Shown here piece after piece: positions 1 to 64,000 of a DNA stretch of 64,000 bases. Source of the stretch: Trypanosoma brucei (taxonomy: Eukaryota). Under the pieces are notes generated by a model that ran no database searches, was not told the origin of the DNA, and saw only the letters and a program-made list of their open reading frames with translations. The position numbers were made by a program, and so were the translations under genes. How positions within the stretch are numbered: the first letter of the stretch is position 1; each line of letters begins with the position of its first letter. The stretch is taken from contig AL929603.2 of assembly GCA_000002445.1 (NCBI GenBank), positions 448,001-512,000 of the forward strand. Direction: 5' to 3'.

Positions 1-3000
1 GCGGAGGAATCCCAGCAACACACTGCGAGGAGTGAAGCTGACATTGATGAAGAGCAGCAGCCGCAGGAGCAGCAAACCGAAACCATCATGGACGAGGCAC
101 CATGCGCCCCGGAGGACTTCCTAGCGGAGGAATCCCAGCAACACACTGCGAGGAGTGAAGCTGACATTGATGAAGAGCAGCAGCCGCAGGAGCAGCAAAC
201 CGAAACCATCATGGACGAGGCACCATGCGCCCCGGAGGACTTCCTAGCGGAGGAATCCCAGCAACACACTGCGAGGAGTGAAGCTGACATTGATGAAGAG
301 CAGCAGCCGCAGGAGCAGCAAACCGAAGCCATCATGGACGAGGCACCATGCGCCCCGGAGGACTTCCTAGCGGAGGAATCCCAGCAACACACTGCGAGGA
401 GTGAAGCTGACATTGATGAAGAGCAGCAGCCGCAGGAGCAGCAAACCGAAACCATCATGGACGAGGCACCATGCGCCCCGGAGGACTTCCTAGCGGAGGA
501 ATCCCAGCAACACACTGCGAGGAGTGAAGCTGACATTGATGAAGAGCAGCAGCCGCAGGAGCAGCAAACCGAAACCATCATGGACGAGGCACCATGCGCC
601 CCGGAGGACTTCCTAGCGGAGGAATCCCAGCAACACACTGCGAGAAGTGAAGCTGACATTGATGAAGAGCAGCAGCCGCAGGAGCAGCAAACCGAAACCA
701 TCATGGACGAGGCACCATGCGCCCCGGAGGACTTCCTAGCGGAGGAATCCCAGCAACACACTGCGAGAAGTGAAGCTGACATTGATGTAGAGCAGCAGCC
801 GCAGGAGCAGCAAACCGAAACCATCATGGACGAGGCACCATGCGCCCCGGAGGACTTCCTAGCGGAGGAATCCCAGCAACACACTGCGAGAAGTGAAGCT
901 GACATTGATGAAGAGCAGCAGCCGCAGGAGCAGCAAACCGAAACCATCATGGACGAGGCACCATGCGCCCCGGAGGACTTCCTAGCGGAGGAATCCCAGC
1001 AACACACTGCGAGGAGTGAAGCTGACATTGATGAAGAGCAGCAGCCGCAGGAGCAGCAAACCGAAACCATCATGGACGAGGCACCATGCGCCCCGGAGGA
1101 CTTCCTAGCGGAGGAATCCCAGCAACACACTGCGAGGAGTGAAGCTGACATTGATGAAGAGCAGCAGCCGCAGGAGCAGCAAACCGAAACCATCATGGAC
1201 GAGGCACCATGCGCCCCGGAGGACTTCCTAGCGGAGGAATCCCAGCAACACACTGCGAGGAGTGAAGCTGACATTGATGAAGAGCAGCAGCCGCAGGAGC
1301 AGCAAACCGAAACCATCATGGACGAGGCACCATGCGCTCCGGAGGACTTCCTAGCGGAGGAATCCCAGCAACACACTGCGAGGAGTGAAGCTGACATTGA
1401 TGAAGAGCAGCAGCCGCAGGAGCAGCAAACCGAAACCATCATGGACGAGGCACCATGCGCTCCGGAGGACTTCCTAGCGGAGGAATCCCAGCAACACACT
1501 GCGAGGAGTGAAGCTGACATTGATGAAGAGCAGCAGCCGCAGGAGCAGCAAACCGAAACCATCATGGACGAGGCACCATGCGCCCCGGAGGACTTCCTAG
1601 CGGAGGAATCCCAGCAACACACTGCGAGGAGTGAAGCTGACATTGATGAAGAGCAGCAGCCGCAGGAGCAGCAAACCGAAACCATCATGGACGAGGCACC
1701 ATGCGCCCCGGAGGACTTCCTAGCGGAGGAATCCCAGCAACACACTGCGAGGAGTGAAGCTGACATTGATGAAGAGCAGCAGCCGCAGGAGCAGCAAACC
1801 GAAGCCATCATGGACGAGGCACCATGCGCTCCGGAGGACTTCCTAGCGGAGGAATCCCAGCAACACACTGCGAGGAGTGAAGCTGGCATTGATGAAGAGC
1901 AGCAGCCGCAGGAGCAGCAAACCGAAACCATCATGGACGAGGCACCATGCGCCCCGGAGGACTTCCTAGCGGAGGAATCCCAGCAACACACTGCGAGGAG
2001 TGAAGCTGACATTGATGAAGAGCAGCAGCCGCAGGAGCAGCAAACCGAAACCATCATGGACGAGGCACCATGCGCTCCGGAGGACTTCCTAGCGGAGGAA
2101 TCCCAGCAACACACTGCGAGGAGTGAAGCTGACATTGATGAAGAGCAGCAGCCGCAGGAGCAGCAAACCGAAACCATCATGGACGAGGCACCATGCGCCC
2201 CGGAGGACTTCCTAGCGGAGGAATCCCAGCAACACACTGCGAGGAGTGAAGCTGACATTGATGAAGAGCAGCAGCCGCAGGAGCAGCAAACCGAAGCCAT
2301 CATGGACGAGGCACCATGCGCCCCGGAGGACTTCCTAGCGGAGGAATCCCAGCAACACACTGCGAGGAGTGAAGCTGACATTGATGAAGAGCAGCAGCCG
2401 CAGGAGCAGCAAACCGAAGCCATCATGGACGAGGCACCATGCGCCCCGGAGGACTTCCTAGCGGAGGAATCCCAGCAACACACTGCGAGGAGTGAAGCTG
2501 ACATTGATGAAGAGCAGCAGCCGCAGGAGCAGCAAACCGAAGCCATCATGGACGAGGCACCATGCGCCCCGGAGGACTTCCTAGCGGAGGAATCCCAGCA
2601 ACACACTGCGAGGAGTGAAGCTGACATTGATGAAGAGCAGCAGCCGCAGGAGCAGCAAACCGAAACCATCATGGACGAGGCACCATGCGCCCCGGAGGAC
2701 TTCCTAGCGGAGGAATCCCAGCAACACACTGCGAGGAGTGAAGCTGACATTGATGAAGAGCAGCAGCCGCAGGAGCAGCAAACCGAAACCATCATGGACG
2801 AGGCACCATGCGCCCCGGAGGACTTCCTAGCGGAGGAATCCCAGCAACACACTGCGAGGAGTGAAGCTGACATTGATGAAGAGCAGCAGCCGCAGGAGCA
2901 GCAAACCGAAACCATCATGGACGAGGCACCATGCGCCCCGGAGGACTTCCTAGCGGAGGAATCCCAGCAACACACTGCGAGGAGTGAAGCTGACATTGAT

Positions 3001-6000
3001 GAAGAGCAGCAGCCGCAGGAGCAGCAAACCGAAACCATCATGGACGAGGCACCATGCGCCCCGGAGGACTTCATAGCGGAGGAATCCCAGCAACACACTG
3101 CGAGGAGTGAAGCTGACATTGATGAAGAGCAGCAGCCGCAGGAGCAGCAAACCGAAGCCATCATGGACGAGGCACCATGCGCCCCGGAGGACTTCATAGC
3201 GGAGGAATCCCAGCAACACACTGCGAGGAGTGAAGCTGACATTGATGAAGAGCAGCAGCCGCAGGAGCAGCAAACCGAAACCATCATGGACGAGGCACCA
3301 TGCGCCCCGGAGGACTTCATAGCGGAGGAATCCCAGCAACACACTGCGAGGAGTGAAGCTGACATTGATGAAGAGCAGCAGCCGCAGGAGCAGCAAACCG
3401 AAACCATCATGGACGAGGCACCATGCGCCCCGGAGGACTTCCTAGCGGAGGAATCCCAGCAACACACTGCGAGGAGTGAAGCTGACATTGATGAAGAGCA
3501 GCAGCCGCAGGAGCAGCAAACCGAAACCATCATGGACGAGGCACCATGCGCCCCGGAGGACTTCCTAGCGGAGGAATCCCAGCAACACACTGCGAGGAGT
3601 GAAGCTGACATTGATGAAGAGCAGCAGCCGCAGGAGCAGCAAACCGAAACCATCATGGACGAGGCACCATGCGCCCCGGAGGACTTCCTAGCGGAGGAAT
3701 CCCAGCAACACACTGCGAGGAGTGAAGCTGACATTGATGAAGAGCAGCAGCCGCAGGAGCAGCAAACCGAAACCATCATGGACGAGGCACCATGCGCCCC
3801 GGAGGACTTCCTAGCGGAGGAATCCCAGCAACACACTGCGAGAAGTGAAGCTGACATTGATGAAGAGCAGCAGCCGCAGGAGCAGCAAACCGAAACCATC
3901 ATGGACGAGGCACCATGCGCCCCGGAGGACTTCCTAGCGGAGGAATCCCAGCAACACACTGCGAGAAGTGAAGCTGACATTGATGTAGAGCAGCAGCCGC
4001 AGGAGCAGCAAACCGAAACCATCATGGACGAGGCACCATGCGCCCCGGAGGACTTCCTAGCGGAGGAATCCCAGCAACACACTGCGAGAAGTGAAGCTGA
4101 CATTGATGAAGAGCAGCAGCCGCAGGAGCAGCAAACCGAAACCATCATGGACGAGGCACCATGCGCCCCGGAGGACTTCCTAGCGGAGGAATCCCAGCAA
4201 CACACTGCGAGAAGTGAAGCTGACATTGATGAAGAGCAGCAGCCGCAGGAGCAGCAAACCGAAACCATCATGGACGAGGCACCATGCGCCCCGGAGGACT
4301 TCCTAGCGGAGGAATCCCAGCAACACACTGCGAGGAGTGAAGCTGACATTGATGAAGAGCAGCAGCCGCAGGAGCAGCAAACCGAAACCATCATGGACGA
4401 GGCACCATGCGCCCCGGAGGACTTCCTAGCGGAGGAATCCCAGCAACACACTGCGAGGAGTGAAGCTGACATTGATGAAGAGCAGCAGCCGCAGGAGCAG
4501 CAAACCGAAACCATCATGGACGAGGCACCATGCGCCCCGGAGGACTTCCTAGCGGAGGAATCCCAGCAACACACTGCGAGGAGTGAAGCTGACATTGATG
4601 AAGAGCAGCAGCCGCAGGAGCAGCAAACCGAAACCATCATGGACGAGGCACCATGCGCCCCGGAGGACTTCATAGCGGAGGAATCCCAGCAACACACTGC
4701 GAGGAGTGAAGCTGACATTGATGAAGAGCAGCAGCCGCAGGAGCAGCAAACCGAAACCATCATGGACGAGGCACCATGCGCCCCGGAGGACTTCATAGCG
4801 GAGGAATCCCAGCAACACACTGCGAGGAGTGAAGCTGACATTGATGAAGAGCAGCAGCCGCAGGAGCAGCAAACCGAAACCATCATGGACGAGGCACCAT
4901 GCGCCCCGGAGGACTTCCTAGCGGAGGAATCCCAGCAACACACTGCGAGGAGTGAAGCTGACATTGATGAAGAGCAGCAGCCGCAGGAGCAGCAAACCGA
5001 AACCATCATGGACGAGGCACCATGCGCCCCGGAGGACTTCCTAGCGGAGGAATCCCAGCAACACACTGCGAGGAGTGAAGCTGACATTGATGAAGAGCAG
5101 CAGCCGCAGGAGCAGCAAACCGAAACCATCATGGACGAGGCACCATGCGCTCCGGAGGACTTCCTAGCGGAGGAATCCCAGCAACACACTGCGAGGAGTG
5201 AAGCTGACATTGATGAAGAGCAGCAGCCGCAGGAGCAGCAAACCGAAACCATCATGGACGAGGCACCATGCGCCCCGGAGGACTTCCTAGCGGAGGAATC
5301 CCAGCAACACACTGCGAGGAGTGAAGCTGACATTGATGAAGAGCAGCAGCCGCAGGAGCAGCAAACCGAAACCATCATGGACGAGGCACCATGCGCCCCG
5401 GAGGACTTCCTAGCGGAGGAATCCCAGCAACACACTGCGAGGAGTGAAGCTGACATTGATGAAGAGCAGCAGCCGCAGGAGCAGCAAACCGAAACCATCA
5501 TGGACGAGGCACCATGCGCCCCGGAGGACTTCCTAGCGGAGGAATCCCAGCAACACACTGCGAGGAGTGAAGCTGACATTGATGAAGAGCAGCAGCCGCA
5601 GGAGCAGCAAACCGAAGCCATCATGGACGAGGCACCATGCGCCCCGGAGGACTTCCTAGCGGAGGAATCCCAGCAACACACTGCGAGGAGTGAAGCTGAC
5701 ATTGATGAAGAGCAGCAGCCGCAGGAGCAGCAAACCGAAGCCATCATGGACGAGGCACCATGCGCCCCGGAGGACTTCCTAGCGGAGGAATCCCAGCAAC
5801 ACACTGCGAGGAGTGAAGCTGACATTGATGAAGAGCAGCAGCCGCAGGAGCAGCAAACCGAAGCCATCATGGACGAGGCACCATGCGCCCCGGAGGACTT
5901 CCTAGCGGAGGAATCCCAGCAACACACTGCGAGAAGTGAAGCTGACATTGATGAAGAGCAGCAGCCGCAGGAGCAGCAAACCGAAACCATCATGGACGAG

Positions 6001-9000
6001 GCACCATGCGCCCCGGAGGACTTCCTAGCGGAGGAATCCCAGCAACACACTGCGAGAAGTGAAGCTGACATTGATGAAGAGCAGCAGCCGCAGGAGCAGC
6101 AAACCGAAACCATCATGGACGAGGCACCATGCGCCCCGGAGGACTTCCTAGCGGAGGAATCCCAGCAACACACTGCGAGGAGTGAAGCTGACATTGATGA
6201 AGAGCAGCAGCCGCAGGAGCAGCAAACCGAAACCATCATGGACGAGGCACCATGCGCCCCGGAGGACTTCCTAGCGGAGGAATCCCAGCAACACACTGCG
6301 AGAAGTGAAGCTGACATTGATGAAGAGCAGCAGCCGCAGGAGCAGCAAACCGAAACCATCATGGACGAGGCACCATGCGCCCCGGAGGACTTCCTAGCGG
6401 AGGAATCCCAGCAACACACTGCGAGAAGTGAAGCTGACATTGATGAAGAGCAGCAGCCGCAGGAGCAGCAAACCGAAACCATCATGGACGAGGCACCATG
6501 CGCCCCGGAGGACTTCCTAGCGGAGGAATCCCAGCAACACACTGCGAGGAGTGAAGCTGACATTGATGAAGAGCAGCAGCCGCAGGAGCAGCAAACCGAA
6601 ACCATCATGGACGAGGCACCATGCGCCCCGGAGGACTTCCTAGCGGAGGAATCCCAGCAACACACTGCGAGGAGTGAAGCTGACATTGATGAAGAGCAGC
6701 AGCCGCAGGAGCAGCAAACCGAAACCATCATGGACGAGGCACCATGCGCCCCGGAGGACTTCCTAGCGGAGGAATCCCAGCAACACACTGCGAGAAGTGA
6801 AGCTGACATTGATGAAGAGCAGCAGCCGCAGGAGCAGCAAACCGAAACCATCATGGACGAGGCACCATGCGCCCCGGAGGACTTCCTAGCGGAGGAATCC
6901 CAGCAACACACTGCGAGGAGTGAAGCTGACATTGATGAAGAGCAGCAGCCGCAGGAGCAGCAAACCGAAACCATCATGGACGAGGCACCATGCGCCCCGG
7001 AGGACTTCCTAGCGGAGGAATCCCAGCAACACACTGCGAGGAGTGAAGCTGACATTGATGAAGAGCAGCAGCCGCAGGAGCAGCAAACCGAACCCATCAT
7101 GGACGAGGCACCATGCGCCCCGGAGGACTTCCTAGCGGAGGAATCCCAGCAACACACTGCGAGGAGTGAAGCTGACATTGATGAAGAGCAGCAGCCGCAG
7201 GAGCAGCAAACCGAAGCCATCATGGACGAGGCACCATGCGCCCCGGAGGACTTCCTAGCGGAGGAATCCCAGCAACACACTGCGAGGAGTGAAGCTGACA
7301 TTGATGAAGAGCAGCAGCCGCAGGAGCAGCAAACCGAAGCCATCATGGACGAGGCACCATGCGCCCCGGAGGACTTCCTAGCGGAGGAATCCCAGCAACA
7401 CACTGCGAGGAGTGAAGCTGACATTGATGAAGAGCAGCAGCCGCAGGAGCAGCAAACCGAAGCCATCATGGACGAGGCACCATGCGCCCCGGAGGACTTC
7501 CTAGCGGAGGAATCCCAGCAACACACTGCGAGGAGTGAAGCTGACATTGATGAAGAGCAGCAGCCGCAGGAGCAGCAAACCGAAACCATCATGGACGAGG
7601 CACCATGCGCCCCGGAGGACTTCCTAGCGGAGGAATCCCAGCAACACACTGCGAGGAGTGAAGCTGACATTGATGAAGAGCAGCAGCCGCAGGAGCAGCA
7701 AACCGAAACCATCATGGACGAGGCACCATGCGCCCCGGAGGACTTCCTAGCGGAGGAATCCCAGCAACACACTGCGAGGAGTGAAGCTGACATTGATGAA
7801 GAGCAGCAGCCGCAGGAGCAGCAAACCGAAACCATCATGGACGAGGCACCATGCGCCCCGGAGGACTTCCTAGCGGAGGAATCCCAGCAACACACTGCGA
7901 GGAGTGAAGCTGACATTGATGAAGAGCAGCAGCCGCAGGAGCAGCAAACCGAAGCCATCATGGACGAGGCACCATGCGCCCCGGAGGACTTCATAGCGGA
8001 GGAATCCCAGCAACACACTGCGAGGAGTGAAGCTGACATTGATGAAGAGCAGCAGCCGCAGGAGCAGCAAACCGAAACCATCATGGACGAGGCACCATGC
8101 GCCCCGGAGGACTTCCTAGCGGAGGAATCCCAGCAACACACTGCGAGGAGTGAAGCTGACATTGATGAAGAGCAGCAGCCGCAGGAGCAGCAAACCGAAA
8201 CCATCATGGACGAGGCACCATGCGCCCCGGAGGACTTCCTAGCGGAGGAATCCCAGCAACACACTGCGAGAAGTGAAGCTGACATTGATGTAGAGCAGCA
8301 GCCGCAGGAGCAGCAAACCGAAACCATCATGGACGAGGCACCATGCGCCCCGGAGGACTTCCTAGCGGAGGAATCCCAGCAACACACTGCGAGAAGTGAA
8401 GCTGACATTGATGAAGAGCAGCAGCCGCAGGAGCAGCAAACCGAAACCATCATGGACGAGGCACCATGCGCCCCGGAGGACTTCCTAGCGGAGGAATCCC
8501 AGCAACACACTGCGAGGAGTGAAGCTGACATTGATGAAGAGCAGCAGCCGCAGGAGCAGCAAACCGAAACCATCATGGACGAGGCACCATGCGCCCCGGA
8601 GGACTTCCTAGCGGAGGAATCCCAGCAACACACTGCGAGAAGTGAAGCTGACATTGATGAAGAGCAGCAGCCGCAGGAGCAGCAAACCGAAACCATCATG
8701 GACGAGGCACCATGCGCCCCGGAGGACTTCCTAGCGGAGGAATCCCAGCAACACACTGCGAGGAGTGAAGCTGACATTGATGAAGAGCAGCAGCCGCAGG
8801 AGCAGCAAACCGAAACCATCATGGACGAGGCACCATGCGCCCCGGAGGACTTCCTAGCGGAGGAATCCCAGCAACACACTGCGAGGAGTGAAGCTGACAT
8901 TGATGAAGAGCAGCAGCCGCAGGAGCAGCAAACCGAAACCATCATGGACGAGGCACCATGCGCCCCGGAGGACTTCCTAGCGGAGGAATCCCAGCAACAC

Positions 9001-12000
9001 ACTGCGAGGAGTGAAGCTGACATTGATGAAGAGCAGCAGCCGCAGGAGCAGCAAACCGAAACCATCATGGACGAGGCACCATGCGCCCCGGAGGACTTCC
9101 TAGCGGAGGAATCCCAGCAACACACTGCGAGGAGTGAAGCTGACATTGATGAAGAGCAGCAGCCGCAGGAGCAGCAAACCGAAACCATCATGGACGAGGC
9201 ACCATGCGCCCCGGAGGACTTCCTAGCGGAGGAATCCCAGCAACACACTGCGAGGAGTGAAGCTGACATTGATGAAGAGCAGCAGCCGCAGGAGCAGCAA
9301 ACCGAAGCCATCATGGACGAGGCACCATGCGCCCCGGAGGACTTCCTAGCGGAGGAATCCCAGCAACACACTGCGAGGAGTGAAGCTGACATTGATGAAG
9401 AGCAGCAGCCGCAGGAGCAGCAAACCGAAGCCATCATGGACGAGGCACCATGCGCCCCGGAGGACTTCCTAGCGGAGGAATCCCAGCAACACACTGCGAG
9501 GAGTGAAGCTGACATTGATGAAGAGCAGCAGCCGCAGGAGCAGCAAACCGAAGCCATCATGGACGAGGCACCATGCGCCCCGGAGGACTTCATAGCGGAG
9601 GAATCCCAGCAACACACTGCGAGGAGTGAAGCTGACATTGATGAAGAGCAGCAGCCGCAGGAGCAGCAAACCGAAACCATCATGGACGAGGCACCATGCG
9701 CCCCGGAGGACTTCATAGCGGAGGAATCCCAGCAACACACTGCGAGGAGTGAAGCTGACATTGATGAAGAGCAGCAGCCGCAGGAGCAGCAAACCGAAAC
9801 CATCATGGACGAGGCACCATGCGCCCCGGAGGACTTCCTAGCGGAGGAATCCCAGCAACACACTGCGAGAAGTGAAGCTGACATTGATGAAGAGCAGCAG
9901 CCGCAGGAGCAGCAAACCGAAACCATCATGGACGAGGCACCATGCGCCCCGGAGGACTTCCTAGCGGAGGAATCCCAGCAACACACTGCGAGGAGTGAAG
10001 CTGACATTGATGAAGAGCAGCAGCCGCAGGAGCAGCAAACCGAAACCATCATGGACGAGGCACCATGCGCCCCGGAGGACTTCCTAGCGGAGGAATCCCA
10101 GCAACACACTGCGAGAAGTGAAGCTGACATTGATGAAGAGCAGCAGCCGCAGGAGCAGCAAACCGAAACCATCATGGACGAGGCACCATGCGCCCCGGAG
10201 GACTTCCTAGCGGAGGAATCCCAGCAACACACTGCGAGGAGTGAAGCTGACATTGATGAAGAGCAGCAGCCGCAGGAGCAGCAAACCGAAACCATCATGG
10301 ACGAGGCACCATGCGCTCCGGAGGACTTCCTAGCGGAGGAATCCCAGCAACACACTGCGAGGAGTGAAGCTGACATTGATGAAGAGCAGCAGCCGCAGGA
10401 GCAGCAAACCGAAACCATCATGGACGAGGCACCATGCGCCCCGGAGGACTTCCTAGCGGAGGAATCCCAGCAACACACTGCGAGGAGTGAAGCTGACATT
10501 GATGAAGAGCAGCAGCCGCAGGAGCAGCAAACCGAAACCATCATGGACGAGGCACCATGCGCCCCGGAGGACTTCCTAGCGGAGGAATCCCAGCAACACA
10601 CTGCGAGGAGTGAAGCTGACATTGATGAAGAGCAGCAGCCGCAGGAGCAGCAAACCGAAACCATCATGGACGAGGCACCATGCGCTCCGGAGGACTTCCT
10701 AGCGGAGGAATCCCAGCAACACACTGCGAGGAGTGAAGCTGACATTGATGAAGAGCAGCAGCCGCAGGAGCAGCAAACCGAAACCATCATGGACGAGGCA
10801 CCATGCGCTCCGGAGGACTTCCTAGCGGAGGAATCCCAGCAACACACTGCGAGGAGTGAAGCTGACATTGATGAAGAGCAGCAGCCGCAGGAGCAGCAAA
10901 CCGAAACCATCATGGACGAGGCACCATGCGCTCCGGAGGACTTCCTAGCGGAGGAATCCCAGCAACACACTGCGAGGAGTGAAGCTGACATTGATGAAGA
11001 GCAGCAGCCGCAGGAGCAGCAAACCGAAACCATCATGGACGAGGCACCATGCGCCCCGGAGGACTTCCTAGCGGAGGAATCCCAGCAACACACTGCGAGG
11101 AGTGAAGCTGACATTGATGAAGAGCAGCAGCCGCAGGAGCAGCAAACCGAAACCATCATGGACGAGGCACCATGCGCCCCGGAGGACTTCATAGCGGAGG
11201 AATCCCAGCAACACACTGCGAGGAGTGAAGCTGACATTGATGAAGAGCAGCAGCCGCAGGAGCAGCAAACCGAAACCATCATGGACGAGGCACCATGCGC
11301 CCCGGAGGACTTCATAGCGGAGGAATCCCAGCAACACACTGCGAGGAGTGAAGCTGACATTGATGAAGAGCAGCAGCCGCAGGAGCAGCAAACCGAAACC
11401 ATCATGGACGAGGCACCATGCGCCCCGGAGGACTTCATAGCGGAGGAATCCCAGCAACACACTGCGAGGAGTGAAGCTGACATTGATGAAGAGCAGCAGC
11501 CGCAGGAGCAGCAAACCGAAACCATCATGGACGAGGCACCATGCGCCCCGGAGGACTTCATAGCGGAGGAATCCCAGCAACACACTGCGAGGAGTGAAGC
11601 TGACATTGATGAAGAGCAGCAGCCGCAGGAGCAGCAAACCGAAACCATCATGGACGAGGCACCATGCGCCCCGGAGGACTTCATAGCGGAGGAATCCCAG
11701 CAACACACTGCGAGGAGTGAAGCTGACATTGATGAAGAGCAGCAGCCGCAGGAGCAGCAAACCGAAGCCATCATGGACGAGGCACCATGCGCTCCGGAGG
11801 ACTTCATAGCGGAGGAATCCCAGCAACACACTGCGAGGAGTGAAGCTGACATTGATGAAGAGCAGCAGCCGCAGGAGCAGCAAACCGAAGCCATCATGGA
11901 CGAGGCACCATGCGCCCCGGAGGACTTCCTAGCGGAGGAATCCCAGCAACACACTGCGAGGAGTGAAGCTGACATTGATGAAGAGCAGCAGCCGCAGGAG

Positions 12001-14196
12001 CAGCAAACCGAAACCATCATGGACGAGGCACCATGCGCCCCGGAGGACTTCCTAGCGGAGGAATCCCAGCAACACACTGCGAGGAGTGAAGCTGACATTG
12101 ATGAAGAGCAGCAGCCGCAGGAGCAGCAAACCGAAACCATCATGGACGAGGCACCATGCGCCCCGGAGGACTTCATAGCGGAGGAATCCCAGCAACACAC
12201 TGCGAGGAGTGAAGCTGACATTGATGAAGAGCAGCAGCCGCAGGAGCAGCAAACCGAAACCATCATGGACGAGGCACCATGCGCCCCGGAGGACTTCCTA
12301 GCGGAGGAATCCCAGCAACACACTGCGAGGAGTGAAGCTGACATTGATGAAGAGCAGCAGCCGCAGGAGCAGCAAACCGAAACCATCATGGACGAGGCAC
12401 CATGCGCCCCGGAGGACTTCCTAGCGGAGGAATCCCAGCAACACACTGCGAGGAGTGAAGCTGACATTGATGAAGAGCAGCAGCCGCAGGAGCAGCAAAC
12501 CGAAACCATCATGGACGAGGCACCATGCGCTCCGGAGGACTTCCTAGCGGAGGAATCCCAGCAACACACTGCGAGGAGTGAAGCTGACATTGATGAAGAG
12601 CAGCAGCCGCAGGAGCAGCAAACCGAAACCATCATGGACGAGGCACCATGCGCCCCGGAGGACTTCCTAGCGGAGGAATCCCAGCAACACACTGCGAGGA
12701 GTGAAGCTGACATTGATGAAGAGCAGCAGCCGCAGGAGCAGCAAACCGAAGCCATCATGGACGAGGCACCATGCGCCCCGGAGGACTTCCTAGCGGAGGA
12801 ATCCCAGCAACACACTGCGAGGAGTGAAGCTGACATTGATGAAGAGCAGCAGCCGCAGGAGCAGCAAACCGAAGCCATCATGGACGAGGCACCATGCGCC
12901 CCGGAGGACTTCCTAGCGGAGGAATCCCAGCAACACACTGCGAGGAGTGAAGCTGACATTGATGAAGAGCAGCAGCCGCAGGAGCAGCAAACCGAAACCA
13001 TCATGGACGAGGCACCATGCGCTCCGGAGGACTTCCTAGCGGAGGAATCCCAGCAACACACTGCGAGGAGTGAAGCTGACATTGATGAAGAGCAGCAGCC
13101 GCAGGAGCAGCAAACCGAAGCCATCATGGACGAGGCACCATGCGCCCCGGAGGACTTCCTAGCGGAGGAATCCCAGCAACACACTGCGAGGAGTGAAGCT
13201 GACATTGATGAAGAGCAGCAGCCGCAGGAGCAGCAAACCGAAACCATCATGGACGAGGCACCATGCGCCCCGGAGGACTTCCTAGCGGAGGAATCCCAGC
13301 AACACACTGCGAGGAGTGAAGCTGACATTGATGAAGAGCAGCAGCCGCAGGAGCAGCAAACCGAAACCATCATGGACGAGGCACCATGCGCCCCGGAGGA
13401 CTTCATAGCGGAGGAATCCCAGCAACACACTGCGAGGAGTGAAGCTGACATTGATGAAGAGCAGCAGCCGCAGGAGCAGCAAACCGAAACCATCATGGAC
13501 GAGGCACCATGCGCCCCGGAGGACTTCATAGCGGAGGAATCCCAGCAACACACTGCGAGGAGTGAAGCTGACATTGATGAAGAGCAGCAGCCGCAGGAGC
13601 AGCAAACCGAAACCATCATGGACGAGGCACCATGCGCCCCGGAGGACTTCCTAGCGGAGGAATCCCAGCAACACACTGCGAGGAGTGAAGCTGACATTGA
13701 TGAAGAGCAGCAGCCGCAGGAGCAGCAAACCGAAACCATCATGGACGAGGCACCATGCGCCCCGGAGGACTTCCTAGCGGAGGAATCCCAGCAACACACT
13801 GCGAGGAGTGAAGCTGACATTGATGAAGAGCAGCAGCCGCAGGAGCAGCAAACCGAAACCATCATGGACGAGGCACCATGCGCTCCGGAGGACTTCCTAG
13901 CGGAGGAATCCCAGCAACACACTGCGAGGAGTGAAGCTGACATTGATGAAGAGCAGCAGCCGCAGGAGCAGCAAACCGAAACCATCATGGACGAGGCACC
14001 ATGCGCTCCGGAGGACTTCCTAGCGGAGGAATCCCAGCAACACACTGCGAGGAGTGAAGCTGACATTGATGAAGAGCAGCAGCCGCAGGAGCAGCAAACC
14101 GAAACCATCATGGACGAGGCACCATGCGCTCCGGAGGACTTCCTAGCGGAGGAATCCCAGCAACACACTGCGAGGAGTGAAGCTGACATTGATGAT
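1..14196 (+). repeat. Tandem array of a 123-bp unit, about 115.4 copies at roughly 99% identity. It is the coding repeat of the giant protein.
   Basis: Direct reading of the sequence shows period 123. The variants are cta/ata (L/I), acc/gcc (T/A), ccc/ctc and agg/aga (both synonymous), gaa/gta (E/V), and single gac/ggc and acc/ccc changes. Confidence 0.95.
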
Positions 14197-14853
14197 GAGC
14201 TAGGTAAGATTGTGAATCTGTTTATAGTGGAAGAGAAGTGTAGAAGGAGTATTATTGAAGATACTGAGTTTTGTATGCGTAATATTTTCTCCGACGTTTT
14301 TAATTTCTTAGTTGAAACTTTTTATTTAGAAAGTGATATGGTGGTTTCATCTCTGGGTTCTAAGAGTGAGTCTCCATGCCTCCATGTTGCTAGTGATTTG
14401 TTTGTTTTTTCTAATGGAGTGAAATCTTTTTTGCCCTCTGACTTTCCTGATTTTGACAATGGTGGTTTTTGCTTTTATTCTGAGTCTTTTGATGTTTCTT
14501 CTTGTAATGTATGTTTTGGCAATCCTTTGGATGATGCTGACTATTCTCGTGGGGGTTCAATGGGGATGCGCGGTGATGCTGTTGATGGTGAAGTGTGCGT
14601 TGATGAGGTATCTATGGATACCATGGTTTATTGTGATTCTGTATGCACCGTTAATGTTGAAGAGGAAGGAGGGGTTGGAGAGGATGCGGTCCCTTTTTGT
14701 CGGCAACCCGTTCCTGTAATGTTGCAAAAGTCGAAAAAGAGGGTCCATGGTGGTCAGTTGGGTAGGGATTCTGATGATGAAGATGCCGCTGAATCTTATC
14801 ATGGATGGTGGACCTTTCTTTCTGTTCCATTCTTCAAAACACACCGTAGGTAA
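1..14853 (+). CDS. Giant acidic tandem-repeat protein, 5'-partial. The reading frame is already open at position 1. About 115 copies of a 41-aa unit (MDEAPCAPEDF[L/I]AEESQQHTARSEADIDEEQQPQEQQTE[T/A]I) are followed by a unique 219-aa C-terminal domain and a stop at 14851-14853.
   Basis: ATG codons recur every 123 nt (88, 211, ... 14110), and frame +1 has no stop from nt 1 to 14853. The repeat translation is identical apart from a few variant positions. The gene must continue upstream of the window. Confidence 0.85.
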   Translation, partial: AEESQQHTARSEADIDEEQQPQEQQTETIMDEAPCAPEDFLAEESQQHTARSEADIDEEQQPQEQQTETIMDEAPCAPEDFLAEESQQHTARSEADIDEEQQPQEQQTEAIMDEAPCAPEDFLAEESQQHTARSEADIDEEQQPQEQQTETIMDEAPCAPEDFLAEESQQHTARSEADIDEEQQPQEQQTETIMDEAPCAPEDFLAEESQQHTARSEADIDEEQQPQEQQTETIMDEAPCAPEDFLAEESQQHTARSEADIDVEQQPQEQQTETIMDEAPCAPEDFLAEESQQHTARSEADIDEEQQPQEQQTETIMDEAPCAPEDFLAEESQQHTARSEADIDEEQQPQEQQTETIMDEAPCAPEDFLAEESQQHTARSEADIDEEQQPQEQQTETIMDEAPCAPEDFLAEESQQHTARSEADIDEEQQPQEQQTETIMDEAPCAPEDFLAEESQQHTARSEADIDEEQQPQEQQTETIMDEAPCAPEDFLAEESQQHTARSEADIDEEQQPQEQQTETIMDEAPCAPEDFLAEESQQHTARSEADIDEEQQPQEQQTETIMDEAPCAPEDFLAEESQQHTARSEADIDEEQQPQEQQTEAIMDEAPCAPEDFLAEESQQHTARSEAGIDEEQQPQEQQTETIMDEAPCAPEDFLAEESQQHTARSEADIDEEQQPQEQQTETIMDEAPCAPEDFLAEESQQHTARSEADIDEEQQPQEQQTETIMDEAPCAPEDFLAEESQQHTARSEADIDEEQQPQEQQTEAIMDEAPCAPEDFLAEESQQHTARSEADIDEEQQPQEQQTEAIMDEAPCAPEDFLAEESQQHTARSEADIDEEQQPQEQQTEAIMDEAPCAPEDFLAEESQQHTARSEADIDEEQQPQEQQTETIMDEAPCAPEDFLAEESQQHTARSEADIDEEQQPQEQQTETIMDEAPCAPEDFLAEESQQHTARSEADIDEEQQPQEQQTETIMDEAPCAPEDFLAEESQQHTARSEADIDEEQQPQEQQTETIMDEAPCAPEDFIAEESQQHTARSEADIDEEQQPQEQQTEAIMDEAPCAPEDFIAEESQQHTARSEADIDEEQQPQEQQTETIMDEAPCAPEDFIAEESQQHTARSEADIDEEQQPQEQQTETIMDEAPCAPEDFLAEESQQHTARSEADIDEEQQPQEQQTETIMDEAPCAPEDFLAEESQQHTARSEADIDEEQQPQEQQTETIMDEAPCAPEDFLAEESQQHTARSEADIDEEQQPQEQQTETIMDEAPCAPEDFLAEESQQHTARSEADIDEEQQPQEQQTETIMDEAPCAPEDFLAEESQQHTARSEADIDVEQQPQEQQTETIMDEAPCAPEDFLAEESQQHTARSEADIDEEQQPQEQQTETIMDEAPCAPEDFLAEESQQHTARSEADIDEEQQPQEQQTETIMDEAPCAPEDFLAEESQQHTARSEADIDEEQQPQEQQTETIMDEAPCAPEDFLAEESQQHTARSEADIDEEQQPQEQQTETIMDEAPCAPEDFLAEESQQHTARSEADIDEEQQPQEQQTETIMDEAPCAPEDFIAEESQQHTARSEADIDEEQQPQEQQTETIMDEAPCAPEDFIAEESQQHTARSEADIDEEQQPQEQQTETIMDEAPCAPEDFLAEESQQHTARSEADIDEEQQPQEQQTETIMDEAPCAPEDFLAEESQQHTARSEADIDEEQQPQEQQTETIMDEAPCAPEDFLAEESQQHTARSEADIDEEQQPQEQQTETIMDEAPCAPEDFLAEESQQHTARSEADIDEEQQPQEQQTETIMDEAPCAPEDFLAEESQQHTARSEADIDEEQQPQEQQTETIMDEAPCAPEDFLAEESQQHTARSEADIDEEQQPQEQQTEAIMDEAPCAPEDFLAEESQQHTARSEADIDEEQQPQEQQTEAIMDEAPCAPEDFLAEESQQHTARSEADIDEEQQPQEQQTEAIMDEAPCAPEDFLAEESQQHTARSEADIDEEQQPQEQQTETIMDEAPCAPEDFLAEESQQHTARSEADIDEEQQPQEQQTETIMDEAPCAPEDFLAEESQQHTARSEADIDEEQQPQEQQTETIMDEAPCAPEDFLAEESQQHTARSEADIDEEQQPQEQQTETIMDEAPCAPEDFLAEESQQHTARSEADIDEEQQPQEQQTETIMDEAPCAPEDFLAEESQQHTARSEADIDEEQQPQEQQTETIMDEAPCAPEDFLAEESQQHTARSEADIDEEQQPQEQQTETIMDEAPCAPEDFLAEESQQHTARSEADIDEEQQPQEQQTETIMDEAPCAPEDFLAEESQQHTARSEADIDEEQQPQEQQTETIMDEAPCAPEDFLAEESQQHTARSEADIDEEQQPQEQQTEPIMDEAPCAPEDFLAEESQQHTARSEADIDEEQQPQEQQTEAIMDEAPCAPEDFLAEESQQHTARSEADIDEEQQPQEQQTEAIMDEAPCAPEDFLAEESQQHTARSEADIDEEQQPQEQQTEAIMDEAPCAPEDFLAEESQQHTARSEADIDEEQQPQEQQTETIMDEAPCAPEDFLAEESQQHTARSEADIDEEQQPQEQQTETIMDEAPCAPEDFLAEESQQHTARSEADIDEEQQPQEQQTETIMDEAPCAPEDFLAEESQQHTARSEADIDEEQQPQEQQTEAIMDEAPCAPEDFIAEESQQHTARSEADIDEEQQPQEQQTETIMDEAPCAPEDFLAEESQQHTARSEADIDEEQQPQEQQTETIMDEAPCAPEDFLAEESQQHTARSEADIDVEQQPQEQQTETIMDEAPCAPEDFLAEESQQHTARSEADIDEEQQPQEQQTETIMDEAPCAPEDFLAEESQQHTARSEADIDEEQQPQEQQTETIMDEAPCAPEDFLAEESQQHTARSEADIDEEQQPQEQQTETIMDEAPCAPEDFLAEESQQHTARSEADIDEEQQPQEQQTETIMDEAPCAPEDFLAEESQQHTARSEADIDEEQQPQEQQTETIMDEAPCAPEDFLAEESQQHTARSEADIDEEQQPQEQQTETIMDEAPCAPEDFLAEESQQHTARSEADIDEEQQPQEQQTETIMDEAPCAPEDFLAEESQQHTARSEADIDEEQQPQEQQTEAIMDEAPCAPEDFLAEESQQHTARSEADIDEEQQPQEQQTEAIMDEAPCAPEDFLAEESQQHTARSEADIDEEQQPQEQQTEAIMDEAPCAPEDFIAEESQQHTARSEADIDEEQQPQEQQTETIMDEAPCAPEDFIAEESQQHTARSEADIDEEQQPQEQQTETIMDEAPCAPEDFLAEESQQHTARSEADIDEEQQPQEQQTETIMDEAPCAPEDFLAEESQQHTARSEADIDEEQQPQEQQTETIMDEAPCAPEDFLAEESQQHTARSEADIDEEQQPQEQQTETIMDEAPCAPEDFLAEESQQHTARSEADIDEEQQPQEQQTETIMDEAPCAPEDFLAEESQQHTARSEADIDEEQQPQEQQTETIMDEAPCAPEDFLAEESQQHTARSEADIDEEQQPQEQQTETIMDEAPCAPEDFLAEESQQHTARSEADIDEEQQPQEQQTETIMDEAPCAPEDFLAEESQQHTARSEADIDEEQQPQEQQTETIMDEAPCAPEDFLAEESQQHTARSEADIDEEQQPQEQQTETIMDEAPCAPEDFLAEESQQHTARSEADIDEEQQPQEQQTETIMDEAPCAPEDFLAEESQQHTARSEADIDEEQQPQEQQTETIMDEAPCAPEDFIAEESQQHTARSEADIDEEQQPQEQQTETIMDEAPCAPEDFIAEESQQHTARSEADIDEEQQPQEQQTETIMDEAPCAPEDFIAEESQQHTARSEADIDEEQQPQEQQTETIMDEAPCAPEDFIAEESQQHTARSEADIDEEQQPQEQQTETIMDEAPCAPEDFIAEESQQHTARSEADIDEEQQPQEQQTEAIMDEAPCAPEDFIAEESQQHTARSEADIDEEQQPQEQQTEAIMDEAPCAPEDFLAEESQQHTARSEADIDEEQQPQEQQTETIMDEAPCAPEDFLAEESQQHTARSEADIDEEQQPQEQQTETIMDEAPCAPEDFIAEESQQHTARSEADIDEEQQPQEQQTETIMDEAPCAPEDFLAEESQQHTARSEADIDEEQQPQEQQTETIMDEAPCAPEDFLAEESQQHTARSEADIDEEQQPQEQQTETIMDEAPCAPEDFLAEESQQHTARSEADIDEEQQPQEQQTETIMDEAPCAPEDFLAEESQQHTARSEADIDEEQQPQEQQTEAIMDEAPCAPEDFLAEESQQHTARSEADIDEEQQPQEQQTEAIMDEAPCAPEDFLAEESQQHTARSEADIDEEQQPQEQQTETIMDEAPCAPEDFLAEESQQHTARSEADIDEEQQPQEQQTEAIMDEAPCAPEDFLAEESQQHTARSEADIDEEQQPQEQQTETIMDEAPCAPEDFLAEESQQHTARSEADIDEEQQPQEQQTETIMDEAPCAPEDFIAEESQQHTARSEADIDEEQQPQEQQTETIMDEAPCAPEDFIAEESQQHTARSEADIDEEQQPQEQQTETIMDEAPCAPEDFLAEESQQHTARSEADIDEEQQPQEQQTETIMDEAPCAPEDFLAEESQQHTARSEADIDEEQQPQEQQTETIMDEAPCAPEDFLAEESQQHTARSEADIDEEQQPQEQQTETIMDEAPCAPEDFLAEESQQHTARSEADIDEEQQPQEQQTETIMDEAPCAPEDFLAEESQQHTARSEADIDDELGKIVNLFIVEEKCRRSIIEDTEFCMRNIFSDVFNFLVETFYLESDMVVSSLGSKSESPCLHVASDLFVFSNGVKSFLPSDFPDFDNGGFCFYSESFDVSSCNVCFGNPLDDADYSRGGSMGMRGDAVDGEVCVDEVSMDTMVYCDSVCTVNVEEEGGVGEDAVPFCRQPVPVMLQKSKKRVHGGQLGRDSDDEDAAESYHGWWTFLSVPFFKTHRR

Positions 14854-14985
14854 TTTGTAGTGCATACATGGGGAAATTCCCGGTGCAACGTTCTGTGTTT
14901 GAAGTCTTTTTGTTTCTTTTGATTTTGCAACAGAACGGCGGCGTTCTTTAGGAATTTTACTAACTTCTATGTTCATTATTTTTCG

Positions 14986-14988
<3 letters not shown>

Positions 14989-15026
<38 letters not shown>
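14989..15026. repeat. (TA)n microsatellite, about 19 copies, in the 3' flank of the repeat-protein gene.
   Basis: Seen directly in the sequence. Confidence 0.95.
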
Positions 15027-15028
<2 letters not shown>

Positions 15029-15473
15029 TTTTTCCTTAAAAATTTGCTTTACTTTTGATTGTACGTGTATGTGTATCTGTACCTCTCGTTCTACTTTTGT
15101 TTTTGTGTGATGACGTTCGGTTCGATGTTACTACATGGAATACACCAATAACGACGTCAATTACTGTCGACCTTTTTTGTTTTGTGTTTTCCCATTTACC
15201 TGCGAGGTGTATCCACGTACAGCTGTGTACACATGCACCTTGTATTCTTCAATTGCCTTTATAGTTGGTCATCATTCTCTTTTTTGTATTAGCTATCAAA
15301 TTTTCTGTGTCTTGGATGAGGCGATATCATTAGGCGGCACCGACGCTGCGTAAAGACTTTGCGCCTCCTCACTGTTTATTTGTTTCATTTTCTTTTCCTT
15401 TTTTTTTTTGGTTATGTCCCCTCTAACAGGACTAACTTGTTAGCCTTCGTTTGAACGCAGAAGTAGAGGTTGA

Positions 15474-16886
15474 ATGGAGCTCAATCTTACACAACTTCCA
15501 CTTGTTCATATCACATTTTGCGGCCGCCCAGCGGTTTCCATTGGGGTCGTCAATTTGGTTGGTCTATTTGGCAGCACGGACTATGTGCTCCTTCAGCGGA
15601 TCGGTAGTCAGGGTCAAACCGCGCTTCGCAAAGGGGATGGAGGAGGCAGGCATTCAAAAGATTCAAGGGATAGTAGCTTGGACTCATTGGAAATTGAGAA
15701 TCGTGTGCGGAGTTCAAATATGAAGCTTTGCCGAAATACAGGCCTTCCAGTAGGATGCTACAACGTCGTAGAGGGCGGAATTTATGACGTGGTACGCTAT
15801 AGCGACCTTCGTAAGGGGAAGGTTAAGGGTATGGATTTCGCCACGCTCAATAGACATAGTGATGGCCGACCCAAAACGCGCCGGGGGTGCAGAAGTCGAA
15901 GGAAACGACGCAGGGATGGCACTGTTGAAAACGCTGCACAGAGTACACCAAGCGATACAGTCTCTTCATCATTTAAACAACCTAGCACTCCCGTACCTAC
16001 GGACCCCAGCGGTACCTCCGGGGGAACAAACGGAGTTTCTCAGCGTGCGAAGGTGGTGCGTGCCGCGCAGCCGTCGGAGAGGAAAGCACACCAGAAGGCA
16101 ACAAAGGTGTCACAAACGTCTAAACAAACTGGGGGTAAAGAAGCGCCAGCTGTCGATGAAAAGAACTCCAACGGCACCAAGGTGGAAAGAACACGGACCA
16201 CTAAACCAAGGGCGCCGGGAATACCCAAAGAGAGACCGCCACGTGTCGGTAAAGAAAAGGTTCAGCAACTGAAGCCTGTAGCGGAAGCCGCCCCGCAGCA
16301 CGCACCGAGCAGATCACCGTCTCCTAGGCAGGCGAATAGTAACTTTGCCGCGGTGGTTTTAACGGCGTCGGATCTGCGGTCGTGTGACCTTGGCAGCAGT
16401 TTGTCAAATGTTTCGGTGTGCACGGACAAGGCAGAAACGCAGATGACACCAACGACGGGTCCGGTAACAACTTCAATGCAACTAAATAAGTCCAAACACG
16501 TCCCCAGCAGCACGGGTCGTACAGCTGCCCAGGACAACGGAGCAAAGAAAACACCCCAAGTGGCAACTCCTGTGGGCGAAAGTGCCAATGCGAAGAAGCA
16601 ACAGGATGTGGTGGATGTGGACAATGCGCTGTTGGTTGGACATGGTTCCTCAAGTAACGGTAAGAAAGAAGGTGGGAGTACAGGTTTAGCAAACGTTAGA
16701 ACGGATCATTCCCGAGATGTGGTGGACCGTCGGGCGGCTGCAGCGCCTTCGAATTCCATCGTTGAGTGCCCTTGTGCTCCCGATGCCGCAAGTCCGGAGC
16801 TGGGTTTCGTTACGGTCGAGAGTGCCTTATCCCGTGACTTTAGTTTAGGATCATCTCTTGCCTCATCTGCAGACTCGGTGTATTAA
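15474..16886 (+). CDS. Hypothetical protein of 470 aa, basic and rich in S/T/P/K, predicted to be disordered.
   Basis: A long ORF on the same strand as its neighbours, with GC-rich coding-like composition against AT-rich flanks. I recognised no motif, and the start codon is uncertain. Confidence 0.5.
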   Translation: MELNLTQLPLVHITFCGRPAVSIGVVNLVGLFGSTDYVLLQRIGSQGQTALRKGDGGGRHSKDSRDSSLDSLEIENRVRSSNMKLCRNTGLPVGCYNVVEGGIYDVVRYSDLRKGKVKGMDFATLNRHSDGRPKTRRGCRSRRKRRRDGTVENAAQSTPSDTVSSSFKQPSTPVPTDPSGTSGGTNGVSQRAKVVRAAQPSERKAHQKATKVSQTSKQTGGKEAPAVDEKNSNGTKVERTRTTKPRAPGIPKERPPRVGKEKVQQLKPVAEAAPQHAPSRSPSPRQANSNFAAVVLTASDLRSCDLGSSLSNVSVCTDKAETQMTPTTGPVTTSMQLNKSKHVPSSTGRTAAQDNGAKKTPQVATPVGESANAKKQQDVVDVDNALLVGHGSSSNGKKEGGSTGLANVRTDHSRDVVDRRAAAAPSNSIVECPCAPDAASPELGFVTVESALSRDFSLGSSLASSADSVY

Positions 16887-18322
16887 AAAAAAGAAAAATA
16901 TACATATATAGAAAAATCTCTTGGTACTTGTCTGAATGTGGGAGTGGTTAAATTGTGAAAAATAAAGCGAATAAAAAGGAAGGAGCGTTCGATGGAACGA
17001 GCATGAGGCTTGAGAAACAAAAATTTCTTTGAGCACACGATTATTATATATTATTGTTCAGAATAATTTTATTTAGTGAGGGAAAGAATGAAATAGGGAG
17101 GAGAAACGACTCCAGTAGCCGTGTGAGAATTTGCTTCACTATTGCAAAGGTGAAAGCATTGACCGAAACAAATGTTTGGAATTGGAAGAAGAGAGCGTGA
17201 GATGCGATAACAAAGATCTAAAAACTGTTGACGCTGATGTTGGTGGTGGTGGTGGTGATGATGATAAGGTACCGAGGGAGCAAACAGGCAAACACACTCA
17301 GTAAAATGAAGGGAAGGAATTTAAAAAAAAAAAAAGCGAGCCGTTGACACAAAAATTTAAATGGTGTGGTTACACTGGACAACTGAACAAATCATGGAGA
17401 GGAAAGGGCATGCGAGAGTGAAGTTTGTGTGCTTCCCTAACTTCATTCTTCTTATATTGTTCCCTTTTTTGCTTCTCGTTTTCACATTGTTGGGAGACCT
17501 TTTTTTTTTGTTTTATTGCTATGTACAGTCTCTCACTCCTTCTCCCCTTATATTCAACTTTTTTTCTCGTTTTTTTTTCTTTTTGCTGTTTGATAAGCTG
17601 TTTCATTCTCCTCAACGGGATATTTTTTTGTACCCGCTTACTGTTTTTTTTTCTCTTTTCTTTTCCTTTGTTGAAGTTGCTGTTTGTTTGCCCCACATAT
17701 GTTTTTTTTTTTTTACCCTGGTGGACTGCGAAGAGCAGATGCGGCAATTTATCTTTTATTTACCCCACTTCAGCAGCATCACTTTTCTTTCCCTGAAGTA
17801 ATGGTTACAATCTGTTTTGTTTTTTTTTTAACAATATCATTATTGTTATCGGTGGTGTTTTCTCTATTACTCATAAATCTCAAAGCATTTGCCTGCGTGT
17901 TGTCCGCGGCTCCCGCTTTTCTTCGTCAGCCCCCTCATCATTGATATATTTTCGGTTTGTTGTGGTTGTTTTCTCTTTCTTTCTTTTTTTTTTTTGATGT
18001 TGATGTTGATGTTGATGGCGGAGTTGGTTTTCTTTGGGAGCCGCTTTTCAATTCATATTTGTCCTTATGGTTACTTTGCCGCTTCACTGGGACCGGCAAA
18101 GAGGTGACAAACGAATGTAATGACAGATCCTTCATTTCATTTCGTTTTGTTTATTTTATTTTCGGTAGAGGTGGAAATCATTTCTCTTTTCGTGTCTGCT
18201 TATGTGCGCCGTTGTTGGTGTTAGTGTTTTTGTTCATTTTTTCCCCCTTTGGCGGTGTGTTGAGTGCAAACATACAAATGCAATGGGCCATGCATTCACT
18301 TCAATCTTCATGCTTCAGTAGC

Positions 18323-18326
<4 letters not shown>

Positions 18327-18362
<36 letters not shown>

Positions 18363-18376
18363 ATATATATATATAT
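18327..18376. repeat. (TA)n microsatellite. Similar (TA)n runs occur at 31220-31252, 35658-35681, 40974-40999, 52894-52917 and 63030-63049.
   Basis: Seen directly in the sequence. Confidence 0.9.
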
Positions 18377-18840
18377 GTTTTTTTTTTGTATGTGTGTCTG
18401 TGCTCTAGCCCCTTCACTCTCAAACTTATGTAGGCATTCAATTGCCGCACTGTGGTGGAAACAAAATTTACCATTCGCGTTTTCTTTCTTCTTCTGTTGT
18501 TAGTATTTGTTGCCTTTTTTTTTCTCTTTTACTAAGGTAGAATTTTTTTTTCATAAAATAATAAAAGGAACTACTAATAACGGGGTTCCAATCCTTTTCG
18601 GCCAGCTTTAACGACACTTCTGCATAAGGGGAGGAGGGGGGAAGTTATTTTTTAAAAAAAAAGTAAAGAAGTTGTGGAATTCAAGTGCGCTGGTATCAAA
18701 TACATAAGTCACGTGATTGCGTCCAAAGAAAACCAGTGAAGCTGGATTTATTAACGTCAGACACTTCCAAACAAAAAAAACAAATAAGATTTAGTATAAG
18801 GTTACACATATTTTGTTGTTGATTTACATATATAGTTGAC

Positions 18841-18912
18841 TTGTTTGCTTTATTTTGTTCTATTTTATTCTATTTTTTTTTTTTCGTACGTTGTTGTGAG
18901 GGACCTACCAGG
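18841..18912 (+). promoter_or_regulatory. Polypyrimidine tract plus AG, the likely trans-splice acceptor region of the glutaredoxin gene. The ORF track translates it as a spurious N-terminal extension.
   Basis: The run tttgttctattttattctatttttttttttttcgtacg precedes an AG. The translated 'MFALFCSILFYFFFFVR' is a poly-Y artefact. Confidence 0.6.
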
Positions 18913-19236
18913 ATGAATAACGCATTGGATCCGGCAAAGGCACCACAATTTCTTGATATGATGTTGCGCCGCAATAAAATGGTAATGGTGTCCGCCACGT
19001 ATTGTCAGTTCTGCACAAAACTGAAGATGTTACTGATTGAACTCAAACACCGTTTCGTTTCACTTGAAATTGATATTATTCCCAACGGTCGTGAAGTGTT
19101 TGCAGAAGTGGTGGGACGCACGGGTGTACATACGGTGCCTCAAGTTTTTCTTAATGGGAAGTATTTTGGCGGTTATGATGAACTTGTTGCAATGTACCGG
19201 GCAGGGCACCTTTCAGCCGAAATTGAAAGGGGCTGA
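18913..19236 (+). CDS. 2-C-Grx2: Dithiol (2-Cys) glutaredoxin of 107 aa with a C-Q-F-C active site.
   Basis: The glutaredoxin fold motifs are present: 'MVMVSATYCQFCTKLK' (active site) and 'TVPQVFLNGKYFGGYDELVAMYRAGHL'. A CQFC active site is the one described for T. brucei 2-C-Grx2. The internal ATG at 18913 is the plausible start. Confidence 0.85.
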   Translation: MNNALDPAKAPQFLDMMLRRNKMVMVSATYCQFCTKLKMLLIELKHRFVSLEIDIIPNGREVFAEVVGRTGVHTVPQVFLNGKYFGGYDELVAMYRAGHLSAEIERG

Positions 19237-19768
19237 AGAGGTAATTATTGTTTATGTATTGTGAGCATAGGCGTAACGAAATATATATTTATGTGTATGT
19301 TCACTTCGATGGAGCGTACAGCTGTAATGTTTAATTGTCTCATTTTGAGACGGGCAGTGGTCATTTGGCTTTTTGCTGTTGTTGTTATTGTTGTTGTTTT
19401 TTTTTCTTATGTTTTTTTTTGTTTCTTCTGTCACCACTTTCTTTCTTTCTTTCTTTCTTTCATCGTTCCATAGAAATTTGAACGATGATGTGGAAAGGGA
19501 GGATTGTGTGGAGAAAATGAGGCACACGAACATGGAAGTTTGTTAATAGGTATTCATACTCACACATGTATTTGTATGGCGTGCACATCTCGCTGATTCT
19601 CTGTTTTGGTTTTATTTGTTGTTGTATGCTGCTCGGCAGGGGAAGGGAGAAAAAAGAAAAACAAAGAGCAGAAACATTTTGGTTGTCCTGTTGGTCGCAT
19701 TATTCGATGCATGTGTGTGTGTGTGTGTGTGTGTGGTCTTCCGTCTCCCCTCACTTCCTCACGCATGC

Positions 19769-19770
<2 letters not shown>

Positions 19771-19858
<88 letters not shown>
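19771..19858. repeat. (ATT)n microsatellite, about 29 copies. It sits next to (GT)n at 19711-19735 and (CTTT)n at 19439-19460.
   Basis: Seen directly in the sequence. Confidence 0.95.
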
Positions 19859-20159
19859 GGTGCACCTGTGTGTTATTTGTCATGTGCATTTATTATCTTC
19901 GATCCGTCCACTATTATTTCCTTTCTCGTTTTGCGTTATTTGTACACTAAAAGTTGCTATTGCTCTAGCAATTGTGTATTAATTAATTTATTTATTTATT
20001 CGGCTACTGATATCATCATTGCATTCTTACTTCATCCCCCTAATTCTGCTTGTCAGGTGTGCATCCAAACGTTTACTTAGAGACAAGCGAGTCAAATACT
20101 GGCATTTATATTTATATATTTATATATTTATATATATTCTGATTTGACTGACAGAGCCC

Positions 20160-20879
20160 TTGAAATTACACGGACTACCTCCTACGGCCAACTCGATGGG
20201 AATTTATTCCGACACTGATGATGACTCTCCCATCGGGATTGAGGTGGTAGGCGAGGCGAGTTCTGATTCGGAAGAACCAAACCCCCATTCAACCACAAAG
20301 CGAAAAGTTTCCGGGGCTGTAGACCATAATAATGGTTATAATCAAAAAAAAAACAAGCGGAGGCGGTTAAAAAATAAATGGGAGGAAAACCCTCAGCTGC
20401 ACGAAACGCCGGATGAGGAGCAAATTAGCAACGTTAAAAAGCGTGTTTATGTGTTGGACACATGTTCTATTGTTGAGCACATTGAGTGGTCAATTTTGGA
20501 GGAAGTTGCCAAGTATTACTTGATTATCATACCAAAGAAAGTGATGGACGAATTAGGAAAAATGGAAGGGGGAAGGGGAAGTACATGCAACAGGGTGTTG
20601 AACAAACTGGAGAATGAGCACACGAGTAACAAAATGAATGTTGGCTTCCGTTTGCAGCGCAAAAATGATAAGGACAAAAATGTTTTGTCTGCAGCTCGTG
20701 TGAATGACGATCACATTCTTTCGTGTGCATGTTCCTTCCGTAACGAACATGATGTCGTATTAGTTACGAGTGATAATATATTGAAACTGAAGGCATATGC
20801 AGAGGGCATACCGACAGTATCGACGCTCAAAGACGTCACCCGACTGACTAATGGTTTAAGAGGTGGGAAATTTGAATGA
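20160..20879 (+). CDS. PIN-domain protein of 239 aa, a predicted Mg-dependent RNase fold.
   Basis: The PIN motifs appear in order: 'VYVLDTCSIV', 'KVMDELGKM', 'NDDHILSCA', 'VVLVTSDNILKLKA'. The N-terminal part is acidic and S/D-rich. The start could instead be the second Met at 20196. Confidence 0.65.
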   Translation: MKLHGLPPTANSMGIYSDTDDDSPIGIEVVGEASSDSEEPNPHSTTKRKVSGAVDHNNGYNQKKNKRRRLKNKWEENPQLHETPDEEQISNVKKRVYVLDTCSIVEHIEWSILEEVAKYYLIIIPKKVMDELGKMEGGRGSTCNRVLNKLENEHTSNKMNVGFRLQRKNDKDKNVLSAARVNDDHILSCACSFRNEHDVVLVTSDNILKLKAYAEGIPTVSTLKDVTRLTNGLRGGKFE

Positions 20880-21692
20880 GAATGTTCCCAGTTATCCCTT
20901 TATTCGTTTGCATTAAACCCTTTCGCGCTTGTTTGACTGTTTGGCTACGGTTTTTTTAGGAGGGAAGAGGGGCTCGCCTAAAGGAAAAAAGATATGAAAA
21001 GAAAAAAAAAGGAAAGAAAGAGAGAAGAAAGAGTAGGGGCGGAAGCGAGGAGGAGTTTACCCGCAACCTCCACGAGTGCGCATGCACATGAGGGAAAAGA
21101 GAAATGTGCGTGTGAAGCTCACGTCACCGCTTGTTTTTTTTTCTTTTCTCAGTCACAACTTCCTCCGTTGTATGCTTGTACACGCATACATTTATTTGCT
21201 CATTTATTGAATTACTTCATGCTTTCGACACTTCAACCTCCCACCTCCTCCCACTTATCACGGAATGCAAAAAAAAAAAAAGAAAGAAACGCCTTTGTTG
21301 TGATGGTGAGTGGCGTACCTCAACATCTTCCCTTCCCTTCTCTTCTCTTCTCGTGCTGTGTCGTGTCGTGTCTCGCTGTTTCTCTTCTTATTGTTGTGAT
21401 TGGCATTTATATGTATGTATATTTATAAATATATATATATATATGTTTGTGTGTGTCTCTGTGATATCATCATCTCTTCACCGCAGTCGCCGTTATTTCT
21501 TCGTTTTGCTTTCTGCTATCACCGCGCAAATTCAGATGCGTGGTAATTACAGTTTTTAGTGACATAACCTCGTTGGCTTTAAAAAGAACAGATAAACCAA
21601 GTGAAAAACGAAAGGCAACGTCACTAAAAAGGAAAGCTTAATTACATCCCGGGTGCTAATTAGGTTTTTTCCTATGCATTTACATGGGTATG

Positions 21693-21727
21693 TGAGTGAG
21701 TGAGTGAGTGAGTGAGTGAGTGAGTGA
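21693..21727. repeat. (GTGA)n microsatellite, about 9 copies.
   Basis: Seen directly in the sequence. Confidence 0.9.
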
Positions 21728-22271
21728 CAGGGAATAAAAGATTGTTGAACTCAACTGAAAAACACACATCGAAATATTCTCCAACTCTCTTTACAGTTCT
21801 CTTACTGCTCCCCGCTCGTGTGGAAATATATAATGTCTCACATAAAGGCAGAGAAATTTTTAACAAACAAATTAATTTGTTTAGTTTTCTGCTTTTATGA
21901 TTTGAAAACGAAAAAAAGATCTTTATGGAAACTACACGGCCAAGTAGTCGGTTGTTCTTCTCTTTGCCTTTTGTGTATTTGCTCACACGGTTTTTGCATC
22001 TGAACATTCTGATCTCACATCACCGAATAATTGTTACACAATTTTTTTCTCTCCCCTTCCGCCTCTCTTTCTTGCGACTGGTTCCTCGCTTCTTTTTTTT
22101 TGTTTGTTTGTTCGCTTAGTTAGCGCCCACAAGTGAAGGAGGGCGAGTTGTGGGCCTGTAAGTGGTACTTTAGATTGCACGTCGGTAGTTGCTTCTGATC
22201 TGCGTATTGCAACTTTCGTGTTGTAAAATAGATTGCGGTAGTACTAGCAGTGGGTTTTTGCCCTGTGCGCG

Positions 22272-23417
22272 ATGGATAATAGCACGGAACTTGGGCCTTT
22301 AAATTCACCTGGCAACATCTTTACTTCTCATGGTGAGGGTAACAGTATTGGCACTTCGTCTCCGCCACATCCGCATTCTACAGAGAGTACGGGTGATAAT
22401 AATGAGTTTATGAACCCACACAATATAGTTTCCAGTCATATGCCTTCACGTGAGGGGTCTGTTTTTGTGAATCGACATCCCCCTGAGAGGCCGGTGGAGA
22501 CTCTCGAAAAAGACGATCAAAACCGATCCTACCTGTACTCGCCGGCTCCAACTACCGACTGCAATGAATCTGTGAACTTTGTTTGCATGCAAGAGGCAGC
22601 AGCAGCAGGATTGCAAACTCCAATTGTACCGGCTGCGTCATCATCAATAAGTCAACACACCGCAGCAGAATCTAAAAGTGTCCACTCCACTGAAAATAAC
22701 AATGACTTCGTGAAAGTGTTCACGACTAGCAAAGGCAGTCATAAAGGGGGAAGATTGGAGGCGTTGCGGCGGATTTCCAATAAGCACAAAACATTCATTG
22801 GACTTACGACGATCACGCCACAGCAACGAAACACCAATGACTGCATTAACCGAAGTATTAATGCCAGTGCACCCAACGAACTTTCGCGTGCGGGCGATAA
22901 CGGTGCTGTTACCAATCCTGGGGGCACAAAACTGGTGCACAGTGTTCCTGTAAAACAGTTGCAACCCCAAGTATCTCATATTGTGCTCGATACATGCAGT
23001 TTGCTGCGGGTTGGGCCACTCCAGTTGGCATGTCTCATGAGGAGGGCCGTTGTGTGCCTGCCACATGGAGTTTTACATGAAATGGACTCGTGGAACCATG
23101 TAGCCAAAAAATATGAAGATGAAATCAGCAGGAAGCGGGCGTTTGTTGCTCGTCGCATACGTACTTGGGTGCACTACGCTACCAAATATAAGGCAAGCAT
23201 ACGTCTTCAGGCGATGAATGAGGTGAACACTGCGTTTGACAAACATGTGCAGAGGAATGATATGGCAATTCTTGGTTTTGCGGTGTTCCTGGAACGTAAT
23301 GAAAAGACTTTGGTGGAATTTGTGACAGATGATACATACCTTTCCCTGACAGCGGCCCAAGAGTTAAAAGGTGTAGTCCGAACAACAAAAGGTTTATTGG
23401 ATTATTACGGGTGCTAA
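22272..23417 (+). CDS. PIN-domain protein of 381 aa, a divergent paralog of the upstream PIN gene, with a long S/T-rich N-terminal extension.
   Basis: The C-terminal 170 aa repeat the same motif order: 'HIVLDTCSLL', 'GVLHEMDSW', 'RNDMAILGFA', 'VEFVTDDTYLSLTAAQ'. Confidence 0.65.
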   Translation: MDNSTELGPLNSPGNIFTSHGEGNSIGTSSPPHPHSTESTGDNNEFMNPHNIVSSHMPSREGSVFVNRHPPERPVETLEKDDQNRSYLYSPAPTTDCNESVNFVCMQEAAAAGLQTPIVPAASSSISQHTAAESKSVHSTENNNDFVKVFTTSKGSHKGGRLEALRRISNKHKTFIGLTTITPQQRNTNDCINRSINASAPNELSRAGDNGAVTNPGGTKLVHSVPVKQLQPQVSHIVLDTCSLLRVGPLQLACLMRRAVVCLPHGVLHEMDSWNHVAKKYEDEISRKRAFVARRIRTWVHYATKYKASIRLQAMNEVNTAFDKHVQRNDMAILGFAVFLERNEKTLVEFVTDDTYLSLTAAQELKGVVRTTKGLLDYYGC

Positions 23418-24759
23418 ATGAACTCTGAGCAGTGCGTGGAAACCACGGAGGGGAGGGGGAAAAAAAAAATGAGAAGAAACAATTGTTTGGATAAAGTCTG
23501 AAGGTAATGGCGGCGCAGAGATTTTTAAATGGAAGTTGAAGTACCCTATTCAGATTCTTTTTTTTCCCCCTGTTCATTTGGATGTATCAGATGCTGCGAA
23601 CGGTGGTATCAATAGGTTTAGATGATACCGAAAAGGAATGAAATTGTAAAGAAGGAGTGTTTATTGAGTGAACGATTTATTTGGAACCGTATTCGTCCAT
23701 TCACAGATAATAGTTGGTTCCGTAAAGATAAAAAGAAAAAAAAAGAAAGTACAAGAAAAACGGCTCGAAACTTTCAGTCTTCGTTTTCAGCACAAAAACG
23801 AAAAAAAGAGAAGAGAGGTGGCACGGAGAGACTCATGAAATAGCACTGGCGCACAAATTAATGTGAATAATTTTTTTTTAATTTCTTCGCCTCTGCCCTC
23901 AACGTGCCAAATCATTTGTGACGTGTTCCTTCGAGACTTGATATATCGAGTTTGTGCATTTCTTCACTTCGCAAAAAATAATTAAAGTTAGTGTGAGGTG
24001 GAAAGAAGAGGAAAAGGGAGGGAAACAGAGAACTGGTGAGAAATCTTTATTGCATTGTTTCCGCTTTTGTCGCTAGTCTCGGTTCCGATGCGGAACTAAT
24101 TTTTGCTTTAAAGGTTGCACCAAGAGTTTTGGTTATGTGCTCGTATTTTTGTGTGAGCGACGAGTTTTTTTTTTTTTCTTACCTTTTATCTTTTTGTTCG
24201 TTTCAGCCTTACGCCTTTTTTTTTTAAAAAAATCTCTCTCTTTTACTAATGTTAGCAACGTCGGTCAGGGTGATGTCGCCGTTGTTCTTTTTTTTTTTTA
24301 CTTTCTTTTTCTTACCTACTCTATGGCGCCAAGATTCGTGTCGAATTTATACTTTTTGAAAGAAAGAAAAAAACAAAAAGAATGTTTGTGAGGTGGTGTT
24401 ATTCGAATACGAGCAGAATTATGGAGTCGTTAAGTTGATTTTGATTATGGTAATTATATAAAAGACGGTAGAAACATTTTATTATTATTATTACTATTGC
24501 TTCGTTTTGTACGCCGATATTTCCACTTCAGTTATTATGTTTGCCACTTCAAACAAGTTGGTTGATAAATGTTCGCAGTAGAGAAAAATCCACCAGTGTT
24601 GAGAGGGGGTGAAGATTCTTTCTTTATGTTTTGTGGAAAGGAGACGAAGAACTACACAAAGTGAAGCTTACTGTGATGGATGAATCCTGTAGGATGATAA
24701 CAATGATGCATAGTGATAGTAACTGCTTGTGATTGATCGTTCAGGTATCATATTTATTG

Positions 24760-24762
<3 letters not shown>

Positions 24763-24810
<48 letters not shown>

Positions 24811-24918
24811 GTATCTGTGTCTATCTGTCTATATATTATTATAATATAATATTATACAATATAATATTAATATAGTATAGTATATTATATTATATTGTAT
24901 TATATTATATTAAATTGC
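24763..24918. repeat. (TA)n of about 23 copies, followed by an A/T-only block rich in short palindromes (tattataatataatattatacaatataat...).
   Basis: Seen directly in the sequence. Confidence 0.9.
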
Positions 24919-26174
24919 ATTCGGCTCTTCTCTAATTTGTGTGATTCGAATGTTGCGGGCAGGTGTGCCACATGTTCTTTCTGCCCGTAGCCTCCTTGAT
25001 CTTTCTTGCACTGCTTCCCCTCTATTATTATTATTGTTATTATTGCCGCTGTTACTCACCTTGTTCATATATTTCTTTTCGTTTCGTTCTCTTCACTTCT
25101 CTTCCTCTTCTGTCTGTCTCTTCTACTTTTCTTTAATTTCTCCTTCCTTTTTCACGTATTCATTACAAATTCTTCGAAGTGTCTTTTTCTCTTGTATCAT
25201 CTTGTATTTTGTTCGTTTTGTTATTAATTAGTTTCCCTAATTGAGTGCGGTCGCTACCTATTTTCCCCACCACTACGGACGTGGGAATAAATACAACCAC
25301 AGACCACGCACATTTATATATTTGTTTGCGTGTTTATATATATTTTTTGTAGATACTCAAAAATTCAAAAAGGAAAGCAATATTAATATTAATACACACA
25401 AAAAATACAAAGAAAGGGAAAAGAGGGAAAGCTCAAAAGCAAAAGGAATAGAAGCTTTGCTTCAAATTCTTTATTGGTCGAAACCTCCTGTCGTAATTTA
25501 CAAGGACAGGGAAGTACGTTTCTCCCAAGAGCAGAAATTTCCTTACAGAAAAATAAATAAGAAACGGCTACAGAAGTTCTTGAGCATCTCATATATTTAT
25601 TAACTTATTTTCATCTATCTTTATATTTGTATCTATAGTGTCGGAAACCAAAATAAATAAATAAATCAAGGCGAAGAACAAACAGAGGCAAAAGAAGGAA
25701 GTAAGAGGATAAGCAGCAGACAAAGTTAGTCAAGTGGTTCATTATAGCGAAAAATAAAACAGTGTCTACCATAGTTCAAGCGCAATATTATATTTGCATA
25801 TACACGCATTGGTAAGTTGTACTTTTTTCCCCCTCGTTTTTATTATTATTATTATTTTTTTACTTCCAGGCCACTCTTCCTTTCATACCTTACTCCGGCC
25901 ATTCATAACCTCTGTTTTGGTTGGCGTCCGCTGCCGTCGGTTGGAGGCGTATCTCTGAGTGCTTTGGCGTCTGTTGGTGCGATAAAATATCGGCGTTGGG
26001 TACGTGGATTCCGGAGCAGAAAAAAAAAACAAAACCAACATAAAAAGAAAGCATAAAGGGAACTGGATTGAGAAGGCGTTACATAACTATTATTTAGCAG
26101 CCACACACTCCCAACATTCCCGTCATTTTTTGTGTATTGTTCAGACAATCCATACGAGTTGATTAAGTGGAATC

Positions 26175-27821
26175 ATGCGGCCCGCTCCCACGGATGCTAA
26201 CATGTATAACAACGTGAAGAAGAATGATGCGGATAACGGGCTGAGTTCATCAAACCACTATAACAGTGTTAATTCCGTGAAAACTAGAGAAGGTACGCAT
26301 AAGGTTTTAAGACTTGGGGTCGGCACGTACAGCAACGACTTAAGTAAGCGGACTGGTGCGGTTACGGCGACAAATGCGCTCAACTCGCAAGGAAATTCCG
26401 TTAGGACCGATCCCGCAGGGACAAGAGGTCATCTCACAAACTCAGCAAGGCAACACAAAAATGCGGAGAGTCCAGTAACGGGAACATGCAGCACGGGGCA
26501 GTTGAAAACCAACTGCTCAGTGGGAACTGAGGGGAAGGCGGGTGGTACAACACAACCCCTAAAGTTGTTGCGACCGCCAATGACAACTGTAGAGCCAATG
26601 GAAAACCTCACGGGGTTAATTTCGCCTTTAGAGGGTTCGGCAACTGCCAGTGACTCGAGCGGCAACTGCCGGCGGAAGACGGTACGAAACCTCCCACTGA
26701 TTGATGTCACACCACAACCACCAGCGCCGCTTCCCAAAGGTCAGGACACCGGTGGAAGCAAAAGAAGTGGATATATCACATGTCAGCGTGTAAAACCTTC
26801 CATATCACTGAAATCCCTCTCGCCAAACGTGTCACCGCCCTCCACCAGAGTGCTTCCAGATGTTCACAGCCCGCAATCGGTAGCGTTGCGCCTGCCACTA
26901 CGCCATCAGCACGCAAAACCAACCGCCGTTACCAATTCCACGCAATTGGAGCCCATGTGGAAGGAGCGAGGAAAAAATGATGAGCATCACAATAAAGCCA
27001 ATGAGGAACTGAAAAACATTGCGGACAAGAAGGTGGCGGAGACTCACAACGAAGGGAAGTTTACGAATATTATAGGTTGGGTTTCGGTTAGTGAAAGAGT
27101 GGAAGCAGCAGCAAATAAGACACATGACACAGGCAATGAGTCAAGTGGAGTGATACAAACTGGTCAACGTGAGGATCCCTCGCTAGTTCTTGCCGAAAGC
27201 TGTGCGCATATGTGGGAAAGTTTAATGAGGGGTGCTGCAGCGGGCGGTTCTTCTCTCTCCAGTTTAGCCGAAAACGCCAATTGTCAACACAAAGGGGATA
27301 GCTCTGCAAAAGATGTGGAAAAGAAGTCACTTGAAGCGAGTTCGACAGAAGTAAAGAAGGATGATATCGTGCGGCGAGTGGTTGATTTAACCACGTGGGC
27401 GGCCACACCACTTTTATCGGTAAATGACGACCTTCACACATTGTTGAGACATTCTGCAGCAACACATCATCAGTGGTGCGGAGAGCGGGATGCCGCCACG
27501 AAAGATAATCCAATTACGTTAGAGCGAGGAGGAGAATTGAAGACGTTGAATCACCGCGTCCACAACGTTATCGCCCAAATTCTTCACCCGAAGCGTCCAC
27601 TACAGCCAAGTTACCCGAGCAGAATGCCTTTAGTAATGGAAAAAGTTCACGGCAAACGTCGTGCGGTTTCGCCGCTTCGTTTCTATGGACCGAAGGGAAA
27701 AGTGATTGGTCCACGATGGTTTGAGTCCGCATTGGATGATGCGAAGCGTGTGGCAAGTCCCAATATTGGGCTCCTTGAGGCTGGAGAAGCGGAAAAGGCA
27801 ATGAGTTGCAAACGCTCTTAG
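26175..27821 (+). CDS. Hypothetical protein of 548 aa, S/T/N-rich and low-complexity. The C-terminus carries the motif 'PRWFESALDDAKRVASP'.
   Basis: A long ORF on the polycistron strand. No domain recognised. Confidence 0.55.
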   Translation: MRPAPTDANMYNNVKKNDADNGLSSSNHYNSVNSVKTREGTHKVLRLGVGTYSNDLSKRTGAVTATNALNSQGNSVRTDPAGTRGHLTNSARQHKNAESPVTGTCSTGQLKTNCSVGTEGKAGGTTQPLKLLRPPMTTVEPMENLTGLISPLEGSATASDSSGNCRRKTVRNLPLIDVTPQPPAPLPKGQDTGGSKRSGYITCQRVKPSISLKSLSPNVSPPSTRVLPDVHSPQSVALRLPLRHQHAKPTAVTNSTQLEPMWKERGKNDEHHNKANEELKNIADKKVAETHNEGKFTNIIGWVSVSERVEAAANKTHDTGNESSGVIQTGQREDPSLVLAESCAHMWESLMRGAAAGGSSLSSLAENANCQHKGDSSAKDVEKKSLEASSTEVKKDDIVRRVVDLTTWAATPLLSVNDDLHTLLRHSAATHHQWCGERDAATKDNPITLERGGELKTLNHRVHNVIAQILHPKRPLQPSYPSRMPLVMEKVHGKRRAVSPLRFYGPKGKVIGPRWFESALDDAKRVASPNIGLLEAGEAEKAMSCKRS

Positions 27822-30800
27822 AAACGACAGGTGAAGGAACAGTATTAAAATAGAACGAACGAAAAAAAAAAACAAAAAAGGAACAGAGGGAAGATGTGTC
27901 TGGGGGGGAGAGGGGGAAAAAAAAAAAGAAAAAAAAACTGTGATGTCAACCGCTGGTATTCCCAGTTTTGCTCACAGGATGGTATCAAAAAAAATCACAC
28001 ACGTATGTGTGGCAGCAGAACCTCCATGACTTTCCTTTCCTTCCTATTCCATATCGTATATATATATATATATATTCTTCTTTCTTTTTGTCAGCCTTCC
28101 CGCCGGCATACAACTGGAGCAAGTTTACTTCCAGACCACTTATTATATAATCGACAGTAACATCCCTGTATCCGTTGGGCACGTGCGTGCCTGTTTTTCA
28201 TGGCGGGAACAGAGGGGGGAAACAAAGAAAATAGTGGTAATAATAATAATAACAATTATTATTATTACTATTACTTTTCTTTTTCATTAAGGAGAACCAG
28301 TGGGAGATGTGTACAATATTGGGGAAAGTTTGTGGTTTGTTGTGAGCGCTGTGGATGGCGGGAAAGTTTTGAAGTCCAACAAGCGGGAGGAAAGTAATGG
28401 GTTGTTGAATGTGACTTGCAGAGGAAAGAGGAAACTAAATAAAATAAAAGATATAAAATGAATTAAAGTGAAGTGATGCCATGTGATGTGATGTAAAAAT
28501 GAAGAAGAGTAGAAGTTAAACAGGAGAAAGGTAAAGAAAGTTTCTTTTTTTTTTCCATTGGTTTGGTTTGTTCGTTTTGGAGGGTTAAGTGCCAGCAAAA
28601 GGAAAAGTAAAAGAAAACAAAAGAGGGAGAACGGTGACTTTTAGGATAGGGGTGATGGGGAATTACATTCAGCAAAAAATTAAAAAAAACAGAAATAAAA
28701 AAAAAAGTAAAAGTAAAGGTGAATGTCTGACATTACTCCGACAGCAGGTTCCGCTTTCTGTTCCCACACTACACCGTCTTATAAAAAAGAAAAAATATTT
28801 TTATACTCAACACAATGCAGTCATCGGATTTTCCGTTATTCTTATTCTCGTTTTTTTGACTTTTTTTTTCTTTACCCTTTTTTATTTATCTATTTGACTT
28901 CTCTTCGTTCTCATGTGGCTTGTGTATTTAAATTTCGGCCTGACCAGGTCTAAAAAAAAGAAGAAAAAAGAAAGAGTAAAGGATTAATTTCTCATGTCTG
29001 TAAGTGTGTGTTTGTGTGCCTGAGCCGATGTCTTTTTAATTTTTATTTTTCGATTTGGCATTCGTCTTGAAACTATTGGCTACTGCACGTGACCAACGCG
29101 CAAAACTCTCTCTCTCTCACACGCACACACACACACACACAAAAGAAAAAAAAGGTTCAATGGTAAAAAAAAAAAGAAAAAGAGAGAAAAAAATAGGAGA
29201 TGAGAAAAAATAACAATGAACAATAATAAACGTGCATTGCATCATTATTTTGTACGTCTCGCTTTTTTTTTTTGTTTTTGTGCGTTCGGTCATCCTCCTG
29301 TTGTTGTTATTCGAGAGGTCAAATGATAGGAGTTGGTGATGGTAACAACAATAATATAAATAGTAATAATAATAATAATAAAAATAATAGTAACGATAAT
29401 AATAAAATTGATGATGTTGAGAATTTGATTGCGCTGGTACTTGTAGCTTATTTATTGTTATAACCGGTTCTGATCTTCAACCAACCACCCGCTCGTGGGA
29501 GGAATCTCACACGTCAAATATTTAAATGTTAGTACAAGTATATTTAAAAATACAAAATATATTGAATGTATAATATATTCTTTCTCTCTTTTTTTTCTTT
29601 TTGTTATTTTGTTTTGTGGGAAAGGGTGTGATATTCTGCACAGGGATGAGGATCGTCTCCTCCTCTAGTGCTTTGTTTGTTTGTTTGTTCGTTATCTTCT
29701 GTTTTTAAACTTCCTTTTTCTTCAAAAAAAAAAAAAAGAAAACCCCTTCACGGTCCACTATTTCTTTCATATGTTGTTTTCTAAGACTCTTTCCTTACCT
29801 CTTGCTTCTTCACTGTCGTTCTTGCCGTTGTCATTACTCCGGTTTGTATTTTTTTTTATGTTTTTTTTTAAAAGAAAAAAGAGGAAAAAAAAAAAGAGAC
29901 GGCGAGACAAGTACGTGTGGAGATGTCGCGAGGTTAACTGACAGTGTTGCATTATTATCTCTCTTTTTGTTTTTGTTGTTGCTGTTGTTCATTTGTGTGT
30001 CTTTATGTGTGCCTTCGGTTTGCAAAGGGGAGGGGGGAATGATCGCTTTATTTTATTTTATTTCGAATAGATGAACATATATATATATATTTTTTTAAAA
30101 AAAGAGAGTAGGTTTTGTGTTGTCTGGGTGGTGGTTCTCCGTGTCGTTCTCTATCTTTCTTTCTCCCTCTCTTACCTTTCTGTATTCTGTCGACCTCTTG
30201 TTTGTTTTTGTTTTTATTTCTTTCCTACGGGTGAACGATTGTTTATTTTATTATTCAAATTTAACGGACTTTGAGTATGTCTTATGTGTTAATCTTTTTA
30301 GTTTCGTTTGTTGTTGCTGTTGTTGTTGTTTTGTCTTTTGCTTTACTTTATGTTGTTGTTATTGGTTGCTGCTATTTATTAACCTACGCAAACGCACAGG
30401 TGGTCTCGTTTTCTCTTCACAAGGGTTGGGCCAACTTATTTGATTTTTCTTTTCTGCATCATCGTCATTATTAGCACTGCAAATGCAAAAAAAAAAATCG
30501 AAAAGTAGGAAACGGAACAATATATTGATTATTTTATTTAATATTATGATAAAAAATAGGAGAAACCGTCAGACGCATTGGGTGGTAGCGGTGTGCGCAG
30601 CACTTTTTTTTTATTTTCAATTACCCTCCTCCCTTCCTCTCCCCTCCCTTCCCCTTCAATCTTTTTAATCTTTATTTTTAATAATAATAATTATTATTAT
30701 TATTTTACCCCTTTCGCCACATTGGCCCCTGCACACACACACACACACACATCCACCCTTTTAGTTCCCTCATACAAAAATAAATGTGTCTGACTTGTGT

Positions 30801-31224
30801 TTTTTTTTGTTGTATTCCACACTTTTTTGAAGAGGATGAAAGGAAGAAGAAGGAGGAGGGGTAATGCAAACCAGTGTGTTAACACAATTCACAGAATCGG
30901 AGACGAGTGTTTGTGCGTTGTAAAATATTCCAGTAAATAAATGAATAATGCTTAAATATGTATATATACCTGTTTATTTTATTTATATGTGGATCGTTGT
31001 GTGTCATGATCCGTGAAGCAGAGCGTAAAAAATTCGGTCGTGTGTGATTCCAGTTAAAGGGTGACCCTTGCAATGATCAAAAATAACAATAACACTAAAA
31101 AGGGTAATAATTAACAACGACAAGAGCAACAAGTGTGCATGCGGGTGGGGAGAAAGAGAAGAAGCAAAAGAAGGAAAAGAAAAGAAAAGAATGCGTTGAC
31201 ATGCATACACACACGCATATATTC

Positions 31225-31257
<33 letters not shown>

Positions 31258-31793
31258 TAACTTCAATGATGAGGTATTTGCGTGTGTATATGCGTGTGAA
31301 GAGGGGAAAATATAGTTATGATTATTATGCATTGTACTTATTTGCGGCCTAATTTCCCTTTCTCGAAACACAGTTCGCTGAATTTGGCAGCTAAAATGCC
31401 CCCTACCTACACACAGACACACTTCGCTTATATGTGCATTTATTTGTATTTATATGAACGTAGCTAAAATATTTTAGCTTCCACTCACACTTTTTTCTCT
31501 TTCTCCTTATTTTTCAATTGTTTTACAAGAGGTATATATCATTTTTACCTCAAGAAAGAACATCACTATTTCCCCCAACAGGTTAATAGGCACAGACATA
31601 TTTTTGTTCATACCTACACCAAAAGTTGGGGGAGAAAAGATAACACGGAATATAAGAGGGAAGAGGAGAAATAAAAGAGCAGTGAAGCACACACACACAC
31701 AGGGAAGAGGGATCGATTACATTTCCTTCCAACCGGCGGAAAAAGGAAAAGAGGGGGGAGGAAAAAACAAACAGTTCTCAACGTTAGCTATAT

Positions 31794-33677
31794 ATGAATC
31801 GTGCTCGAAAGCCAGAACCGCCGTCGACTCCATGCGCTCGGCGCGATTTTCGAGGCACCACTACCGGACGCCGCCCGGGGCTCCCATCGCACAACCGAAA
31901 CGGAAATGATGCTAATGCAACTTATCCCATTCCTAATAATCGTGTTGGCAGGCATTTGAGCCCCGCTTGTGGAAAATATGGAAACCGTCCGCTCACCGCA
32001 AAACCGCGAAAACGTCTCATCAGTCGCCGTAGGAACCGCCTGTGGTATGAAAACGCACTCGCTGATGCGAAAATAGTCCGGAGTCCGCTATGGGAACACC
32101 TTGACGATTCCGACGATGCGGCAGTTTTTGAGGGGTGGAACTCAAAAATGCGGAGGCCCCGGAAGAATTTTTTCTACCACGGGGCCGGGCAAAGTTTCGA
32201 TGGTGCTGAAGTGATTGATTCCCTATTCATGTTGGCGTGGATGGAAGAGCAGATGGGGAGAAGGAAGAAACAGGAGGGAACTCAAGGTGATGGAAACGCA
32301 ACTATTTTTCGAGGCGGGTCCGCGGAGAATAACGTTGACCGCAAGGCTAATAATGTAAAAGGGAAAGAACAACAGCAGCAACTGGTCAATGAGGAGTCGA
32401 AACGCCACGAAACTCATCCCACCGTGAGGGAAGATGAAACAGACCACAACCCCGTGGAGTGTCAAGGGTATAATAGGAGTAGGACCGGTGAAAGTCTTGA
32501 GTTGACGCCGAATTCGTGTGATATATCGTTCAAAAGCATGTTTAGCACCAGATCGAGGAAACGTAGCGGACGTGGGGATCGCCTACGGTTTTCATGCGCC
32601 AGTTTGTACAAGGAGTATAGCAACATCAACACTGAGGAATGCGAAGAGAAAGGGGTTGGTGAGATCCGTGTGATGGAATGCGCGCGACAGCTTGGAAAGG
32701 CTGCTGAGGAGCAATTACAGGAGGGAAGCCGTGGGAGCCGCCGTGTTATGGACTCCACTTCTTGCGGTATTCGTGAACTTCATTCCATTCAATTAGCAGA
32801 ACTACCCGATAGTGTTGTGAAATGCCCCTCGGGAAGGCGACAGAGCGGAGAGCATATGTTACCCAAACTTGTAAAGGGGCGTGGGGAAACAATCCACAAC
32901 ACCAGCGAGGGAACGGCACCCCTCTCCGTTCTTCGTAAAAAGCTGACCCACACCAGGGGACATAAGACTTCGGTATCTGACAAAACCTATCCACAGAATG
33001 CTCCGTTCATAACTAAGGGACAAAAGTCTGCCACACTTCGGAACAAGGAAGGGGGAGGAGATGTGAGCACAACGAATCAACCAGATAGTTCATTAGGTGT
33101 TACGACCCAACGGCAGGGCAAAGGCAGAAATGTAAGCAGCAAATCCACTCACGGGAACGCTTCAACGTTTACGTTGAGCAACATATTTGTCAACCATATG
33201 GGATCATTTTCATCCTCAGTGTCACCACTAGCCCCTCATCTCCGGAAAAAGGAACTTTCCACGGGAACTCAGCAACGTAGCGGTCGTTCCAAAAACGATA
33301 CGCACTGCGAAGGCTCGGTTCGGTCACGAGCTCCCCAGAAACTGAAACGTATCGTGTACCCCGAGTTCTTAAATGCACAAAGTGGTGGTGAACACCGGGA
33401 AGACAACCATATCACCACGATTCAAACGCCCCGTTCATGTGGGAGTGGCTATTTTGTGAATTGTGAAGGCATGAGGTCCACCTCCGTTTCATGTAGTCGT
33501 CATATGGGAGGCGGCGCTAAAGACTCCAGCATTTCCACTTTTGAAGATACATTTTGCTGCAGAGGCAGTTCTCTCCTGCAAGTGATGTGCAACACAGACA
33601 AAAATTACGCTACAGATCGGGAGCAGACAAACTCCACTGGCAATTTATGCTCTAGTGTGAACCCATATTACTTTTAA
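31794..33677 (+). CDS. Hypothetical protein of 627 aa, basic, low-complexity and S/R/G-rich. The N-terminal region carries 'RLWYENALADAKIVRSP'.
   Basis: A long ORF on the polycistron strand. Start uncertain. No domain recognised. Confidence 0.55.
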   Translation: MNRARKPEPPSTPCARRDFRGTTTGRRPGLPSHNRNGNDANATYPIPNNRVGRHLSPACGKYGNRPLTAKPRKRLISRRRNRLWYENALADAKIVRSPLWEHLDDSDDAAVFEGWNSKMRRPRKNFFYHGAGQSFDGAEVIDSLFMLAWMEEQMGRRKKQEGTQGDGNATIFRGGSAENNVDRKANNVKGKEQQQQLVNEESKRHETHPTVREDETDHNPVECQGYNRSRTGESLELTPNSCDISFKSMFSTRSRKRSGRGDRLRFSCASLYKEYSNINTEECEEKGVGEIRVMECARQLGKAAEEQLQEGSRGSRRVMDSTSCGIRELHSIQLAELPDSVVKCPSGRRQSGEHMLPKLVKGRGETIHNTSEGTAPLSVLRKKLTHTRGHKTSVSDKTYPQNAPFITKGQKSATLRNKEGGGDVSTTNQPDSSLGVTTQRQGKGRNVSSKSTHGNASTFTLSNIFVNHMGSFSSSVSPLAPHLRKKELSTGTQQRSGRSKNDTHCEGSVRSRAPQKLKRIVYPEFLNAQSGGEHREDNHITTIQTPRSCGSGYFVNCEGMRSTSVSCSRHMGGGAKDSSISTFEDTFCCRGSSLLQVMCNTDKNYATDREQTNSTGNLCSSVNPYYF

Positions 33678-36189
33678 GCGTGCTGCGGCGCAACTTCATG
33701 AATCAAGTCACGGGAGCAACGAAATAAGAATATCAAAAGTCTTAAAAATGAGGAAAACAAGAAGTGATCAAACGACGTTTACGATTGCTTATGCTAATTG
33801 GCTTTGAAAGGAAGAATTATCGCCATAGAAGAGAGAGAGAGAGAGAGAGAGTAAGGATGTCACTAACCCTATTTTCCTTTACAGTCGCTCAGTTTTGCTG
33901 TTTCTTCTTATATTCCCTTACAAATTTCCCTAGCTTTTTTTTATTTCCTTGTTCGCACGTATTCAGATTTGTTCTTTTCTTCTTTACTTCGTTTGTTGCT
34001 TGTGTTTTATTTTTTTTTCGTCATTTACAAGTTCTGTACTTTTTATTGTCGTTGTTGCCATTTGCTCGTTCCCACATGAGCGCTGCTAAAATCCCTTCTC
34101 CGCTTCTTCACTCCGGACTTACTTTTAGCTGCCATCCTTTTCATTGTTTGTTTGATGTTCCCCCCCCCCCCACGTGTTATCGCTCCGCATTTCATTTATT
34201 TATTTATTACAAAAATATATGAACAAACAAAGATATGCGCACGCATGTGTTTGAGGGCATTTGTATATTTGTGAATACGTCCCTTGAAATGTGCCACTGA
34301 ACCGCCCTATTTTCAAAAACAGATCGGTCGTCGTATTATTGCTATTTATTTCCATTTTTTTTTTTCATAAAACCAGGTACACCAAAAAAAAAATTGAAAG
34401 AATTGTTGGACGAACTTGCGCTTATGAGCTCACTTAGTTAGCGGGTACAAAATGAATAAAATAAATAAATAACTTTTTTTTTTAAAGTGCGGGGATAAAT
34501 AAAAAATAACACAAACAGCTGAACTTCTAGAAGAGGTGTCTTGACCACTTTTTTTTTTATTCACTTCGTTTTGTTCCCATACCTTAATCTCGTTCGCCTT
34601 TTTCAATCATTAAATAAGCTTCCATTATTACGATTGAGAGTTTTCGCTTTATTTATTTTCCCGTAAATATATATATATATATATATTAGAAGTGAAAGAA
34701 CGAATAAATAAATAGTGAGGTGCTCCCTTAACGGAGTGAATTCTGTTATGTTATGTTTTTTGTTAACTCTTCTCTTCATTTTTTTTTCGCGCGGTTAAGA
34801 ATGGAGCTCCGCTCGAATTGCATTTGAGTACTGAGCTTTCCTGCTGAAAGTGAGGGAACTGCTTTCGAAGTAACATACGGATAAATTTGCCGTTTGTTTG
34901 AAAATTTACTAATTTATTTGTATTTTAATTTTTTATCTATTTCCTTTGTGTCCTCATTCCTGCTACATTTTTTTTTATAAGTATTGAGTTGCAGAGCTTA
35001 GGAGGAATAAACACGTAGTTTTTTTTTTTACTGCATCATTTTTGTTTGTTTGAGACCTCCGGAAGTTCCTGGTTTTCTCCCTTTTTATTTATTTTGTTTC
35101 ATTTGTGTTTGATCATATGTATTCGCTTATTAATATTTTTGATTCATCTGCCTGTGTGCATTACTAGTGATTTTATAGTGGGTGGGCATCGGAGTAGTGA
35201 ATTGTTTGTTTGTTTTACCCTCAATTCCGCACTATATATATATATATATTTATTTATTTATTTACTGTGTTGTTTGTGTTGTTAACATTGCGATCGCCGT
35301 TTGCTACTGTTTGCTCGCAGTTTTAACACATAGTTTATTTAATTATGTGTTTGAGTTTATTGATGTTTATGATATTTGTGTTTCGGATGTATTTTTGTTC
35401 GCAGTGGGGCACCGCTGGACGCTTTCGCGCAAAAAATAAATATACGTTAATTTTGAAAGCGCTGGGAGGTTAGGTGTTGCGGAGAAGCCGCATAATTTTT
35501 TTGATACCTTTTCGCGTGTTGGTGTTGTTGTTTTTTGACGTGCCGCAGCCGCAGCTTTAATTTCTAAGGAACTCAATGAGTTTACAAAAAAAGGAGGTAG
35601 GGCGCCTTCGGGTGGACATTTTGTTGGTTCTCAAACGTCATTTTTTTTTTTAATAAATAAATAAATATATATATATATATATAATGTACTGCCAAATCTG
35701 TTGTTTCACCATCTCGTCATCACTACCACCGCTGCTTTGCTTAAGCAAGCGGCTGATGATATGTTCAAGTGTTCCCTCTCATTCCCGTTATTTCTTCCCT
35801 TTGCACGTGGCACAAGCACATCAGGGGACGGTGAAGAGGGAACCGAAGAATTCTTACAAAAAGAAAAAGACGTCGTAGTTCGCAATCAACTCCACAAGAA
35901 ATATATATATATATATATTTAAATATATAACTATTTAGGGAAGGGGAAAGGAAATAATAGAACGGAATCGTGAAAAACATACTATTGCTGCATGCTTGTG
36001 CGGGCGATAGTTCGGTGCTTGTCAACTTGCTATAGTTCCTATTAGGAGCTCAGTTCCCGGCGTTGGTATTCCCTCCGCCACCAGTGAAATTATCATATTT
36101 GTTGTTGTATTGTTTTATTTTTTTGTTTATCTTGAAATTTACGACGGCCAACTGCGGGAAAAAGAGGAGGTAACTACGGAGCAGCGCAA

Positions 36190-39100
36190 ATGAATGAATC
36201 CCACATGTGTCATCAAAGGCCTGTTTGCCTCAACGCCTTCACAAAACAACCCGCTTCGTCACTGGCGTTGGCGCCAACAGCCGCAGTTACGCATAAGGTG
36301 AACAGTATGAAAGTGCAACCAACGGCGGATGCACTAAAAAGCAAAATTACGCTCAATGAGGGACTGACATGTATTGATTTCCAACCGGGACGTCACCTCC
36401 TAGCTATTGGGTGCACGAAAGTTGTTCATATTTTGGAAGTGAAGCAACTGGCAGAGGGGAACCAGTCTTTCACTCCAACGCGTAGTGATAGCGGAAAGAG
36501 AGGAGGTGCGGAGAGTGAAGCTTTCCAGTCATCACATCTGCCTCATTCCTCCGGTCACATGGGACTCCGGCAGTGTGGTACGTTTTGTAATATTTCAAAG
36601 GTGGAAGCAGTTGCTTGGTACCCGGATACAGGTGAAGATGTGCTTGCCTTTGTGCAGCGAAATCGTAACATCACGATATTGTTCGACACTATCTCTGTCA
36701 AATCTAACAGACGCGTAACCAAACAGTGGATCCACAAGGCTTCAGATCGATGTCTTATCTCTTCCATGGAGGCGGGGAGTTCTCTGTCAAGTACAGCGGT
36801 GGTAAATGCTTTGAATGCCACCTGCACGCCCATCTTCGGTGGGTCAGCACCAGAGGTACCGCATCCTACTTTCCATGCGAAGCGTGACCGTGAGGGGCGT
36901 GGTATGGTTGAAGTGATTATCCCGACCGGTCACAACCACGTGGAGCGCATCGCCTGGGACCCACACAACGCATACACGTTGGCTCTGGCAGCTGATGCGA
37001 CTCATTTCGAGCTATGGCATATCCCAGTCGTTGATGATCATGTTCACATGCCGCGCCTCATCCTAAGGCCACCAGCTCATGACGAGCGTTCCACGACGCG
37101 GAGCGTCGCCTTTTCCCCTTCTAACCCTAATCTCATTGTCGTAGCGGTGCAGCTGACCAACGCGGGAAAGGTTATGATATATGATCGCCGTCATGTAGAG
37201 GTTCCACGCTGCGTGACGACGATGGGACCGTGTTTTGCCGCCTCATTCCACCCCGTTTACTGTGATTTACTTGCCGTATGCTGTCGAAAAACGAAAGCGA
37301 AGACGGATTCTCGAGTGCAGTTCTTTCGTGTGATGGATGAAATGCGCCCAGTGGGAGTGTTGAAACTACCCGCTCCCGCAAGTGTTGACAGTGGCGCTAC
37401 CACTTTCCATTCCACAGGAGCCAACTCCGCGTGGCCTGTGACGGAGCAGAATATCCTTCCACCCATCGACACTGTTGACCCTCTTAATAGACTTCGCTGG
37501 CGCCCTGCTGTGAAGGGATCTCAGGGAACAGCAGTGGATGTCACCGTCGACTCTGCAGAGGCAATAATTGACAAAATATCCTCGCAGTTGTGGTTTGCCA
37601 CGACATCGATTAATGGTCAAGAGGTCAGTGTATGGGATGCATCCAACGTCTTTTGTCCAATCTTTTCCATCAAAAGTATATCTAACAGGCGGAATGTGTC
37701 ACAACGTGAGCGCACCTTACGGGAGCCGACGGATTGTGTTTGGGTAAACGCGTTGACGCTGGTATGCGTGTTTAAAGATGGGGAAGTGGAGCTTATCTCA
37801 CTATTTGATGAGGCGACAGAAAGCAATGAGACGCTATTTCGTTGCGCGAGTGAGACGACTACCACTAGTGACCCAAGTAGCGACACTACCATCAACAAGA
37901 TGGTGGATCCGGGTACATTCAGCCTTGCGGCCGTACTTCCCACCGCTGCTATAGTGCCAGATTTTTTTGGTCAATGTTTGGTTGTACGCAACTCTTCTTC
38001 AGCGCTGCGCGAGTACTATGCCAATGCGATACGTGCAGACAAGGGTAAAATACTGGAACTAATGTTGTTAGAATACGGCGCGGAGTGGGGCAGCAGCATC
38101 AGCGGAGACGGAATCACTTCATCCAGTGCCGCTTCGTTTCCAATATCAGGCACCTCCTCAAGTACAGGACTGGGAGCGGTGTCACGTGGTCTTAGGGGTA
38201 CTACTCGTATAGCCCCCGTCGCACAAACACCAGCAGACCGAAGCCAGTCGTCTCAAATAAACGCAACATTTCGCCACAGCCATACGCGACCGTTATTACC
38301 GAACTCGGGGTCATCTGTTGATCGTTCGCGCAGTCCGTTCGTTCTCGGGGCAGAGACCCCGGGAGTAGCAACCGCCGGCGTCGCGTCGGCAGCGGGAAGG
38401 CGGCACGAGTCGCTATTCCCATTTCTGATCTCCCTTGCTTTGCAGGCACAAACAACGAGCACGCCGAGAGATAACCTCCCTACTACCAGTGCTCCAGCGG
38501 CCTCAAGTGGAGATGTGCTAGAATTAGCACCTGACCGAGAAAAGCAACAGGAAGAACCTCATCGAACAACCGCAAGTCATGTCATCACGGCTCCGCCGCG
38601 GCGAAGTAATTCGACATCCCACAACGGCTGCGCTGATATATGTTATGAAAAGAGCCCAGATGGGAACGCGCGGACAGTTGGGATGCGACCGAGTCACAAC
38701 GCATTTTTGAGGCAAGAACGTCAGCAGATGCCCGCTATGTCTCCCTCTACACCCAAAATACCCTGTGCGGACATACTTGAGTTAGTGCTCCCTGCAGTAC
38801 TGTGTCCGAACAGCGCCTCCATTATAAGCCCCCTTTCACTTATGGGATCAGGAAGCGACTACAGCCGGTGCATGTTACCAAACGCTGGTGTCGCTCCTGG
38901 CAGTTGCAAGAGTAGTGAAGTCTTGAACTCCCCACTCAGTGATTTGCCATATACGCGGGGGGTACCGTACTCCTTCAGAGAATACGGTGCCAGTGGTCGA
39001 AGCACCAGCCCCCGTTCGTCCGCTGTGGCGTCACCAACTGGCTTACCAAAGCATTCTTTAGCACAACCACTACTACTGGGAGTGAAGTCACATGTGAATC

Positions 39101-40521
39101 CAGTGATTGAACATCACATCATCTCCTCCGACATGCCCAATCTTACTTATGTCGAGCGCCTGTCAGAGCACGACGCGTTTGTACGCTATGCTAGGGAGTG
39201 GGATGTTGGGTATGATGTTGCCCGAAAGATGATAAGCGACCGCTATTCCGTCAGATGCTCAACGGATAATACAGAATACGAAGAGCGTAAAGAGGGCCAA
39301 TATTTAGCCAACAAACGCCACGTAGACAGACGCTTTGCGAGACTTATGGCACACAACGCAAAAGTTTGTTTTATTCACGAACGTACTATGCGTCTAAAAG
39401 TTGGCGCCTACTCAAGGGAGGGAATAGCGAATAGTAGTTGTGAAACAGAGGAAAGAGGACTGTGCAACGACCTCAACAGTTTTGCAGGGCAGTCAGCCGA
39501 TATTCGTGGGTCTTTATGGGCATCCGCCAAGGAAATATGGCGTAACCACAACGTGCCATACATCGCTTCACACGTGGCTTTACTTTTAGACTACGCATCA
39601 CTAACTGGTGACGTCCAGTTCTGTACAGTACTGTACCTTCTGTTCTGTTTATGGTGGGAGCAACGACACGGGTCCATGCTTAGCCACCCCTGTCCATTTC
39701 TTCCCAGTGCTAACGCTAATGCGAGAGAAGGCCACAACAGGAAATCAAGCCAGTCTGCAGTCACAACTTCTGAGGTTGGTGGATGCTCCCCACAACGTTG
39801 GCGGTTGCGAGCACTCCAATGGGTGGAGCAGTATGCATCACGCCTGTATGCAATGAAGTTATACGTCCCTATTAACGAGTTGTTGCTAGTTGTTCCCCAT
39901 GTATTAGGAGACTCCAACTCAGGTTTACCGCGGTCAGAAGAAATTGCGCAGAAGCTATTTACGTATTTGTATTGTGGAGTGTGTAGGAAAACCGAGATCG
40001 TGCCACATCACACGATGAGAGAGAAACTAGGATATCTACCGTCAAGTTTGTCGGAACAGTTATCGCTTGGAAGGAGTGGAGGGGAAGACGACAGGCAGGC
40101 AAAAACTGATCACAGTAGTGATGAATGCACAGAAACGTGTGATTCCAGCGGCGATTCGACACCACTGTCAAGCATGCGTTCTTCGTCAAGCTCTCTTTCT
40201 GCGCTTGATGGAAAAGACACGCTGGGAAGTGTTGTCGGCAGTGAAGTTATAGCTTCAGAAAGGATGAAACCAACGAGTGCTGCTTCATACGCCGGAAACG
40301 AGCCTTCAATTTGTGGGCCCGTCACATATCGTAATGCTGTTTGTAGGAGTTGTACCAGTAACTCCCTCATGACTTGTATGATATGTGAGGAAGAAGTGGA
40401 GGGGATGTATATGTGGCTGCGTTGCTGTGGCCACGGTGGGCATGTGCAGCACATCGAGGAGTGGCTTTCGATAAGCAATGAGTGCCCCCTATGCGGCGTG
40501 CCTATTATGATGAAAGAGTGA
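36190..40521 (+). CDS. WD40-repeat protein of 1443 aa with a C-terminal RING/zinc-ribbon (C-x2-C...CCGHGGH-x2-H...W...CPLC). It is candidate SEA/GATOR2-type (Mios/WDR24/WDR59-like). A HOPS/CORVET Vps-type is the alternative.
   Basis: WD-like segments lie at the N-terminus, for example 'LLAIGCTKVVHILEV', 'ERIAWDPHNAYTLALAA', 'VAFSPSNPNLIVVAVQ...KVMIYDRR', 'INGQEVSVWDASN'. The last 60 aa read 'CMICEEEVEGMYMWLRCCGHGGHVQHIEEWLSISNECPLCGVPIMMKE'. Confidence 0.8.
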   Translation: MNESHMCHQRPVCLNAFTKQPASSLALAPTAAVTHKVNSMKVQPTADALKSKITLNEGLTCIDFQPGRHLLAIGCTKVVHILEVKQLAEGNQSFTPTRSDSGKRGGAESEAFQSSHLPHSSGHMGLRQCGTFCNISKVEAVAWYPDTGEDVLAFVQRNRNITILFDTISVKSNRRVTKQWIHKASDRCLISSMEAGSSLSSTAVVNALNATCTPIFGGSAPEVPHPTFHAKRDREGRGMVEVIIPTGHNHVERIAWDPHNAYTLALAADATHFELWHIPVVDDHVHMPRLILRPPAHDERSTTRSVAFSPSNPNLIVVAVQLTNAGKVMIYDRRHVEVPRCVTTMGPCFAASFHPVYCDLLAVCCRKTKAKTDSRVQFFRVMDEMRPVGVLKLPAPASVDSGATTFHSTGANSAWPVTEQNILPPIDTVDPLNRLRWRPAVKGSQGTAVDVTVDSAEAIIDKISSQLWFATTSINGQEVSVWDASNVFCPIFSIKSISNRRNVSQRERTLREPTDCVWVNALTLVCVFKDGEVELISLFDEATESNETLFRCASETTTTSDPSSDTTINKMVDPGTFSLAAVLPTAAIVPDFFGQCLVVRNSSSALREYYANAIRADKGKILELMLLEYGAEWGSSISGDGITSSSAASFPISGTSSSTGLGAVSRGLRGTTRIAPVAQTPADRSQSSQINATFRHSHTRPLLPNSGSSVDRSRSPFVLGAETPGVATAGVASAAGRRHESLFPFLISLALQAQTTSTPRDNLPTTSAPAASSGDVLELAPDREKQQEEPHRTTASHVITAPPRRSNSTSHNGCADICYEKSPDGNARTVGMRPSHNAFLRQERQQMPAMSPSTPKIPCADILELVLPAVLCPNSASIISPLSLMGSGSDYSRCMLPNAGVAPGSCKSSEVLNSPLSDLPYTRGVPYSFREYGASGRSTSPRSSAVASPTGLPKHSLAQPLLLGVKSHVNPVIEHHIISSDMPNLTYVERLSEHDAFVRYAREWDVGYDVARKMISDRYSVRCSTDNTEYEERKEGQYLANKRHVDRRFARLMAHNAKVCFIHERTMRLKVGAYSREGIANSSCETEERGLCNDLNSFAGQSADIRGSLWASAKEIWRNHNVPYIASHVALLLDYASLTGDVQFCTVLYLLFCLWWEQRHGSMLSHPCPFLPSANANAREGHNRKSSQSAVTTSEVGGCSPQRWRLRALQWVEQYASRLYAMKLYVPINELLLVVPHVLGDSNSGLPRSEEIAQKLFTYLYCGVCRKTEIVPHHTMREKLGYLPSSLSEQLSLGRSGGEDDRQAKTDHSSDECTETCDSSGDSTPLSSMRSSSSSLSALDGKDTLGSVVGSEVIASERMKPTSAASYAGNEPSICGPVTYRNAVCRSCTSNSLMTCMICEEEVEGMYMWLRCCGHGGHVQHIEEWLSISNECPLCGVPIMMKE

Positions 40522-41018
40522 ACTGTTTGCGTAGACGTGGTTTGTCTGTAGAGTTATCGGCGTCCACCGAGACAACTCTACCTGGTAAGTTCCTTCATCT
40601 ACATCAAGGGTGCATTTGAATGACCATATACACTTTCTTCCGTCGTTATGGCCCCAATCTCATTGACTTAGGAAAAGGAGAAAACAAGGGAAATAGGGGT
40701 TTTTTAGTTGCTTTTCATACAGAGCGTGTTTTAAGTTTCTGTGCAAACAAAGCCGAACAACTTTCTTCCCACGCGCGGACGTCCGCCAACTCTACAGTTT
40801 GGCGTGAAGAGCATGTATTTTTCCTCAACTGAGACTAAGCTACCAAACGATTACGCTTCCCTTAGCTTTGTTTTTTCCTGTCCTATCATTGTTCTACGTC
40901 CAATATACTTGCTTTATGTTTTCTAACCCTTGTAACGCTGTGCGCGAGTGGAGTGGGGCGAACACAAACAGCACGTATATATATATATATATATATACAG
41001 ATATAGACACATAGAAGG

Positions 41019-42245
41019 ATGCCGTCGCCCAAACTCCTGTATTCGGTGGGTTTACCTGAATTTTATGCTGATGGCTTTGCGTTAGCCGTACCACCCCCGC
41101 CACCGGCAGACATGCCTTCACCCTTCCTTGCACGTCGGCAGGAAGGGAGTAGTGAAGAACAAGGTAAAGAGGAAGAAAGCGTGGGATTTACTCCGAGAAA
41201 CTTCCTAGTGGCACCCCATGTGTCACAGGCCACTCCTACCCCAAGCACCACATTGACGTCCAGCGATCCATGCACAGTTTCCGCCCCTCATGTGCACGTC
41301 TCGGAAACCTTGTCAGATCACCTAGGGCCATGCACCTCATCCACGCAGAGTTTTCAGACTCCGAACAATGCGACAGCAGGCACCTCTAGCACAACGCCGA
41401 CCTACGAGCTGGCACAGCTGTTGTGTGATGCCGTGATGAAGTGTTACAGACGGGAGGATGAGCTTCGGCAACAACTGCGAAGGGTGGATGAGGAGAAAGA
41501 GGACGGTGGGTGGCGTGCATATAACAGTAAATTGAACAGCAAGGAAGTGGCACCTCGTTCAGGGGCATTTCCACGTATGGTTGATAGCATCCACTCGCTG
41601 AAGTGCAGGCGCCGCCAGCAGGTGCAGTTGAACGAAAATCACATGCTAAACGTGACGCGGGTGAGGGAGACACCCCAACTGGTGAGGGATGCAGTGCAAT
41701 ATGCTCAACAGCTTATCGAATGGCGCTCTAACAGCGACGACAACTCTAACATCAGCGTTGATCCAATCTCGTCTAACACGGAGTTCCCAAACACAGAAAA
41801 AAGACATCAGCACGGACGCGCGGAGCCGCCAACTCAGCCAAACCACCCATGTGGTGAGGGTCGTGATTCTAGTCATATGCTTTATGCAAAGTATCCACCT
41901 CCACTATTCCATACAACATCATTCGCCGACGGTGTTACACGGCTCCTGAGGTGGATTCGAACATGGCAGCGATCATCCTCGGCAGCTGAGGCCGCCGAAC
42001 GGGCCCCCAATGGGAGAAGAAACTTGAAGAGAAAGAGAAACACTACGACGGAAACGGAGTCCAAGAAAAGAGCAATCTCTTCAACGGGGTTTCCAGCTTC
42101 CAACGAGGTGGATCTGAAGGGGCGTAAGCAAGGGGCAAGAGGCGGAGTGGTAGGAGTAGGTAGCACGGCAAATGCGAGCGTTGAAAGCAGAAGCTCCAGC
42201 AGCAGTTCGTCCAGCAGCAGTAGCAGCTCGAGCAGTAGTAGTTCT

Positions 42246-42278
<33 letters not shown>

Positions 42279-44543
42279 TCGAGTAGTAGTAGCAGTAGTA
42301 GTTGCAGTGATGCTTCTCAAGAAGCGCAGCAGCAACAAAAAGAGCAGCGGACATCTCTCCAACGTTACTACGACACTTGGCTACATGTAGCCGACACATT
42401 GGCCAGTGGATGCGTCAATAGTACCCTTGAAAGTGGTTTAGCAATGGATCACATGGCCCACCCGGGACTCCCTCCAGAGTTGTGCCGCAAGGCGGATCGT
42501 GGACTCTTGAGTGACCAAATTATGTATGACGAGCACGGAAACAGAATGCGTAGTATGCGTCTCGCTCGCAAGATGGCGAAGGAGCGCGCAAAGCAAGAAA
42601 AGAGGCGTCGTGTGCTGGAGCGGCGTCGCGGTTATTTTGCACGTGACGAGGAGGAAAATAATATGACCGCGTTGAACGTGTTACTGTCTGACAACATTCG
42701 GGTAGACGACAAGGGCAATATGTGGAAGCATGACGTCGAAGACGACGTGACCAGTATTGCTATGATATATGGGCCGTGTGGAGTGGGGAAAACGGCCATT
42801 GTTTATCTAGCAGCGGCCGTGCTCGGTTATCGTGTGGTGGAAATGAATACTGCGGTGCGGCGATGCCCGAAAAATATTGACCGACTTTTATCGGAACTGA
42901 CACGCAGTCACAGACTCAGTGGTTTGGCGAGTTGCAAGCCGTTGATGTCAATTGAGGAGGAATTAAAAAAACTGAAGACGGAACAAGCGAACGAGGCCGA
43001 GTTAAGAAAATCAGCTGCCAAATCGACACCGGTGAAGAATAAAAAGGGAAATGCTATTTCTGCTAAAGCGGTGGCAGCTTTTTTCAAGAAAAATGTTCCG
43101 GAAAATGTGGTGGATGTCCACACAGAAGGGATTGTGGAAATTGCGGTATCGACTGAGAATGACAACCGTGCACGTGAAAAGGAAAAAGAGGCGGCAGCGA
43201 GTGCAGCCCAGCCGTCCACGACAACGCCAAACGCTACCTTGGATGAAACGACGCGCACCATATTATTGATTGAAGATGTAGACGTTATTCTCGGTGACGA
43301 GAGCATGCGGACTTTCTACACGGCGGTGAAGGATTTGGCTCAGCGCAGTAAAGTTCCGATCGTCCTCACAGCCTCTTCCCCCCCTTCCACCACCATAGGG
43401 GGTTCAACCGGGCGCCCTACAAAAGTGGTTGCGGCGGGTAACGACCCTGTCCAAATGATTCCCATGAGTGCAGTTCAAGCAGAGCAATACTTTGGGAGGC
43501 GGACACCATTCACGCGCATCGGCCCAATGTCACGTAGTGAACTGTTCGCACAGATGGTTGTTGTTGCTGCTGCGGAGCGCGGATTACTATCGCTGCGCGA
43601 GGACACGGTGCCTTGCCCGCCCAAGAAAAAGTCACGAAGGCGACGGAGGGGGAAAAGAAAGGCAAACTCTACCGAAGGAGAGACAAAGCCTAAGAAGGAG
43701 AAGCTGATCTCGTTCACAACGGTTGTTGTGAATGACGTGGCGATGTTTGAAAGCCTTGCTGATGCACTACGAGAGGAGGTTTACGGAAATGTCGAGGATA
43801 TCGAACAGTGCCACACATTGAATGACCAGACGGATGTTCGGAGGTGGCTTAATCGTCTGCAGTATCTGCTCTTGCGTGAGTTCTGGCCAATGAACTGCTC
43901 CACATTTACTGATGACATCACATCTCTCCCACTAACAATCATCGAGGGGCCACCAACGTCTAAGATACATCCAGATACAGACGACACTGAGGTTTCTAGG
44001 AGCGAATGGGATGCGCGGCTCGGCCGCATGTTACGCGAATCTCCCAACGCCGTCCGCTCTACAATTGCATCCTGCTGGGAATGGAACCATTTTCAATATA
44101 GTGAGGAGGCAGCCTCTGTAGCGATACATTCGACAACACCAGCGGTTACGCAGTTTTCCGCCCCGGGGCCAGGCGGTACCACAGGTGACGTTACAGATGA
44201 TGGGGGCGCGGATGTGCCCCCATGTGAAGCTCGTGGAAGCAACATTATTCTCAGCTCGCAATGTCCCTGTGGCGAATGCGACGCCTCCTTCATGCCCTCT
44301 GTTGATATGCGCGATCTCTTCGGTTTTCGAACACTGCTAAATGGTCTTCCTTCACCTGAGCACGCACGGAACTGCATCACGACTAACGATCGCATGAATG
44401 CCTTCGGCTCATGGTGGCGCCGCACAAAGAAAAAGGAAGCAGCGAAGCTTTTCGTGGCAGGTTGCAGTGAGAAATCGTACATGGACGTTATCGGGTTCAG
44501 CTGTCTGCTTCAGCAGTCTACTGTTGTTTTACATATAGATTAG
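41019..44543 (+). CDS. AAA+ ATPase of 1174 aa, RFC1-like / Elg1(ATAD5)-like clamp-loader family.
   Basis: Walker A is 'IYGPCGVGKTAIVYLAAAVLGYRVVEMN'; compare the Elg1/ATAD5 motif 'GPxGxGKTAxVYAxAxELGFxVxExN'. A Walker B-like motif is 'ILLIEDVDVIL'. Long low-complexity N- and C-terminal regions. Confidence 0.75.
42187..42305 (+). repeat. In-frame (AGC/AGT)n microsatellite encoding a run of about 40 serines inside the AAA+ gene.
   Basis: Seen directly: 'SSSSSSSSSSSS...' in the translation and agcagcagcagc in the DNA. Confidence 0.95.
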
Positions 44544-45785
44544 ATTAGGTGTCACATTTGCGTACTCGTTTGTTTGTTGCGTCGAATATTACTACTATTA
44601 TTAATATAACTTTCGCTTATCGCTATTTGCTGTGCTGTTGTATCATTCGCGTGTATGTTGTCCTCTCAGGGTACCTTTCATTCGGTTCCCTCTCTCCACA
44701 CACACATTTCTTTCCATTCGTTCACACATGCGGACCCTTTATTATCCGATAACAAAAAAATGGGCGCAGCCTGATGCTAATCTTTAAGAAAATCTTCAAA
44801 ACCGTTTAAAAGCAGGGGGAAGAAAAGAGGGAGATATGCGGGAACATAAAATAGTGTTCTTGTTACTTCACAACCGACGCCTGTTTGCCGCTTAGGCGCT
44901 GAGACAATGAGAACAACAACAACAACAATATGGACAATGAGAAAAGAAGCGGATAGAAGGGTGAAATGAAACAAAACGGAAACAAAGGGTGCCGTAAGTT
45001 GAAGGGCGAAACGGTGCCGACCAGGGGCTGACGAAGGACGTGGGAACGAAAAAAAATAAGGCAGTTATGACAACACATAGGAGAAGCAACAGCAACCCTC
45101 CTTTGTTTGTTTTATATTGGTACGAGTGGAAGTATACAGATAAGTAGACGCAATATACACTAGATACAATTTCTATCCTTTCCACTTCACCTTCCTTTGC
45201 CATTCAATACATTACAGAAACTGGTGAACAGGATTTCGCCCCTTCCCTTGTTTTCAACTCTGCTTGCCTGTTGTCCCTCGTATTCCGGAAACTTTTTTCT
45301 CGCACCACTTCGTTTTATTTTGTTTTTCGTATTTTTTCCTCTGAAAACTCTCCACTGCGTCACGCTATTAGCTCTGTTTTTCACGTACACACACGTAACA
45401 GCCCCTTCTACTCTCCTTGTTGCTTTTTTTTTCATTTTATATGTCGATCTCTTACTTCGGTAACGGGAGGTCGCATCCTTTGTCGGTCACGGGCGTGCGG
45501 AACGATACAAACGAAAACAAAGAAAAAAGGCATAACCGCAACACGATTGCGCGTCCATCAACCCCTTGTACGGCGGTGGTGATCGTCAGCATTTGTGTGT
45601 GGTGGAATAGCTGTGAACAAAAAGGAAAAGGTAGTTGTGACTACGGCAGTGTAAACCACATCGTTAACCATTTCAATTTGTCACGTACGTTAGCCTCAGT
45701 TCCCCCCCCCCCTAAGTCAGGATTTATTCCACACGCACCCTGAAAGGGAAAGGAGACCCCCCTTTCCTATACGTATCGCCCCCGA

Positions 45786-48700
45786 GTGAAAGTAACCTTT
45801 ATGTTACCATCCTCTCAGGACCAACTACCGAGTGAGAAAACGAGTAGAACAACGGCGGATGCGGTGCGACGAGTGGCCGCTTATCCCATAGACTTCAACA
45901 CGGCGCAAAGCAGCACCATAACACATCAACAACAACAGCAGCTTAAAAGCTGTGCCGGTATTGATTTGAACCTCCATCCGTTATGCCAACAGCATTTTTA
46001 CACAGGAGAAATGATGCGCGGAGGGGAAGGGAGTAGAGGCGCTCTGATCCCCCACGGGAAGGGGACTTTACTGTGGGTGTTGTATGCTACAGCCCCAGAT
46101 ATTTCCTTCACGGATCCCTCAGGGTCCGTGGGATTACCATACGAATTGCTAGTCCGTGAGTTCGGGGAGGTGAACACACTGCGTGATGCTGTGCTGCTTG
46201 CCCTTTGCGTGTACTCGGGTTCATTCAACTCTGGCAAGAAATGGGGCGGTGGTAGCCTCACCATCTACCCCCAGTGCGTGAAGTTAGACTGCTGTTGGGA
46301 GGATGGCAAACCCATGTTGAAAAGAAACTACTGTGTGCTGTATTACCCGGCCTCGTCACAGGCAGCGTCGTGCGGCGATAGTGCTGGGAGTAACTCCGGT
46401 AGGAGCGGTGGCAGTTCCGATTCTACTGCCAGTTTGGGAACACTACTGAGAAGCGGGCTGACACGCGCTGGGAAAGCGGCAACTGCATCGACGGCTAATC
46501 ATCAGTATATTGGTATGCTTACCATGACGACTGTTGCCGGGAAGGCACAATGCTCCCTCACAGCGGGGCTGGCTTGGTCGCAACACGTGCAGTTTATGCC
46601 GGATGGTATAGGAGAGATGTGTTACCAGGGAGGCGTACGCTACTGTGGTGAGTGGAAGTCTGGCAGACAGCATGGTTTTGGCGTGGAATTTGACCCAAAC
46701 GGCTTTGGGAGTATGGTATACATTGGTAGATTTGAAAACAACCGTCGGTGTGGTACGGGTACCTTGTACAATTGCAAAGCAGGAGTGGTAGTTAGTGGTA
46801 CGTGGAGTGAAGGAAAGTTGTGTAGTGCAGTAGATGTAGGACTACCAAGTTGGCCCTTCGTGCTTCGCAACGCCCAGTGGACGAACGTTGATGAATGGTC
46901 GTTCGAAAAGGCTTCCCTAGTGCACTCGGATACTTCACTGAATGGTACATGGGAACCTTTGTTCTCAGACTTTGATAGCGCACTCACGGACCCCGCAGAT
47001 CTTGAAAAGGAAGAAATGTTGTTGCAGAAAGGTACCAACGGGGGTAGAGACTCAGATGCTGATGGTGGCGCCGACGAATGGGAACGGTCTAGTGTCATCA
47101 TGCTGCTTCGATCTTTCCTGCAGCGAACGGAACTCAAGGCGACTCTCATGCTCTTCCAGCGCTGCTTTTATTTCTTGTACAAACCGTGTGCGGGGGGAGC
47201 GCGGTGGCTTGATGCAGAGATGTTGACACCCCTGAGGAAGTCGAAACAGCAGCAGAATGATGGCGAGCCGGCAACAGTGGGGTCTTCTGGAGCCTCCCTT
47301 CCAGTGTTCGCAAAGCTCCGTGATCTTGGTCGGACTGACTGTGGAATTTCATTTTTCTCAGACCGTGGGCGCCACTGGTGCGCCCCGTCGTGGTGTAACG
47401 AGATGGGTTTAGGTAGTGGAGGGGGGAATAGTACAGGTGGGGATGGTTACGTTGGTTATGGTTGCTTTCACACGGCAAGCACTGCAGAGGGTCTCGCGGC
47501 ACGTCTGCCTCCTGAGGCACTCTTCAAATGGGCTGCTCGTGACCTTGCTTTCGTTGTGTCATCGGTTAGATTGCGTTTGCTGTCGTGTATTGCTTCACAT
47601 CCGGCAGCGGGTAGCCTGGTGGGGAGCAGGCACGTCCTCGCAGTTTGTTGGGATACAGTGTACTCTTTAGTGGCACCGGTCATGCATGATCTTGCGAGTG
47701 CCGTGGAAATAAAAGCGTACTTGGAAACTTCTATGGCATTAAAGCGATGCATAAACCTCTGTCCTTCAGGTTTTGTTTGCTCCACTCACTTGTCAGAAGC
47801 TAGCTCTGCAGCGGTGAGCAATGATGAAATCCAAGGAGTGATAAGGCGATGTGGTTTCGTCTTCTCCTCACCCTCCCGTCACTGGCGCCGTCGTGCAACG
47901 GAAACAAATAACGGTAAACTTCTGCAGTTCGGACCGTATGTTAGTAACGAAATAGATTGTACTAGTGAGGAAGCTGTAACTTATGCGACACCATCTACTC
48001 TGCTCGCCGCTTTCGCCACTCTCCGTTGCTATGCCGATCGTCTTTTCCCACGGAATGAACTTCTGCGAGAACGATGGATGAGTGGTAGCATTGCCAACGC
48101 CTTCACGAAGGCCGCGGAAGTGCATCCGCAACTGGCGATGAGTCCTCCTGCCGTACTTCGCGTGCTGGCCACCCTCGCTACAGAGGTCAACCCAGCTTAT
48201 CCCTTCGCCATGGAAGACGTACTCGGCATAGATGAGCAGCGGGGCGTGACGCTCAGTTCAACTCGCATCGATAGTGGCGACAGAGATGCGAGTATAACGG
48301 ATGTGATGTCATTACTTCTAGCTGCGCACGAAAGCGCTGTACGTTTGCGGCATGCTTACCCTAATATTCGTCATGTGGTGAGTTATGTGGTTTCCTCTGG
48401 ATCAGGAACGCACAATGCACACAGATTCGATGCCGTTTACCCTCTTGATGAATTAGCTGTCCGTACCCGTTTTGTGCTTCTTGGGGTTGCCGCTGAAGTT
48501 GTCCAGCAGCAGCACATGTGGTTCGGGCGTTTGGTTAGTAGGGATAACGTCAGGAGTGGTAACGGGGAATGCAACAATAGTTACCTATACTGTTCTGATG
48601 AGGATGTGGCTCATCCCCAAGTGATGAGTAATGATGCCTCCGGTGATGAGCTGGCCCAAATGAAGGAGCGCGCTGAGCGTGTTTTACGGCTGCCTGTGTG

Positions 48701-49577
48701 GGTGATGCAAGAGCAAATTAGTAAGCGGTGTGCAGATCAGCACACGCCAGTGGGAAAAGGTGAGAGAAAGCTGCAAACGCAAACTCCGTCAACGGAGGTA
48801 TTGCGGTGGGTAATGAAGTGCGTTGGATCCATATTAGAACTACCGAATGTTTCCAAAGTACAGGGCCAGTCGACGCAGCAGGCGAAAGCATCAAGACAGC
48901 GGTCGCTCGACTCTTCGGTAAGGGTAACACAAGACCTTTGGCAAGCGGACCCGGTTCTGGCTGTTAGCAGTGAGTGTAACGACGAAGATTGTGGTCGTAG
49001 GGAATCCCTAAGTGACAGTGGTCTGCTGGGTCAGTCGTTTAAGTGGAAGCATTTCCTTCCCAGTATTCCTCCTTTCACTGTTGCTGCTGCTGACGCCCGC
49101 AGGCACACCGTAGCTGTCGAACTCGCCGCAACACAGTTTATCACGGGAACGCAACCAGACGCGCTGCTAACAAGTGGTGAAATTCTCAATTTTGCACTGA
49201 TTCAAAAACTTTTGGCAGACGTAGGTGTTACTGCGAAACTTTGCATGCGCTTCTGTTACGACAACGAGGAGGACTCCCTCTTCAGTCCGCAGTTAGGTGC
49301 TACTCGTGGTAACGGTGAGGACTTAACTCTTTCGTTCAATTCGTTAAATGCTGCCGCCAACGAGGAGGAAAGCGACACTCCGGCCTCCGTGAGTTGCGTG
49401 GGGCGTGAAGCAGAATTTACACTTCATATGGGGTCGGACTTTATCGGATCGTTGTGTTGGGATGTTTTGGCGGATGCGTGGATGGCGGCTTTGACGTCCC
49501 TGCGTACTGAAACAATGGATGTCCAAAGGCTAGCAAAATTGACAGTTGTTCGTCAATCTGATACCGGAGATGTTTGA
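45786..49577 (+). CDS. MORN-repeat-containing protein of 1263 aa.
   Basis: Tandem MORN-like units (Y-x-G-x-W/F-x-x-G-x-x-H/G-G-x-G) occur around 46615-46820: 'MCYQGGVRYCGEWKSGRQHGFGVEFDPNGFGSMVYIGRFENNRRCGTGTLYNCKAGVVVSGTWSEGKL'. An additional unit sits near the N-terminus: 'YTGEMMRGGEGSRGALIPHGKGTLLWV'. Confidence 0.75.
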   Translation: MKVTFMLPSSQDQLPSEKTSRTTADAVRRVAAYPIDFNTAQSSTITHQQQQQLKSCAGIDLNLHPLCQQHFYTGEMMRGGEGSRGALIPHGKGTLLWVLYATAPDISFTDPSGSVGLPYELLVREFGEVNTLRDAVLLALCVYSGSFNSGKKWGGGSLTIYPQCVKLDCCWEDGKPMLKRNYCVLYYPASSQAASCGDSAGSNSGRSGGSSDSTASLGTLLRSGLTRAGKAATASTANHQYIGMLTMTTVAGKAQCSLTAGLAWSQHVQFMPDGIGEMCYQGGVRYCGEWKSGRQHGFGVEFDPNGFGSMVYIGRFENNRRCGTGTLYNCKAGVVVSGTWSEGKLCSAVDVGLPSWPFVLRNAQWTNVDEWSFEKASLVHSDTSLNGTWEPLFSDFDSALTDPADLEKEEMLLQKGTNGGRDSDADGGADEWERSSVIMLLRSFLQRTELKATLMLFQRCFYFLYKPCAGGARWLDAEMLTPLRKSKQQQNDGEPATVGSSGASLPVFAKLRDLGRTDCGISFFSDRGRHWCAPSWCNEMGLGSGGGNSTGGDGYVGYGCFHTASTAEGLAARLPPEALFKWAARDLAFVVSSVRLRLLSCIASHPAAGSLVGSRHVLAVCWDTVYSLVAPVMHDLASAVEIKAYLETSMALKRCINLCPSGFVCSTHLSEASSAAVSNDEIQGVIRRCGFVFSSPSRHWRRRATETNNGKLLQFGPYVSNEIDCTSEEAVTYATPSTLLAAFATLRCYADRLFPRNELLRERWMSGSIANAFTKAAEVHPQLAMSPPAVLRVLATLATEVNPAYPFAMEDVLGIDEQRGVTLSSTRIDSGDRDASITDVMSLLLAAHESAVRLRHAYPNIRHVVSYVVSSGSGTHNAHRFDAVYPLDELAVRTRFVLLGVAAEVVQQQHMWFGRLVSRDNVRSGNGECNNSYLYCSDEDVAHPQVMSNDASGDELAQMKERAERVLRLPVWVMQEQISKRCADQHTPVGKGERKLQTQTPSTEVLRWVMKCVGSILELPNVSKVQGQSTQQAKASRQRSLDSSVRVTQDLWQADPVLAVSSECNDEDCGRRESLSDSGLLGQSFKWKHFLPSIPPFTVAAADARRHTVAVELAATQFITGTQPDALLTSGEILNFALIQKLLADVGVTAKLCMRFCYDNEEDSLFSPQLGATRGNGEDLTLSFNSLNAAANEEESDTPASVSCVGREAEFTLHMGSDFIGSLCWDVLADAWMAALTSLRTETMDVQRLAKLTVVRQSDTGDV

Positions 49578-50193
49578 TGTCAGGTGCTGCAGTTTGCTGA
49601 TGAGCGGAGCTCTACGACTTCATTAATATGTCATCTCTTCTTTTTTATTGTTGGTGTGTTTCTTTTTTTTTTTTTCGGTGGAACTACCGATGGCCCTAGT
49701 TGGCGATGCAGTCCCCACCAACACCACAACGGTGTTATGTACGAATATATCAATATGTGTGTTCGTATATGCATATATACTTGCTTTACGTCTAGCGACT
49801 GGAGGAAGAAGTTAGCTGCCTCTCGTGTTACGCAGGGAAAGCTAATGCTTGACGTGGAAAAAAAAAGGGAAAAGAAAGGAGCGGAAAAAAGTGTATGAAT
49901 TAAATGAGAAAGACATGGCTCCACGTAAGTGGCCTCTTTCGTGCTGTGTCAGTACTACTGCACATCTTACTGTGTGTGTGTGTGTGCATCTGCACTAGTC
50001 CTGTATCATGCAGCAGAAGGTTAATGGTGTTTGGATTTACGTGTAAATTAACAATTTTTACCGTCTTTTCTCTCCTCTCCTCCCTCTTCTCTCGAAGCTG
50101 CTGGTCGTCCTTACATTTGACCACAACTACAAAAATACATTCAAGAAAATTTCCCTTACTCTGTTCCAAGTAAGAAAGGAGGGAAAAAAGGCG

Positions 50194-51519
50194 ATGAAGG
50201 GATGTACGCTCCAGAATAACTTCAATCATACAGCACCATTTTGCGGTGAATGGAACAGCACGATACTGAGTGGCTCACTGCCACCCAACAGTGGCGGCAG
50301 TAGCTGCGTTATTAACCTCATAAAGGACGAAGTTCACACTGTTAACGGTAACACACCGCGTGGCATCACCATCACCAGTGACACCACAAAAGATGGCGTT
50401 TTTTGTACGATGGATGCCAACGGCTGTCCATTTGCAGTTGATCGGGAAATAGAGAGAGGTGTAAATAGAATGAAGGCAATCACGAAACACGGAACATGCC
50501 ACATGGCGTATGCAACCAGCGGCGGTCGGACGTGTGACGACTCATACGACCGCAGCACACGGAATTATCACGATGAGGAAGATGAGGAATGGTACGAAGA
50601 GGATGAAGAGGAAGGGGAGGACTCACCTCGCATTCACATCATCGATGAGCACCGTGACGGGCGGCTGTTGGGTAATATATTATGTGGCATGTCTAGAGCG
50701 GGGGAGCGGATATCACAAGGGTTAGATATGTTATCGCCACTAGAAAAACGAAAATCCGGTAGGTGCGCGGCTATAGAATCCGTAGACTATAATAATACGC
50801 GGAGACGCGGCGGTGGTGGTGCAGAAACCCAGAAGGGGTTGTTTCAGAACTATTACAATACGGGAAGGGGAAGGTGGGCAAGTAGAAACCATTGCCGCAC
50901 CAACGGTTGGGATGAGTCCGTTTCCGTGGAGTCTTGTTTCTCCCACACATATAACCAGCAGTGGAGGGGCCGCGAGCCGGACTACGCCATGATGGAAGCC
51001 CATGCGGCTCTGGACGGTCGTTCGTTTTGTGAGGGCACTTATCTATCAAGTACAAAGCTATCGGAAAGAAAAAAAAGAGTTGCCTTATCAGGGTCCCGTG
51101 TTTGCCGGGATGCTGGAAAGGTAATTGTGCAAGACAACTGCCCATATGACCACAAAAAACGGCACAAGGGAAGACGCCAGTGTCAGTCGCCTTTCGGTGA
51201 AGAGAAAATAAGGGCGAATGATCCCTTTGATTCACCTAAAAATGCGATCACCCACATAAAGAAGGCAGGAAGTGCTGGTAGTGATGACAACGACAGCTGC
51301 AACCCGCATAGCAAAAGCCCGGGTTTAACTGGAAGTGGAAGCAGGTGCAGCCAAAAGGAAACAGCGGGAAGGAGCGCAGAGCAGAGGAATGGAAGTGGTA
51401 AGGCGGCCTCACCCAAAACAAGTCCACATAAAGACGAACTGAAGGAGAAGGAAAGTACTGTCGTCAAGAAGGAAAAAGTCTCGTGTGGTTGTTTCGGTGG
51501 ATCGCGTGAAAAGCGTTAG
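50194..51519 (+). CDS. Hypothetical protein of 441 aa with an acidic 'DEEDEEWYEEDEEEGED' patch and several Cys/His clusters.
   Basis: A long ORF on the polycistron strand. No confident domain. Confidence 0.55.
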   Translation: MKGCTLQNNFNHTAPFCGEWNSTILSGSLPPNSGGSSCVINLIKDEVHTVNGNTPRGITITSDTTKDGVFCTMDANGCPFAVDREIERGVNRMKAITKHGTCHMAYATSGGRTCDDSYDRSTRNYHDEEDEEWYEEDEEEGEDSPRIHIIDEHRDGRLLGNILCGMSRAGERISQGLDMLSPLEKRKSGRCAAIESVDYNNTRRRGGGGAETQKGLFQNYYNTGRGRWASRNHCRTNGWDESVSVESCFSHTYNQQWRGREPDYAMMEAHAALDGRSFCEGTYLSSTKLSERKKRVALSGSRVCRDAGKVIVQDNCPYDHKKRHKGRRQCQSPFGEEKIRANDPFDSPKNAITHIKKAGSAGSDDNDSCNPHSKSPGLTGSGSRCSQKETAGRSAEQRNGSGKAASPKTSPHKDELKEKESTVVKKEKVSCGCFGGSREKR

Positions 51520-52731
51520 ATATGAGTCGAACTCGCCTTTGGCTCACATACGTCATTGTTCAAGCACACAAGTTTTACGAACTCATGGGGCAGGGAGGGG
51601 GACGGTACCGGTAGCGGTGGCTCCCCTATATACAACATTGTGATACGCGTATGCAGCTACGAAATATTGTGGGTAAGAGCATATAAGCAGGTGTATATGT
51701 GTATGTATTTTGTAGGGTTATAGATTTTTTTCTCGTATATTGTTTTGGGTAACTGTGACGGACATGGGGGGGGGGGTTTACATTATCAGGGAATCGAATG
51801 GAAGCAATACCATTCTCCGCCGTAGTGTCCACTAGCGTTTCCCAATTTCCCTGACAGCGTTAGCGAAGCTGGCCTCAAATAGAAAAAAACGGTATGAAAC
51901 CGTAAGCAAGTTGGTGTATACATGTACACTCCTCTACATGAATATAAGTGATCATATGGTAAGGATCGTTTCACTACAGCCACTCCTTTTCTTTGCTACC
52001 GTCACTATCATTAACATTGTTGTGAAAAAAAAACTCTAGAGAAGAGCATGGGAGAAAGTATTCACCGATTGTTTTTTGTTTTATTTATTTCTGTGTCGGC
52101 TTCATCGTCTCAAAATATTCATATGCGAAGTTATTGGTAGTAGTTTTGTTGCGGAAGCACCACAAACGAATGGCGTGCACACCTCAGATTATTAATAAAA
52201 GAGTTAAATCATCCCTTCTAGACACTGTTTTGTGTCTTCTACCTTCCTTGCAACCTACTTACTTCCTTTCTTTTTTTTTGTCGTGCACACGCACAGAAGA
52301 ACACATGCACTTGTGGGATTTCCTGCTCTTTTCTCATTCTTTCACTATTCATTCCCTGAAAGCTTACTGGCTTCTAAATGTGGTTGCCAAGTAGGGAAAT
52401 AGCACTGGAAAGGACAAGGGAAAGTGTGGTGGGAAGGAAAGGGAAGTGAAGTGAAGTGATGAAGTTGGACCCAAAAGATGTCTCATTCCTTCTTTAAATA
52501 TATCCCCTCTGTTTTCACCTCCTCCTTTGGGAGTTGATTTATCACTATTTTACCTCCTTGCGTGGATGAGCGCATGCTTTTGTGCTTCATTGTTAACTTC
52601 TTATGACCGTGCGCTATTGTGTGCGCATTCAAGTGAGAGGCGCCTTAACGGCTATCATTTACATCCATACATCCGTCACGTGCTTCGTGTTGTATGTGCC
52701 CGCGTTCTTGTGGTGATGTAATTCCTTTTTT

Positions 52732-52880
52732 GTTTTTTTCTTCCTTCGCCTCCCTCTCCCACTTGCCTCGCATATAAAATTGTCATTTTCTTCTGCCCTC
52801 CTCCTCGTTACTGAAGTTTCTCCACCTGTTTCACACTACCATTTTCGCTCCCGCTCCCCTTCTCGACATTTCTTTATAGG
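52732..52880 (+). promoter_or_regulatory. Long polypyrimidine (CT-rich) tract about 0.7 kb upstream of the TOR start codon. It is a candidate trans-splice acceptor region and implies either a long purine-rich 5' UTR or an unannotated small gene.
   Basis: The run ttcctttttt...ctcccgctccccttctcgacatttctttatag is followed by the AG-rich 52925-53300. Confidence 0.4.
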
Positions 52881-53552
52881 CTCTGTGGGTAGGATATATA
52901 TATATATATATATATACAATTGCACACAGAGCAATATTCGGGAGGATTAGCAACGAAAGAAGAAAGGGAGGTGTAAAGGCACAAAAAGTGGCAAAATATC
53001 ATCCCGACGGGAGTGCCAGAAAGTTTTACAAACGAGGACGTGAATTCCTTTCGAGGAAAGGACAAGGAAAGAAGACTGATACGCAGTGAAGTGAAGAAGT
53101 GAAAGCAAGTGATTGCACAACCAAACAAACCAAAAGGAAGTTCGTACGCAAGAAGTCACGGAAGCGGAAAAAGTGGAGGAGTACAGCACGGAGAAAGAAA
53201 GGAAGAAGAGGATAGGCACCTTGTGGTGTTGGCCCCGCTCAACGGTGTTCCGCGGGTAGTTATACGTTTCGAGGAGGAAAGCAGCTTTGTGCTCCCCCTC
53301 TGAAAACCACACACCATCTCATACACATACACACATAAAGCAGTGTACGCTTTTCTTAACATATACCACACGAGGCGAGAGTGTAGTAGCCGGTACCCAG
53401 CACGGCATTAGGCGCGGGAAGGAAAAGCAAAGGGGAGAGAAAGTATATTTATTTATATAGTTGTACGGAAAGAAGAGAAAAGTTGCAAGGTGTTCAGCGG
53501 ATTACACGAATTTGTAATCTCCCTGCCTCGCAGCGGTAGGTAGGGGGTTTCA

Positions 53553-56500
53553 ATGCCGCGTTACACCGCCATGCGACGTCTCGGTCCAGTGGGCCATAGC
53601 GGTGGAATAAGTTCAAACGGTGTCACCACTGTTGGTGCCGTCACCGCGAGTAATGTCGGTAACGGCGTTGTCAACATCGGCGGAGATGGATCTCAGGGCG
53701 TTGCAATGGGCCCCGGTGCAACGGATGTGGCTTCGGCTCGCCCGCTTCTTATTGTACCAAACACAACCTCCGCTGCTGGAGGCTCCGCAGACGTTAGTGA
53801 CGAGGAGGTTGATCAGTTATTAAGGGAGCTTGAACGCTCTGTCGATAGTCCACAGGCAGCTGCGGTTATGCGTGACGCTGTGTGGGCTATTGAGCGACGT
53901 GCATTTTCTAGTTGTGACCCCCATAGTCGTGATTATTTCCTCGAGAGTCGTGTTCGGATTATCCTGATGAGCCTGTCGACGACAAGTGACGTAAAGCAGC
54001 TTCTGCTGGCCGTGGACTTCATTGAGGCCCTACTCGCTGTACCGTACACCAACCTGCAACACCGATTCACAAGGCTATGTAGGAGTCTAATGAACATACT
54101 GCGCTGTGGTATTGAGGAACCGGCAAGGGAAGCGCAGCGTGTTTTAAAGCGCATGCTGGTGACTGATTCGCAGTTCGGTGCTTATCACACCCCGTTGAGA
54201 TCATTCATTACAAAGGAACTCCGCGACAACTGCAAGGTGGCGCTCATGCGGTTATATGGTAGGGCACAGCAAGCCAACGTGTCCTTCACGCCTGATTTTC
54301 TCTCTACCATGCTAGCAGCGGAGGCAACGGCAGAGATCAGTCCACGGTTCATCACGGGGACGCTTCGGCAGCAGGTTCTGGAACTGGCAAGTATGCTAGC
54401 AGGTTTCTCTGATCTGTTGCTCCGTCGTGCCGCCTATCGGTGTATGGTGGTATTGTTCAAAAACACAAGCGCAATGCGACGCAAGGAGGTAGTGCTTGAG
54501 AACCGCCGAATAATAAACGAGGCGATCCGTTCGCTTAATTTGAGCCACAATAGTGAGTCGAGCATCATCTCCACACTTGAGACGCTTCGCGCCCTCCTTA
54601 GCAGCAGAGGGGTGCACTGCATGGACAAGCAAGTGAATACGCTTCCTCAATTATGTGTACTTGTCACTGAGCAACACAGAATTTCGAAGACAACAGCAGT
54701 GCGCAACGCAGTTTGTGACCTCGTGCCTGTTATTGCTGAAACCGACATCAGCTCTGCTGCTCGGCGTACAACATATTGCGCCATTATCATGGAGCCCGTA
54801 AAAAACGTCCGCGACGATTCTAACAAAGACCTGGAGCTGCGAAATCTAGCGATATTCATACAAAATGTAGGTTACGAGGTGTTGGACTCAACTAACAGGG
54901 TAAACTTAGACTCCATTATCCAGCGCTACATTACGCGACGTGGGACAGAGGAGGAGTGTTGGCACATTCTTGCGGCCATCTGCAGCTCACGGGCGAGACC
55001 GGAGACGCAGCGTACTCACATGTGTAGCAAAACAAGTTATATAGCCATGTCCTCCTCCTCCGCAATGCAGAAGGGCTGCGAAACGATCCAGGGGCACCAA
55101 AGTGGGGGCGAGATTAGCTTATCCGCGCAAGAACTTCGTTCGGCCAGCGCTGAGGCCCATTCAGTTTGCCAGTTGGTGGCCGGAGAATCCCAAAACAGTT
55201 GTAATAGTCACGAGCTCATGCAACCTGTTGAGGCTCTTGTTCGGCGGTGTCTTCCCCACATGGTCCACGCCGTTCTTTCTGATGAATTTGTGCGTTACAT
55301 CACCATCATACAAGATCACCTTCCGTCGTTGAGCTCGGACCTGCAGACGTATCTCGACCAACTAGTAAATCGTACACTGAGGAACGATAAGCGTAAATAT
55401 TGTGGCGGTGAAGTGGAGGACGGCGCTCTCGTCGCTCAGGTATTTGCTGGGGACCGCCTATCGACGGAACTGGGGAACTCTCAGCCACAGGAAGACATCA
55501 TACAGTCATCCACATTAGCCTATGTCACCGCGATGGGGCGTTTAGCGCAATACTTACTACCTACCACCCTACCTGAAGGAGGTGCCATAAACTGGCAGCA
55601 GAGTCAAGGAGCAACAAGTACGACTGCCACTGATGGCAATGGTCAAGGTTATAGCTTAGGATCAGTGGAAACCTTTTGCAAAAGTGTGGTGGCTGGGCAA
55701 CCACAATTGGTATCGCCTGAAAGTACACTTAGTAGTGCCGCAGGAGCCACAACAGCCGAGGTTTGCAGTGGGGCAGCACCCGACTCTGTGGGTGCCTCAG
55801 AGCTCAAAATAGCGCTGGAGGTCTTTTCAAAGCGACAGATAACATCGAGCGATCAGCTAAGGGAAGTGAGTGACATTATCATTCAATACCAGCGACATCC
55901 GGACAAGCGGGTACGGCAGCAATGTTGTACAACCGTTATCGAGGCACTCAAGTGCTGGGCACGGTACTCACAAAGCGACCGAACATCAGCTTATTCAAGC
56001 CTGGTGCCGGATCTACTAGAAGTGTACTTGAAAAATGTCGCCATGGAGTTGGATCCGAAGGTGCGGCTTGTGGAAGTGACACTGCTAGCCGACGCTGTGG
56101 AGTTGCGAATGTTTCTTAGGGAAAAACGCATTATCGATACATTGATAAGTTTTCTGCACGATATATCGCATGTGCGTGAAAAGACCATGGAGCTGCTGGT
56201 GACGCTCGCGCAAGACAACCACACCGGTCCTTCGGTGGAGACAGTGCAGTATAGTCTACTCATTGTGGTGGAGTCTTCCGTGGCGGCGTTAGAGTACTCG
56301 AGCGATCCCCGCATTCTCATTCGACACATGTCAGACCTGCAAACGGTGGCTAAATTCAGTCTTAGGCCGCTAATGGGGCATCTGGATCGTACGTTTGTCG
56401 CCTGTCGCCGGCGCCTTGTGGAAGAGGTAGTACCTGACACCATTGCGTTGTCTACGCTCAAAACGTTGCGAACTATACTGGAGGCCATAAAGCGAGAGGA

Positions 56501-59500
56501 AGCTGTGCTTCTGAAATACAAGGACGTTGCATTGGAGTTGTATGCGCCGGTGGCAGTGGCTCTCCGCGCAAGTACCGCCTCGCCTCTCAGTCACGCAGCA
56601 ATCGGTGTTTTAGTGTGTATGCATGAAATCGGGGCATCACCGTTGAACTGGGATGCTCGTCAGTTGCATGAATTGTTGCAGTCCGTCACCGCAGTATACA
56701 TCGAGGCGGCAAACAGCACGGAGGAGGAACTGGGGCGGGCACTCACACTCTTTGGGCAAATTGGTGCGGTAGACCCGGCCACAAAACCTGATACAGCCGC
56801 GATGAAAAAGAAAGATGATGAGGCGGCGATTCAAGATGAAGCGGACCTTGAGCTTACCTATGACTATACAAAGATTGTTTACCGCAACCTAAGTCGCATG
56901 CTAGACCTGAGCTTGTCGGAAAGCGTGTGTGTGCAGTCGATGTGCACATTATTGCATCTTGTGAGGCTCACTACCGACCGAAAGGAACTGATTGGTGGAA
57001 TGCACGCCATAAAGGCGATTCTTCAAATTGCCAGACGCGCCAATGATGCTCCTTTGCTTCGGATTGAAGCGCTCCACATACTAGCAGCCATAACTTCGCT
57101 GAGGCACGAGAAGGTGTGCAAAACGCTTTTGCCGGAGCTGGTTACGCTGTTCGAGCAGCTGTGGTATCCCCAAGACCATGCACTCTTTCGCGCAGTTCTC
57201 AACCTCGTTAGCGCGCTGAAACCAGGAAACCTGACAGGAAAAGAGCAATCGGAGGTTTGGCCGTGGTTGTACCCGCGCCTTGTGGACGTTGCCCTCCAGG
57301 ACCATACGGAAACCCGCGAGTTCTGCCTTCGTGTGGTGGGAATCATCCAGCACGCCAAGTATATCCCACCTCACTGTATTCCTATCGTGTTTCCTATGCT
57401 CACGCAGTTTGTTCAGCAAATGGATCAGTTGGCGGAGCTGCGCTCTCTTTCGCTCTGTGCGGCAATCCGAATCGTATGCAACCTTCAGGCAGTGCAGCAC
57501 CTACCCTCGCTGATGCACACTATCTGCACCCTTACGCGTCACTGTGACCTTACTGAGAACCTCGGGCCCCGCCTCTCCACACCGACGCTACATAGGTCGT
57601 TGAGGCTCCTTTCGAACACACATCCGAACGGTGAAGCGGATGTCAACGCACTGTGTGAGCGGTTGTGTGCCACAGGGAGTGAGGGAAGTGCGGATGCAGG
57701 TGGTTGTTTCACGAATGAAGGAGGCGAGACCTTGCCGACGTCAACACAGCCAAACTCGTCTTTCCATTGTGGTAACGGTGATTACGCGTCTGCACCATAT
57801 CTTGGGCAGTACACTCAAAAATGCCAGCAGCAACAGCAAGGGGGGACATATTTAGACCCCAACGACGACGAAGCGTACGATACGCTGCCGCAGGGTCAGC
57901 AGGACATAACGGCATTTATGAAGCATGTAGAATTTGGGCTCCGAGCAAAGGATAACAAGTGGCGCGAATGGTTCGCAGAGTTTCAGAAGAACATGATAGT
58001 TGCCTCTCCGCACCCCGTCTTCCGTATTATGGTAGACCTCTTTGATAAGCACGAACCATTGAGGCGAAAGCTGTTCCATCCATCCTTTAAGTGTTTCTAC
58101 GAGTCGCTGAATGCCGAGCATATGAAGAAGGTGAAAGATGTTCTCAACCTTGCCCTCAGGTCAAGTGATACCGAGGTTGTGTCCAAGTGCATTGGGCTTG
58201 CGGACTACCTCGACCATAACCCACCGAACATAAGTGAGTCCGTGCTACAACAACTGCGTCATCTGGAGGGCAATGAGCCTATGGATGTGGGTAAGTTCAC
58301 TAAACATAGCAATTTGCACGTCGGCAACGTGATTGCTGGAAGTAGAAGTCCAACACCCGCCTGTCGTCACGAACCTGGGGGGTATTACGCCTCCCACCAC
58401 GGCCAGCTTTACAGAAATATCAGTGATAACTATAATTTTGAGTCTGTGTTGCACTCACTCAATTCACCCAAAACAGAAGGGCCCGTTTTCAACGAAGGCG
58501 TACGTCCGCCTTCTCATAAGGTTCAGGATGTGGGTAACGGAGAGCATGAAGTCACTGACAACGGGGGGACCGACAGTGGATGTGGCGTTGAGCGGAATGG
58601 TAAGGAAGGTAGAAGTGAGAGTGAAAGTGGTGACGTCAATGGAAGCGCTCGCCGCCAGACCATGTTACCTGTGGCCAAGTCAATTGAGGGTGATACCAAC
58701 GAGGGTCTAAGTTTTCTCGCTGGGCCAGTCGCGAGGCGCATAACGGTATCCGCACATCACACCACAAACGTTAATGCATCCGATGGCACTTGCCCCAACA
58801 CCGGCGATGCAGAGGTTCACATTCGTGCCACAGCCATACCCAGCACAGTCAACCCACTGTTTACAAACGATAGCCTCGTAGAGGCTGCCCTTCGGACGCG
58901 GATGCCTGACAAGGCTATGAGTTATCTTGAGAACAAGTTACTCCCAGTTATGCAGAAGTATCGCTACGCCCACAGCGTACCTAAGGAGGCTGTGCAGGCA
59001 GTCGTCCTCCCACTCGCCTCTCTCTACAGTCGGCTCGAAATGCAGGACTCAGTGGTCGGGCTTTTCCACGCGATGCGTTACAAAAGCGATAATGAAGACG
59101 GGTTTGCCTATGAGTTATTGCAGTGGTGGGATGTGGCACAAGGCGTGTATGCAACCAAGGTACATGATTGCTGTGGAAGTTCGGCTCGTGATATTGATGG
59201 TTACGTGAGGATGCTTTGTCTGTGTGGAGAGTGGGAGCGCGCTCTGCAGGTCGTGAAGGACACCTACAAATCCCTCGACCAACCATCGTCCACCATTGCG
59301 CAGTCGGGTGCGATGGCAGCGTGGATCCTTGGTAAATGGGATGACGTGAAAATGTTGATAGAGCGGCTTCCAAACAAAGAGAAGGGAAATATTACGCTTC
59401 GACACTTCTTTCAAAACGCCACGCTTTTCCACCAAGAGTTCGGTTGCCGGGCACAATGGGATTGTGGGGTTCAGGACGGGCAGAGGCGCTTGGAGACTTC

Positions 59501-62264
59501 GCCCCAGGTAGAAGCCCTCCGCGCGTCTATCATGCGGGCGAAGATGGAGGTAGATGAGAGCCTTAAAACGTTGTTGCCACTCAGTTACGCGCACGCATAC
59601 GAAAATCTCACCATGTTGCAGCACTTCACCGAAATGGAGGAGCACATTGCCTACATGGAGTCGCGAACGGAGGAGTTTCGGGGCCAACTTCGGGAGCGTT
59701 GGAACCGTCGCTTCGCTGCACTGAAGCCGGATTCGCTTATGCCCAACCTACGCTCCCTTATGCTCCACTCGCTTGTGCTAAATGCGAGTGAAATGTCCGT
59801 GATGGTTGTCAACTTCTGTGAGCGGACTGGGACGAATTACCCTCAACTGTCAAAATGGGCTATGGAGTGGCTTAAGCAAGGCAAGTTTCCTCGTGCCAAT
59901 CATTTAAGTCAGTCGTGTCACGTACTCCCTGCTACTCCGGTCAGTTTAGAGCCGTGTGTGGCCATAACATACATTGGCCAAGTGTGGAGTGGCGGTCAGC
60001 GGCAAAAGGCAGTGCAACTGATGGAGAATTTCCTGGAGGAAACGCATTCTACACTGGAAGAGCAGCAGCCAGCTGCCTATGGTGTCGCGCAACTTCGTTT
60101 AGGTATGTGGAAGCAGGAGATGTTTGCAGATTCTTTTTGGAAGGTTGAACACCGCCAGGAAGTTTTACGGCACTTCCATGAGGCGGTACGCGCCGTGCCC
60201 GGAAGCTGTGAGGCGTGGCATAGTTGGGGGTTAATGAACTACCGAGTGCAGCAACGCGATTGCTCACTATCTCGTTATGAGCAGCGCCTCTTCGTCGAAG
60301 CCGCGCATCAGGGGTTTGTTGCGGCTATCTGCCGCAGTGCAAGTCCCTCTACTGCTCTTCCTGGCGTGATGCGTCTGCTTCAGTTGTGGGTTTTCCATAA
60401 TGGAATGTCATTACTGAAGGAATCGGTGGCAGACAGCGTCGCCCGAATCCCCACTGATTATTGGGTACAGGCAATTCCGCAGCTGATCGGTCACTTGCGC
60501 AGCGCAAGCCACGATGTACGTGACGTTGTGAGTATGATTCTTCAACGACTGTGTGTTGCACATTCCCAAGCTGTTGTTTTTCCGCTGTTAGTTGTGCTTA
60601 TGTCCGCTGATGGCGGTGGAGGGGAGACGCACTCTCGTCGGAAGGAGTTGGCGCGATCCATCATTAACAATCTTCCGAAGCGCATCCGCGCTGAGGCGGA
60701 GTTAGTAGCCACCCTCTTAATTAATGCATCGGCGACTCCCATTGAACGGATAGGGGAAAGTCTCAGTGCGGTGGCGACGGCATGGAACCCGAACGCAGAG
60801 TACGAAGAAGACAAGGAAGAGGTACGACGAAAACTAAGATATGTGCTTGATGTGTTCAATACTAACCGGCGTCAGCTGCTCTACAACGTGGGTGATATTG
60901 GCCAGTATGTGAGGATTGTCATGGAAGAGGACGCGTGCGGCCGCAGGGAGAAGGCAAGTGGCATTCTCACCCAACTAGTGGAAGAAATCACGAAGCACAT
61001 TTCGGAGAAACTGGGAAAAGAGCCTCAGAAGGCGATGGAACCGCTACTGAACCTCCGCAATCTTTCAATAGCAGTGTTTGGAGAGTATGATATTCAGTAC
61101 ACCAACTTTCCTACTATCGCGTCGTTTAGTTCAAAGCTTGATGTTATTCCCTCTAAGAAGCGTCCACGCCGCATCCGCCTCAGCGGCTCTAACGGTTGCA
61201 TGTACACATATTGCCTGAAGGGAAATGAAGATATACGTATGGATGAACGGGTCATGCAACTGTTTGGTATGGTGAATGTTCTATTAAGTGATGCCAAAAC
61301 CGCGAAGAGTGCATTCATACACCGCTTCCCAGTAATCCCCATCAGTGATAACGTTGGCCTGCTCGGTTGGGTAGAGCACGCGAACACCATCAACAATACC
61401 ATCTGTACTCACCGCAACACCATTTCAAAGGTACGAACGCATCATGAGTCCAACACCCTTAGGGCCTATGTTGAAACCATCGGGAGTTGGGAGAAACTCA
61501 GCATGATACGTCGCACAGAAATACTGGACTACGTCATGTCGCAGAAGGATTGTGAAGCAGTGGATGTTGCGCGTGCCATGTGGCATCGGTCAAATACAGC
61601 GGAGCAATGGTTGGAGCGCCGCACGGCCTTCACGCAGTCGTTGGCCACCATGTCGATGGTTGGTTACGTGCTTGGGCTTGGGGATCGTCATCTGGGCAAC
61701 ATTCTCCTTTCGATGTCCACTGGAAAAATCGTACACATCGACTTTGGTGACAGCTTTGATGTCGGTCGGTTGCGCCATGTACTTCCAGAAACCGTTCCAT
61801 TCCGGCTCACGCGCATGCTAACGAATGCAATGGAAGTGTTTGGTGTGGACGGTGTTTTCCGCGCCTCATGCAACCGCACACAGTCAACGCTGCACAAGAA
61901 CGCAGACAGTATCATGGCGCTTCTCACCGCTTTCGTACACGACCCCATTGTTCAGCACAAGGGGAAAATGCGGAACATGATGGAGAAGAGCCGCACCCCG
62001 CAGAACATTGTAGAGCGCATACGTAACAAACTTCGTGGGACGGAAATGGCGGTGAGGAATGCTGATACGGTGATATTTAACACGGTACTGGAGAGTTCAC
62101 GAAGGCCGGACCTTCTCTACATGTCACATGCCTTCAATGATGTTGCGAAGCGGACGGTGGTGAATGGACGGACAACAGAGGAGCAGGTGTCGATGTTAAT
62201 TGATGAGGCGACGCGATTGGAGAATTACGCCGCGCTCTACTTTGGATGGGGACCGCTGTGGTGA
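53553..62264 (+). CDS. TOR: Target-of-rapamycin (TOR) family PIKK kinase of 2903 aa, with HEAT repeats, a FAT region, a PI3K-like catalytic domain and FATC. A TOR4-type paralog is likely.
   Basis: Catalytic motifs are '[24 protein letters not shown]' (mTOR [24 protein letters not shown]), '[28 protein letters not shown]' (mTOR [28 protein letters not shown]) and the FATC end '[10 protein letters not shown]' (mTOR CYIGWCPFW). The FAT region contains '[12 protein letters not shown]' (mTOR AWHAWAVMNFEAV). Confidence 0.95.
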   Translation: [2903 protein letters not shown]

Positions 62265-62704
62265 AGGGGACCTTGCTGCAACTATGTGCACACTTATATT
62301 ATTTCACTTAGTGTAAATATATATATATATATTTATTTATTTATTTGTATACCTCAGTGCTTATTTCGTGCCCTTATCCTGCTCCCTTACGGTCACCTTA
62401 CAGAGAAAAATAAAATTAAAATAAACCAATGATCCAATAAACAATAACAAAACGCATTAGTTACCCCCTCTTTCCCGCTTCGATTTTCGCTGTTTCTTTT
62501 TTTTTCCTTTTGTTTTTTGGGGGTTTTGGGGGTTTTTTCATCACCCCCAACCCCTATCTTCCTGTATTTCATTATTATTACTATCACTGCAGTTCATGAA
62601 GTGTTTGTGGGCGCTGTTATCATTATGGTCCTTTTTTGTTTGTTTGTTTGATTGTTGTTGTCGCTGATGGTGTTCCTCATGTTGATTGAAACTCGCCCCT
62701 GTGC

Positions 62705-62757
62705 ATGTGTGTGTGTGTGTGTGTGTGTGTGTTTGTTTGTTTGTTTGTTTGTTTGTT
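62705..62757. repeat. (GT)n of about 14 copies immediately followed by (GTTT)n of about 7 copies, in the TOR 3' flank.
   Basis: Seen directly in the sequence. Confidence 0.95.
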
Positions 62758-64000
62758 TTTTTTAACCTCATCCAATTTCCCCACTACTGATGCTGCTGTT
62801 GCTAATAATAATAACAATAACAGTAATAATATCATCATTATTATTAAGAAATTATTCCTCTTTTTTCCCCTCCTTTTTGAGTCTTATTTTCTTTTCTATG
62901 AAGGAGAAAAGAAGAGAGACTTTTTTTGGAGTTACGGCAGAGGTAAAGTAAGTGGATGATTGAAGTGGGAAGGAGGGGTTGTTATTGACCTTTTTCTTTT
63001 TTTAAAAAAAAAAAAGACGAGAAAAAAAATATATATATATATATATATGTCACCGTTGTTCTTCAACCTTTGTTTTGTTACAAATCCTTCTTGTTTTCTT
63101 TTTGTTACCTCTTTCTTTATTTCTCTCCCTCTCTCTTCCTTCTCCCTAACGCGCGAACACAAACAGTTCTCAAACCTTCTGTTCCTTCCCTTTATCTCAT
63201 TACCCTTCTTTCTTTTTCTTTTTGTTTTGTATTTTGTTTTATTTTTATTCTCCCCTTAACTGTCTACCCTTTCTTGTTTTGATTCCATTTTATATATCAC
63301 AGCGCTCATATATTTACACCCAATACACGCAACTCTGCGCATTTCTCATACACGTACGTAGATATATTAAGGGAGAAAAAGTAAAAATAAAAATAAAAAA
63401 GAGAAAGACAAAGACAAAGAAGGGGACGAAGGGACTACTTTAAAAAAAAAAAAAGTAATAATAACAAAAACGAAATTAAGAAGATGAAGACGATGAAAAT
63501 GAAAATGAGCGAAACGTAATTCCTCCAAACGGGACCACTAACGCCAGGGAATACACGCAATAAAAACAACAACAAAAAAACAAAAACGAAAATACAAAGT
63601 CAAAACTCAACTCAGGTGCATGCGGACGCGGAAGGGTCAAAAAAAAAAAAGGCAAATCAAATCAAATCAAAATGGTGAAAAAGTGGTACGAGAGCACTTC
63701 GGAAAATTTGCTGCCGATGATTTATTTATATTTCCCCTCAGACAAGGAAGGAAAAAGAAATTAAGGAGTAGAATGAAGTGGAATGGAATGCTGGAAGTGT
63801 CGGACTTCATTTTTTCTTTAAAAAAAAAACAAAACAACTTAGCAAAACAAACGAACAAACAAAATCAGAAATATGCTCCAATAAATATAAGAGCGTCTAC
63901 AAGCAAAAAAAAAAAGAAAGAAAGAAATGGAAAGCAGTTAAGCGGAACCCCCAAAAATTGTTAGGTAAAATTTTTTAAAAAAAATAGGAAAAGCAATGAG

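What the first reader, a model, noticed from the sequence alone, without database searches (positions are those of the whole stretch)
20160..23417. Tandem pair of divergent PIN-domain (predicted RNase) paralogs
Two adjacent same-strand genes both carry the four canonical PIN motif blocks in the same order, D-T-C-S, then E-(L/M)-D, then N-D, then V-T-(S/D)-D. The acidic residues that form the PIN-type active site are retained in both. Elsewhere they have diverged strongly: the first has a short acidic N-terminus and the second a long S/T-rich one. This looks like an old local duplication of a putative RNA-decay or processing nuclease followed by sub-functionalisation. PIN nucleases in kinetoplastids are of interest because gene regulation there is almost entirely post-transcriptional.
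Basis: partly seen in the sequence, partly recalled or inferred. Interest (0 to 1): 0.5.

Follow-up and report, generated by a model that had tools for sequence, protein, structure and literature searches.

The report
ESB2 nuclease and its neighbouring paralogue
Two neighbouring Trypanosoma brucei genes both encode RNA-cutting PIN nucleases: the second is ESB2, shown in 2026 to trim virulence-gene transcripts, and the first is an unstudied relative that has sat beside it throughout the genus Trypanosoma.

Summary
The window is T. brucei-group chromosome 1. Gene 1 (20196..20879, 227 aa) is Tb927.1.1790. Gene 2 (22272..23417, 381 aa) is Tb927.1.1820. Both pass Pfam PIN_4, keep the invariant D/T/E/D/D active-site residues, and give AlphaFold models whose best solved match is the human SMG6 PIN domain.

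Gene 2 is already known. It is ESB2, a Mg2+-dependent RNA endonuclease of the expression-site body that lowers ESAG transcripts (Lansink et al., Nat Microbiol 2026).

Gene 1 appears in no main text of the searched library, only as a row in RNA-seq tables. Its label 'T. brucei spp.-specific' in the gambiense annotation is wrong. The order glutaredoxin, gene-1-like, ESB2-like is conserved in T. vivax, T. grayi, T. conorhini and T. theileri. The PIN pair is also adjacent in T. congolense. In T. cruzi gene 1 is a pseudogene at the same spot. Leptomonas and Angomonas show one ESB2-type gene at a different locus.

The two are certainly homologous (profile-profile E 2e-23) and split before Trypanosoma radiated. 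Sequence alone cannot prove a tandem duplication. Gene 1 is most likely an active, partner-directed endoribonuclease. Verdict: half known, half a new member of a known kind; moderate interest.

The parts
20196..20879 (+). Gene 1 coding sequence, Tb927.1.1790 (227 aa plus stop): an uncharacterised PIN_4 protein
   Evidence: 100% identical to P0001 (XP_001218881, 'hypothetical protein TB927.1.1790'). PIN_4 at 73.8 bits.
20196..20432 (+). Gene 1 N-terminal region (aa 1-79), predicted disordered. It has an acidic Ser-rich start (MGIYSDTDDDSP...) followed by the basic patch KKNKRRRLKNK.
   Evidence: pLDDT 36-53. The motif M..(L/I)YS.S(D/E) recurs in most orthologues and is degenerate in T. vivax and T. 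grayi. The basic patch is not conserved.
20433..20861 (+). Gene 1 PIN domain (aa 80-222). Catalytic codons: D88 (20457-20459), E119, D171, D193; also T89.
   Evidence: The two ends of the domain have pLDDT 85-95; the loop between them has 64-69. The fold is alpha/beta/alpha. Best Foldseek match is SMG6 PIN 2hww, E 3.4e-7. The residues are invariant in 10 orthologues.
20880..22271 (+). Intergenic region between the two genes. It holds the 3'UTR of gene 1, a polypyrimidine tract (about 22036-22118) ending in AG, and the 5'UTR of gene 2. There is no convincing coding ORF.
   Evidence: Read directly from the sequence. ORFs here are low-complexity. The RNA-seq gene lists run 1770, 1790, 1820, 1840, with no 1800 or 1810. 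The splice-site assignment is inferred.
22272..23417 (+). Gene 2 coding sequence, Tb927.1.1820, ESB2 (381 aa plus stop)
   Evidence: 100% identical to P0002 and 99.7% to the TREU927 protein XP_001218884. Residues D240, T241, S243, E270, D330, T352, D353 and D354 match the numbering published for ESB2.
22272..22973 (+). ESB2 N-terminal S/T/N/P-rich region (aa 1-234), predicted disordered, with one short helix at aa 160-171 (RLEALRRISNKH)
   Evidence: pLDDT below 50 except around the helix. The helix corresponds to the only conserved N-terminal block of the orthologues, SRLEE.R...EKY.
22974..23408 (+). ESB2 PIN domain (aa 235-379). Catalytic codons: D240 (22989-22991), E270, D330, D354.
   Evidence: PIN_4 at 41.9 bits. 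pLDDT mostly 85-95. Best Foldseek matches are EST1A/SMG6 PIN 2dok and 2hww, E about 1e-5. Nuclease activity and D240/D330/D353 mutants are published.
18913..19236 (+). Upstream glutaredoxin gene (107 aa), the conserved synteny anchor of the pair
   Evidence: Pfam Glutaredoxin, E 2.1e-11. 82-88% identical to the gene directly upstream of the pair in T. grayi, T. vivax and T. theileri, and upstream of the gene-1 remnant and the ESB2-type gene in T. cruzi. A Pfam Glutaredoxin gene also precedes the pair in T. conorhini.

Best explanation
The locus carries two homologous SMG6-type (Pfam PIN_4) metal-dependent endoribonuclease genes, each expressed as its own mRNA from one polycistronic unit.

Gene 2 is ESB2. 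Published work shows that its PIN domain cuts RNA internally in a Mg2+-dependent way. The protein concentrates at the expression-site body of bloodstream forms, downstream of VEX2, ESAP1 and ESB3. There it lowers ESAG transcripts relative to VSG.

Gene 1 (Tb927.1.1790) is a minimal relative: a disordered tail of about 80 residues plus a PIN domain with the complete catalytic set (D88, T89, E119, D171, D193). I infer that it is also an active Mg2+-dependent endoribonuclease. Because it has no RNA-binding or targeting domain, its substrates must be chosen by a partner protein or by its location.

The two lineages separated before the radiation of Trypanosoma and have stayed adjacent since, most simply because they arose by an ancient tandem duplication.

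Shown here: identity of both genes, fold, conserved residues, synteny, and loss of gene 1 in T. cruzi. Shown in the literature: activity and role of ESB2. Inferred: activity of gene 1, its dependence on a partner, and the tandem origin.
For: - Identity: accessions; residue numbering matches the ESB2 paper.
- PIN_4 HMM hits.
- Family profiles hit only the SMG6/EST1A PIN domain strongly among solved structures: E 6.8e-13 for the joint profile and 4.6e-12 for the gene-1 clade.
- AlphaFold models have confident PIN cores, and SMG6 PIN is the top Foldseek match for both.
- Catalytic residues are invariant in 10 gene-1-type and 9 ESB2-type proteins and in 123-124 of 124 relatives.
- Homology between the two clades: hhalign E 2.1e-23.
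- The pair is adjacent in five other Trypanosoma species, preceded by glutaredoxin in four of them.
- Gene 1 mRNA is present in bloodstream forms at about 80-120 units, similar to ESB2, and is unchanged when ESB2 mRNA is knocked down (log2FC -0.06; supplement tables).
- ESB2 biochemistry and genetics: PMC13056571.
Against: - There is no experimental datum on the gene 1 protein. It is absent from every main text searched and from a September 2026 list of trypanosomatid PIN proteins.
- Gene 1 evolves fast, at 33-45% identity between species, and is a pseudogene in T. cruzi. It is therefore dispensable in at least one lineage.
- The gene-1 clade is not closer to the ESB2 clade (hhalign score 120) than to other PIN_4 groups (126-148). 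Neighbour-joining places ESB2 with the non-Trypanosoma gene, excluding gene 1 (99%). A tandem duplication therefore rests on adjacency alone.
Confidence: 0.8

Rival explanations
1. The two genes are independent, anciently separate PIN_4 lineages that became neighbours by rearrangement in the Trypanosoma ancestor. They are not products of a local duplication.
For: - hhalign scores of the gene-1 clade against other PIN_4 groups (126-148) equal or exceed its score against the ESB2 clade (120).
- In neighbour-joining bootstraps, ESB2-type proteins of Trypanosoma group with the single gene of Leptomonas-type organisms in 99% of replicates, and gene 1 never groups with Trypanosoma ESB2 alone.
- In Leptomonas, Angomonas and two unnamed contigs the ESB2-type gene lies in another context (DRC11/AAA upstream; RanBP1 downstream in the two named species) with no second PIN gene nearby.
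Against: - Two members of one small domain family lying directly side by side on the same strand, conserved across the genus, is unlikely by chance. This is an inference: the number of PIN_4 genes in T. brucei was not counted here.
- A fast-evolving duplicate is expected to be pulled to the base of a distance tree built from about 150 columns.
- Monophyly of the gene-1 clade itself got only 20% bootstrap, which shows how weak the signal is.
Confidence: 0.2
2. Gene 1 is a decaying or non-catalytic remnant. It might be a structural or regulatory subunit like the inactive PIN proteins SMG5 and Nmd4, rather than a working nuclease.
For: - It is a pseudogene, with a shared stop codon, frameshifts and NDDH changed to N(N)EEH, at the syntenic site in three T. 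cruzi assemblies.
- Identity between species is low.
- There are four amino-acid differences between brucei and gambiense in 227 aa, against one in 381 for ESB2.
- Its size and PIN-only layout resemble yeast Nmd4, which appears among its fold matches (E 7e-4).
Against: - All five active-site residues are invariant across the gene-1-type proteins of seven Trypanosoma species and three related unnamed sequences. Inactive PIN proteins typically lose these residues (established knowledge for SMG5 and Nmd4).
- The ORF is intact in all seven of those species.
- The mRNA is as abundant as that of ESB2.
Confidence: 0.12
3. Gene 1 works together with the ESB2-type protein, for instance as a PIN-PIN heterodimer or a regulator of ESB2 activity, and this is why the pair stays linked.
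For: - The pair is retained side by side in six Trypanosoma species.
- The ESB2 authors propose that an unknown partner may activate or direct ESB2 (Discussion).
- Many PIN domains dimerise (established for VapC-type proteins).
Against: - T. cruzi keeps the ESB2-type gene intact but has lost gene 1.
- Gene 1 was not found in the stored part of the proximity-labelling tables of the ESB2 paper. Those files are truncated, so this is weak.
- Linkage carries no regulatory meaning in polycistronic trypanosome transcription (established knowledge).
- ESB2 knockdown leaves gene 1 mRNA unchanged.
Confidence: 0.08

Closest known systems
ESB2 (Tb927.1.1820), expression-site-body-specific protein 2 of T. 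brucei (Lansink et al., Nat Microbiol 2026, PMC13056571)
   Same: Gene 2 is this protein, with the same length and the same residue numbering for D240, T241, S243, E270, D330, T352, D353 and D354. Gene 1 shares its PIN_4 domain, its catalytic residues and its closest solved structural relative (SMG6 PIN).
   Different: Gene 1 lacks the roughly 230-residue S/T-rich disordered region and its conserved helix. It is only 28% identical in the PIN domain and falls outside the ESB2 orthologue clade. At the position of ESB2's optional fifth acidic residue (D353) it has serine. It also keeps D172 and K199, where ESB2 has the unusual M331 and T360.
Human SMG6 (EST1A) PIN domain, the endonuclease of nonsense-mediated decay (PDB 2hww, 2dok)
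   Same: It is the best sequence match (E about 1e-12) and the best fold match for both proteins. The catalytic residues D1251, E1282, D1353 and D1392 correspond, and the motifs NDD-ILSC and L-TxD-L-KA are shared, especially with gene 1.
   Different: Neither trypanosome protein has the EST1/14-3-3-like domain or the exon-junction-complex-binding motifs of SMG6. Pfam finds only the PIN domain. T. brucei is reported to have only UPF1 and UPF2 of the decay machinery (PMC6173133). They are domain-level homologues, not orthologues.
Yeast Nmd4, a small PIN-only protein that binds the Upf1 helicase (PDB 8rd3, 8rdd)
   Same: Gene 1 has a similar size (227 aa against 218 aa) and a similar layout, with a PIN domain and little else. 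Nmd4 appears among its fold matches (E 7e-4 to 1.5e-3).
   Different: It is a much weaker match than SMG6, and no sequence-level hit was found. Nmd4 is regarded as catalytically inactive (own knowledge), whereas gene 1 keeps every catalytic residue. No helicase interaction is known for gene 1.
Other trypanosomatid PIN or NYN nucleases: RRP44/Dis3 PIN domain, PRORP, ZNK1 (PMC9841401, PMC13569496)
   Same: All have a PIN-like fold with acidic metal-binding residues and act on RNA. The exosome RRP44 PIN domain appears among the fold matches.
   Different: They belong to different PIN subfamilies and have different architectures (RNB domain, PPR repeats, zinc knuckles). None is a PIN_4 protein adjacent to ESB2.

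Membership tests
Pfam PIN_4 (PF13638), SMG6-type PIN domain | HMM score above the curated gathering cut-off (21.9 bits) | tested here: met
   Gene 1 scores 73.8 bits and gene 2 scores 41.9 bits.
Pfam PIN_4 (PF13638), SMG6-type PIN domain | Alpha/beta/alpha fold with a central parallel sheet that matches solved PIN domains | tested here: met
   AlphaFold PIN cores are confident, with pLDDT 85-95 outside one internal loop. The top Foldseek PDB matches are SMG6/EST1A PIN, at E 3.4e-7 and 9.7e-6, followed by other PIN domains.
Pfam PIN_4 (PF13638), SMG6-type PIN domain | Four conserved acidic residues (D, E, D, D) plus the T/S that follows the first D | tested here: met
   Gene 1 has D88, T89, E119, D171 and D193. 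Gene 2 has D240, T241, E270, D330 and D354. These align to SMG6 D1251, E1282, D1353 and D1392. Their clustering in three dimensions was not measured.
Pfam PIN_4 (PF13638), SMG6-type PIN domain | Divalent-metal-dependent RNA endonuclease activity | not testable with these tools
   Published for the ESB2 PIN domain: Mg2+-dependent and EDTA-sensitive (PMC13056571). No data exist for gene 1.
ESB2 orthologue group | Sequence identity with Tb927.1.1820 and placement in the ESB2 clade | tested here: met
   This row is for gene 2. It is 100% and 99.7% identical to the T. brucei-group proteins. It groups with the Trypanosoma long PIN_4 proteins in 72.5% of bootstraps, and with those plus the Leptomonas type in 99%.
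ESB2 orthologue group | Gene 1 falls inside the ESB2 clade and shares its long N-terminal region | tested here: not met
   Gene 1 forms its own clade with the short Trypanosoma proteins. It was excluded from the ESB2 clade in 99% of bootstraps. It has no counterpart of the ESB2 N-terminal region (one search aligns only the PIN domain).
SMG6/EST1 family (nonsense-mediated decay factor) | EST1/14-3-3-like TPR domain N-terminal to the PIN domain | tested here: not met
   A Pfam scan at E up to 10 finds only PIN_4, a sub-threshold PIN_9 match in gene 1 (19.9 bits against a cut-off of 26.3), and chance-level matches to unrelated families. The N-termini are predicted disordered.
Nmd4-like PIN-only Upf1 partners | Binding to a Upf1-type helicase domain | not testable with these tools
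   Only a weak fold match was found (E 7e-4). No interaction data exist.

The most novel reading that the evidence does not exclude
Tb927.1.1790 could be the missing general SMG6/Nmd4-like endonuclease of trypanosomes. On this reading it is a catalytically intact mini-PIN that is recruited by UPF1 or another UPF1-like helicase to cleave mRNAs. ESB2 would then be its sister lineage, captured by the UPF1-like helicase VEX2 for expression-site control. The pair would record how a general RNA-decay module was copied and dedicated to antigenic variation. T. brucei ESB2 shows the accelerated, lineage-specific change expected of such a take-over.
Probability: 0.1. Interest if true: 0.65.

Novelty: new member of a known kind. 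Interest (0 to 1): 0.33.

Why it matters
ESB2 is a newly described control point for the virulence genes that are co-transcribed with VSG. Its authors state that its activation and substrate choice are unexplained and may need a partner.

An unstudied, catalytically intact relative lies next door, and the pairing has been kept throughout Trypanosoma. That makes it an obvious and cheap candidate to test. It could be a redundant or backup nuclease (relevant to interpreting ESB2 knockdowns), a partner, or a general decay enzyme in an organism said to lack SMG5/6/7.

The comparative data also give ESB2 an evolutionary context. Its orthologues exist in species without ESAGs or an expression-site body, and the T. 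brucei copy has changed unusually fast. If gene 1 turns out to be an ordinary housekeeping nuclease, the finding is only a corrected annotation.

Tried and rejected
- **Word-indexed homologue searches.** They returned only the T. brucei proteins themselves, even with a 32-sequence alignment. Orthologues came from the exhaustive profile search instead.
- **Distance trees with distant outgroups.** They were unstable. T. brucei gene 1 was pulled towards an unrelated group of about 930-aa proteins, and gene-1 clade monophyly got 20% support. I therefore do not date the split beyond 'before the Trypanosoma radiation'.
- **Motif states as shared derived characters.** I tried ILSC against ILGF and LVT against FVT. 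The Angomonas protein is intermediate (IVGC, LVT), which shows homoplasy, so I rejected this approach.
- **Synteny between the window and the non-Trypanosoma loci.** None of their neighbouring genes match the window, and the window's AAA protein showed no match to DRC11.
- **Localisation of Tb927.1.1790.** It was not in the stored, truncated TrypTag tables. The ESB2 paper's supplements list it only in RNA-seq tables.
- **Rfam on 17000-27000.** It gave one sub-threshold mir-297 hit (37 bits against 90), which I treat as chance.
- **The ORFs between and antisense to the two genes.** They are low-complexity, and I do not regard them as genes.
- **A toxin-antitoxin (VapC) reading.** I dismissed it: this is a eukaryotic polycistron with no antitoxin-like partner, and the VapC matches are far weaker than SMG6.
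Full report
**What is in the sequence.** The region holds two ORFs on the + strand. Every ORF of 180 aa or more that is not nested inside a larger + strand ORF also lies on the + strand, as expected for a kinetoplastid polycistron.

Gene 1 is 100% identical to XP_001218881, 'hypothetical protein TB927.1.1790'. Its true start is the ATG at 20196 (227 aa). The TTG at 20160 is only the mechanical ORF start.

Gene 2 (22272..23417, 381 aa) is identical to the T. b. gambiense protein CBH08914 and 99.7% identical to the TREU927 protein XP_001218884. That accession is three numbers after that of Tb927.1.1790. The residues D240, T241, S243, E270, D330, T352, D353 and D354 sit exactly where the ESB2 paper places them for Tb927.1.1820. 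Gene 2 is therefore ESB2.

**Checking the observation.**
- Both proteins exceed the Pfam PIN_4 gathering score of 21.9 bits, with 73.8 and 41.9 bits.
- They align at 28% identity over 166 residues, E 9e-8.
- Profiles built from their orthologues match with hhalign probability 99.6%, E 2.1e-23.
One correction: block 2 of gene 1 reads D-E-L-G, not E-L-D.
- In an alignment of 124 relatives the five active-site columns (D, T, E, D, D) are invariant or nearly so, at 123-124 of 124. Both genes keep all of them.

**Fold.**
- AlphaFold with orthologue alignments gives confident PIN cores, with pLDDT 85-95 apart from one lower-confidence internal loop in each. The cores span gene 1 residues 80-222 and ESB2 residues 235-379. 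Both have the expected strand-helix alternation and disordered N-termini.
- The best solved match for each is the human SMG6/EST1A PIN domain, at E 3.4e-7 and 9.7e-6, followed by other PIN domains.
- At sequence level, the joint family profile hits SMG6 PIN at E 6.8e-13 and the gene-1-clade profile hits it at E 4.6e-12. Every other solved structure scores far weaker.
- Neither protein has an EST1/14-3-3-like module. They are domain-level homologues of SMG6, not orthologues.

**What is already known.** Lansink et al. (Nat Microbiol 2026, PMC13056571) identified Tb927.1.1820 by proximity labelling around VEX1/VEX2 and named it ESB2. They showed the following:
- Its recombinant PIN domain (aa 95 to the C-terminus) cleaves RNA internally in a Mg2+-dependent, EDTA-sensitive way.
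- D240A could not be made homozygous.
- A D240A/D330A/D353A mutant mislocalises and fails to rescue knockdown.
[quoted passage not shown] Ribosome profiling had earlier shown 4-5-fold higher translation efficiency of this gene in bloodstream forms (PMC4210626).

The ESB2 paper never uses the word 'paralog' in its main text. Tb927.1.1790 occurs in no main text of the searched library. A September 2026 list of trypanosomatid PIN proteins names RRP44, PRORP, ESB2 and ZNK1 only. Tb927.1.1790 does appear in the ESB2 paper's RNA-seq tables. Its mRNA level is similar to that of ESB2 (about 80-120 units) and does not change on ESB2 knockdown.

**Relatives and synteny.** An exhaustive profile search of 1.84 billion representative proteins found 116 relatives. 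BLAST sorting and a neighbour-joining tree separate two kinds:
- a gene-1 type, short (192-302 aa), found in T. vivax, T. congolense, T. conorhini, T. grayi, T. melophagium and T. theileri;
- an ESB2 type, found in T. grayi, T. congolense, T. cruzi and Leptomonas seymouri among others.

The label 'T. brucei spp.-specific protein' carried by gene 1 in the gambiense annotation is therefore wrong.

Contig look-ups show the order glutaredoxin, gene-1 type, ESB2 type in T. grayi, T. vivax, T. theileri and T. conorhini, and the adjacent pair in T. congolense.

In T. cruzi the glutaredoxin and ESB2-type genes are intact. Between them lies only a decayed gene-1 remnant with in-frame stops, frameshifts and the catalytic NDDH changed to N(N)EEH. 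The remnant is seen in three assemblies and shares a stop codon across them. T. conorhini, a close relative, keeps the gene.

Outside Trypanosoma I examined Leptomonas, Angomonas and two unnamed contigs. Each shows a single PIN_4 gene downstream of a DRC11/AAA gene. In Leptomonas and Angomonas it also lies upstream of RanBP1. The flanks held contain no second PIN gene, and no neighbour matches the window.

**Age and origin of the pair.** The split predates the last common ancestor of the sampled Trypanosoma species. Whether it was a tandem duplication cannot be settled from about 150 alignable columns.
- In 200 neighbour-joining bootstraps the Trypanosoma ESB2 proteins grouped with the Leptomonas-type proteins, excluding gene 1, in 99% of replicates. 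Gene 1 never grouped with Trypanosoma ESB2 alone.
- The gene-1 profile scores no higher against the ESB2 clade (120) than against other PIN_4 groups from unidentified organisms (126-148).
- This fits either an older split with loss of gene 1 elsewhere, or a duplication in the Trypanosoma stem followed by fast evolution of gene 1, which distance methods would misplace.
- Adjacency conserved over the whole genus is the positive argument for a tandem origin.

**Mechanism.** For ESB2 the mechanism is published. For gene 1 I infer a Mg2+-dependent endoribonuclease, on three grounds:
- the full catalytic set is invariant in every intact orthologue;
- the SMG6-type fold is predicted with confidence;
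- the mRNA is expressed.

It has no recognisable RNA-binding or targeting domain. Most orthologues share a short acidic Ser-rich N-terminal motif, and the basic patch is not conserved. Specificity must therefore come from a partner or from localisation.

Its rapid evolution and its loss in T. cruzi argue that it is not universally essential.

**Verdict.** Half of the finding (ESB2) is now well-characterised biology. The new elements are modest:
- an unstudied, catalytically intact neighbour of ESB2;
- its genus-wide linkage to ESB2 and its loss in T. cruzi;
- a corrected annotation;
- signs that T. brucei ESB2 has evolved unusually fast.

The most interesting reading still open is that gene 1 is the general SMG6/Nmd4-like nuclease of trypanosomes. 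That reading is speculative, and I put it at about 10%.

Noticed in passing
window 1-14853: A 123-bp unit is repeated about 115 times at 99% identity (1..14200). It lies inside one 4921-aa ORF (88..14853) that encodes a 41-residue acidic repeat, MDEAPCAPEDFLAEESQQHTARSEADIDEEQQPQEQQTETI. This region has a distinct composition: GC 0.58 and AT skew 0.49.
   Followed up: partly
L009 about 5976-6360; L013 about 2976-3359; L014 about 2975-3358 (T. cruzi): The T. cruzi counterpart of gene 1 is a pseudogene at the syntenic position between the glutaredoxin and ESB2-type genes. It has in-frame stops, frameshifts and a substituted catalytic motif, seen in three assemblies. T. conorhini keeps an intact 192-aa gene.
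   Followed up: yes
window 22272-23417 (ESB2), residues M331 and T360: T. brucei ESB2 looks fast-evolving. It is 38-42% identical to all orthologues, whereas T. congolense and T. vivax are each 54% identical to T. grayi. It has M331 where 88 of 124 relatives have D, and T360 where 103 of 123 have K. It is also the shortest member of its clade (381 aa against 506-639 aa).
   Followed up: partly
window 20196-20879: The T. b. gambiense annotation calls this protein 'T. brucei spp.-specific'. Orthologues exist in at least six other Trypanosoma species.
   Followed up: yes
L002, L003, L004, L006: In Leptomonas, Angomonas and two unnamed contigs the single ESB2-type PIN_4 gene lies downstream of a DRC11_N/AAA gene. 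In the two named species it also lies upstream of RanBP1 and SPRY-domain genes. This is a different locus from that of Trypanosoma. The N-terminal length of this protein ranges from about 40 to about 860 residues across organisms.
   Followed up: partly
PIN domains of both genes: The ESB2 paper states that ESB2 and SMG6 'are not homologues'. The family profile nevertheless matches the SMG6 PIN domain at E 6.8e-13, and both belong to Pfam PIN_4. At domain level they are homologous. What is absent is the rest of the SMG6 architecture.
   Followed up: yes
window 20196-20240 and orthologues (alignment A3): Most gene-1 orthologues begin with an acidic, Ser-rich motif, M..(L/I)YS.S(D/E). It may be a phosphorylation or docking site. 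The basic KKNKRRRLKNK patch of T. brucei is not conserved.
   Followed up: no
window 22749-22784 (ESB2 aa 160-171): The only predicted helix in the disordered N-terminus of ESB2, RLEALRRISNKH, corresponds to the only block conserved in the N-terminal regions of the orthologues, SRLEE.R...EKY. It is a candidate docking element.
   Followed up: no
window 20196-23417: The window's gene 1 protein is identical to the TREU927/T. equiperdum sequence and 98.2% identical to the gambiense one. Its ESB2 protein is identical to the gambiense DAL972 sequence and differs by one residue from TREU927. The source strain therefore matches neither reference exactly.
   Followed up: no
window 24757-24827: A sub-threshold Rfam match to mir-297 (37 bits against a gathering score of 90). 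I treat it as chance; no microRNA of this family is expected in a trypanosome.
   Followed up: no

What the first reader, a model, noticed from the sequence alone, without database searches (positions are those of the whole stretch)
36190..40521. WD40 protein with a GATOR2/SEA-type C-terminal 'CGHGGH' RING two genes upstream of TOR
The final about 50 aa read 'CMIC...RCCGHGGHVQHIEEWL...CPLCGVPI'. This is the arrangement I associate with the C4HC2-type zinc-ribbon/RING found at the C-termini of Mios, WDR24 and WDR59, and of the yeast SEA subunits Sea4, Sea2 and Sea3. Those proteins are the nutrient-sensing regulators of TORC1, and they combine an N-terminal β-propeller with this C-terminal zinc module. 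The N-terminus here is WD-like, and the protein is enlarged by low-complexity inserts. SEA/GATOR components are poorly defined in trypanosomatids. The proximity to a TOR paralog is notable, although synteny in polycistronic genomes is weak functional evidence.
Basis: partly seen in the sequence, partly recalled or inferred. Interest (0 to 1): 0.55.

Follow-up and report, generated by a model that had tools for sequence, protein, structure and literature searches.

The report
Trypanosome WDR24/Sea2 GATOR2 scaffold gene
This Trypanosoma brucei gene, still labelled 'hypothetical' in the databases, encodes the parasite's version of WDR24/Sea2, a scaffold subunit of the GATOR2/SEACAT nutrient-sensing complex; kinetoplastid homologues are already listed in published surveys, and its position 13 kb from the TOR4 kinase gene has no evident meaning.

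Summary
The ORF (36190-40521, +, 1443 aa) and its C-terminal 'CGHGGH' RING are real. The window is T. brucei TREU927 chromosome 1, and the protein is Q4GZ31 / XP_001218890, annotated 'hypothetical protein, conserved'.

Every part of the protein points to the WDR24/Sea2 family of GATOR2/SEACAT:
- The C-terminal domain (CTD) profile hits human WDR24 best (E=5e-12), ahead of WDR59 (2e-6) and yeast Sea2/Rtc1 (1e-3). There are no MIOS or HOPS/CORVET hits.
- With the CTD removed, profile-profile alignment to a WDR24-like family gives 99.7% (propeller) and 94-95% (alpha-solenoid), collinear, aligning signature motifs (RLRWRP, VWD..F.P, GDVQ, YCGxCxK).
- No RWD domain (the WDR59/Sea3 hallmark) was found.

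Lineage features are two low-complexity inserts, one of 119 aa splitting the zinc finger, and a short tail lacking 'GCGHxCEY'.

The TOR claim needs correcting. The kinase is TbTOR4, which is not the TORC1 kinase. It lies 13 kb and at least three ORFs downstream, within gene order conserved across trypanosomatids.

Kinetoplastid GATOR2 homologues were already catalogued in 2021 and 2023. This is ordinary and of low interest.

The parts
36190..40521 (+). Complete ORF, 1443 aa plus stop: T. brucei Q4GZ31 / XP_001218890, 'hypothetical protein, conserved'
   Evidence: exact sequence match to T. b. brucei TREU927, contig 1,064,672 bp
36337..37809 (+). N-terminal WD40-type beta-propeller (aa ~50-540) with loop insertions
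37912..38064 (+). Conserved post-propeller segment (aa ~575-625; invariant L579 P584 T585 A587 F593 G594 S604 L606 Y610 I614). Candidate partner-binding (blade-donating) element; this role is inferred only.
   Evidence: Conservation. Low pLDDT when folded alone. The role is an analogy to WDR24/Sea2 and was not tested; HHalign confidence in this stretch is low.
38065..39075 (+). Low-complexity, poorly conserved linker (aa ~626-962); no RWD domain
   Evidence: Gap-rich, unconserved columns. No Pfam hit in any of 9 orthologues.
39076..39963 (+). Alpha-solenoid (aa ~963-1258) including the GDVQ motif (G1140-Q1143) and RALQWVEQY (aa 1207-1215)
   Evidence: AF2 helices with pLDDT 70-94. HHalign to the WDR24-like family solenoid gives 94-95%, E 8e-9 to 1.6e-7, with motif-level alignment.
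39967..39990 (+). LYCGVCRK (aa 1260-1267): first Cys pair (C1262, C1265) of the CTD zinc finger
   Evidence: Invariant in orthologues. Aligns to the 'NQxSTTIxxCxxCxK' consensus of the WDR24-like family.
39991..40335 (+). Ser/Asp-rich low-complexity insertion (aa 1268-1382) that splits the zinc finger; 119 aa lie between the two Cys pairs (C1265 to C1385)
   Evidence: Gap between Cys pairs is 104-126 aa in Trypanosoma, 263 aa in Phytomonas/Leptomonas, 21-38 aa in intermediate sequences and 10 aa in animal WDR24-like proteins. pLDDT below 50.
40336..40518 (+). CTD: second zinc-finger Cys pair (C1385, C1388) plus RING (C1396, C1399, C1413, H1415, H1418, H1421, C1432, C1435), with the 'CGHGGH' signature
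53553..62264 (+). Context only, not part of the feature: TOR-like PIKK (2903 aa), Q4GZ26 / XP_001218895, inferred to be TbTOR4 (Tb927.1.1930)
   Evidence: FAT, PI3_PI4_kinase and FATC domains. Best PDB hit is mTOR at 1e-102. Located on chromosome 1. TbTOR4 is the only T. brucei PIKK with a chromosome-1 gene ID (PMC13340017).

Best explanation
The gene encodes the T. brucei orthologue of WDR24 (yeast Sea2/Rtc1), one of the three paralogous propeller-solenoid-RING scaffold subunits of the GATOR2/SEACAT complex. Shown here: the architecture is N-terminal WD40 propeller, then alpha-solenoid, then C-terminal zinc finger plus RING, and each module is homologous to the WDR24 family. Inferred from the human GATOR2 and yeast SEAC structures: the CTD binds three zinc ions (C1262/C1265/C1385/C1388, plus an eight-ligand cross-brace RING). 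It serves mainly as a heterotypic junction with the CTD of the Mios/Sea4-like subunit, which holds the cage-like complex together. A segment after the propeller probably completes the open propeller of the euglenozoan Sec13b paralogue. The assembled complex would sit on the lysosome/endosome and modulate Rag-GTPase signalling to TORC1 (TbTOR1), possibly with RING-dependent ubiquitin-ligase activity. The long low-complexity inserts are lineage-specific loops tolerated between the folded modules.
Confidence: 0.78

Rival explanations
1. It is the WDR59/Sea3 orthologue (the GATOR2 subunit that contacts GATOR1), not WDR24/Sea2.
For: The CTD also matches WDR59 significantly (E 2.3e-6; HHalign 99.3%). 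The intermediate sequence P0030 scores WDR59 and WDR24 CTDs about equally (25.2 against 24.9 bits). Published trees did not resolve kinetoplastid Sea2 from Sea3.
Confidence: 0.12
2. It is an unrelated WD40-RING-H2 E3 ubiquitin ligase (COP1/RFWD3-like or lineage-specific) whose RING merely resembles the GATOR2 type.
For: Generic RING-H2 E3s (RLIM, RNF165, EL5, RNF38) also appear in the hit lists, and zf-RING_2 is the only Pfam model above its cut-off. The propeller resembles many WD40 proteins, including COP1.
Against: Generic E3s score well below WDR24. The solenoid between propeller and RING aligns to the WDR24-family solenoid, including the GDVQ and pre-zinc-finger motifs. The zinc finger plus RING ligand spacing matches the WDR24 type exactly. 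The RING sits at the extreme C-terminus after a solenoid, which is the protocoatomer arrangement.
Confidence: 0.05
3. It is a MIOS/Sea4 orthologue, or a HOPS/CORVET (Vps8/11/18/41-type) propeller-solenoid-RING tether subunit.
For: The overall domain order (propeller, solenoid, C-terminal RING) is the same, and these families are evolutionarily related to Sea2-4 (PMC8534245).
Confidence: 0.03

Closest known systems
Human WDR24 (GATOR2 subunit; PDB 7UHY chain C)
   Different: The T. brucei protein is 1443 aa against 790 aa. It has a ~340-aa disordered linker and a 119-aa insertion inside the zinc finger. The final pair is CPxC rather than CPxGC, and the 'GCGHxCEY' tail is missing, so a possible extra ligand set is absent. 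The propeller has long loop inserts. Outside the CTD, identity is only ~13-22%.
Yeast Sea2/Rtc1 (SEACAT; PDB 8ADL chain A)
   Same: Same family and architecture. The RING is matched at E 1.1e-3 to 4e-3. Like the trypanosome protein it is enlarged (1341 aa) by disordered regions.
   Different: Weaker similarity than to animal WDR24. Only the RING is matched by sequence.
Leishmania donovani LdCL_200015700, published as the WDR24 homologue (PMC7901767)
   Same: Leishmania orthologues of this gene lie on chromosome 20. They show the same 43% identity to the human WDR24 CTD, and the same downstream neighbours.
   Different: Leishmania proteins are ~2440-2620 aa, with larger inserts. Identity of my orthologue P0182 with LdCL_200015700 is inferred from chromosome and BLAST statistics, not from an accession match.
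Human WDR59 / yeast Sea3
   Same: Paralogous CTD with the CGHGGH signature (E 2.3e-6).
   Different: WDR59/Sea3 carry an RWD domain after the propeller and a 'GCGCxC' tail. Neither is present here, and scores are lower throughout.
MIOS/Sea4 and the HOPS/CORVET RING subunits (Vps8/11/18/41)
   Same: Protocoatomer-type propeller-solenoid-RING layout.
   Different: No detectable sequence or top-ranked structural match.

Membership tests
WDR24/Sea2 (GATOR2/SEACAT) | N-terminal WD40 beta-propeller | tested here: met
WDR24/Sea2 (GATOR2/SEACAT) | Alpha-solenoid between propeller and CTD, homologous to the family's solenoid | tested here: met
   Confident helices. HHalign 94-95% with GDVQ and RALQW..Y motifs aligned. 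Foldseek of the model was uninformative.
WDR24/Sea2 (GATOR2/SEACAT) | C-terminal zinc finger plus RING with the CxHGGH signature at the extreme C-terminus | tested here: met
   PDB best hit is the WDR24 CTD, E 5e-12. Ligands are invariant and spacing conserved.
WDR24/Sea2 (GATOR2/SEACAT) | Pfam zf-RING_16 (PF17120) above its curated gathering score | tested here: not met
   21.5 bits against a 27.4 cut-off, E 1.9e-4; 7 of 9 orthologues hit below the cut-off. The cut-off is conservative: P0035, which matches human WDR24 at 3.5e-58, also scores only 25.5.
WDR24/Sea2 (GATOR2/SEACAT) | Closer to WDR24/Sea2 than to the paralogues WDR59/Sea3 and MIOS/Sea4 (orthology) | tested here: inconclusive
   The forward direction favours WDR24 in every test. 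The reverse direction rests only on the published Leishmania BLAST. There was no proper WDR59/MIOS profile control outside the CTD, and the published tree is unresolved.
WDR24/Sea2 (GATOR2/SEACAT) | Physical membership of a complex with Sec13/Seh1 and the Mios/Sea4 and WDR59/Sea3 subunits | not testable with these tools
   Only indirect evidence: Sea proteins co-purify with Sec13b in Paradiplonema (PMC10264103).
WDR24/Sea2 (GATOR2/SEACAT) | Regulates TORC1 through GATOR1 and Rag GTPases | not testable with these tools
   No functional data. In Leishmania, RagA and RagC are present but NPRL2/3 were not found by BLAST (PMC7901767).
WDR59/Sea3 | RWD domain following the propeller | tested here: not met
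   No RWD Pfam hit at E<=0.1 in any of 9 orthologues. The linker is unconserved low complexity.
HOPS/CORVET RING subunits (Vps8/11/18/41) | Sequence or profile similarity of the RING-H2 and solenoid to Vps-type subunits | tested here: not met
   No Vps chain in the PDB searches at E<=10.

The most novel reading that the evidence does not exclude
Kinetoplastid GATOR2 may be rewired. The WDR24-like subunit keeps an intact zinc finger plus RING but carries large disordered inserts. It would assemble on a dedicated Sec13b paralogue instead of Seh1. It may also act without a canonical NPRL2/NPRL3-containing GATOR1, which was not found in Leishmania by BLAST. It could then signal by a different route, for example RING-dependent ubiquitination or input to the trypanosome-specific TOR4 quiescence pathway, which would make the conserved linkage to TOR4 more than coincidence.
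Probability: 0.08. Interest if true: 0.6.

Novelty: already known. Interest (0 to 1): 0.22.

Why it matters
It gives a specific functional name (WDR24/Sea2-like GATOR2 subunit) to a T. brucei gene and to its Leishmania and T. cruzi orthologues, which public databases still call 'hypothetical' or merely 'WD40 repeat-containing'. It also maps the modules (propeller, solenoid, split zinc finger, RING) for anyone who wants to tag or truncate the protein. Amino-acid sensing upstream of TORC1 is uncharacterised in African trypanosomes, so the gene is a reasonable entry point. However, the existence of kinetoplastid GATOR2 homologues is already published, and nothing here is unexpected for the family.

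Tried and rejected
(1) A word-indexed homology search with the C-terminal profile was swamped by low-complexity candidates and added only one remote hit. The exhaustive HMMER search was needed.

(2) The AF2 model of the C-terminal half gave a confident solenoid but a CTD with pLDDT below 50. Its Foldseek search returned nothing, so there is no structural confirmation of the RING fold.

(3) The trypanosomatid-only propeller profile found nothing significant in the PDB. It became informative only after adding intermediate sequences.

(4) The 'WDR59-like' comparison set (P0077, P0133, P0150, P0154) has no propeller or RWD Pfam hits and is probably made of fragments. The near-zero HHalign probabilities against it are therefore not valid evidence against WDR59.

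(5) PDB chains 9dx0, 9dx1 and 9dx2 appear to be engineered fusions whose depositor names ('Nucleoporin SEH1', 'SEC13') do not describe the matched segment. I read them by matched region, not by name.

(6) Table S7 of PMC10264103, which holds the T. brucei Sea2/3/4 IDs, is not held. Searches for Tb927.1.1870, 1880, 1890 and Q4GZ31 found nothing relevant.

(7) I considered functional linkage with TOR and rejected it. The kinase is TbTOR4, not TORC1's TbTOR1. It is 13 kb away in a polycistronic unit. The part of the gene order I could check (target, AAA-like gene, MORN gene) is the conserved trypanosomatid synteny. I did not reach TOR4 in the other species.

(8) Whether P0025-P0028 are orthologues or paralogues could not be settled, because they come from unnamed assemblies.
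Full report
OBSERVATION. The window holds one uninterrupted ORF at 36190-40521 on the + strand, 1443 aa. The sequence is identical to T. brucei brucei TREU927 protein Q4GZ31 / XP_001218890, annotated 'hypothetical protein, conserved', on the 1,064,672-bp chromosome-1 record. The T. equiperdum copy is called 'WD40 repeat-containing protein'.

Orthologues exist throughout the trypanosomatids (T. vivax, T. congolense, T. theileri, T. cruzi, T. rangeli, Phytomonas, Leishmania, Leptomonas, Porcisia). All are annotated hypothetical, WD40 or RING-type.

SIGNIFICANCE OF THE MOTIF.
- Pfam gives zf-RING_2 at E=3.7e-6, just above its cut-off. It gives zf-RING_16 at 1.9e-4, below its cut-off.
- Against all PDB chain sequences, the single protein's best hits are the C-terminal domain (CTD) of human WDR24 (E=1.8e-6) and yeast Rtc1/Sea2 (4e-3).
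- A profile of nine orthologues raises WDR24 to 5e-12, WDR59 to 2.3e-6 and Rtc1 to 1.1e-3. Generic RING-H2 ligases score lower, and no MIOS, Sea4 or Vps chain appears.
- Chains named 'Nucleoporin SEH1' or 'SEC13' in entries 9dx0-2 appear to be engineered fusions that carry these CTDs.
- All ligands are invariant in the nine orthologues: C1262, C1265, C1385, C1388, C1396, C1399, C1413, H1415, H1418, H1421, C1432, C1435.
- The spacing C-x2-C, x7, C-x2-C, x13, C-x-H-x2-H-x2-H, x10, C-P-x-C is conserved from trypanosomes to animal WDR24-like proteins.

ANATOMY. The orthologue alignment shows three conserved blocks separated by unconserved low-complexity stretches.

(ii) Residues ~575-625 are strongly conserved but fold with low confidence in isolation.

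(iii) Residues ~963-1258 are confidently helical. They contain the invariant GDVQ (1140-1143) and RALQWVEQY motifs.

(iv) The CTD follows. Residues 626-962 and 1268-1382 are low-complexity inserts.

WHICH FAMILY, INDEPENDENT OF THE RING. An exhaustive HMMER search of 1.84 billion representative proteins with the solenoid+CTD profile found 658 hits. These comprise deeper euglenozoan-type relatives (P0020-P0028), intermediates (P0030, P0032, P0045, P0033), and many long proteins with a C-terminal CxHGGH module.

With the CTD cut off, almost all of those long proteins form one cluster. It is anchored by P0035, which matches human WDR24 at 3.5e-58 over four stretches, compared with 1.9e-15 for WDR59.

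The RING-free trypanosomatid propeller profile recognises the intermediates (4e-27 to 2e-8), and then WDR24-like proteins.

Profile-profile alignment with the CTD excluded gives the following results, in collinear order.
- Propeller: 99.7%, E 4e-25, 393 columns.
- Solenoid: 95%, E 8e-9.

The local alignments pair family-specific motifs rather than generic WD repeats.
- 'PIdsvdslNRLrWRP' pairs with 'tIqTiasVxrvxWRP'.
- 'LWFATta..EVsVWDAxngFxPi' pairs with 'iASca..sihvWDlxrpyiP'.
- 'FHPxfsDLLAV' pairs with 'WHPxxxnxLA'.
- 'LLDYASLTGDVQFC' pairs with 'LxxxxexGDVQtc'.
- 'RALQWVEQYASRLY' pairs with 'xxxxWfxaYidLL'.
- 'AQK-LFTYLYCGVCRK' pairs with 'NqxSTtixxxCxxCxk'.

That last pairing shows that C1262/C1265 is the first Cys pair of the WDR24-type zinc finger. 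In Trypanosoma a 104-126-aa insertion (119 aa in T. brucei) separates it from its partner pair. The gap is 10 aa in animals, 21-38 aa in the intermediates and 263 aa in Phytomonas and Leptomonas.

A broader euglenozoan propeller profile without the CTD, searched against the PDB, ranks WDR24-containing chains first (8e-9 and 2e-6 for fusion chains). Native WDR24 scores only E=0.003 (19.6 bits), within the generic WD40 range. WDR59, MIOS, Sea3 and Sea4 are absent from the 60 hits shown.

PARALOGUE ASSIGNMENT. WDR24 beats WDR59 in every CTD comparison.
- Profile search: 47.6 against 28.9 bits.
- BLAST: 53 against 43 bits.
- HHalign score: 149 against 107.

No RWD domain, the hallmark of WDR59/Sea3 (PMC8534245), is detectable in any orthologue.

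Independent published BLAST work in L. donovani lists three different genes: WDR24 = LdCL_200015700 (chr 20; 69 aa, 43% identity), WDR59 = LdCL_300009300 and MIOS = LdCL_250018400 (PMC7901767). The Leishmania orthologues of my protein are on chromosome 20 (LPMP_205250; L. major record FR796416.1). L. donovani P0182 aligns to the human WDR24 CTD at 43% identity over 65 aa. The family studied here is therefore very probably the published Leishmania 'WDR24'.

Caveats:
- My WDR59-like control set lacked propellers.
- The intermediate P0030 does not discriminate between WDR24 and WDR59 CTDs.
- Faktorova et al. report that kinetoplastid Sea2 and Sea3 fell outside the canonical clades, and were assigned by reverse BLAST to a diplonemid (PMC10264103).

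I put family (Sea2/3/4-type GATOR2 subunit) membership at about 0.95 and the WDR24/Sea2 assignment at about 0.78.

MECHANISM (inferred). This is by analogy with the human GATOR2 and yeast SEAC structures, drawn from my knowledge of those papers and from PMC8534245 and PMC9646525. I expect the protein to be a structural subunit.

The zinc finger plus RING would bind three zinc ions and form a heterotypic junction with the Mios/Sea4-like CTD. In yeast, Sea2 lacking its RING loses all SEACAT partners.

The conserved post-propeller segment is a candidate for donating a blade to an open Sec13-type propeller. In Euglenozoa that partner is probably the dedicated Sec13b paralogue (TbSec13.2), because Sea proteins co-purify with Sec13b in Paradiplonema and because Leishmania has no separate Seh1 hit.

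The complex would then modulate Rag-dependent TORC1 signalling. E3 activity of the RING is possible but untested.

The short CPxC tail, lacking 'GCGHxCEY', and the large inserts are lineage variations. Several non-euglenozoan WDR24-like proteins share the CPxC ending.

THE TOR NEIGHBOUR. The 2903-aa ORF at 53553-62264 has FAT, PI3/4-kinase and FATC domains, and its best structural relative is mTOR at 1e-102. It is XP_001218895 on chromosome 1.

The only T. brucei PIKK with a chromosome-1 ID is TbTOR4, Tb927.1.1930 (PMC13340017). TbTOR1, on chromosome 10, is the TORC1 kinase.

The gene lies 13 kb downstream with three large ORFs in between (AAA-like, MORN, 441 aa), not two genes away. The order target, AAA-like, MORN is conserved in T. 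cruzi and L. major, as expected from general trypanosomatid synteny. I see no functional signal in the proximity.

NOVELTY AND VERDICT. It can be sharpened to WDR24/Sea2.

Kinetoplastid GATOR2 homologues are already in the literature (2021, 2023). The gene is an ordinary, if much expanded, orthologue whose database annotation lags behind. Interest is low (0.22).

The main value is an improved annotation, the module map, and the finding that an insertion splits the zinc finger.

Noticed in passing
window 1-14853: ORF 88-14853 (+, 4921 aa) consists almost entirely of 115 tandem copies, 99% identical, of a 123-bp (41-aa) acidic unit spanning 1-14200. It has striking composition (GC 0.585, AT skew +0.49). 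The array starts at the window edge, so it may be longer.
   Followed up: partly
window 20160-20879 and 22272-23417: Two neighbouring + strand ORFs (239 and 381 aa) each carry a PIN_4 nuclease-type domain (E 2e-20 and 1.5e-10).
   Followed up: no
window 41019-44543 and 45786-49577: The immediate downstream genes are a 1174-aa protein with only a short AAA/Walker-A-region match (aa 582-613) and a 1263-aa protein with a single MORN repeat hit. The order target, this pair is conserved in T. cruzi (L001) and L. major chr 20 (L002).
   Followed up: partly
window 53553-62264: The TbTOR4-like PIKK shows FAT, kinase, FATC and a weak HEAT_ATR hit, but no FRB-domain Pfam hit at E<=0.01. Its similarity to mTOR covers only the C-terminal ~650 residues, so the N-terminal ~2200 aa are unassigned.
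   Followed up: no
whole window: All ORFs of 200 aa or more, except one inside the repeat array, are on the + strand, and AT-rich (GC 0.34-0.36) stretches separate them. This is consistent with a single polycistronic transcription unit.
   Followed up: no
P0182 (L. donovani) aa 2421-2437; P0021 (L. shawi): Leishmania orthologues have an extra proximal Cys pair ('VGCDWCDA' / 'VGCGKCDG') exactly 10 residues before the CRRC pair, the same spacing as in animal WDR24. They have this in addition to the distant conserved 'YCGTCSK' pair. Trypanosoma keeps only a single Cys at that position. Which pair ligates zinc in Leishmania is unclear.
   Followed up: partly
P0044 (1476 aa, ENA/Logan assemblies): An unnamed environmental protein aligns to the trypanosomatid solenoid+CTD profile over 312 positions but has a 'CGHGAH' variant, no match to the propeller profile and no Pfam hit. 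It may be a different SEA-type paralogue from an unsampled protist.
   Followed up: partly
PDB entries 9dx0, 9dx1, 9dx2: Chains labelled 'Nucleoporin SEH1', 'Protein SEC13 homolog' or 'WDR24' match through WDR24, WDR59 or MIOS segments at positions inconsistent with those names. They look like engineered fusion constructs, and taking the names at face value would mislead.
   Followed up: partly
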